Below are positions 1 through 35,007 of a stretch of 35,007 nucleotides of DNA, in pieces. How positions within the stretch are numbered: the first letter of the stretch is position 1; each line of letters opens with the position of its first letter. Position numbers and translations under genes: made by a program. This DNA is from a virus (lineage: Duplodnaviria > Caudoviricetes): the IMG/VR virus record IMGVR_UViG_3300032227_000639, positions 1 to 35,007 of that record. The stretch is one strand, 5' to 3'. The notes below the pieces were generated by a model. That model did not search any database. It was not told the origin of the DNA and saw only the letters and a program-made list of their open reading frames with translations.

Positions 1-38
1 AGTCCAGCTATTCCTGTTATTAATACTTTTTTATTCAT
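1..38 (-). CDS. NAD-dependent epimerase/dehydratase, N-terminus only (runs off window)
   Basis: ATG at 38-36 gives MNKKVLITGIAGL, the start of a Rossmann GxxGxxG motif; overlaps the stop of the preceding GT gene; not in ORF track. Confidence 0.7.
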   Translation of the reverse strand, partial: MNKKVLITGIAG

Positions 39-744
39 TTATATTTTTTTTAAAATTTTCAAATTCTAATTCACTTGGAAACTTTGTTAAATTTCCATAT
101 AGTTCCAAGAAGTATTCAGTGTATTTAGAATGATTTTCTCCATTAAAAGGATTTTTATATGTATAATTTCCCCATTTTCTTTCTATATATTCAGCATTAT
201 GTATAGACGCTTTTTTGGGTTTAACTATATCATTATTAGCTACACTTGAATTATACATGTGAGATACTCCTAAAGTGTGAATATCTATTCCTAATAATTT
301 TGCTCTATATTTATAGTCATTATCTTCGCATCCTACAAAAACAAAATTTTCATCGAATCTACCTATTCTTTTAAAAGTATCTTTATGAATAGCAAAAGTA
401 GAAAATTCAAATCCATTATTATAAGTGCCACAAAAATTATTGGCATCACAAGATTGAATAAGCGCATCAAAAATCTCTTCAGAAACAATGCCATCTTCTT
501 GTCCTACTATAATTTTTTCTAAATTAAAATAATTAAATGCAATATCGCATATAATATTCCATCCACCAGAACATCCTATATTTTTTTTATTTTTATGTAA
601 AACATTATTTTTTAAAGATTCAGGTACTTCTTGATTTCCATTATCTACAAATCTCATAACCGTATTAGGAAATTTATTTTTATCATACCACTGATTAAAA
701 TAATTTACTGCGTTATATCCTAATACAAAATAATCGTATTTCAT
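31..744 (-). CDS. glycosyltransferase family 2-like protein
   Basis: VDNG, NIGCSGGWN, IGRFDENF and EDNDYKYR motifs typical of GT2. Confidence 0.75.
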   Translation of the reverse strand: MKYDYFVLGYNAVNYFNQWYDKNKFPNTVMRFVDNGNQEVPESLKNNVLHKNKKNIGCSGGWNIICDIAFNYFNLEKIIVGQEDGIVSEEIFDALIQSCDANNFCGTYNNGFEFSTFAIHKDTFKRIGRFDENFVFVGCEDNDYKYRAKLLGIDIHTLGVSHMYNSSVANNDIVKPKKASIHNAEYIERKWGNYTYKNPFNGENHSKYTEYFLELYGNLTKFPSELEFENFKKNINE

Positions 745-1286
745 TATTTAGGTAATTTTATTCCAAAAAAATATAAGTCTTTAGCTACTGGATTGTATAT
801 AAACTTATGTATAGAAAAAAGGTTCTCTACATCCCAACAATTTTTTCTAATTATTTTTTCATTTAAATTCATATAATAATCTTCCCATTCATGCTGAATC
901 CAGTCTTCATTAGACGGACATGTTTTCTTTGTTCCATGCTCGTCTCTACCATCTCCTGCGCAAGTAAAGAAAAAAAGACCTCCAGGTTTTAAAAGCCTAT
1001 ACATATTATTCATTGTTTGATCCCAGAAAGGATCGTGTTCAAAACATTCTGTACTACATACTACATCAAATTTTTTATCAGTATCATACTTATGTCCTGG
1101 GCAAACTACATCTACATTTTTTCCTTCAGAAATGTCTACTCCTACATAATCAATATTTTCAAAATATATTTTATTATTTCCATTAATATCTTGAGATCCA
1201 ATATCTAAAACTCTAACATTTTTAAAAAGTGCTGGAATCATATTTTTTAACAGATAGCAAAAATTCATTTGAGCCGAGTGCGCCAT
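744..1286 (-). CDS. class I SAM-dependent methyltransferase
   Basis: VLDIGS motif I, FDVVCSTECFEH, LLKPGG. Confidence 0.85.
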   Translation of the reverse strand: MAHSAQMNFCYLLKNMIPALFKNVRVLDIGSQDINGNNKIYFENIDYVGVDISEGKNVDVVCPGHKYDTDKKFDVVCSTECFEHDPFWDQTMNNMYRLLKPGGLFFFTCAGDGRDEHGTKKTCPSNEDWIQHEWEDYYMNLNEKIIRKNCWDVENLFSIHKFIYNPVAKDLYFFGIKLPK

Positions 1287-1287
1287 A

Positions 1288-2184
1288 CTATACGTTTTTT
1301 ATTATTTGTTGTAAAACTTGTTCATCACTTAAATATGGATCTAATTCAATATGGTCGGAGTTTAAAAAATAGTGAATAGGTCCTAATTTAGGTTCTTTAA
1401 TTTTTTTAATCACTCCATTCCATCCATATAACTGGTGTACAAAGTCTCCTGTTATTATTGTCTTAGTTCCTACTCCTGCTGCTAAATTACATAAACCACC
1501 TTCTGTTCCTACAAAAGCATCACAATATTTAATTATAGAACATTCAAATAAAATAGATTTTTGATCTTCGTCTTCTACATTTATTGTTTGATGCTGTGAT
1601 ACAAATATAGGCATTCCAACTGGAATAATATTAAAATATCTTTCTAGTTCATTATAAATATATTTTATATTTCTATGCTTACCTCCATATCCTAAATTAG
1701 GAGTGTCTATACCAGCAATGTATTGTTCTTCACTAAATATATAAGTTTTAGATTCCCAACTTTGCATTATAGCAATAGTCTTTTTTCCGTTTGAATAGTT
1801 TTCTTTAATATAAGATTCAGCTATTTTATCATATTCATACTCAGTATATATTTTAAATTCTGCATCTGGGTTTTTTACTCCCGCGTATAATTGGAATTCT
1901 AATGCAGGAGGTATTTCAAAAGATAAGTGTTTTAATTTTATAACAGAATCATAATCTTCATAAGAAATTTTATTATTGATAGGTTCTAGATTAGGATACT
2001 CTGAATTATATACTTTTCTTATATACGGATTATTATCAAGAACTCTTTTCATTTGAGGAAATCCTATTAAATAATCGACATACGAATATTGATTTTCCTG
2101 AATTAACTTTTTTGCTATAGAGCTTGCAAAAGCTATATCTCCAAAATATCCGTAAGTCACAATTAAGCAACTTAAATTTTTCAT
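1288..2184 (-). CDS. glycosyltransferase family 9 (heptosyltransferase-like, GT-B)
   Basis: N-terminal GYFGDIAF, NNPYI, C-terminal FVGTEGGLCNLAAGVG resembling the GT9 D-S-G-x-x-H-L-A-A motif. Confidence 0.65.
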   Translation of the reverse strand: MKNLSCLIVTYGYFGDIAFASSIAKKLIQENQYSYVDYLIGFPQMKRVLDNNPYIRKVYNSEYPNLEPINNKISYEDYDSVIKLKHLSFEIPPALEFQLYAGVKNPDAEFKIYTEYEYDKIAESYIKENYSNGKKTIAIMQSWESKTYIFSEEQYIAGIDTPNLGYGGKHRNIKYIYNELERYFNIIPVGMPIFVSQHQTINVEDEDQKSILFECSIIKYCDAFVGTEGGLCNLAAGVGTKTIITGDFVHQLYGWNGVIKKIKEPKLGPIHYFLNSDHIELDPYLSDEQVLQQIIKNV

Positions 2185-2194
2185 AACTTTTGTT

Positions 2195-2926
2195 TTATAA
2201 TTTAATATTAAAGTCTATATCTGATCCGTCTAATTTTTTTATACCTATACTTTTTAAAAGATTTATTATCATAGGATAAAATGTATATCCATTTGTAGAT
2301 CCATACATACCTAAAAAAGGCAAAATATCACTAATGTCATTTTTTGGTAGATCTATACAATAAAATTTATTAAAATGATCACTAGATATTTTTTCAAATT
2401 CCCAAGGATTTATATTTTTATGAGTATCTAATAGTGATAATAGACAAGATTTTTTCCAAATTGCCAACATAAGACTATTTCTCCATTGGGTTCCTGGTAG
2501 TATTTCTTTAATTTTTATATCTTGTTCTATTTCTATAACTTCACCATTTCCAGGAGGTCCTGTATAAAATCTTATATAGTTTACTTTATTTTTATTTACA
2601 TAATCAAAAACAGAATTTATTTTATTTTGATTTATATAATCAGTAAAAATATAATCTTCTTGCATATATATTATATAATCTGAATCTATTAATTCCAATA
2701 CAGATGATAGTGCACTTGACCAATCACTTGGACCTAATGTAGGTTTATTTGTATTGTAATTAATTAATTTTAAATTTGTTTTAAAATTTGGAATTTTACT
2801 AGATTCAGAAACCATAAAGATGTCATATGGACAATCTGGCCAGTACTTATTAAATAATTGTAATTGAATATCCCACAAATAGTGGTATTTATCACAACTA
2901 CTAATTATGATACTAGGATTTTTCAT
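2195..2926 (-). CDS. putative GT-A fold glycosyltransferase
   Basis: SSCDKY start, YMQEDY (DxD-like), PWEFE; GT cluster context. Confidence 0.55.
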   Translation of the reverse strand: MKNPSIIISSCDKYHYLWDIQLQLFNKYWPDCPYDIFMVSESSKIPNFKTNLKLINYNTNKPTLGPSDWSSALSSVLELIDSDYIIYMQEDYIFTDYINQNKINSVFDYVNKNKVNYIRFYTGPPGNGEVIEIEQDIKIKEILPGTQWRNSLMLAIWKKSCLLSLLDTHKNINPWEFEKISSDHFNKFYCIDLPKNDISDILPFLGMYGSTNGYTFYPMIINLLKSIGIKKLDGSDIDFNIKL

Positions 2927-3558
2927 AATAAATTATTTTTTATATATAGTCCGTCACCCCATCCAAAACCTGTATTAAAAGATTTTTTTAGTGTATAACC
3001 TAAATTAGAAAGATATTCTGTTAAATCTTTTTCTATTACACAATTTTTGTACATATTCTCAAAATTCAATTCTGTATATATATAGTCTATATTGTTTATA
3101 TTTTTTTCAAATCCTTTTAAAACTAAATACTCAGCTCCTTGAACATCAATCATTAGCATGTTATATTTGCTTGTGTTAATATTGTTACGTTCTATTAAAG
3201 AATCTAGAGTACTAGTTTTTAATTTAATTTTATCAACTATTTTTGAATATTCTGGGTGGTACTTTGAATGTAAATCTAGTTCTAACATTGAAGAAGACTG
3301 TTCGTGATTTAGAATATAAAAATCTACTTCTAAATCATCAACATCAGATAGCAAACTATTAAATACTATATCATTTTCAGAAATTTTTTTAGATAAATCA
3401 TTAATTACATTCGGGTTAGCATCTATAAAAATAAAGTTTTTACATAATTCTTTAAGTATTTTGTATTCTTTAACAGTATGACTTCCTACTTGAATTATAC
3501 CTTGTATTTTTAAATCAAATTCATTTCTGAGATCCCTTAAGTCCATTTCTATTAGCAT
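2923..3558 (-). CDS. FkbM family methyltransferase
   Basis: IIQVGSH, DANP, SSS, TLD, IDVQGAEYLVLKG. Confidence 0.85.
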   Translation of the reverse strand: MLIEMDLRDLRNEFDLKIQGIIQVGSHTVKEYKILKELCKNFIFIDANPNVINDLSKKISENDIVFNSLLSDVDDLEVDFYILNHEQSSSMLELDLHSKYHPEYSKIVDKIKLKTSTLDSLIERNNINTSKYNMLMIDVQGAEYLVLKGFEKNINNIDYIYTELNFENMYKNCVIEKDLTEYLSNLGYTLKKSFNTGFGWGDGLYIKNNLL

Positions 3559-4286
3559 ATATTAATTTTATAGTTTTTACTTTTTATCCATCTAAGATTT
3601 TCTATACCTGTTGATAATTCTTCATAGTCATATTCCATATTTTTATATCCTATATGTCTATCTTTATATGATTGTTCATAAAAGTATTTTTTACCAGAAT
3701 AAAAATCATATTGCTGTTCTGTAGTTTTTTTAGACATATCTCCATTATCTTCATGGTATAAACATAAAAATGTTCCTACATCATTTCTTTTTACTGGGAT
3801 ATTTGCCCATACAAACCTCTCTCTTAGGTCTTCATCTTCATTTCCCCATCCTTTATAAAGTGGATTTAATCCATTTATCTGTTCAAAATGAGATCTAGTC
3901 ATACAAATAACTCCGCCATAAAATGCATCATCTATTTCTTCAGACCACTTTCTATATCCTCCTGGTATATCAAAAAAATCTCTTGGATTTTTATTATCTT
4001 TTGATAAAAAAATGCCTTTTCTTGCAGGTAAAATTGGTGTGTCACTTACTTTGTAAGAGACATCATCTGTAGGATAGTAATCTACTTGTTGTAAAACTAT
4101 GATATCTCCTTTTGAATGTATGAAACCTACATTTTCTACACATGATATTCTAAAATTATCTGTATCGTCTTGCTCAGAAACTATTATTTCATAGCTTTGA
4201 TCTTTAAATAATTCTTGTAGTCTAGGAATAATTATTTGGAGGTGCTCTTCTCTATTTCTGTAAGGTATAATTATTGAATACGTCAT
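3552..4286 (-). CDS. glycosyltransferase family 7 (beta-1,4-galactosyltransferase-like)
   Basis: IIIPYRNREEHL, YGGV, ING, GWGNEDED; the DVD motif reads QVD. Confidence 0.8.
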   Translation of the reverse strand: MTYSIIIPYRNREEHLQIIIPRLQELFKDQSYEIIVSEQDDTDNFRISCVENVGFIHSKGDIIVLQQVDYYPTDDVSYKVSDTPILPARKGIFLSKDNKNPRDFFDIPGGYRKWSEEIDDAFYGGVICMTRSHFEQINGLNPLYKGWGNEDEDLRERFVWANIPVKRNDVGTFLCLYHEDNGDMSKKTTEQQYDFYSGKKYFYEQSYKDRHIGYKNMEYDYEELSTGIENLRWIKSKNYKINIC

Positions 4287-5134
4287 ATATTTTTATCAAA
4301 ATAAGATTTAAAATTAGGAACTCTATCATATTGATGGATTATAAAATAAGGTTCATTATGCTTTTTAGAATATACTAATCCATCTTTAAAATAACAGTAA
4401 TCTTCTATATTTTCTATTATGGCTCCTATTTGAAAAGCCCATAAATCATTATAATTAACAATTTGACACTTATCTTTTAATAAAGTTTTTGTTAGTATAT
4501 TAAATGAAGGTTGATCAGCATGTCCTATATTATTAGACATTAGATATATAATAAGACATAAATCTTTACAAATTGTAGATTTACATGCAAATGTACCTAC
4601 ATTAAAAACAAAATCATCTTTTAATAAGTATTCATACACATATGGTCCAAAATTAATAAGAGCATTATTAGTATTCCAATCTTGATTAGAATATAAAACT
4701 CCCTCGGAAGGCACTAGTATTTCATTAGTCATATTTTTATCTAACCATTCGGATGGGTTTTTTTGAAATACAACATCTCTACCATCCATAAAGATAATCC
4801 TTTCATATTCTTCTTCAATTTTATTTTCTGTAAAATATTGCCATAAATGAAAAAGTCTTACATTATGAATTAATTTATTAGCATTACCATTATTAACATA
4901 TCCAGAGTGCCATAAAAAATTAGTTTCTATTTCTGCTCTATATGTATTTTGAGGCTCTAAAGTTAAAACTCCTAAATCATTTAACTTATGTATGTACTCT
5001 TTATTATTATTAAAATTATAACATATAAATAAAATATCCCCAGAATAATTAGTTTTCTTTAAAGATCCTATCCAATTTTTTATATCTGTCCATTCGTAAT
5101 TTTCACTTATTGTAGAAACTATTAAATCTTTCAT
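4283..5134 (-). CDS. putative GT-A fold glycosyltransferase
   Basis: MDGRDVVFQKNP, DQPSFN, HQYDR motifs. Confidence 0.6.
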   Translation of the reverse strand: MKDLIVSTISENYEWTDIKNWIGSLKKTNYSGDILFICYNFNNNKEYIHKLNDLGVLTLEPQNTYRAEIETNFLWHSGYVNNGNANKLIHNVRLFHLWQYFTENKIEEEYERIIFMDGRDVVFQKNPSEWLDKNMTNEILVPSEGVLYSNQDWNTNNALINFGPYVYEYLLKDDFVFNVGTFACKSTICKDLCLIIYLMSNNIGHADQPSFNILTKTLLKDKCQIVNYNDLWAFQIGAIIENIEDYCYFKDGLVYSKKHNEPYFIIHQYDRVPNFKSYFDKNI

Positions 5135-6093
5135 AACTCTAAAATTTTAATTAAATTTTGTGTAATATTTGGATAAGTTACATTTTTTAAGTACCAATTT
5201 CTAGCATTTGTAGAAATGTTTTGTAACAAATTATCATCTTTAATAACTTCTTTATATTTTTGTATTACTAAACTAGCTAATTTTTCTGGATTTTTATATC
5301 TATAGGTTTCATCAAACTCGCAGTCTACAGCTATATAATGATAATCTGGTATTAAAGGATCCTCTGTTTTTGCAGCGTACTTCGGTCTTATTGTAGGTAT
5401 TCCTAATCCATATAATTCTATATCTCTTAAGCAAAAATCACCACAAGAGTAACCTCCTCCAACTCCAAAACATAAGGCTAGTTTATAATTTATGCATTCT
5501 TTAATATAAGAATCAAAAGAAATTGGATGGTATCCAAAATGAAAATCTTTTAATTGATTTGCTATATATTCTATAGCTATTCTTCTATCATATTCTACTA
5601 TATTAGGATCTTTATATATACTACCTCTCCAATATAAATCTGTATTAAGAGAAATATTTTTTCTGTAATTATAAACATCTTCATAATTTTCTAAACCAAA
5701 ATGCCAATAAGATTCAGGATAAAAGCTTGGTTTTATTTTATTTCTTAAATTTTTATCTTTTATAGTTTGATCCCACAAATCTACATTATATTGACCTATC
5801 GCAGCTCCAATAAAATTTTTAGACAAACTTAATTTTACAGATATAGTTGGTGCATCTCCAAAATCAAAAGTTTTAAACTCTTTTGTATCATCAAATTCAA
5901 ATATCAATATAGATCCTTGATTAATTAAAACATCGCAATCATTTTTATAATAGTAGTTATCATTTCCACTATATTCTTTATGCACAATATTATATATTTT
6001 ACTTAATTCTTTTATAAGGTTTTGAGTATTATGATTGTCAAATCTTTCAGAAGCTATACCTTTATGAAAAGAATATAAATTTAAAGTTCTCAT
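5131..6093 (-). CDS. putative glycosyltransferase (GT-B-like C-terminal domain)
   Basis: YWRGS, CLRDIELYGLGIP, LIPDYHY, NARNWY resemble GT-B C-terminal domains; cluster context. Confidence 0.5.
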   Translation of the reverse strand: MRTLNLYSFHKGIASERFDNHNTQNLIKELSKIYNIVHKEYSGNDNYYYKNDCDVLINQGSILIFEFDDTKEFKTFDFGDAPTISVKLSLSKNFIGAAIGQYNVDLWDQTIKDKNLRNKIKPSFYPESYWHFGLENYEDVYNYRKNISLNTDLYWRGSIYKDPNIVEYDRRIAIEYIANQLKDFHFGYHPISFDSYIKECINYKLALCFGVGGGYSCGDFCLRDIELYGLGIPTIRPKYAAKTEDPLIPDYHYIAVDCEFDETYRYKNPEKLASLVIQKYKEVIKDDNLLQNISTNARNWYLKNVTYPNITQNLIKILEL

Positions 6094-6096
6094 ATA

Positions 6097-6651
6097 CTAT
6101 TTTGTGAATTCATAATCTTCATGCACTCCTGATATTGATTGTATCATTCTATGGGATTTAAATCCTATTGAATTCATAGTTTCAAAGTAATCTTTTCTTT
6201 TTGGAGCTCCAATATTATACTCTATTCCATCAATTGGTATTTCCATTATTATCTTTTTAGCTGCTGAAAATATTCTACTTCCTCCTTTTATAATATCTAA
6301 TTCAGATCCTTGAACATCTATTTTAATAATATCAAAAAATCTATTAGGAAATAAATTGTCTAAAGTTTTTGTTCTTACTTTAATAACATCTATATTGTTT
6401 TCAGAAAAAAAATTAGTATTTTCTTTATAATAAGAAGCTCCTGTAGTTGTGGGATTATCTTTTGTTATATAAAAATCAACCTCTTTTTCTGTATCACTTA
6501 AACATTCTATATAGTACTCTACATTTAATTGCTTAAGTTTATACTCATTTTTTATATTAGCTTCTACTAAAGTAAAATCACACATAGGAAATCTGTGTTT
6601 ATTTTCAAGATACCAAAAACCATCATTTGCTCCTATATCAAGTATTTTCAT
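6097..6651 (-). CDS. FkbM family methyltransferase
   Basis: LDIGANDG, EAN, TLD, KIDVQGSEL. Confidence 0.88.
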   Translation of the reverse strand: MKILDIGANDGFWYLENKHRFPMCDFTLVEANIKNEYKLKQLNVEYYIECLSDTEKEVDFYITKDNPTTTGASYYKENTNFFSENNIDVIKVRTKTLDNLFPNRFFDIIKIDVQGSELDIIKGGSRIFSAAKKIIMEIPIDGIEYNIGAPKRKDYFETMNSIGFKSHRMIQSISGVHEDYEFTK

Positions 6652-6661
6652 ATATTTATTT

Positions 6662-7486
6662 TTATATTACTGCTCTGCCTTTCATATTTTCCCAATCTTT
6701 ATTAGTACGAACTTTTAGATTTGTATTTTTAGTAGCTAATAAAACTTCATGAATACAATCATGTTTCTGGCTAAGATGTATTAGTGCAGAAAGGTCTTTA
6801 GGGAAGCAATGTCCTCCAAAACCAAAATCTCCATCAGGTCCTGGTACAGCCCAATGGGAAGTTCCTATTCTTTGATCGTATGTAGCATATTCAATTACTT
6901 TATCGTAGTCTATGTTTAAAGAAGAACACAGTTGATATATTTCATTAGCAAAAGATACTTTTACTGATAAAAATGTATTGGTAACATATTTTACCATTTC
7001 TGCATGTGTAGAATCTGTTTTTATAATATGTGCATCAGGGAATACATTTGAAAATACTTGCTTAAGTTTTGTTGTAGCAGGTCTAGGTCCACCTAATATA
7101 ATTCTATTTTGTGAATTATAGTCTTTATCTGCATTTTTTTCTGTTAAAAACTCTGGATTAAAAACTACTGTAAGATTAGAATATGTTTTATTAAAATATT
7201 CTATTGTTCCAGGTATAATAGTTGATTTTACAATTACTATTTTATTTTTAGTTAGATTATTTATTTCTTTAATTGTGTTTTCAACTAAATCTATATTGCA
7301 AGATCCATCTAAATTCATTGGAGTAGGTAGGCAAATAAATATTATTTCACAATTTTTAAATAAAAAATCTTTATTTGAATTACATTTTGATTGATCTATA
7401 TCAAATGTAAATACATCATAATAATTTTTAAATTTTTTATAAACTGCGCTTCCTACAAATCCCTGGCCTATTATTCCTATATTCAT
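6662..7486 (-). CDS. ugd: UDP-glucose/GDP-mannose 6-dehydrogenase family protein (short form)
   Basis: GQGFVG, CLPTP, KST, NPEFL, AEMVKY, GFGGHCFPKD (catalytic Cys). Confidence 0.88.
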   Translation of the reverse strand: MNIGIIGQGFVGSAVYKKFKNYYDVFTFDIDQSKCNSNKDFLFKNCEIIFICLPTPMNLDGSCNIDLVENTIKEINNLTKNKIVIVKSTIIPGTIEYFNKTYSNLTVVFNPEFLTEKNADKDYNSQNRIILGGPRPATTKLKQVFSNVFPDAHIIKTDSTHAEMVKYVTNTFLSVKVSFANEIYQLCSSLNIDYDKVIEYATYDQRIGTSHWAVPGPDGDFGFGGHCFPKDLSALIHLSQKHDCIHEVLLATKNTNLKVRTNKDWENMKGRAVI

Positions 7487-8103
7487 ATTGTTTCGTATAA
7501 TTTATTTTGTCTTTCTTGTCTTTCTATATCTTTAGGATGAAATAAACAGTATTCTTCTGATTGTGGTAGTACTGAGTACTCTTGAAAACCATCTAACCTC
7601 TCATGTACTTTATTTATCCACTTAATACTATTCTTATTTTTCCATATTCTCCATTGATAATCTGGGAAATTAACCCAACCTTTATCATCAACTCTCCATC
7701 CCCATTTTTGGATATGCTGCTCAGTTAATTCTGATACTGTATTAATCCTAGGTACCAAAAATACATCAATTGTTTGATTGTATTCTAATATATCTGCCAA
7801 GTTAGTAATTAAATGTGTATGGGGATATTCATCTGCATCTATTTGAAATATATAGTCTTTAGTACAATGCTTACTAAGGTTATTTTTGAATGAAGCAAAG
7901 TCTTTATTAAGAGGAAATTCTATAGCATACCAATTATTTCTCATATAATCAGTACACAGTGCTTTTACTTCAGGTGTAGCTGTTAAATCTATTTGAATTA
8001 CAACTTCATCTTTAGGACGAATATTATTTTCTAACATTTCCAATAAACGTTCTAATTCAACGTGCTCGTTACAAGCGGTTATAGCATAACTAATTGATGG
8101 CAT
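7483..8103 (-). CDS. glycosyltransferase family 2
   Basis: ITACNE, IDADE (DxD), PDYQWR, VHE. Confidence 0.85.
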   Translation of the reverse strand: MPSISYAITACNEHVELERLLEMLENNIRPKDEVVIQIDLTATPEVKALCTDYMRNNWYAIEFPLNKDFASFKNNLSKHCTKDYIFQIDADEYPHTHLITNLADILEYNQTIDVFLVPRINTVSELTEQHIQKWGWRVDDKGWVNFPDYQWRIWKNKNSIKWINKVHERLDGFQEYSVLPQSEEYCLFHPKDIERQERQNKLYETI

Positions 8104-8108
8104 AATAT

Positions 8109-8555
8109 TTATTTTATATCATAGAAGCCAATATATTCACAGGCTTCAAAATAATCATTACCAAAACTTTTTAGTGTCTTAGAATCTGATTTATATTTCT
8201 TTCCTTTGAATTTAGGAAGTTCTTTTTCTTCTTCTGTGAGTTCTACACTTTTAATAGAACTCCATTCCCATTCATCTTTTGAAGCGCCATTAGCAAATAC
8301 AGTTCCTTTGCCTTCTATATTAATTACATTAGGATACCAAACTCTTCCATCTTCGTCAGTTTGTTTTATATCTTTATAAAGTTCGGGAAGTTCATTCTCA
8401 TATTTTTCAAAGTTGAATTCACTTTCACGCATCAAGTCATTTGTTTGAAAACCACAAGATAGACAAACATAAGCTTTGTGAAATTCATTTACAGGCTGAG
8501 TGTAACAAGACTCTGGAGCTTTACACTTTGGGCATGTTATTAAATTATCAGTCAT
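8109..8555 (-). CDS. hypothetical protein with zinc ribbon
   Basis: CPKC and CLSCGF pairs. Confidence 0.6.
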   Translation of the reverse strand: MTDNLITCPKCKAPESCYTQPVNEFHKAYVCLSCGFQTNDLMRESEFNFEKYENELPELYKDIKQTDEDGRVWYPNVINIEGKGTVFANGASKDEWEWSSIKSVELTEEEKELPKFKGKKYKSDSKTLKSFGNDYFEACEYIGFYDIK

Positions 8556-8874
8556 TGAGTTGTTGTTTAGTTGTATAAGTTACATTAGTGTGGTTAGGTA
8601 AATTAGTTGCTGTTGAATTACTAATCCCAGTATTTAAAACTCCGGTACCAGCAGATCTTAACCAGCTTGGTGGTGTTCCATTAGGCGGAAAAAGATCAGT
8701 GCCGGGTTTATTATACCAATCGTCTATTTCTACATCTATACCTGGATTGTCATTATAGTCTTGTACTTCATTCAATACTTCTTTAATACGATCCCATTGT
8801 TTTGGTGTAGGAGTAAAATCATTACACGCTTCTGTAAAACCTTTTAACCATATTGTAAATTCACTGGTTGTCAT
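8548..8874 (-). CDS. hypothetical phage protein
   Basis: ORF overlapping both neighbours; FTIWLKGF N-terminus. Confidence 0.55.
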   Translation of the reverse strand: MTTSEFTIWLKGFTEACNDFTPTPKQWDRIKEVLNEVQDYNDNPGIDVEIDDWYNKPGTDLFPPNGTPPSWLRSAGTGVLNTGISNSTATNLPNHTNVTYTTKQQLND

Positions 8875-10178
8875 TAGTCTACTTTTTTAAGTTTTGGTAA
8901 CTCGATCTTCTTGAGTTGCGGAAGTTGAATAGAAGTTTGTTTTGGAATTCTATCTAAGTAACTAGCAAGCAAACTTTTCATTTCATCAAACGAGAATTTA
9001 GTTCTAGATAAGTGAGATTGACGTTTAGCAAGTTCTTCATACTTAGAATACTTTTCATAGACATTCTTTAGATATGTACTTGCTTGATTAACATCTGGGC
9101 TCAACCACATGGATTCGGCCAATATTATATTTTGTACTTGGGCAGATGGGTGAACATTTTTTAACTCGCCACTAACTAAACAACAGAACTCTTGATCAAG
9201 AAAATCAACATGTCCAGACCATCCTGATACTATAATTGGTTTTTTACTAAGAGTAAATTCTAATAAAGGTCTACCAAATCCCTCACCTTTAGTTAGATTA
9301 AACATTGCTTTTACTTTAGGGTGATTATAAAGATTGTTAATGTCTTTATCATCTAATTCTCCATGGAGTAAATAAACGCTAGGTAAATCTCCACTAACTA
9401 TATTTCTAATATCATCAATTTTTTTAAGCATCTCATCACGATCCATTATACTAGATCCAGCTCCAGATGTTTTCATTATAAGTGCTGGTTTATTTTTCTT
9501 ATCTTTAAATGTTTCAAAGAATGTTTTTAACATTAAGCTAGTATTCTTTCTATCTTCACCTAATTCTCCTTGAAGCCAATGTCCTACATATAGAAAACAA
9601 AACTCTTCTTTAATCTCATCTAATTCAAGTACTAGATCAGTTTCTTCAAGATTTTCATCTTCAATATGAAAGTACTTATTTAAATCTACTCCTTCAAATA
9701 AAACTTCAACAGGTTTTTCAAGTTTAATTATTCCAAGAACTTGATTTTGTTGATCTCTCTTTTCAAATGTAGATTGTTGAAATACTTTTTTAGAATGTTC
9801 TGATGATACTAGGGTTATGTTCATTCTATTAACTCCTTCTATCCAACTAGGATCACAAATAGTAGTTTCTATACCTGCGGTCAATCCTATATTATATTTT
9901 CCAATAGGTTGAAATTCATTTGGTACAGTAATTTGAATCCAAATATCTGGTTGTTTTGGCAATTGAGGGGCTTGTAATACTAAAGGTTCTAACCAACTAC
10001 ATTCCTCTTTATTTGCTTTTATATATCCCCAAGGAGTAACTCCCCAACGTTGAGATACTATTTTAATATCATACTCGTCTTTTTTTAATTCATATAGAGC
10101 TTTAACAAAGTCTCTAGATCTAGCACCATAACCTGAATACGTGTCAATAGGACAACTAATTACGCACAACTGTTTCAT
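8874..10178 (-). CDS. glycosyltransferase family 4
   Basis: SGYG, DRKN, GEGFGRPLLE (EX7E), GWSGHVDF. Confidence 0.85.
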   Translation of the reverse strand: MKQLCVISCPIDTYSGYGARSRDFVKALYELKKDEYDIKIVSQRWGVTPWGYIKANKEECSWLEPLVLQAPQLPKQPDIWIQITVPNEFQPIGKYNIGLTAGIETTICDPSWIEGVNRMNITLVSSEHSKKVFQQSTFEKRDQQNQVLGIIKLEKPVEVLFEGVDLNKYFHIEDENLEETDLVLELDEIKEEFCFLYVGHWLQGELGEDRKNTSLMLKTFFETFKDKKNKPALIMKTSGAGSSIMDRDEMLKKIDDIRNIVSGDLPSVYLLHGELDDKDINNLYNHPKVKAMFNLTKGEGFGRPLLEFTLSKKPIIVSGWSGHVDFLDQEFCCLVSGELKNVHPSAQVQNIILAESMWLSPDVNQASTYLKNVYEKYSKYEELAKRQSHLSRTKFSFDEMKSLLASYLDRIPKQTSIQLPQLKKIELPKLKKVD

Positions 10179-10179
10179 A

Positions 10180-11622
10180 TTAATAAACTAAAGGGTGTAC
10201 AATTTTTTTTCTTTCTAACTTTTCTGTTTTAATTAATTCAAAATCTTTTTTAGGTTTGAATGTATTAATAGTTTCACTTATAGTGGATATAACATTATCA
10301 CACATGTGAGCTGCGCTCATCATAGATTCATCAGATAGTACCCACTCTCTAGCTGCCATACCTTTTCTACTTCTTTCTTCTGGAGATAAGTTATAACACT
10401 CTTCTATTGCTTTAGCAACGTCTCTAAAATCACATCTATCATCATAAATGTAAGGTGTTGGTATTGATCCTACTATACTTATATTTGTAGGAAATACAGG
10501 TAGCGCCCACTCTCCGTGCTTTTTATATTTGCCAAAATGATTTGAACAGAATTTATCATCAAAGTCAATCCACTTACCATTTTTATCTTCAAATCTCATT
10601 TGATCTTGCATACCTCCAGTAACATTGGCTATTATCATTCTACCTGCCATCATAGACTCAGTTAGAGATAGTCCCCAACCTTCATTAGAAGATATTAGCG
10701 CAGTTACATCAGACATGTTATAAAGCAAATTTATGTCTTCTGCATTAATTCTTGCATCTGAGAAATACACTTTTTGATATTCTGGATCACATATTAGATC
10801 TACCACTGCATCCAAATCTGTTCCGTTTTCATCTGCTCTTTGAGTATGCATTAGTAGTGCACATTTACTAGCTTTTTCTTTTCCTATCTCATCGCAGAAT
10901 AAAGCATACGCAGCAATCAAATCAGAAGTACATTTTCTTCTAATATTTCTAGCATTATAGAACAAAACAAATTCAGGATTAAAATCACCAAATATTTCTT
11001 TCTTCTTTTTTTCTAAAGCTTCATTTTGACTTTGCATGAATTCAGTAATGGGATAAAATATCTTCTCATTAATTCCATGAGGAACATATTTAAGAATTTT
11101 TCCTTTTACTTTATCTCCTAATACCATTTTATTAATATTAAGAGTTTGTTTTGATATAGCCATTAAGGTATCGCAAGACTCATAAAAAGATTTATTATAA
11201 AGTGGAGCAGGAAGATCATCCCAGATATTTAAATAGATCATCGGTATTTTTTTCCTAATCTCATTCTCCATTTGAAATAACCAAACCCAATATCTAGGAT
11301 CTGTAAAGAACATAATAGCATCAGGATTTTCTATTTCTATTAGCTGCCTGATTAATTCAGGAGATCCATATCCATTAGTTGGGTATATAAATACAGAAGA
11401 GTCATTGATGCCCATGATTCTATTTGTATCAGCTGAAATATCTAATTTTTTTCCTTGATCCGGGTGGTTTATTGCACCACCTAAATTTACCCAATTAAAT
11501 ACGTGAGAACTGCCTACAACTATTTCTCTAGCCATTGTAGAAATACCGCTTGTCATTCTAATATCATCACATAGAAAAAGAATCTTTTTTCTTTGTGCTT
11601 GAGGAATATAACCATTTATCAT
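10180..11622 (-). CDS. glycosyltransferase family 4
   Basis: VPHG, RNIRRK, NEGWGLSLTES (EX7E), TGGMQDQ. Confidence 0.88.
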   Translation of the reverse strand: MINGYIPQAQRKKILFLCDDIRMTSGISTMAREIVVGSSHVFNWVNLGGAINHPDQGKKLDISADTNRIMGINDSSVFIYPTNGYGSPELIRQLIEIENPDAIMFFTDPRYWVWLFQMENEIRKKIPMIYLNIWDDLPAPLYNKSFYESCDTLMAISKQTLNINKMVLGDKVKGKILKYVPHGINEKIFYPITEFMQSQNEALEKKKKEIFGDFNPEFVLFYNARNIRRKCTSDLIAAYALFCDEIGKEKASKCALLMHTQRADENGTDLDAVVDLICDPEYQKVYFSDARINAEDINLLYNMSDVTALISSNEGWGLSLTESMMAGRMIIANVTGGMQDQMRFEDKNGKWIDFDDKFCSNHFGKYKKHGEWALPVFPTNISIVGSIPTPYIYDDRCDFRDVAKAIEECYNLSPEERSRKGMAAREWVLSDESMMSAAHMCDNVISTISETINTFKPKKDFELIKTEKLERKKIVHPLVY

Positions 11623-11629
11623 GTGTAAC

Positions 11630-11848
11630 TTATTTTATTGCTTCAATTAAAGTAGATCCCGTGTAATGAGTGTTATATTGTTCATGAATACTTTGTCTAA
11701 ATTCAGAATCTGTAAGATACATAAACATAGCTCTCTCAACTATATCTTGTAGATTTATTTTAGTCTTAACAGATGTTACTTTAAAGTCTTCATATAGAGT
11801 TTCAGGTATCTTTACCGATGTTATAACTCTTTTTGATTTATTTATCAT
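11630..11848 (-). CDS. ribbon-helix-helix-like DNA-binding protein
   Basis: 72 aa; TSVKIPETLYEDFK beta-strand plus helix pattern. Confidence 0.55.
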   Translation of the reverse strand: MINKSKRVITSVKIPETLYEDFKVTSVKTKINLQDIVERAMFMYLTDSEFRQSIHEQYNTHYTGSTLIEAIK

Positions 11849-11909
11849 ATTTTCTTTTATAATAAATATACTAGAATATACAAATAAATATGTAAATAAA
11901 AAAATATTT

Positions 11910-12815
11910 TTATGGAGTTTTATTGCACAAGTCAGGTTTGTTTGTATAAGGACAGAACTTACAACTATTTATGTTCTTTATATATGATCTTTCCTTATTA
12001 TGTTTAGCATTAGGATTAAAACACTCTCTTATGAATTTAGAAAAGTCTTCAAATGCATCTTGTACTTTTTTCTTTCCATTAGCCGGTATAAACTCTTGAA
12101 CTCTATATGTTGGATAGTCTGGATTAATAAACACTTTTCTTTTTACTATGAAGAATTTAACGTCAATCTTTTCTTCTGGCACATTCATTGCCTTGGAATA
12201 AAACCTCTTATAAAGAAGTATCTGATTGATCTTAGTCTGATCTTTCTTTTCATAATCAGACCATCCTTTAGTTGACGTCTTTATATCATAAATAGTGTAC
12301 TTGTCTACAGCTTTTTCATATATTATGAAGTCTATAGATCCATTCATAAGAACTCCAGGTATATCGTCTATGACTGGAAGTAAAATAGGAATTTCTATAC
12401 CTACTAGATCAGATGTTTTTCTTGAAAAGTATTTAGATCTATTCTTTTTAAACCAATCTAAAGTAGCTTGACCATCTGCTAAGAATTCTTTCAACTCATC
12501 TTTATTGCTAAAATGCTCATTCTTATTGTCTACTAAACTTTGCTTATAGTTCTCTATAAGCCTTTCTTCAAGTATCTTATCTAAATCAAGTTCATCTGCA
12601 GCTTTACCAGACTTTTCATACATGAGTTTGAGATACTCTTGTATAGTCTCGTGCATTGCAGTACCATATACTAAATAAATAGAAGGCTTAAATGAACTCT
12701 CTTTCTTTATATAAGTCAAATACCACTGGTATTCACATTGCTTATAAATAGAATACTGAGAATAAGATACGGGAGTTTGGGTAGCCCAATTGATGTTTAA
12801 ATTAGGTTTGGGCAT
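11910..12815 (-). CDS. PD-(D/E)XK exonuclease, RecB/Cas4-like
   Basis: SYSQ..C, GTAMHE, GSID, DIKT, QILLY, CKFC..C (Fe-S type Cys set). Confidence 0.85.
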   Translation of the reverse strand: MPKPNLNINWATQTPVSYSQYSIYKQCEYQWYLTYIKKESSFKPSIYLVYGTAMHETIQEYLKLMYEKSGKAADELDLDKILEERLIENYKQSLVDNKNEHFSNKDELKEFLADGQATLDWFKKNRSKYFSRKTSDLVGIEIPILLPVIDDIPGVLMNGSIDFIIYEKAVDKYTIYDIKTSTKGWSDYEKKDQTKINQILLYKRFYSKAMNVPEEKIDVKFFIVKRKVFINPDYPTYRVQEFIPANGKKKVQDAFEDFSKFIRECFNPNAKHNKERSYIKNINSCKFCPYTNKPDLCNKTP

Positions 12816-13081
12816 TATTTAGTTTTACCGTCTACAATCCTTTTAATTCTCTCTATGTAATTAACTGCATCCATAAGTTCTTCTTGAAGATGGGTTAACC
12901 ACTCTGATAGTGAATAGTCTTCTCTATCTAAATCTGTTCCATATTTTTGCTTTCCTACTTTAGAACGATCTAAGAATTTATCTATAACTGAATCAACAAT
13001 AGAATCAGCTTTACGCACTATTCTACTATTAGAATCATTATATGTTGTTATTGTTCCGTATATATCTTTATTGTTGCTCAT
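12815..13081 (-). CDS. MazG-like (all-alpha) nucleotide pyrophosphohydrolase-like protein
   Basis: KYGTDLDR and HLQEELMDAVNY (EExxD). Confidence 0.6.
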   Translation of the reverse strand: MSNNKDIYGTITTYNDSNSRIVRKADSIVDSVIDKFLDRSKVGKQKYGTDLDREDYSLSEWLTHLQEELMDAVNYIERIKRIVDGKTK

Positions 13082-13301
13082 CTACTAATTCTTTAGGATA
13101 AAAGTCTTTGTTAACATGTCCACATTTTGTACATACAAATGTTGCAATAGGAATAACACCATCTTGCATTTCACCTGTCAAAAACTTACTAACCTTACGA
13201 AGCATAAGAGCTTCTTGAAATGTTGTATTAGAACATTCATCGCATACTACTGATGTAGTCTTTTTTAAGTCTATGTTGACTTTCATTCTTTGATCCTGCA
13301 T
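13068..13301 (-). CDS. small zinc-ribbon protein
   Basis: CDEC and CTKCGH. Confidence 0.65.
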   Translation of the reverse strand: MQDQRMKVNIDLKKTTSVVCDECSNTTFQEALMLRKVSKFLTGEMQDGVIPIATFVCTKCGHVNKDFYPKELVDEQQ

Positions 13302-13306
13302 ATTAT

Positions 13307-13555
13307 TTATTTTTTAGAATTCCAATAAATTTTCCTAACTTTCTTACCAAGCTCTTGATCATTAGGTGTTGAATAGATTAATTCTTCACTAATAGTGATT
13401 AGCAGCTTATTAGATTCTTCATTACATATTCGAGATTGATAACACCCTTGACCTGCGCCTTCAATGTATCCTATTCTTGTATCAATATCATCATTGAATC
13501 TGTATGGAGTATCTTTACCACACATTACACATTTGTCTATTGGGTTATTTTGCAT
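13307..13555 (-). CDS. hypothetical protein
   Basis: CVMCG, YIEGAGQGC, TPNDQELG; operon-like spacing. Confidence 0.6.
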   Translation of the reverse strand: MQNNPIDKCVMCGKDTPYRFNDDIDTRIGYIEGAGQGCYQSRICNEESNKLLITISEELIYSTPNDQELGKKVRKIYWNSKK

Positions 13556-13578
13556 AGCTATTATTTTATTAATTAAAA

Positions 13579-13738
13579 TGCTGTCAGGGGAGGAGTCGAA
13601 CCTCCATGCTGCGATTCAGTATTAGACAAAATAAGCCGGCTTTGTGGTCAACCCATATCTAAATACCTATCTCGTTTTTCAGCGCCCACGAGACGAGTGG
13701 GTGTGTATGCCGTGTAGCTACTCTTTCACCACCTGACA
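13579..13738 (-). ncRNA. oversized tRNA-like RNA (160 nt; GTC at anticodon position)
   Basis: Acceptor TGTCAGG/CCTGACA, T arm GGAGG-TTCGACT-CCTCC, anticodon stem CCCAC/GTGGG with loop TCGTCTC, enlarged D loop, ~75-nt extra arm closed by GCTG/CAGC. Confidence 0.75.
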
Positions 13739-13742
13739 ATTA

Positions 13743-13961
13743 TTAAAATATGTTATCTTGTTTTTCTTGTTTGTACTCTTTGTACTTTCTTATCCAAGTA
13801 AAACTAACATCAACTGCCATTAATACTGGTGCCATTACTAATATGGCTAATGTTTCTAATGCTGGAGATGCGTGTAGAGGATCTTCATTTCTTTTAGCAT
13901 AACTAGTATACATTTTGTATATACAGTAAATTATGCTGATAATGTAAATAATTAATATCAT
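13743..13961 (-). CDS. small membrane protein
   Basis: two hydrophobic segments in 72 aa. Confidence 0.6.
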   Translation of the reverse strand: MILIIYIISIIYCIYKMYTSYAKRNEDPLHASPALETLAILVMAPVLMAVDVSFTWIRKYKEYKQEKQDNIF

Positions 13962-13977
13962 AATGTTTTATTTATCT

Positions 13978-14024
13978 AAATATAAGAATGTCTTTTGATA
14001 TTGATACAATTGATCTTTAGAGTA
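13978..14024 (-). promoter_or_regulatory. putative promoter, copy A of a duplicated 47-bp element
   Basis: minus strand TACTCTAAAGATCAATTGTATC-N15-TCTTATATTT(A); same blocks and spacing at 16785-16831. Confidence 0.6.
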
Positions 14025-14098
14025 ATTTATTTTATTGATTTATAAAGATATTTATTCTTGTACTATAAGGTACATATTTTTAACTTAAATCATTAGAA

Positions 14099-14269
14099 AT
14101 GAAACAAAATGAATTATTAGGTCTTATCAGACACGCTCTTACTTTTGTTGGCGGTATCGTTGTTGCAAAAGGTTTGATTGATGAGAGCCTATTCCAAGAA
14201 GTACTTGGTGGTATTATGACTTTAGCTGGTGCTGGTTGGTCTATTTGGGAGAAGAAAAAAGCTGCATAA
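14099..14269 (+). CDS. small two-helix membrane protein, holin-like (56 aa)
   Basis: MKQNELLGLIRHALTFVGGIVVAKGLIDESLFQEVLGGIMTLAGAGWSIWEKKKAA; basic tail; followed by a terminator; absent from the ORF track. Confidence 0.75.
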   Translation: MKQNELLGLIRHALTFVGGIVVAKGLIDESLFQEVLGGIMTLAGAGWSIWEKKKAA

Positions 14270-14290
14270 TTAACAATCTTTTTATTTAAA

Positions 14291-14322
14291 AATAAAGCCG
14301 GTTTATTCCGGCTTTTTTTATT
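14291..14322. terminator. bidirectional intrinsic terminator
   Basis: AAAGCCGG-TTTATT-CCGGCTTT with flanking A/T tracts between convergent genes. Confidence 0.8.
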
Positions 14323-14324
14323 AA

Positions 14325-14343
14325 AAGGCTACTGTTCTTTAAC
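14325..14343. repeat. 19-bp inverted repeat, left arm
   Basis: AAGGCTACTGTTCTTTAAC; reverse complement of 14717-14735 with one mismatch. Confidence 0.85.
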
Positions 14344-14352
14344 TATTTTATT

Positions 14353-14697
14353 TTATTTTTTTAATTGTTCTTGTGACGGAAAGTGTTTGTTTGTAAATAT
14401 ATCGAATCTAGAATCTATAGATCTATTCATTTGAGAAGCAAGATTTCGTAAGTCTTCTTTACGCTCATTTCTATTATTTTCTATAGTTCTATAAATATCT
14501 TGAATGACATTTTCACATTCTCTTCTATCGTGTTCACGTAATCTATTCTGATTGTCTATTTCTGTTCCTATGATTTGATGTACTGAACTAAGTTCTTTAT
14601 CAAGATTTCTTACCTTAACAAAAGCATAAACAGCAACTATTGCAATAGCAATAACCACTACAAATGCCATTCCTAAACTAAATGATAATAGTTCCAT
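14353..14697 (-). CDS. membrane-anchored coiled-coil protein (114 aa)
   Basis: Start reassigned to ATG at 14697 (MELLSFSLG) behind AAGGAG, because the track start lies inside a tRNA; N-terminal TM helix. Confidence 0.7.
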   Translation of the reverse strand: MELLSFSLGMAFVVVIAIAIVAVYAFVKVRNLDKELSSVHQIIGTEIDNQNRLREHDRRECENVIQDIYRTIENNRNERKEDLRNLASQMNRSIDSRFDIFTNKHFPSQEQLKK

Positions 14698-14716
14698 AAT
14701 TTGTTTCTCCTTATAT

Positions 14717-14735
14717 GTCAAAGAACAGTAGCCTT
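14717..14735. repeat. 19-bp inverted repeat, right arm (contains boxA-like TGTTCTTTGAC on the minus strand)
   Basis: GTCAAAGAACAGTAGCCTT, immediately 3' of the tRNA(CAT)-like gene. Confidence 0.85.
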
Positions 14736-14736
14736 G

Positions 14737-14813
14737 TTGGCGCAGAGGGATTCGAACCCCCATGCAACCTATTAAGGTTTCAACTCGTTATGAGCGAGAG
14801 CCTATATGCGCCA
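14737..14813 (-). tRNA. D-armless tRNA-like gene, anticodon CAT (Met/Ile2), long variable arm
   Basis: Acceptor TGGCGCA/TGCGCCA, 7-nt linker in place of the D arm, CTCG-CTCATAA-CGAG, variable hairpin AACCT-TAAT-AGGTT, T arm GGGGG-TTCGAAT-CCCTC. Confidence 0.7.
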
Positions 14814-15453
14814 ATGTAAAAATACCTTTTTTAATTTGATCTATTTCTCTCTTTTTTATTACAATTAAATTAGGTACAACTTTCCATTTATTCCTATCTC
14901 TTTCTGTTTCATACCCTTTAATTTCAACATATAAATTTAAATCTGGAATATAAAAATCTGGGAAATATGATCTTTTTCCATTCCATTCATATTCAAAAGA
15001 TTTACATTCATGCTGCCAAGATATATTATTTGCATCTAACCATTTAGCAAATAATAATTCCCAAGATCCTTTTAATTTTATTCCTTTATACTCTATATTT
15101 TTAACTCTACCTACTACATTATTTTTTGTATAACTTTCTGGATTATTCTTTACTACATCTTTCATTTTTATAGAATGTAATATTTTTTTATCTTGGCTCC
15201 AAATTTTACCTTTTGATGCTAAAGATAATTTAGCTTTTGTTGATTCAGATACAACTATTTTTTCTCCTAATGATTTAGCTTTGTCATATTGATTTGAGTA
15301 TTTTTTTACTATCTCTTTTTCTTTTACTTTTTTATTGTAATTAATAAAGTTAGATACTCTAATTTGTTTATTAGGATTTGAATAACAGTATTTTTCATGA
15401 GCTTTCAAAGAACCTATATTATTTATTAACTTTTTACAGTAGATGCATTCCAT
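14788..15453 (-). CDS. free-standing PD-(D/E)XK endonuclease (homing-endonuclease-like)
   Basis: N-terminal CIYC..H...C zinc finger, NUMOD3-like SESTKAKLS, KGSWE, YFPDFY, VEIKG. Confidence 0.75.
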   Translation of the reverse strand: MECIYCKKLINNIGSLKAHEKYCYSNPNKQIRVSNFINYNKKVKEKEIVKKYSNQYDKAKSLGEKIVVSESTKAKLSLASKGKIWSQDKKILHSIKMKDVVKNNPESYTKNNVVGRVKNIEYKGIKLKGSWELLFAKWLDANNISWQHECKSFEYEWNGKRSYFPDFYIPDLNLYVEIKGYETERDRNKWKVVPNLIVIKKREIDQIKKGIFTLAHIGSRS

Positions 15454-15478
15454 ACTATTTTATTATAAATATAAAATA

Positions 15479-15516
15479 TTGGAGCTAAATGCTCTAACCA
15501 ACTGAGCTAAGGATCA
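15479..15516 (-). pseudogene. 5' half of a tRNA, truncated at the anticodon arm
   Basis: TGATCCT-TA-GCTC-AGTTGGTTA-GAGC-A-TTTAG-CT; no matching 3' half (AGGATCA) found downstream. Confidence 0.65.
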
Positions 15517-15520
15517 TTAA

Positions 15521-15833
15521 AAAAGGGAAGCCATTTCTGACCTACCTATAAATTGATGGGAGTAACGATTACCCATAATCCATGGACAGACCCCTTTTCA
15601 CCCATAGTCCACAAAGATGATCAGTCTAAGTGTTGAGACTAGCTGGATTGACTACCAGCAACGCCTGCGGAGATCGTCATGATTTATCTTCGGCGTATCC
15701 AGAGCACTTTCAGGTTGCGCATTCTACCCTTAGTGTTGGTGGTTTTAACTCATCTGTCTGTGAAACCCAACTCAATAGCTTTTCAGCCATCTCGCTAGTG
15801 CCTTAATCCCTCTCAAGGATTTATTCGGCCACA
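15521..15833 (-). ncRNA. unassigned structured non-coding RNA (~310 nt)
   Basis: GC-richer interval with no ORF in the track, between tmRNA and the tRNA fragment; about nine consecutive hairpins, two capped by GAAA. Confidence 0.65.
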
Positions 15834-15843
15834 TTTTTATTTT

Positions 15844-16231
15844 TGGTGGAGATAGTGGGATTCGAACCCACGTCTCCGAAAGAGACAATAATACTAACGT
15901 CTCACATGCTTAGTACTGCTTGCGCTGCACCGTAAGGGCTGACTTGTTATGGTCGGATCCACCACTTGATTTTATGACTATCAAGAAAACAATCCACAGT
16001 CCTTATTTAACGAGTCGATCATGAATACTCGGAGTAGTTCTGTTCCTAGGTTACTCACCCGAGTTTGACTAGGCAGCTACTGCGTAGTCAGCACCAACGA
16101 AAGACATTGCGTCTTCGAAAGTGAATGAAGATAATTCTTCAGCGTTTATTGTTTAGTATCTTCTAAGGCAGTATACTCAAATGCCTGCATGTAGTATTAC
16201 CTCAACATTCGGATCGATACCGGTTATCCCC
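15844..16231 (-). ncRNA. ssrA: tmRNA
   Basis: 5' GGGGATA pairs with 3' TATCTCC-ACCA giving G3.U70; T arm GTGGG-TTCGAAT-CCCAC; tag frame 16143-16069 AEELSSFTFEDAMSFVGADYAVAA-stop after ATAAAC. Confidence 0.95.
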
Positions 16232-16232
16232 A

Positions 16233-16245
16233 TATTTTAAAGATC
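16233..16245 (-). promoter_or_regulatory. boxA-like antitermination element
   Basis: GATCTTTAAAAT directly 5' of tmRNA; resembles rrn boxA. Confidence 0.4.
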
Positions 16246-16472
16246 TATGCAGTATATTCTGCTGGAGGTTGTTCATTCCAAAAAGCTTCAGCTAATGAAT
16301 CTTCATCGCTTGTAATAAGAGGAACAAATCTATTAGAGTTAAATGATGTGTATCCTTCTGGAACATCAACTTCTTCTAATATAAAATTGTTACCAACAGT
16401 TACTTGAGCTACAGTATAAACTTCACCTTCAATAAGCACATTTTCATATCCATTTATACAAAGAACTTTCAT
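16245..16472 (-). CDS. hypothetical protein (acidic, SH3-like pattern)
   Basis: KVLCIN..LIEGEVYTV..FNSNRF. Confidence 0.6.
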   Translation of the reverse strand: MKVLCINGYENVLIEGEVYTVAQVTVGNNFILEEVDVPEGYTSFNSNRFVPLITSDEDSLAEAFWNEQPPAEYTA

Positions 16473-16551
16473 ATAATAAGTATTTGATTTTATCTAAAAA
16501 GACGTTTCAACGGTAGTCGTTCCGAGCGTTTCCCTCGACAGCCCATAGTAA

Positions 16552-16758
16552 TTACTTTACTGGAATCTCGTGCGCAGATTGACCAGCACCTACTGCATCA
16601 TTTAGTTGAGCAGAATCAGTTACTACATTTACAGAATCAACTGGAGCTACTATTGAATCTACAGGAGCTACAAGTGAATCAGTGGCAGGAGTCTCACCAG
16701 AACCACCACAAGAAGCAAGCATAACAAGCATTGCCATAGCGATAACCATCTTTTTCAT
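16552..16758 (-). CDS. small lipoprotein
   Basis: MKK, hydrophobic core, LASC lipobox; VAPVDS tandem repeat. Confidence 0.8.
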   Translation of the reverse strand: MKKMVIAMAMLVMLASCGGSGETPATDSLVAPVDSIVAPVDSVNVVTDSAQLNDAVGAGQSAHEIPVK

Positions 16759-16783
16759 TTTTCTATTTTGATTTGTTTCAATA

Positions 16784-16831
16784 CAAATATAAGATAGATT
16801 TGTTTATTAGATACAATTAATCTTTATAGTA
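16784..16831 (-). promoter_or_regulatory. putative Bacteroidota-type promoter, copy B of the duplicated element
   Basis: minus strand TACTATAAAGATTAATTGTATC-N15-TCTTATATTTG; TATATTTG matches the -7 consensus TAnnTTTG. Confidence 0.65.
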
Positions 16832-16842
16832 TGCTACTTTTT

Positions 16843-16971
16843 TTATCCTATAATTGATTTACATAGTAACAGCGCAAATAAAAATCCAAGTATACCCCAA
16901 ACTAAACCTTTGTTAAAATTTATTTTTCTTTTATCAGAAAAATTAAATAGAGTGTCTAAAATTTTATACAT
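16843..16971 (-). CDS. small membrane protein (42 aa)
   Basis: MYKILDTLFNFSDKRKINFNKGLVWGILGFLFALLLCKSIIG; starts 7 nt after the upstream stop; not in track. Confidence 0.5.
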   Translation of the reverse strand: MYKILDTLFNFSDKRKINFNKGLVWGILGFLFALLLCKSIIG

Positions 16972-16978
16972 AAATTAA

Positions 16979-17725
16979 TTAATTATTATATAAATATACT
17001 TTACCATGAACATCAATTAAAATAGCACTCATATTTTCTACCCAATCACCAGAATTTAAATACCTTTTACCATCAATAATTCTATCTTCTGGCTGATGAA
17101 TATGACCACAAATAACTCCATCACAACCTTGTTTTTCTGCCATTTTTAAAGCTGTTACTTCAAAGTCATTTACGTAACTTACTGCTGTTTTTACACTAGC
17201 TTTTATTTTTTGAGATATAGATTGATAAGGCAGTTTTCTCCACTTTCTATATTTGTTATATTGTCTATTTGCCCATAGAGCAAGATCATATCCTATTGAT
17301 CCAAGTTTTGATAACCAGTTATATTTTGTAATAAAAATATCTATTACATCTCCATGAAATATATAGTAGCATCTTTCTTTCCAATTATCATATTCTATGT
17401 GTTCTAAATACTTTATTTTGTAATCTTCTCGTATTTCTATGCCTCCAAAATGATCGCCTATAAATTCTTGTAAAAATTCGTCGTGATTACCTCTTATCCA
17501 AATTATTCTAGTTTTATTTGATAATTTAAGTAATTTAGAAATAACTTTAGTATGTTTTTTCTTCCATTTAGATCCTCTATTTAAAGCCCAACCATCGATT
17601 ATATCACCATTAAGAATTAATAACTCAGTAGGATGTTTTTCAATAAAATCTATAAACTCTTCTGCCTTACTATCTTTTGTGCCTAAATGTAAATCAGATA
17701 CTATGATTGCTTTATAAGTAGTCAT
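16979..17725 (-). CDS. metallophosphoesterase, UDP-2,3-diacylglucosamine diphosphatase (LpxH)-like
   Basis: SDLHLG, GDIIDGW, GNHD, HGD, CGHIH, YLNSGDWVE. Confidence 0.82.
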   Translation of the reverse strand: MTTYKAIIVSDLHLGTKDSKAEEFIDFIEKHPTELLILNGDIIDGWALNRGSKWKKKHTKVISKLLKLSNKTRIIWIRGNHDEFLQEFIGDHFGGIEIREDYKIKYLEHIEYDNWKERCYYIFHGDVIDIFITKYNWLSKLGSIGYDLALWANRQYNKYRKWRKLPYQSISQKIKASVKTAVSYVNDFEVTALKMAEKQGCDGVICGHIHQPEDRIIDGKRYLNSGDWVENMSAILIDVHGKVYLYNN

Positions 17726-18006
17726 TTTTTAAATAATTTTTTCCAGATTTGATTACGAGGATTGCCAAATTTCATACCTAAGTATTTGCCTAAAACAGAA
17801 CCAGCTATATAAAATATAACAATAGTGAATTTGCCTTTTAATAAATCATCAATTGCGTAATATGTAGAGGCTAGTGCAACTAAATTTATCCAAATGGAAT
17901 TTAATAAAAGTGCAGGTATTTTGTTCTGGTAGGTATATTTTATTTCTAATACTTTAAGTATATTATATAACGTTTGTGCAAATAAAACAATTAATTCTTT
18001 ATACAT
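17722..18006 (-). CDS. small multi-pass membrane protein
   Basis: three hydrophobic segments, GSVLGKYLGM; resembles UPF0316/DUF5698-type proteins. Confidence 0.55.
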   Translation of the reverse strand: MYKELIVLFAQTLYNILKVLEIKYTYQNKIPALLLNSIWINLVALASTYYAIDDLLKGKFTIVIFYIAGSVLGKYLGMKFGNPRNQIWKKLFKK

Positions 18007-18079
18007 TATTTAGAGTTCTATAAATAAATACTTTATTTTGGTATATAAAATGCTCACTTTTAATTATTAAATTATTATT

Positions 18080-19522
18080 TTAATTCGAAGAGTGAGATAG
18101 ATTAATGTCTCCTAAAATACAATACTTAATGTTTTGTGTAACATTAGATGTTGTAACGTTAATTGTAAATGAGACTACTGAATTAATAGTGGAATAGTTT
18201 GTTCTGGTTATTAGATCATAATCACTGGGAGTAAACCATAACGCTTCTGTTATAGATCTAAACCCCGTCAAATGTGCTGCTACAAGATAGGCATCACCTG
18301 GATCTAATACACCATTTTTATTTATATCTGCAGCTTTCCATTGTTTAGTTCCTGTCATTACTAAACCTTGGAGAGTATTAGACGGTGTATTTATATTCTT
18401 TGTTTCACCCCAAACTAAATTAAAATCATCTATTGTAATACCTTGTATTGTTAATGACGGGACTAATTTATAAGTTGAGTTTTGATTTGGTAAAGTAAAA
18501 GTATAAGTACCATTTGTTGCTACAGTTTTATAATCTACAAGTTGATCAACACCATTTACTACTCTATAAAGTGTAAGTAGTGGTCTTGAACTTAATGTTG
18601 CTGGTATTGTAACTGTGCCTGATAATGTGTTTGTAATTGCTACTGTATTAATAGTATTAGCTGAATAGAAGCCTGTAAACGTTTGATCTGCCGGATTTGT
18701 CCATGTACCAAATTCAACTATGTAAGGATTAGCCCAATTAGCTGTACCAGGTAAGTCATTCCAACAACTACCACCACCCCATTTAGTTACGGCAAAATCT
18801 TCATCGCCGGCATTATTAGGCTCACCGCCACACCAGTTATTATATTGGCCAACTATATTACCAGCTGTTTGACCATTTTGCGTCTTGATAAGAGTGCCAT
18901 TTTCAGGACCAGCATCTATTCTCCAAAATCCTTCCTGTACTCTATCTGTTAAAGCAAACCAAATATTAGTCTGAGGTACATTTGTTATAATAAATGACTC
19001 TTCATTTGCTGAAGTGATTGTGACTAAATATCCAGTTTGACCTTTAAATGTTTGACCTGCGGATAAAGCCTTAGCATTATCATAAGTAGCGCCTGCAGCT
19101 ATTGGCCTATAAAAGTGTCCGTTAATAGGATTATAAAAGTAGCCTGTTGGATTAACTGTAGTTGATACTGATATTTGTACATTACCTAGAGTAGCACTTG
19201 TATTTACTTTTAATGATGCTAAAGCATTATTTATATTAGCTTGAGTGCCTGTAAAACTTAAACGAGTTTGATTAGCCCAAGAATTATAACCTGTGGTAAA
19301 TGTTAAACCTGTAGTTGTAGTAATACTAAATGTTACACCTGCTGGAGGGTTGACGAATCCAATTGAAGTTAATAATGTTTCTGTAGTAAAACCACTTATT
19401 GAGAATCCACTAGCATCTTGTCCTGCTGTACTAACTTGATAAGTTCTACCAGGCGGAGCAGTTATAGACTGTCCTAGTATTGTTAATGGTAATAAAAATA
19501 ATATAACTAATATTCTTATCAT
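18080..19522 (-). CDS. exported protein with C-type lectin domain and dockerin-like C-terminus
   Basis: signal peptide; GHFY, YLVTITSANEE, WCGGEPNN, WNDLP; AADINKNGVLDPGDAY and LGDINLSHSS. Confidence 0.8.
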   Translation of the reverse strand: MIRILVILFLLPLTILGQSITAPPGRTYQVSTAGQDASGFSISGFTTETLLTSIGFVNPPAGVTFSITTTTGLTFTTGYNSWANQTRLSFTGTQANINNALASLKVNTSATLGNVQISVSTTVNPTGYFYNPINGHFYRPIAAGATYDNAKALSAGQTFKGQTGYLVTITSANEESFIITNVPQTNIWFALTDRVQEGFWRIDAGPENGTLIKTQNGQTAGNIVGQYNNWCGGEPNNAGDEDFAVTKWGGGSCWNDLPGTANWANPYIVEFGTWTNPADQTFTGFYSANTINTVAITNTLSGTVTIPATLSSRPLLTLYRVVNGVDQLVDYKTVATNGTYTFTLPNQNSTYKLVPSLTIQGITIDDFNLVWGETKNINTPSNTLQGLVMTGTKQWKAADINKNGVLDPGDAYLVAAHLTGFRSITEALWFTPSDYDLITRTNYSTINSVVSFTINVTTSNVTQNIKYCILGDINLSHSSN

Positions 19523-20778
19523 AAATTGACTTTACTACCAATTAAGAAAAATGATAGCATTGGTATTTCAGTATTGGTACTTACATTTAGTTTATAATTA
19601 AAGTTGAACTTAAAACGCTTAGTTATTTTATAGTCAAATCCAGATCCTATAAAAGCTACAAACGTTCTATCCGTAGATGTTACTCTATCTTGAGTAGAAT
19701 ATATCAACGGAGTTGACATAATATACAATTCTGGTGATATAGTTAATTTTTTTCCTGTAGTGAATGGTTTTGTATAAAATGCAGTTATTGTTGGACTAAA
19801 GAAAGAACTTTTGTCTTCAGATATAAGTGCACCAGACGCGCTTACATTGAATCCTGTAACACCATATTTGTTTAAATTGATTATACCACTATAACCTACA
19901 AAACCTATCAGATTGCCATAAGAATAAACACCGGTCATACTGAAGTTATGAATATATCTTAAAGATCCTGATTTACTAAATTGCATTTTAGTATATCTTC
20001 CTGAAAGTGCAAATTGTTTAAAGTTCATCCATATCATTCCTGTTAATCCCCAACTAGAAGCACCAGTCATTGAAGATTGAGAAAGTCCTAAATTAAGTAT
20101 TGGGGTGAAAGAGCCATTTAAGTTTTGTGCAGTAGTTAAATCTGATTGCACTAACATAGGATTAGAATTGGAAGCTTTTGCTTTAGAACTGCTACCTTTT
20201 CCTCCACTTGATTTACCTCCACCACCACTAGAACTAGTTTCTGTTTTTTGATCATTACTAGCATCTTGACTTGATGTTGTACTAGCAGCAACTTCTTCTC
20301 CACCTTGTTGAGATCCGCCACTAGAAGACGCACTAGATGATACATTACTAGTAGCACTAGAAGAAACGCTAGATGTTGCACTAGATGATACGCTACTAAC
20401 TGCACTAGAAGTAACAGAAGATACGGCAGATGTAGAAGCAGATCCTATTACACTACTTACTACACTTTGAACTGCGCCTCCTACTACTTGAGATGTAATT
20501 TGATTTTGAGTTATTTGTCCAGATTGAATTGAACATGGAGATACTTTTCTATAATCAGAATAAACTTGATTAATCCAAGTAGCTAAATTACCATTAGCTA
20601 CATCATCTCTAACAAAAGTTCTTGATTTGTTTAAGAAAAAAATTACGGTGCCATTTGCAGGCACCATAAAAGTACTTACTTGTTTTGTACAAGGATCAAT
20701 AAATGTATAGACAAGACTTTGGCTCTTAGTATAGAGTCCAATAAATAGGAACAGTATTATGTATAATATCCTTTTCAA
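19519..20778 (-). CDS. exported protein with Ser-rich linker and probable outer-membrane beta-barrel
   Basis: signal peptide; S/G-rich low-complexity middle; alternating amphipathic strands ending FFLIGSKVNL. Confidence 0.6.
   Translation of the reverse strand: MKRILYIILFLFIGLYTKSQSLVYTFIDPCTKQVSTFMVPANGTVIFFLNKSRTFVRDDVANGNLATWINQVYSDYRKVSPCSIQSGQITQNQITSQVVGGAVQSVVSSVIGSASTSAVSSVTSSAVSSVSSSATSSVSSSATSNVSSSASSSGGSQQGGEEVAASTTSSQDASNDQKTETSSSGGGGKSSGGKGSSSKAKASNSNPMLVQSDLTTAQNLNGSFTPILNLGLSQSSMTGASSWGLTGMIWMNFKQFALSGRYTKMQFSKSGSLRYIHNFSMTGVYSYGNLIGFVGYSGIINLNKYGVTGFNVSASGALISEDKSSFFSPTITAFYTKPFTTGKKLTISPELYIMSTPLIYSTQDRVTSTDRTFVAFIGSGFDYKITKRFKFNFNYKLNVSTNTEIPMLSFFLIGSKVNL
20320..20440. repeat. 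degenerate ~12-nt coding repeat (Ser-rich linker)
   Basis: recurring (GC)ACTAGA units encoding SSA/SSV. Confidence 0.6.
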
Positions 20779-20784
20779 TCATCA

Positions 20785-21507
20785 CTAAGATTTGAATACA
20801 CCTTTCTTGATCATGCGAGTTAGTATTCTACCACATGCAATATCAAGAGCTTTTTTAGTAGCGATTGAAACTGTTGATTGATTAAATTTAACTGGATCTA
20901 AAGTAGCATCATTTAATATAGTAAGCTCTCTTATAGTCTTTGCTTCACCTAAACCTGATGCGGCAATAATTTCTCCTGTTTCAGCATCAGTAAAACGAAC
21001 TTGAAGACCTAAACGAGTTACCATCATATTCTTTACTCCGTCCTTCATATTAATCTCTTCATCATCACTTACACTCCAGTCATATACTTCAATCTCTACG
21101 AAATAGTGAGCCAGTCTAATTTTACCTCTACCATCCAACTTATCTTCACTTATCCCAGCTTGAGACGCTTGGAATTGTTTAACCATTCTGTTTTTAATCT
21201 CTGTCTTATCTTCTGTAAAGCTAAATCTGTTAAGATTCTCTAGATATTCCAATGTGATATTAGCTACGCCCAAACCCACTTTCTTTTCTTTCAGTTCAGG
21301 ATATTGTTCGTAAAGTTCATCACCAATACCACATTTGAGGATCTGAATTGGTATAGTAGGTCCATCATAGTCTAGTAATGAATCAATATTAATTTTTGTT
21401 TCAAATGAAGCTTTGTATTGCTCTGTAGTTGTTTTACCTACTACTTGAGCACTACTGCTTAAACCAATAAAAATTGGTATCACTAAAAGTAATAATTTGT
21501 TTACCAT
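20785..21507 (-). CDS. CsgG/HfaB-family protein
   Basis: signal peptide; LENLNRFSFTE, LQVRFTDAETGEIIAASGLG and terminal helix KKALD match the CsgG pattern. Confidence 0.7.
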   Translation of the reverse strand: MVNKLLLLVIPIFIGLSSSAQVVGKTTTEQYKASFETKINIDSLLDYDGPTIPIQILKCGIGDELYEQYPELKEKKVGLGVANITLEYLENLNRFSFTEDKTEIKNRMVKQFQASQAGISEDKLDGRGKIRLAHYFVEIEVYDWSVSDDEEINMKDGVKNMMVTRLGLQVRFTDAETGEIIAASGLGEAKTIRELTILNDATLDPVKFNQSTVSIATKKALDIACGRILTRMIKKGVFKS

Positions 21508-21824
21508 TGTGCAGGTTGTTCTTTAAATTCGTCGCCTTCTTTTTTCTTTTTAGGAGCTTCTTTTTTTTCAACTGGTTTTTCAACTACTCTTTCTTTAATA
21601 ATAGTTGTACCACCTGAAGCAGCTTGTTGTTGCTGTTGAGTATTGTTGATGATAATAGAAGGTTGAACAGGTGCAGGAGTTGCTACAGCTTCTTCTTTAT
21701 CTCCACCAAATAGTAATGTGCTAAGCCATACACCACCTCCAGCTACTACAGTTCCTAATGTACCTACGATAGTTTTTTTAAGACCTGACCAGGTACCATC
21801 TTGTTGTTCTAGTTCTTCTGACAT
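21501..21824 (-). CDS. small membrane-anchored low-complexity protein
   Basis: one hydrophobic helix, then P/Q-rich and K/E-rich tail. Confidence 0.6.
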   Translation of the reverse strand: MSEELEQQDGTWSGLKKTIVGTLGTVVAGGGVWLSTLLFGGDKEEAVATPAPVQPSIIINNTQQQQQAASGGTTIIKERVVEKPVEKKEAPKKKKEGDEFKEQPAQW

Positions 21825-21826
21825 AA

Positions 21827-23722
21827 TTAAAGTATTAAAAAGGGTTTAGTAATGATTTTCTTTTGATCTGTCATTGATAAATAGTAGTTACCTTCTCTTA
21901 AGTTAGTAGCATCTATTTTATAGTTAGTTGTTAATGCATATTCATTGCTTGATATTTTACCTAGATCTTTAACTGGGCGTCCTGTTACATCAAATATCAT
22001 AGCATTCATATTCATATTATTTCTAGGGAAAGTAACTACTAATTCAAACATACCGTTATTTGGATTAGGGCGAATTGATGTAACTACTTCTTCATCACTG
22101 CCATTATAATATCCAGGTATTCTCTTATTTGACAATGCTATTACATCTGATTGGAGTACAATATTAAATTTATCTCCATTTTGATCACCAGCATCCATTA
22201 ACTTACGTACTTTAATATAGCTAGTAATATCATTGTTGCCTATAGGAGAAAATTTAAGTTTAAATGGCATGTAGTTACCAGTTATGTATCCTGTATTTTG
22301 ATTATTCATTCCACCAAAACGAATAGTTCCTGTTTGTGCATCATGATTTACATATTGTAACCATGGACCCTGAATATTAGATACGATCTCTTCAAATTTT
22401 ACTTTACTTCTATCATAAGTCATTTCAAACTGAAGTGATGCATTTTGAAGTCCATTTGTACTAACATTCATTGGAACATATAATGGTTCACCTACATTAG
22501 CAAATGTATTAGGTATATTAACATTCAAATTACCTATAGTATTATAAGCTACTACTTCTTGGTTATTAGCATCAAATATAGGAGAAGAATGGCTTCTATT
22601 TACGTCACCTACAATTGCATACTTAAGATTAACTACTAAGTTAGATGTACCTATACTATCGTAAATAAAATTTGTTCTATCTAAAAATGCAGGCCAAGAT
22701 GACCATTGATTTTGACCTAATACTAAATCATCATATTCAGTAGCAGTAAAAACTTTAATCAATCCTGCTGTATCAATTGGTTTTAAACCAGCTACAGAAG
22801 CATAAATACCGTAAGCATCACCACCATCTAATCCAGCACTCTTATTGATATCAGCTTGTAAGTAACTCAATCCTGATTTTAGATATTGTCTTGTGTATAC
22901 TTGATTTACATCTGTATTAACAAATTCATCGTATACTTTAGCACCATCAGTTATTGTTACAGCATTATCTCTAATTGTAGTTAGATCATTAGCTGGAAAT
23001 AGTGCTTGTATTTTATATCTTGTGTTTTGTTCAATATTATCTAATGTGTAATTACCTTGAGGATCAGGAGCCACACTTGATGCTATTATACCTGTAGTTG
23101 GATCAATTGCTAATATTGTTGGTTTAGAAGTCATATTAGCAGCAAGCCATATTTTACCTGAAATAGTTAAGTTACCTTTCAAGAATACAGACATACTTTT
23201 ATTAGTAAGGTTAGCTACATTATCTCCTATTGTATTACCATCTTGAGTAAACAATCTAGCCCAGTTAATTGTAATAGAATCAGAAGCGAAGTTTGCTTCT
23301 ACTGAGTTGATTTTATACTTATTGTGTATAATGTAGGCTTGAGATCCAATTTGATTACCACTAGCTAAGATTAAATAGTTACGAGCTACAGTCCAAGCAG
23401 TATCAGATACATAAGTATAATTACCTGCGGTATAGCCTGAATATTTTGAATTATCAAATTGCTTATAGTCAATATAAGGAGTTTGAGTTGCAAATGCTAC
23501 ATCAACAGTAGTTGCAACGTGAGTTAAAAGTCTTTTCTTATATTGAAAGTCAACTTGGAATGTACGAACATCTTTACTAGCTATAGGTTGGTAATACCAA
23601 GCTACATCTAATGTATCTCCTCTTTTAACAATTGCTAGCTGTTGGAAGTGTCCGATTGAAGGTTGTTGAGCAAAAGAGGCATAACTAATTAATACTGCTA
23701 ACAGTGTTAATAGCTTTTTCAT
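21827..23722 (-). CDS. T9SS type A substrate with dockerin-like and cohesin-like domains
   Basis: signal peptide; QADINKSAGLDGGDAY..VGDVNRSHSS; SLQFEMTYD..IRFGG; C-terminal IRPNP..IFDVTGRPV..LREGNYYL..KPF. Confidence 0.8.
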   Translation of the reverse strand: MKKLLTLLAVLISYASFAQQPSIGHFQQLAIVKRGDTLDVAWYYQPIASKDVRTFQVDFQYKKRLLTHVATTVDVAFATQTPYIDYKQFDNSKYSGYTAGNYTYVSDTAWTVARNYLILASGNQIGSQAYIIHNKYKINSVEANFASDSITINWARLFTQDGNTIGDNVANLTNKSMSVFLKGNLTISGKIWLAANMTSKPTILAIDPTTGIIASSVAPDPQGNYTLDNIEQNTRYKIQALFPANDLTTIRDNAVTITDGAKVYDEFVNTDVNQVYTRQYLKSGLSYLQADINKSAGLDGGDAYGIYASVAGLKPIDTAGLIKVFTATEYDDLVLGQNQWSSWPAFLDRTNFIYDSIGTSNLVVNLKYAIVGDVNRSHSSPIFDANNQEVVAYNTIGNLNVNIPNTFANVGEPLYVPMNVSTNGLQNASLQFEMTYDRSKVKFEEIVSNIQGPWLQYVNHDAQTGTIRFGGMNNQNTGYITGNYMPFKLKFSPIGNNDITSYIKVRKLMDAGDQNGDKFNIVLQSDVIALSNKRIPGYYNGSDEEVVTSIRPNPNNGMFELVVTFPRNNMNMNAMIFDVTGRPVKDLGKISSNEYALTTNYKIDATNLREGNYYLSMTDQKKIITKPFLIL

Positions 23723-24198
23723 AGTACGGTTTCAATTACGTTTATAATAGTTTTCTTGAGGGCAGAACGAGCTGACGCTTGGTTAAAACCGCCTCCTTCA
23801 TCTATTATCATCGTAGAAGTAGAGATTTCAGAAGATTTACCTGTTCCTAAGTATTCCTTAATTTTCTTTCCACCTTTGGTTAAAACTCCCTTAATCCTAA
23901 TAATGGTCTCGTTGTCATTTTTATGAAACACACTAACACCAGCATTAGTTTGCAAAACATCAAAATAAATAACTTCAAAACTAATTTTATAAGTAGAATC
24001 ATTTTTTCCTACTATAGAATAACCTTTATCCATTATAGCTTCTTCTGCTATATTTTTTACACCTAAAACTAAATTTTTATTTCCTGCTAAAGCACCTATC
24101 TTAATATTATTAGATACGTCTCCAACATAGATTTTAATGTCTTGAGAAAAAGAGACTGTACTCAAAAGTAAGCACAATCCCAATAAAAAATTCTTCAA
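23719..24198 (-). CDS. exported protein, possibly CsgG/LpoB-like fold
   Basis: signal peptide; C-terminal FNQASARSALKK resembles FNQSTVSIATKK of 20785..21507. Confidence 0.6.
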   Translation of the reverse strand: MKNFLLGLCLLLSTVSFSQDIKIYVGDVSNNIKIGALAGNKNLVLGVKNIAEEAIMDKGYSIVGKNDSTYKISFEVIYFDVLQTNAGVSVFHKNDNETIIRIKGVLTKGGKKIKEYLGTGKSSEISTSTMIIDEGGGFNQASARSALKKTIINVIETVL

Positions 24199-24210
24199 TG
24201 GTTAAATGGT

Positions 24211-24471
24211 TTAGTGAGCTAAACTATCAACAACATTTACTGTGGTGTCTATTTGATTAACAACGGTATCAACTACTGTTGTACTATCAGGAAATGCTGT
24301 AGAGATTTGATCAATAATAAGATCAAAGTTTACGGTATCTTCACTGATGTAGCCCTTTTGAACTGCAAATATTACAGCTGCAATAGCTACTACTGATAAA
24401 ATAATTACGCTTTTCTTTTTACCTTTTAATTTTTCTACAAGAGGTAACAACTTAGGAATAAAGTTTTTCAT
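24211..24471 (-). CDS. small membrane-anchored protein
   Basis: basic N-terminus, one TM helix, D/T/V-rich tail. Confidence 0.65.
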   Translation of the reverse strand: MKNFIPKLLPLVEKLKGKKKSVIILSVVAIAAVIFAVQKGYISEDTVNFDLIIDQISTAFPDSTTVVDTVVNQIDTTVNVVDSLAH

Positions 24472-24482
24472 TTTTATGTTTT

Positions 24483-24596
24483 TTATTTAGCTTCTAACTT
24501 TTTTATAACCTTTATATTTTGATCAATTAATTTACGATCTTTAAGACCGTTCTTTCTTGATTTCATTGGTCTTGGTTTAGACTGCTTCTTAGCCAT
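24483..24596 (-). CDS. small basic protein (37 aa)
   Basis: MAKKQSKPRPMKSRKNGLKDRKLIDQNIKVIKKLEAK; ATG overlaps upstream TAA; not in track. Confidence 0.55.
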   Translation of the reverse strand: MAKKQSKPRPMKSRKNGLKDRKLIDQNIKVIKKLEAK

Positions 24597-24877
24597 TACA
24601 TCACCTCCTCTACTGGCTCTTCTTCTTTAACTCCAGCTTTTTTGTTCACAAACTTATCTACAGATGCAATACCAAAGCATCCTAATACTAACCACATGAA
24701 TGCATCAAATATAAAATCATTGATTACTAATGGCTTACCTAAATAACCTGTTATAATGTCTGCAATTGCAAATGCTACCATCATTAAGAAAGCTAGAAAA
24801 CCTACTACAGACTTTTCATTAATATCATTGTTGTCTTTAAACAACTGTTTTAAAAGAGATTCTTTTTTAGATGCCAT
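24596..24877 (-). CDS. two-TM membrane protein, putative holin
   Basis: start reassigned to MASKK; two TM helices and charged tail; directly downstream of the endolysin. Confidence 0.6.
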   Translation of the reverse strand: MASKKESLLKQLFKDNNDINEKSVVGFLAFLMMVAFAIADIITGYLGKPLVINDFIFDAFMWLVLGCFGIASVDKFVNKKAGVKEEEPVEEVM

Positions 24878-24924
24878 TGTTATACGTTTAAAATTATAAA
24901 TGTACAACCTTTTGAGCAACCTAA

Positions 24925-25524
24925 TTACTTCAATAAGTTATAATACTCTTTAAAGTGTTTGATTCTATCAGGAAGCCCAATAGTACCACCATTAACTCTT
25001 TTAGTAACTGAAGTAACTACAGCATCTGTAGCACCTTGATCTGCAATTTTATGAAGACCATTTTTATGGAAAAACCATGCAGCAGACAATAAAGGATATT
25101 TAGTAGCAACTAAATCTGGGTTATCTACGATTGATTCGGCAACGACTGCGTCGAATGCTTTATAATTATCTTTTCCAGTTAATTGAATATAGCCGCGACC
25201 ACGAAATTTCCAACCTTCTCCAGAAGCTTCAGGGCCATTACCCATTCTAGCTCCATAAACTAGGTTAGCAATTTTTTCTGGCTTACGCTCGTACAATTTA
25301 GCTTTTTCTTCTGTTGGAAAGTACTTCTTGAATATACCTAATAGACCTTTTGCTCCGTAGTTTAAATTTTCGTTAACTGCTTTAAATCCACCTGATTCGT
25401 GGCCTGCTTGAGCAAGAAAATGCGCTAGACGGAGTGGGGTATTTAATTCAAATTTAGCAATTGTGTCCGGTAGCTGTGTAATAACAGCATCAGGGATGTG
25501 ACCCTTTAACTTGTTTATATCCAT
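24925..25524 (-). CDS. glycoside hydrolase family 19 endolysin
   Basis: HFLAQAGHESGGF, ENLNY, RGRGYIQLTG, SAAWFF, VNGG. Confidence 0.9.
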   Translation of the reverse strand: MDINKLKGHIPDAVITQLPDTIAKFELNTPLRLAHFLAQAGHESGGFKAVNENLNYGAKGLLGIFKKYFPTEEKAKLYERKPEKIANLVYGARMGNGPEASGEGWKFRGRGYIQLTGKDNYKAFDAVVAESIVDNPDLVATKYPLLSAAWFFHKNGLHKIADQGATDAVVTSVTKRVNGGTIGLPDRIKHFKEYYNLLK

Positions 25525-25574
25525 AGTTTATAAATAATTTACTTAATTTATTTACAACCTGGCTTCAAAAACAA

Positions 25575-25718
25575 TTAAGAAAGTATATTAACTATTTTAT
25601 TTACTAAATCTTTTCTTCCTAAAAATTCTAAGATTGCTAAAGTTCCACCTAATACTAAGGCAGATAATTGAACTACAATTATACTCTTTAAAGCAAACTC
25701 TATTATTCTGTTTTTCAT
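25575..25718 (-). CDS. small membrane protein (47 aa)
   Basis: MKNRIIEFALKSIIVVQLSALVLGGTLAILEFLGRKDLVNKIVNILS; not in track. Confidence 0.5.
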   Translation of the reverse strand: MKNRIIEFALKSIIVVQLSALVLGGTLAILEFLGRKDLVNKIVNILS

Positions 25719-25732
25719 AACATTTATAAATA

Positions 25733-25990
25733 TCATCTAAATTGAGTCAAAACTCTAGAAAGTTGATCTTTTGACATAACTCCTGAGTTTCTATAGGCTA
25801 CTTGACCCTGCCCATCTAATACAATCAAAGTTGGTACAGAAGTTACAGAATATCTTTCTGCATATGATGCATCATAGTCAACATTGATATAATTTATGTT
25901 AACCCCTAATTCTCCAGATACCATTTCTACAACTGGTTTAAACATCTTACATGGTCCACACCAAGGAGCGGTGAAATACAAAACTTGCAT
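25733..25990 (-). CDS. trxA: thioredoxin
   Basis: WCGPCK active site, SVPT. Confidence 0.92.
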   Translation of the reverse strand: MQVLYFTAPWCGPCKMFKPVVEMVSGELGVNINYINVDYDASYAERYSVTSVPTLIVLDGQGQVAYRNSGVMSKDQLSRVLTQFR

Positions 25991-25991
25991 A

Positions 25992-26636
25992 TTAATTTAT
26001 TTTAAATTTAAAGTTAGTTAATTTTTCTACTTCTTTTATATCTACTTCGTTATTTTCAATTCCGTCAGCTTTTGACTGATCGTTTTTGAATATATAAGCT
26101 TTCCATTCTTTTTTACTCTTTATGTAAATCACTTTCCAGCATTTATCAGGAACAGATACTTTTCCTATTTTTCTTTTTTCTCCTACTGATCCTGTCCATA
26201 CTTTAACTGAATCTAAGGACTTTGCTAATTCTCTAGTGCGCATTTCTAAAGTCTTCCAGTCTCCTCTATTTAATTGTCCATATTGTGGAGCCATATTAGA
26301 GAAGTAAAAAGACTCTATCATAGCATCTTTACCAGAACATTGATTATCAGCTGCTGGAGCCATGTGGCCGCGATCATATCCTGAACCAACATAATCACTA
26401 GCTAAGTCTGTATAAGCAAAAAGAAGTGGATCTGGTGCAAACTTGTCTTGTCTTGGGATAGGTTTGTGACAAGATAGCTTTTCTTTTGTTACCCACCACT
26501 CAACTAATACAGGATATTTTAATGACTTTGAAAATACAGTGGCATACTCTTTATGAAACAATCTCACTGTATCTTGTGCCTTTAATGACACACTAAGGAA
26601 AAAAACTAACGCTGAGGATAATAATGCTCTAAACAT
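25992..26636 (-). CDS. exported DNA/RNA non-specific endonuclease (NucA type)
   Basis: signal peptide; GYDRGHMAP, SNMAPQ, LNRGDWKTLE. Confidence 0.9.
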   Translation of the reverse strand: MFRALLSSALVFFLSVSLKAQDTVRLFHKEYATVFSKSLKYPVLVEWWVTKEKLSCHKPIPRQDKFAPDPLLFAYTDLASDYVGSGYDRGHMAPAADNQCSGKDAMIESFYFSNMAPQYGQLNRGDWKTLEMRTRELAKSLDSVKVWTGSVGEKRKIGKVSVPDKCWKVIYIKSKKEWKAYIFKNDQSKADGIENNEVDIKEVEKLTNFKFKIN

Positions 26637-26806
26637 TCTTTATTATAAATATCTTTTGTCCTCATATACCTTTTAGGCTTAAAAGTATAACTTTGTTTAG
26701 GTTTATTCTTTTTTTCCCAATCTGCATATTGATCTTCTTTAAGCCAGTGATCAGTTTGCTTTCTCATTATTTTAAGTAAAAAGTCACGTCTTTGTTCGTA
26801 TGTCAT
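26606..26806 (-). CDS. hypothetical protein
   Basis: ORF in operon position; no motif. Confidence 0.45.
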   Translation of the reverse strand: MTYEQRRDFLLKIMRKQTDHWLKEDQYADWEKKNKPKQSYTFKPKRYMRTKDIYNKECLEHYYPQR

Positions 26807-26827
26807 ATAACTAATTATTGTTGTAAC

Positions 26828-27019
26828 TTAATATATTTCGTCATAAAGACTTTCATCATATACCTCTCTACCTGCAACTCTATTTATTTTTTCTGTCTCA
26901 TCTAAAAAGTCTTCTCCTTTATAGTTTGGGTGGTTTTTCTGCATGAAGTCAATACCTCCTACCCAGAGCCATACGAGTGCCGCTAGTAACGTAAAGACAA
27001 TTGCGTAAATTATAAACAT
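26828..27019 (-). CDS. small membrane protein
   Basis: N-terminal TM helix, then HPNYKGEDF. Confidence 0.6.
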   Translation of the reverse strand: MFIIYAIVFTLLAALVWLWVGGIDFMQKNHPNYKGEDFLDETEKINRVAGREVYDESLYDEIY

Positions 27020-27030
27020 AGTATATTATT

Positions 27031-27606
27031 TTAGTCCCACCAGGTTCTGAGATCTGATCCATCCCAATCTTTGTACTCCTTGTATTTCTTTCCATGGATG
27101 ATCTCACAAAATTCTTTCCACTCTTTTTGCTCTAGCCTATGCGCTTCTTTATATACTTTTCTTTGATGATCTTTCTCTTCTGGAGTATCATCATCGGCTA
27201 GCATATAAAAGTCTTCATTTCCTGTTTCTATAAATCTGAGTGGTTTATAGTTAATTTGTCCATGCATCTGTTCTGCCATCATAATATAGTTTGAATCAAC
27301 TATGTTATCAATAATTTGGCAGAGTCTTCTCATTTTAACAACCTTCTTATTCTTGGACTCTTCAACTTCATAACCTTTTGCTTCCATTCCATCAATCTGT
27401 ATTTGTACAGACTTTTTTAACATCATTAGAGTAAAACTATGATCCCACCATCTATGAGACCACAACTCATGGCGAAACCTCCATACGTTCTTAAAGAACT
27501 CAGGAAGTTGTTTCACTGTGGTATTATAAGCCTTATAAATAAGACTAGATTCCCACGTTAACCTCTTCAGACTTTGAAAAAAGGAATTTTTTGTTTTGAC
27601 TTCCAT
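27031..27606 (-). CDS. hypothetical phage protein
   Basis: Trp-rich, ends LRTWWD. Confidence 0.7.
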   Translation of the reverse strand: MEVKTKNSFFQSLKRLTWESSLIYKAYNTTVKQLPEFFKNVWRFRHELWSHRWWDHSFTLMMLKKSVQIQIDGMEAKGYEVEESKNKKVVKMRRLCQIIDNIVDSNYIMMAEQMHGQINYKPLRFIETGNEDFYMLADDDTPEEKDHQRKVYKEAHRLEQKEWKEFCEIIHGKKYKEYKDWDGSDLRTWWD

Positions 27607-27657
27607 AACCTTTCTTTTGATAAATATATGACAATAAAATTAAAGAAAAAAATACTT

Positions 27658-28152
27658 TTAAAGAGTTATTTTTGGCATTGGTTTAAGATTTTGAGTAATC
27701 CCACCCTTTAACTCTTTAATATATTCATAGAGCTCTAATGTCGTACCATCAAAAGATTCCATGGTAGAGTCTAGCTCTTCTTCAGATATTTTAAACTCTT
27801 TCTTGAAGTCTTTCTTCATATTTTTGACTATTTCTGTTTCTTCTTTTAGAAAGTCTTCATGAAGCTTTTTGTATCTGGCTCTGAATAAACTAATTTTGTC
27901 TAACTTGTCTTCATAAGCTTTTAGATGTTGGGTTGCGTCTTCAAGTAAATAGTTCTCATGTTCTGCTTGATAATAGTAATCAGAAGTCTCATAGTCACCG
28001 TTAAGTATCTTTTCATAAAGAGTACGATAAGGATGCAGAGTTTGCCTTTGTTGATAGCGTCTCCACCAAACAAATTGATTATAAGTTTTTTTAGGGAGGT
28101 GAGAGAGTTTTTGTTCAATGTGCTCTCTTGTCATTTTAGTTTCGAATATCAT
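27658..28152 (-). CDS. hypothetical phage protein
   Basis: 164-aa ORF, FVWWRRY and NGDYE; no function assigned. Confidence 0.7.
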   Translation of the reverse strand: MIFETKMTREHIEQKLSHLPKKTYNQFVWWRRYQQRQTLHPYRTLYEKILNGDYETSDYYYQAEHENYLLEDATQHLKAYEDKLDKISLFRARYKKLHEDFLKEETEIVKNMKKDFKKEFKISEEELDSTMESFDGTTLELYEYIKELKGGITQNLKPMPKITL

Positions 28153-28169
28153 AACCTTTATTTTTTTGT

Positions 28170-28817
28170 TTAATTGAACATGTCGTAGTGCCTAGGATAA
28201 ACGTGTAAATTCGTAACAAACCAATGCATTTGACCTACTTGGTATCCTGTCTTTCTTGAGACATGTTCCATTAGCTTAGCAAACGTGTATTGGTCATTAC
28301 AGAAACCAAACACAAGATCAATGGATCTAGCAAAGACTGTGAGATGTAGTTTATCGTCTTTGATGTAGAAATTAAGTACGTCATTACAAGGAGTATCATA
28401 TTTATATCTATCTATTTCGTGTAGAATGTAATGTACAACAATTGCTCGACGTGTTTCTTTATTTCTTTTTAGTTCATCAATAACTTTGTTAAGCTGATTG
28501 TTATAATTCCAAAAGTATCCATAGTTAGAGTTTACTTCTGTAGTACCTGGTACCATCATTTGATTCCATATCTTAGCACGTTCACCGATTTCTTTAGCAT
28601 CTCTATCTCCTTTAAGATACCAATGCCATTCATATTCAGCATAATCTTGGTTAAACTTACGTCTAGGAGTTGTAATTACTTTATCTATAGGATTATCAAT
28701 AGTAAAAGAAACATTGAACTTTGCTTTAGTATTAGCAAAGTCTTCACCTGTGTCTATAATATAATGAAATAAGTTTTCAAATGCACTAGTAGGTGTTGAA
28801 TACATTTTATTGTCCAT
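28170..28817 (-). CDS. thymidylate-synthase-fold enzyme, T4 gp42 (dCMP hydroxymethylase)-like
   Basis: VNSNYG, TRRA, DTPC, RSIDLVFGFCND, LHVY; Asp at the position of ThyA Asn177. Confidence 0.8.
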   Translation of the reverse strand: MDNKMYSTPTSAFENLFHYIIDTGEDFANTKAKFNVSFTIDNPIDKVITTPRRKFNQDYAEYEWHWYLKGDRDAKEIGERAKIWNQMMVPGTTEVNSNYGYFWNYNNQLNKVIDELKRNKETRRAIVVHYILHEIDRYKYDTPCNDVLNFYIKDDKLHLTVFARSIDLVFGFCNDQYTFAKLMEHVSRKTGYQVGQMHWFVTNLHVYPRHYDMFN

Positions 28818-29217
28818 ATTGTTCTACTTCTATAAATTGTGATAAAAAGTCTATGCCTTGAGTATTTCGATATACATTCAAATATACAACTTTTTTTATT
28901 CCTGATTGCAAAATAAGTTTAGAGCAGTCTAAACAAGGACTAAGTGTTAAGTACAAAGTAGAACCATCTACAGAGTTGCCTGTTTTTGCTGCTTTTAAAA
29001 TAGCTCCCATTTCTGCGTGGATAACATAAGGTAGTGTAACATTATCTCTCTCGCAACAATTATCCATTCCAGAAGGAGTGCCGTTATAAGACATACTTAT
29101 AATATTACCATCTTTAACTAATATAGCTCCGACTTTAGATCTATTACATTTAGATAGAGTCGATATTTCTTTAGCTATATTTAAAAAAATAGTATCTAAT
29201 TTTTTTTGCGTTGGCAT
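28807..29217 (-). CDS. dCMP deaminase
   Basis: KVGA, YNGTPSG, HAE, SPCLDC. Confidence 0.92.
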   Translation of the reverse strand: MPTQKKLDTIFLNIAKEISTLSKCNRSKVGAILVKDGNIISMSYNGTPSGMDNCCERDNVTLPYVIHAEMGAILKAAKTGNSVDGSTLYLTLSPCLDCSKLILQSGIKKVVYLNVYRNTQGIDFLSQFIEVEQYGQ

Positions 29218-29756
29218 ATCCTTCCTTTTTTATATCCTTTTGGTATTTCTTTACCTTCTTTAATTAATAAATTGTCTTCACCATTAGTGTACCAATGTTT
29301 AGCGTGATATTTTCTAGGTAGTAGACCTATTCTTTTTAAATGTCCTGATTCAGCATTCTTTTTTCCTTGAGCTGCGCCACCCATCCTACAAATTTCTCTT
29401 CTAATATCTTCATTAAAAAAAGCATTTGCTTTTTTTTCTCTACATACCTCTGCTGCTTTTTTTCCTGACAATTTATGATCATGCATTGCTTGTATTTTTT
29501 TCATGAACCCAGAATCTGCATTTATCTTACCCTGTCTTTTACCATTCATAGATCTTACTTCATTAATTAGATCTTCTTTTGATATTTGACCAGATAAACA
29601 TCTCCAAGCTATAAAATCTTCTTGCCTTCCATATTTTTCCCATAATAGTTTATGTTCTTCAGCGTGTTGTTCTAATGTTACCATTTTTATATTAGTAAGA
29701 TCATCAGAACCTCCTGCATGTTTAGGAATTATATGATGCCTATACAATTTACTCAT
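29196..29756 (-). CDS. HNH homing endonuclease-like protein
   Basis: start reassigned to MSKLY; HHIIPKHAGGSDDLTN..H..EH; C-terminal WYTNG..GYKKGR module. Confidence 0.8.
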   Translation of the reverse strand: MSKLYRHHIIPKHAGGSDDLTNIKMVTLEQHAEEHKLLWEKYGRQEDFIAWRCLSGQISKEDLINEVRSMNGKRQGKINADSGFMKKIQAMHDHKLSGKKAAEVCREKKANAFFNEDIRREICRMGGAAQGKKNAESGHLKRIGLLPRKYHAKHWYTNGEDNLLIKEGKEIPKGYKKGRICQRKKN

Positions 29757-29767
29757 AAAAAATAAAA

Positions 29768-29864
29768 GGCTCAAAAAGAAATGGAGCTACGACCTTCCAA
29801 GACTTAAAGAGCCAATAAGTTTATTATAGATTGCTAGTCGTAGTAACATTCTATCTATAATAAA
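29768..29864 (-). promoter_or_regulatory. structured leader: two hairpins with complementary loops
   Basis: 12-bp stem TTTATTATAGAT/ATCTATAATAAA with loop CTACGAC; second stem GGCTC/GAGCC with loop GTCGTAG. Confidence 0.65.
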
Positions 29865-29968
29865 TATCACATCTTTTCTATTTATAAACTATCAAGTAAA
29901 TGATTAGTATCGGGTTTTATAGAGATTTGATTCTCTAATCATTTTACTGATGTTTGTTGCGCCATATT

Positions 29969-30385
29969 TTACTTATTATGTGTTTCATTCCAATAATTAA
30001 ATAATTCCTCAGTAGAAGAGGCGCACGCTCCTTCAGTTTGTCGATTATACCACAAAGAGTCTTGTATATACCATTGATTAGTAACTATCCATTCTGTAAA
30101 TTGTAACATTGTTTTTGTGTACTCTTTTAATTGGTCTTGCTGTTTAACTTCTATTTCTTCTTTACTTACTAGTTCTTGAAAATTAAGATTTAAAGCACTA
30201 ATTATAGTAAATTGAGCACCAGCAACTTCTCTCATTACATGATTGTGTTGAATTGCTTCAATAGGATGAGAATCTTTGCTCTTGTAATGCTCAGACACAA
30301 TCTCTGCTAATTCATTACATAGTTCTTTTACACGTTCAATTTTGGTGTCTACTGAAATTTTTTTGTTTTGATGTTCTTGTTTCAT
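29969..30385 (-). CDS. hypothetical protein
   Basis: start reassigned to MKQEH; the upstream part of the track ORF is A-rich leader/promoter. Confidence 0.55.
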   Translation of the reverse strand: MKQEHQNKKISVDTKIERVKELCNELAEIVSEHYKSKDSHPIEAIQHNHVMREVAGAQFTIISALNLNFQELVSKEEIEVKQQDQLKEYTKTMLQFTEWIVTNQWYIQDSLWYNRQTEGACASSTEELFNYWNETHNK

Positions 30386-30410
30386 TTTGTTTTTATTTGT
30401 TTTTATTATA

Positions 30411-30443
30411 ATAAAGATAAGAATTTTATTTTGGGTCTCCAAC
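30411..30443 (-). promoter_or_regulatory. putative Bacteroidota-type promoter
   Basis: minus strand TTG-N20-TATCTTTA upstream of 30385. Confidence 0.45.
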
Positions 30444-30480
30444 TTTATTTTCACAATTTTTAAAATGGTGTTTTTTCATA

Positions 30481-30909
30481 TTACAATCCTGTAGAACCGA
30501 ATCCACCTGAACCTCTTTGTGTGTTTCTGTTTGGTAATTCATCAACTTCTAATATATCTAGGTAACCAACTGGAATTAAAACGAACTGAACTAATTTTTG
30601 TCCCGTAACAATAGTTTGATCTTTATTAGATGTATTGATCATGTGGAGATGAACTTCTCCTTCATAGTCTTCATCTACTACACAAGCGCCTACTGATAGA
30701 CCTTGCTTAACAGCTACACCTGATTTATTAAATGCTACTAAAGCATAGCCTCTAGGAACTTGTACTCTAACACCTGATGGGATCAATACTGATTCACCTG
30801 GCTTTAGTACTACGGTTTCAAAATCCTCAGGTACATAAAAATCAATTCCTGCTGATGCCTCTGTGCCCCTATTTGGGGTCTTTACGTTTCGTAACTTTTG
30901 TATCTTCAT
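30481..30909 (-). CDS. dut: trimeric dUTPase
   Basis: AGIDF, KSG, VVDEDYEGE, VQ, RGSGGFGSTG; start reassigned to MKIQK. Confidence 0.93.
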   Translation of the reverse strand: MKIQKLRNVKTPNRGTEASAGIDFYVPEDFETVVLKPGESVLIPSGVRVQVPRGYALVAFNKSGVAVKQGLSVGACVVDEDYEGEVHLHMINTSNKDQTIVTGQKLVQFVLIPVGYLDILEVDELPNRNTQRGSGGFGSTGL

Positions 30910-31174
30910 TTTGAACATTGTTTTGATAATCATTTAGTGAAGCAATATACGCAACACAATCTAATAAATTGTCTTCTTTATGGTTATAAGCTTGTCTTGA
31001 TAACTTTAATGCAATCATACAATTGTACATATCGACTGCAGTTAATTCTTTACGACTCAATAACGATGCAATCTTGGCTGCCTCTTGCATGCCTTCTTGC
31101 ATTGGCCCATATTGACGAGCTTTTTCTTCAGATCTCTTGTAGATGATCTCGTTTGCTTGTTCTAGTATATTCAT
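30869..31174 (-). CDS. DUF6378-like small all-alpha protein (possible nucleotide hydrolase)
   Basis: ILEQANEII..R..YG, MIALKLSR, DNLLDCVAY. Confidence 0.65.
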   Translation of the reverse strand: MNILEQANEIIYKRSEEKARQYGPMQEGMQEAAKIASLLSRKELTAVDMYNCMIALKLSRQAYNHKEDNLLDCVAYIASLNDYQNNVQNEDTKVTKRKDPK

Positions 31175-31210
31175 GGAATAAATATAAAACAGAATTAATA
31201 AATGGTAAAA

Positions 31211-32098
31211 CTATTCTCCTAAGTACTTAATAATATCAGACTTATCACCCCACTCTCTTTGAGAGTCTATATCACTTGGCTTGATTGTAGGTTTAGGCAT
31301 ATTTCTAGCAACATTCCAGAACCAATTTCCAGAGTTGCCATAACGTTTCATATAGTCCCAACCTTTTGCATCATAGGTTTTGATACAATCAAATGGAGTA
31401 TCAATATCACAATCTTTAAGGAATTCTTTATGATATGCATAGAATTTAGCTCTACCTAATTCACCAGGTTGTACATTTCTTGCGACTGCCACTGCATTAA
31501 ACTTAGTATCTGGAAGTGCTATTTGAAGTGTTCTAGATAATACTCCTGTTGAGAATACGCTCCACAATTCATCTATATTTTTATCTTTAAATGCTTCATG
31601 AAATATCTTAACTCCACCTGCTACAACTTGTTCGTGTTTAAGACCAAATGGTAGATATTTTGCACCAATCTTTTGTGCGAACTCTTTTGCCCAACCATTT
31701 ATAGTTGGCATTGCAGGAGTCTTTAAGAATATTGGAGTTGCACCATCTTCAATAACACGTAGTTGATGTTCAGAAGCTTCTTTAGATGCAGGCATAAGTA
31801 GCACAAGTTTTTTATTGTACTTCTTTGCAAGATATGTAAGTGAATATGGAGCATAGCCTGTTCTTGGTGCAACATAAACTAATATATCTTCTTTTACTTG
31901 ACTGATCATGAAGTCACCCATTTTTGCTTTACTTCCGTATTGAAATTCTCCATCATCTATCACATTATAACCGTCAATTTGTTTTATTGAAAAGTCAAAG
32001 TCCGGTTTATAATCTTTTGTCATTTCAAGATAGTAGTTTAAATCTCTACCATCTGACATGTCTAAATTTGATTGATCAGTTGCTTTATTTATAAACAT
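31211..32098 (-). CDS. PLP-dependent enzyme (fold type II, TrpB/PALP-like)
   Basis: DD....YGSK (PLP lysine), VYVAPRTGYA, WSVFSTGVLSR, YDAK, FWNV. Confidence 0.75.
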   Translation of the reverse strand: MFINKATDQSNLDMSDGRDLNYYLEMTKDYKPDFDFSIKQIDGYNVIDDGEFQYGSKAKMGDFMISQVKEDILVYVAPRTGYAPYSLTYLAKKYNKKLVLLMPASKEASEHQLRVIEDGATPIFLKTPAMPTINGWAKEFAQKIGAKYLPFGLKHEQVVAGGVKIFHEAFKDKNIDELWSVFSTGVLSRTLQIALPDTKFNAVAVARNVQPGELGRAKFYAYHKEFLKDCDIDTPFDCIKTYDAKGWDYMKRYGNSGNWFWNVARNMPKPTIKPSDIDSQREWGDKSDIIKYLGE

Positions 32099-32100
32099 AA

Positions 32101-33144
32101 CTATTTTAGTTTGGTTGCAAAGTCATAATACTTATCATGACCCCATGTTTGTTTAAGAATAGAATTATTATGCATCCTACGACCGTTATTTTTAATAATA
32201 TGATCTTCAGACTGATATTCTTGAAAATAACGAACTACGTCACAAGCTCTACTATCTTCACAATCAATTGGATTTAAGTTATATCTATTAGATAAGAATT
32301 GTAGCACTTCATTAATATACTCAAACTCTTTTACTTTAGGACTAACTTTAGGAAAGATAGCTTTAATACAACGAATAGCATTTGTTCCTGCATATACCCA
32401 ACCTTTAGGATTTACCATGTTAGGAAAATATTCACCTAAGTCAGCAGCAAATGCAGTCAATACAAAATTTTGTTTTTTAAATCCAACACTATTAAGATAT
32501 TCGTTACCGATATCTGTTACTTGATAGATGTCTAATCTTTTAGTAGTAACAGCTTCGTAAATGTGTCTAACTAAACCTTCTGAATGTTCAAGAATAAAAC
32601 GTCTTAAATGCCCTCTAGTCTCGCCTTCAAAAGTGAATTGTGGAAGTAAATATCCTTTATTGTCTGTAAAAGGTGTGATGCGGTTCCTAAGGTCTTCTTT
32701 CCATTCTGGCCACGTGTATCTTTCTTTCAATATAGAATCTACAATCCAGAAATTACCGAAACCATGCGTACCCAGGATGTCCTTGATATGATCTGTCTTG
32801 TATCTAGGTACATAATTAATACCAGAACCACTTAGTCTAAATAGATAAAATAACATAAACCAATCAAACTCATCTTTTATATTATGATGTGTAAAGTGAT
32901 TGCCCATTCCTCTTAAGTCTTTTTCTTTATACCATACGGCTTCAGTAAAAGCGCAGAATGCGGCAAATCTACGATGCGCAGTATCATAAATAGGTACATG
33001 ATAAATTAAATCGTCATTAACATCTGCAAGTAAGTCTCCATCATAAGGAAGTTTAAGACTACCATGTTGTTGCATTAATAAACTACGCTTGTCGTATTCG
33101 TCTAATGCGTCAAGTAACTTTTCGTTGATAATAAATTTTTGCAT
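32101..33144 (-). CDS. aGPT-pyrophosphorylase-like amino acid:DNA transferase (HhH fold)
   Basis: LFR, F..TAFAADL, YAGTNAIRCI (cf. GPGA.RGL), DCEDSRACDVVRY (cf. E..LCE..KY), in family order. Confidence 0.6.
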   Translation of the reverse strand: MQKFIINEKLLDALDEYDKRSLLMQQHGSLKLPYDGDLLADVNDDLIYHVPIYDTAHRRFAAFCAFTEAVWYKEKDLRGMGNHFTHHNIKDEFDWFMLFYLFRLSGSGINYVPRYKTDHIKDILGTHGFGNFWIVDSILKERYTWPEWKEDLRNRITPFTDNKGYLLPQFTFEGETRGHLRRFILEHSEGLVRHIYEAVTTKRLDIYQVTDIGNEYLNSVGFKKQNFVLTAFAADLGEYFPNMVNPKGWVYAGTNAIRCIKAIFPKVSPKVKEFEYINEVLQFLSNRYNLNPIDCEDSRACDVVRYFQEYQSEDHIIKNNGRRMHNNSILKQTWGHDKYYDFATKLK

Positions 33145-34073
33145 TATTTTACAAATTCGTTTGCGAACATATAATATTTAGGCTTTAAGTGTACTGATTG
33201 CTTAGGTTCCATGTATTCAAACATCTTCATACCATCTTCATCAATCCATTCATTTGGCCATTGAAGTGTTTTAAGTCCTGAATTATTCATGATCCTATTT
33301 GCGGTATCTACCAATCTTGCTCTTTCTTGTCTTGTACCAAAATAAGCTTGTTTTAGATATAAACCTGTACCAGGTAATTTACGACTTTCATGCTCAACTG
33401 GTAACAAATTAACTATAGTAGCATTATTTAGTTTTTTAGCAAACTCTACATAATGTCTAATAAGATCTCCTACTGCTTTGGCAGGATTATTTTGCCTCAT
33501 TAAGTGAAAACGAATATCAATATTACCAAAGTAAAGAACTACTTCATCATACTTTTCATTCCACTCATCAACTAATGAGTCTGCATCTTTTAAGAAGCCA
33601 AATAAAGTTTTACCATCTGTTCTATCAAGACCAAAACCTGGTCTCCATACACTAAGTGAATGAGAATCGCCACGGACTAACTTTCTTGTATTATTTGCAT
33701 GTAGTCTAGCAAAGTCGATACAATTGATCGCAGCAAACTGATGATCAATATTAAATCTTTTATTAAAGACGTTAAGATCAATAGGAACATTAACTGCAAT
33801 AGCTAGACCTTTGTAATTAGCCATAGCTTCAAGCTTAGCTTTATGTTCAGGTTGTGGCCCTCCAATAAAATTAAACGTATTCTCTTGATAGTTAACTCCT
33901 TCTAGAATATATAGTCTTTCATATTCATTCCATATTGAAGGATCTGGATTAACATCTAAATCACCTGGATGTTCTGATTTTAGTATGTTCAACATAACAT
34001 GATAATAGCCTCCGCCGTGATGGCTTTGGCTACTACCAACATTATTGAGCATACCTACTACGGCTGCTTTCAT
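33144..34073 (-). CDS. SGNH/GDSL-like protein
   Basis: GDSHS, YFGNID, terminal SVH. Confidence 0.55.
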   Translation of the reverse strand: MKAAVVGMLNNVGSSQSHHGGGYYHVMLNILKSEHPGDLDVNPDPSIWNEYERLYILEGVNYQENTFNFIGGPQPEHKAKLEAMANYKGLAIAVNVPIDLNVFNKRFNIDHQFAAINCIDFARLHANNTRKLVRGDSHSLSVWRPGFGLDRTDGKTLFGFLKDADSLVDEWNEKYDEVVLYFGNIDIRFHLMRQNNPAKAVGDLIRHYVEFAKKLNNATIVNLLPVEHESRKLPGTGLYLKQAYFGTRQERARLVDTANRIMNNSGLKTLQWPNEWIDEDGMKMFEYMEPKQSVHLKPKYYMFANEFVK

Positions 34074-34093
34074 AACTTATTATTTTTGTTTTA

Positions 34094-35007
34094 TTACATT
34101 CCCATAGTCATGTCCATCATAGGATCTGACTTGTCGTTCTTTTCTTTCTTTTCGAATACAACAGACTCAGTTGTCAAAATAGTTCCGGCTACTGATGTTG
34201 CATTCTTAAGTGCGGTAATAACAACTTTAGCTGGATCAATAATACCTGATTCAAACGCATCTACCATTTTATGATTCTTTGCATCATAAACTTGTCCAAT
34301 GCTAGGAATATTCTCAAACCAATTCTCAATACCTGCATTAGATAAGATCTTTTTAAATGGTGCTTGTAAAGCGTTACGAACAATATCTCTAGCAATTGCT
34401 ACATTGCTATTGCTTTCTGATCTATGATTAAGTGCTACTCTATAAAGTGTTGCACCACCACCAGGTACGATACCATCAGCAAGAGCGGCTTTAGTTGCAA
34501 ACAATGCATCTTCTACACGATCTTTCTTTTCTCTAATCTCAATATCACTATTACCACCTACAGAAATAATTGCAACACCACCAATCAACTTACCAAGTCT
34601 TTCTTGCAACTTTTCTTTCTCATAAAATGATGTAGCTTTTTCAATCTGCTCTTTTATTTCTTCTGCTCTAACTTCAATTGCTCTCTCATTACCTTTACCA
34701 TCAATGATAGTAGTCTCTTCTTTAGATACAGTTACAAGTCTTGTTGTACCAAGATATTGAGCAAGTTGTTGTGTAGACAATTTATCAAGCTTCAGACCTT
34801 TATCTTTAGAAATAACTTGTCCACCTGTTAAGATAGCAATATCTTCTAAGATCAATGTTTTACGCTCACCAAAATCTGGCGCTTTAACTGCACAAACCTG
34901 TACAATACCACGCATTTTATTTACAATCAATGTAGCAAGAGCTTCATCACCAATATCTTCAGCAATAATCAACAAAGGTCTATTTTCTGAATTTGCTTTA
35001 GTCAATA
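34094..35007 (-). CDS. groEL: chaperonin GroEL, C-terminal part (5' end outside window)
   Basis: LLIIAED, AVKAPDFG, EKLQERL, DRVEDAL, GIVPGGG, GIIDPAKV, Met-rich tail. Confidence 0.97.
   Translation of the reverse strand, partial: LTKANSENRPLLIIAEDIGDEALATLIVNKMRGIVQVCAVKAPDFGERKTLILEDIAILTGGQVISKDKGLKLDKLSTQQLAQYLGTTRLVTVSKEETTIIDGKGNERAIEVRAEEIKEQIEKATSFYEKEKLQERLGKLIGGVAIISVGGNSDIEIREKKDRVEDALFATKAALADGIVPGGGATLYRVALNHRSESNSNVAIARDIVRNALQAPFKKILSNAGIENWFENIPSIGQVYDAKNHKMVDAFESGIIDPAKVVITALKNATSVAGTILTTESVVFEKKEKNDKSDPMMDMTMGM

Follow-up and report, generated by a model that had tools for sequence, protein, structure and literature searches.

The window, by which we mean the whole 35,007-nucleotide stretch of viral DNA analysed here, carries a compact gene module that quite probably performs some kind of 5hmC hypermodification. 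We propose its course more tentatively, at close to an even chance: an SGNH protein would acylate 5hmC, a transferase would swap the ester for an amino acid and a PLP enzyme would decarboxylate the adduct. The acyl transfer and the amino-acid-derived nature of the product are both extrapolated from the chemistry of the enzyme families concerned; the esterase-fold (SGNH) protein would take over the role that a DNA kinase has in known thymine pathways. Literature searches, which covered open listings with subscription papers outside, did not find the system.

An earlier reading of the letters alone (the sequence-only reading) had described three tightly coupled genes followed by DUF6378, dUTPase, dCMP deaminase and thymidylate synthase (TS)-fold genes. 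All lie at the coordinates it gave, on the minus strand; the SGNH and transferase genes overlap by 1 base (TAATG), and 2 nt separate the transferase from the PLP gene. Each of the four followers has a Pfam match; for the three coupled genes themselves, neither Pfam nor NCBIfam offers a family. The features are as follows.

33144..34073, minus strand: SGNH-like gene, 309 aa, two domains
32101..33144, minus strand: transferase-fold gene, 347 aa
31211..32098, minus strand: fold-type II PLP gene, 295 aa
30869..31174, minus strand: DUF6378 protein (Pfam 2e-13)
30481..30933, minus strand: dUTPase (Pfam 5.1e-25)
29969..30454, minus strand: insertion, ORF without assigned function, outside the conserved module, matching no other locus compared
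29196..29774, minus strand: insertion, HNH homing-endonuclease-like gene (PHROG 655, E 3.5e-6)
28807..29217, minus strand: dCMP deaminase (Pfam 1.1e-24)
28170..28817, minus strand: dCMP hydroxymethylase-type TS-fold gene (Pfam thymidylate synthase 1e-26)

The two inserted ORFs were absent from the sequence-only list; among the loci mapped, an HNH gene occupies the equivalent place in one other contig only (L030/L110). The DUF6378 gene travels with the module (153/170 clustered loci), and its product is possibly a dNTP pyrophosphatase. A glycosyltransferase cluster at 31-11622 was considered as part of the module and rejected, being distant and having no tie to the module in distant loci.

In the proposed pathway, the Asp-type TS enzyme would supply 5-hydroxymethyl-dCMP, and the SGNH enzyme would O-acylate 5hmC in DNA, creating a leaving group instead of the kinase's phosphate; acetyl-CoA is the simplest guess for the acyl donor. 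From family chemistry, Cys301 of the transferase would attack C6, the acyl group would be lost to give an exocyclic methylene, and an amino acid would attack that methylene, displacing the ester. By analogy with ViI, the attacking group may be the serine hydroxyl, which would leave the alpha-amine free for PLP; the PLP enzyme would remove CO2 from the adduct, and the product, of the 5-(2-aminoethoxy)methylcytosine type, would shield the DNA from nucleases. The D/C/D/D TS tally, the ThyA beside the Asp-type gene in locus L001 and a BGT-like N-domain point to the 5hmC substrate; the proposal also draws on the SGNH–transferase coupling, the missing kinase, a pattern of partner swapping and the homology of the PLP enzyme to M6 gp52.

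The SGNH-like protein that had been noticed in the operon is borne out by AlphaFold (AF2 pLDDT 94.4) and by a fold search that pairs residues 124-306 with SGNH structures (164 residues aligned at rmsd 3.1, best Z 11.9). The catalytic residues Ser137, Gly154/159, Asn184 and His295 (blocks I, II, III and V) are all present, with S137, G154, N184 and H295 invariant in 84/84 sequences; block V has the sequence SVH and lacks the Asp normally seen there, and Glu289 is invariant. The SGNH fold by itself does not separate acyl transfer from hydrolysis. When the SGNH alignment was searched against PDB sequences, the result was mere noise. SGNH patterns match an estimated 940-1100 stored IMG/VR stretches, which makes the module a common one. 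The N-domain weakly resembles the N-terminal domain of the 5hmC-specific T4 BGT, with a weak hhalign match (prob 72%, E 3.3e-5, 85 columns), a Foldseek E of 1.1e-3 and a weak HMM score of 10.7 bits, exceeded by 1/1000 shuffles; PF09198 matches 1/84 family members, at 0.078. Residues of BGT have base-flipping roles. The C-terminal nucleotide-sugar domain of BGT is absent from the window protein, whose C-domain is SGNH; the protein as a whole is predicted to be a 5hmC-DNA O-acyltransferase.

The link between the SGNH gene and the module proved stronger than first claimed. An aGPT-fold gene lies within 4 kb of 104/111 distinct SGNH genes with 4-kb flanks, and SGNH accompanies 92/104 transferases, counts that overstate independence, the loci being related. 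SGNH is fused to the transferase in 8 library representatives and TS to the transferase at 8 loci, and where the cluster is split (G003, G004 and G006) all three genes occur somewhere in the contig. Many related viral contigs contain the module, and its linkage is also kept in unrelated genome backgrounds.

A comparison of 232 distant loci further revealed that sister loci retain SGNH but have exchanged the window's transferase clade, along with its PLP gene, for inositol-synthesis genes and a different aGPT-like clade. Inositol-1-phosphate synthase and a HAD-like gene, without a PLP gene, are found at 28/28 loci encoding this 44RR-type helical enzyme, as against Ino1 at 0/197 loci of the window-type clades; SGNH accompanies all 26 distinct 44RR-type proteins, whose helical domain has no detectable homology to the window clade (prob 4%). 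Because SGNH stays while the helical clade and its partner genes swap, it is the constant part, like the kinase in thymine pathways. On a broader reading, which we regard as plausible but somewhat short of even, base-flipping SGNH acylation would be a kinase-free 5hmC platform on which interchangeable aGPT-fold transferases add amino-acid-derived groups (window) or inositol (sister loci and 44RR2.8t).

Cultured phages extend this picture. ORF233c of 44RR2.8t and 31 (795 aa) has the same BGT-like/SGNH domain at 29% identity, fused to an aGPT-like domain, and the phage 31 model matches the window SGNH protein at TM 0.84; it differs in its helical clade, in having no PLP homologue and in the sodium:solute symporter alongside, which adjoins the SGNH-helical fusion in 44RR2.8t. 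The T4-like phages 44RR, 31 and 25 encode gp42, gp56, denB and alc, the cytosine-replacement set, and no glucosyltransferase (PMC2993671). In Aeromonas phage 25 the SGNH gene sits behind UDP-galactopyranose mutase and a probable glycosyltransferase, and the PTm1 TS carries D169N/N177D, the 5-hydroxycytosine type. In neither phage 25 nor PTm1 was a transferase detected to accompany the SGNH gene, in searches of low sensitivity: the window-type profile also misses the helical domain of 44RR. The 5-hydroxycytosine type has no methylene to displace, and in such a setting SGNH cannot be an activator, a point against our preferred pathway.

Such cases suit the most serious alternative, which we consider unlikely but well worth weighing: the transferase joins a nucleophile directly to 5hmC that has not been activated, and the PLP enzyme trims what was added, leaving SGNH to finish the base by O- or N-acylating the amine, inositol or sugar in place. 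A late cap agrees with the sugar genes that neighbour SGNH in phage 25 and with a PTm1 TS of the 5-hydroxycytosine type; moreover, M.SssI, a Cys-C6 enzyme, couples thiols to 5hmC without activation (PMC7176277), and the last step of the PaMx11 pathway is an acetyltransferase (PMC8989533). However, an inositol adduct would call for attack by oxygen, and chemical reasoning makes loss of water unfavourable there without activation; one and the same conserved SGNH active site would also need to accept amines, cyclitols and sugars.

The 347-aa protein is a new clade within the aGPT-Pplase / amino acid:DNA transferase fold. AlphaFold (AF2 pLDDT 94.6) and fold searches agree with the aGPT/HhH fold originally read from its sequence: BFVD yields an AADT-domain protein (E 8.8e-13, TM 0.73) as well as HMUDK-helical proteins, and 7 of the 11 best rows bear AADT, Pplase1 or HMUDK names. 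PaMx11 gp46 (8z2m) matches the model with Z 8.6 (rmsd 4.4, 209 aligned), a middling value for a helical protein and tied with queuine salvage enzymes (Z 9.0 and 8.9). A Glu296...Cys301 motif is kept in 232/234 distinct homologues; its equivalence to gp46 E243/C247 rests on motif and position, the spacing being 1 residue longer in the window subclade and equal to that of gp46 in the wider family. The clade-2 AADT family (PF18724) has no Pfam match in 111/111 transferase homologues, and hhalign gives no profile similarity to the proven clade-2 enzymes M6 gp51 (prob 1.2%) and ViI gp247 (0.3%). Weak matches lean to clade 1 (M6 gp55, prob 7%; Atlas PF18723), and M6 gp55 is dispensable (PMC8989533). 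There is no PHROG for the transferase, and none of 50,697 cultured-phage records matches it; the 334-aa paralogue and a distant member of the family likewise drew no match there.

Its neighbour had been called a fold-II PLP enzyme, in agreement with PHROG 7093 (E 2.6e-26); profile comparison by hhalign further shows the 31211-32098 product to be homologous to the M6 gp52 decarboxylase (prob 95%, E 3e-8, 190 columns). K57 and S183-T184-G185 are invariant in 42/42 sequences, and cysteine synthases make up 10/11 weak PDB matches. It is predicted to be a decarboxylase acting on an amino-acid–base adduct. ViI gp226 gave no match, which we count against our preferred pathway, and the 50,697 cultured-phage records hold three PLP matches, all in ParB/methyltransferase settings.

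The clade-1 leaning gives some room to an improbable alternative in which SGNH would itself close the pathway by placing an acyl or aminoacyl ester on 5hmC, much as in carbamoylation, with the acyl group trimmed or provided by the PLP enzyme and the helical protein acting as an accessory of the clade-1 kind. The transferase does resemble clade 1 and HMUDK_hel, M6 gp55 sets a precedent for dispensability, a PLP gene is present without an adjacent transferase at 7/111 SGNH genes, and Bacteroides phage BF503P2, source of the closest cultured TS (45%), has a carbamoyltransferase-like gene near it. An accessory role is nevertheless hard to square with the conservation of Glu...Cys (232/234) or with a helical clade that changes along with its inositol or PLP partner, and G004, the one such split genome read whole, has the transferase elsewhere.

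Known transferases require a kinase (PMC8989533), and, as the sequence-only reading had noted, none is visible in the window, where the motif GxxxxGK[ST] occurs in none of the frames. The window's own record is a 35-kb fragment only, and kinase absence was therefore tested in relatives, several of them near-complete: the 5-hmdU kinase family PF18748 was found in 0/12 records (9 viral contigs, 5 of them at least 90% complete, and 3 cultured phages), with M6 recovered at 1e-19 as positive control. A Pfam scan of 181/214 ORFs of G003 found no kinase, and no 5-hmdU kinase family is among the module's frequent neighbours. That another activator, such as an unrecognised kinase or a NodU-type carbamoyltransferase, serves 5hmC while SGNH has a side role, for example as an editing esterase, seems to us decidedly improbable. 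G001, G002 and G003 encode a carbamoyltransferase-like protein, G001 a zeta-toxin-like P-loop protein, and unannotated ORFs are plentiful; yet the carbamoyltransferase gene is located well away from the module, within a group of glycosyltransferase genes, and finds no match in G004, the P-loop protein occurs in G001 only, and neither protein is fused to the transferase or keeps company with it.

That the substrate is a cytosine is indicated by the TS-fold enzyme, whose Asp141, catalytic Cys144, Asp167 and Asp175 correspond to ThyA 143, 146, 169 and 177. Asp at ThyA N177 denotes dCMP specificity, an acidic residue at L143 hydroxymethyl rather than methyl, and Asp rather than Asn at D169 an enzyme other than a 5-hydroxy synthase (PMC13326640); the window enzyme has Asp at all three positions, which upholds the cytosine-type signature. 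T4 gp42, its best PDB match (E 2.4e-19), has the same four residues, whereas the M6 dUMP enzyme differs. Judged by these residues, the enzyme likely makes 5-hydroxymethyl-dCMP, T4's modified cytosine precursor. The residues also led us to reject a canonical ThyA, a 5-methyl-dCMP synthase and a 5-hydroxy-dCMP synthase as identities for it.

The suggested co-occurrence of the module with an Asp-type TS also holds, with D/C/D/D in 155 of 172 distinct TS sequences (from fetched loci, the window and the M6 control). Eleven are canonical L/C/D/N ThyA second copies, five are cut by contig ends, and D/C/D/N, the dUMP hydroxymethylase type, occurs in the M6 control only, none being module-linked. Checked in close relatives, a separate Asn-type ThyA is present: in L001, whose transferase is 99% identical to that of the window, it lies 1.6 kb beyond the Asp-type gene. 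Against our preferred pathway we count that the Asp-type enzyme is the only TS found in G001, G002 and G003 and that G003 has no Pfam-detectable dNMP kinase. In the part of the MetaGPA supplement covered, Thymidylat_synt is enriched, and aGPT-Pplase1/2, Lipase_GDSL_2/_3, PALP and Inos-1-P_synth are not significant after correction, a result that says nothing about the module because Pfam misses its proteins. Across fold, TS type and kinase, every check that could be run computationally favoured the sequence-only reading.

A uracil-type base, with the dCMP deaminase converting hm-dCMP to hm-dUMP and the module decorating thymidine positions, is very unlikely: the deaminase gene does overlap the TS gene in the window, and 5-hmdU is the substrate of all proven transferases, but many loci lack an adjacent deaminase, the N-domain is BGT-like, and 44RR, 31 and 25 carry their cytosine-replacement set (gp42, gp56, denB and alc; PMC2993671). 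We give hardly any credence to the three genes acting off DNA bases, for instance in cell-surface or metabolite chemistry, merely near nucleotide genes; these phages have many glycan-modifying genes, and most members of the SGNH and fold-II PLP families serve metabolism, but the TS–transferase fusions, the HhH DNA-enzyme fold, the M6 gp52 homology and the linkage in unrelated genome backgrounds all speak against it.

If our preferred pathway is true, it adds amino-acid-derived cytosines, a base not yet chemically described in phage DNA and an SGNH enzyme working on DNA; if the platform reading is true, cytosine bases gain a new family and DNA-acting enzymes a new class. An old question can now be tested as well, namely what the gp42-positive Aeromonas phages 44RR, 31 and 25 put on 5hmC without a glucosyltransferase (PMC2993671), and 5hmC-derivatising enzymes could serve epigenetic mapping.

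In the literature examined, every amino-acid hypermodification affects thymine and is initiated by a DNA kinase, and cytosine decorations are sugars or carbamate. Thymidine hypermodification in M6, ViI, PaMx11 and PhiW-14 uses a dUMP hydroxymethylase, 5-HMUDK, a clade-2 aGPT-Pplase/AADT and a PLP decarboxylase (PMC8989533, PMC11472151). The module shares with these systems an HhH-type transferase fold with Glu...Cys, an M6 gp52-homologous PLP enzyme and an upstream TS-fold hydroxymethylase, but its TS is of the dCMP type, no 5-HMUDK is detected, its transferase falls outside clade 2 by sequence and SGNH is the constant partner. With the T-even 5hmC pathway (T4 gp42, gp56 and the alpha/beta-glucosyltransferases) it has in common the dCMP hydroxymethylase signature and a weakly BGT-like N-domain; unlike that pathway, it has no DNA glucosyltransferase, and a family A polymerase is encoded by the relative G003, in which Pfam detects no dNMP kinase. 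The 5-carbamoyloxymethylcytosine pathway, a TS homologue with a carbamoyltransferase (PMC8670742), likewise O-acylates the 5hmC hydroxyl, as predicted here, whereas the acylating fold of the module is different and its ester is predicted to be an intermediate.

The module at 28170–34073 on the minus strand is a real, widespread and new version of phage pyrimidine hypermodification, whose predicted chemistry is directly testable, and a 5hmC hypermodification of some sort is highly probable. Every gene named in the sequence-only reading was confirmed in place; the SGNH, transferase and PLP-enzyme genes are tightly coupled, with a one-base stop/start overlap followed by a 2-nt gap. Two insertions, an HNH gene and an ORF of unknown kind, separate the dUTPase and dCMP deaminase genes; at 29196–29970, the HNH gene sits before the deaminase with an AT-rich, non-coding leader. 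The 35-kb fragment has a GC content of 25–34%, and almost all of its long ORFs lie on the minus strand; its T9SS sorting domain, together with the closest cultured TS being in Bacteroides phages, suggests a Bacteroidota host. G003, a near-complete relative of 183 kb, is a myovirus whose capsid, portal and sheath genes are T4-like and whose polymerase belongs to family A. Elsewhere in the window lie:

31–11622, a series of genes for glycosyltransferases, FkbM methyltransferases and UDP-glucose dehydrogenase, probably concerned with glycans of the virion or host surface
21827–23722, protein carrying a C-terminal T9SS sorting domain
24925–25524, GH19 lysin
34094–35005, GroEL, incomplete at the window end

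The best match of the TS-fold protein among solved structures is T4 gp42 (E = 2.4e-19). In an excerpt of PMC13326640, N177D marks dCMP, L143D/E hydroxymethyl transfer and D169N hydroxylation; the window protein carries Asp141, Cys144, Asp167 and Asp175, the identical set to T4 gp42, so the cytosine-type signature read earlier stands at all diagnostic residues. Co-occurrence of the triad with an Asp-type TS was also seen across phages: among the matches listed, 155 of 172 distinct TS sequences have the T4 gp42-like pattern, canonical ThyA second copies account for 11, contig ends truncate 5, and the dUMP-hydroxymethylase pattern occurs only in the control, phage M6. A ThyA lies 1.6 kb downstream in L001, a locus whose transferase is 99% identical to the window's; no second TS was found in the related genomes G001, G002 and G003, which would thus rely on the host for dTMP.

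The order DUF6378–SGNH–transferase–PLP–TS, or permutations of it, recurs in close and distant loci. The matches listed include 111 distinct SGNH genes with 4-kb flanks; an aGPT-fold gene neighbours 104 of them (in 82 cases with PLP as well), seven have a PLP neighbour but no adjacent aGPT-fold gene, and SGNH lies within 4 kb of 92 of 104 transferases; as these counts come from the best 80 matches of each scan and many loci are near-identical, they are not independent events. SGNH–transferase fusions occur in eight library representatives, and TS–transferase fusions in eight loci, all without an adjacent PLP gene. The module is split in G003, G004 and G006, each with SGNH, transferase and PLP genes; no TS was found in G004, whose contig begins within the cluster.

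Taken whole, the following five-step scheme is tentative, falling just short of an even chance. The TS-fold enzyme would turn dCMP into hm-dCMP, a step strongly indicated by its residues. Phosphorylation and incorporation would follow by host enzymes, or substitution would be partial, since no phage dNMP kinase was seen in G003; the DUF6378 protein might, at a guess, remove dCTP. From the linkage and the lack of a kinase, SGNH would then O-acylate 5hmC; fold and motif point to displacement via Cys301 of the transferase, and homology to M6 gp52 to decarboxylation by the PLP enzyme.

The SGNH protein is confidently modelled (pLDDT 94.4); the matches of its C-domain are esterases and O-acetyltransferases of the SGNH type (best Z 11.9), and Ser137, Gly154, Asn184 and His295 of the catalytic site are invariant. 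Comparisons of its N-domain with T4 beta-glucosyltransferase (BGT) by hhalign (E = 3.3e-5), Foldseek (E = 1.1e-3) and HMM score (exceeded by 1 of 1,000 shuffles) are colinear in their support, which is weak. The BGT N-domain handles the flipped base. Across 232 distant loci, inositol-1-phosphate synthase and a HAD-like gene accompany the 44RR-type helical enzyme in 28 of 28 loci, none with PLP, and the synthase occurs in 0 of 197 loci with window-type clades. SGNH is thus the constant part in these loci, with transferase and co-substrate genes varying around it, and holds the kinase's place in thymine pathways. In the 44RR-type domain, an E-x-x-x-C motif is present in 24 of 25 cases and PF18723 matches weakly in 44RR; profile comparison with the window clade found no match. 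An excerpt of PMC2993671 gives phages 44RR, 31 and 25 as having gp42 and lacking glucosyltransferase. Aeromonas phage 44RR2.8t offers a cultured model; its symporter may import the co-substrate. Inositol-5hmC is the candidate product of the sister module, and galactofuranosyl-5hmC that of phage 25. The loci are:

L301–L311 and L381–L449 (e.g. L444:9905–14455), sister module of SGNH, inositol-1-phosphate synthase, HAD-like gene and 44RR-type helical enzyme, in some with an FkbM-type methyltransferase or, in L441, a BGT homologue
L050:6309–10289, 44RR2.8t ORF234c–233c, sodium:solute symporter adjoining an SGNH–helical-domain fusion
L211:2776–6047, Aeromonas phage 25, motA to nrdC.10, site as in 44RR2.8t, SGNH following UDP-galactopyranose mutase and a probable GT-B glycosyltransferase (no Pfam match)
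L216:71–2082, Tenacibaculum phage PTm1, kinase-like and histidine-phosphatase genes beside a TS whose D169N/N177D signature is of the 5-hydroxycytosine type
L051:9797–10816, PTm1, lone SGNH homologue away from the TS
L213:609–6672, Bacteroides phage BF503P2, genes resembling carbamoyltransferase and P-loop kinase, plus two of TS fold, of which the second is the closest cultured relative of the window TS (45%)

SGNH may, alternatively, be a final cap: it sits with sugar genes in phage 25 and alongside a 5-hydroxycytosine-type TS in PTm1, insensitive searches detected no transferase in either, and a Cys-C6 enzyme couples thiols to unactivated 5hmC (PMC7176277, in excerpt). One reading unites cap and activation, with SGNH esterifying the C5 hydroxyl to give the end product where there is no transferase and a leaving group where there is one.

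The earlier failure to see a 5-hmdU kinase extends to relatives: PF18748, positive in M6, had no match in nine viral contigs (five at least 90% complete) and three cultured phages, and a Pfam scan of 181 of 214 G003 ORFs (90–900 aa) found no kinase. P-loop scans of G001–G004 and module neighbourhoods returned recombinase, PhoH-like, clamp-loader and similar proteins, plus a single zeta-like protein in G001 and a single dTMP-kinase-like protein in L312; an unrecognised kinase in these phages is possible.

The aGPT/HhH fold proposed for 32101–33144 was borne out by fold searches of the predicted model (pLDDT 94.6): its viral matches are AADT, Pplase1 and HMUDK-helical proteins, and in the PDB it matches PaMx11 gp46 at Z = 8.6, level with two queuine salvage enzymes, with HhH glycosylases ranking next. 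The transferase has no family match in Pfam, PHROG or NCBIfam, and 3 of 111 homologues match HMUDK_hel weakly. Profile-comparison probabilities are 1.2% for M6 gp51, 0.3% for ViI gp247 and 6.7% for M6 gp55; aGPT-fold-type action is predicted, yet the enzyme is outside clade 2, and its lean towards clade 1 carries weight, since M6 gp55 can be dispensed with (PMC8989533). At 50% identity the family comprises 114 representatives; a gene of a paralogous clade (hhalign probability 92.5%) often lies beside that of the transferase. A second cluster, very common in IMG/VR, joins an HhH-GPD glycosylase and a 334-aa EDxxC paralogue to transferase and/or SGNH. Directly before the PLP gene there is often an inserted gene for a 228-aa lipoprotein-like product (L005:2150–2836 and 40 further loci), and in two cultured phages a PLP homologue lies inside or beside a ParB-like and DNA methyltransferase gene, which may mark a further PLP-dependent DNA modification.

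L199:2116–5632 (G004) and L179:15384–18266 (G003), second cluster
L052:7801–10230, Erythrobacter phage vB_EliS_R6L gp1, PLP homologue with ParB-like/methyltransferase gene
L053:7375–9693, Microcystis phage Mae-JY30, the same

None of the literature searched describes an SGNH or aGPT enzyme that acts on 5hmC; the module genes are not named in the available part of PMC8056088, and module terms are unmatched in PMC13458397. Among characterized systems, PaMx11 gp46 has catalytic residues Glu243 and Cys247 (PMC11472151, in part), and the similar Glu296/Cys301 motif of the window transferase, retained in 232 of 234 distinct homologues, lies near the same end of the protein. The PLP enzyme, with Lys57 and the STG loop invariant, has no profile match to ViI gp226 and matches M6 gp52, a proven decarboxylase of an amino-acid–base adduct, at 95% probability.
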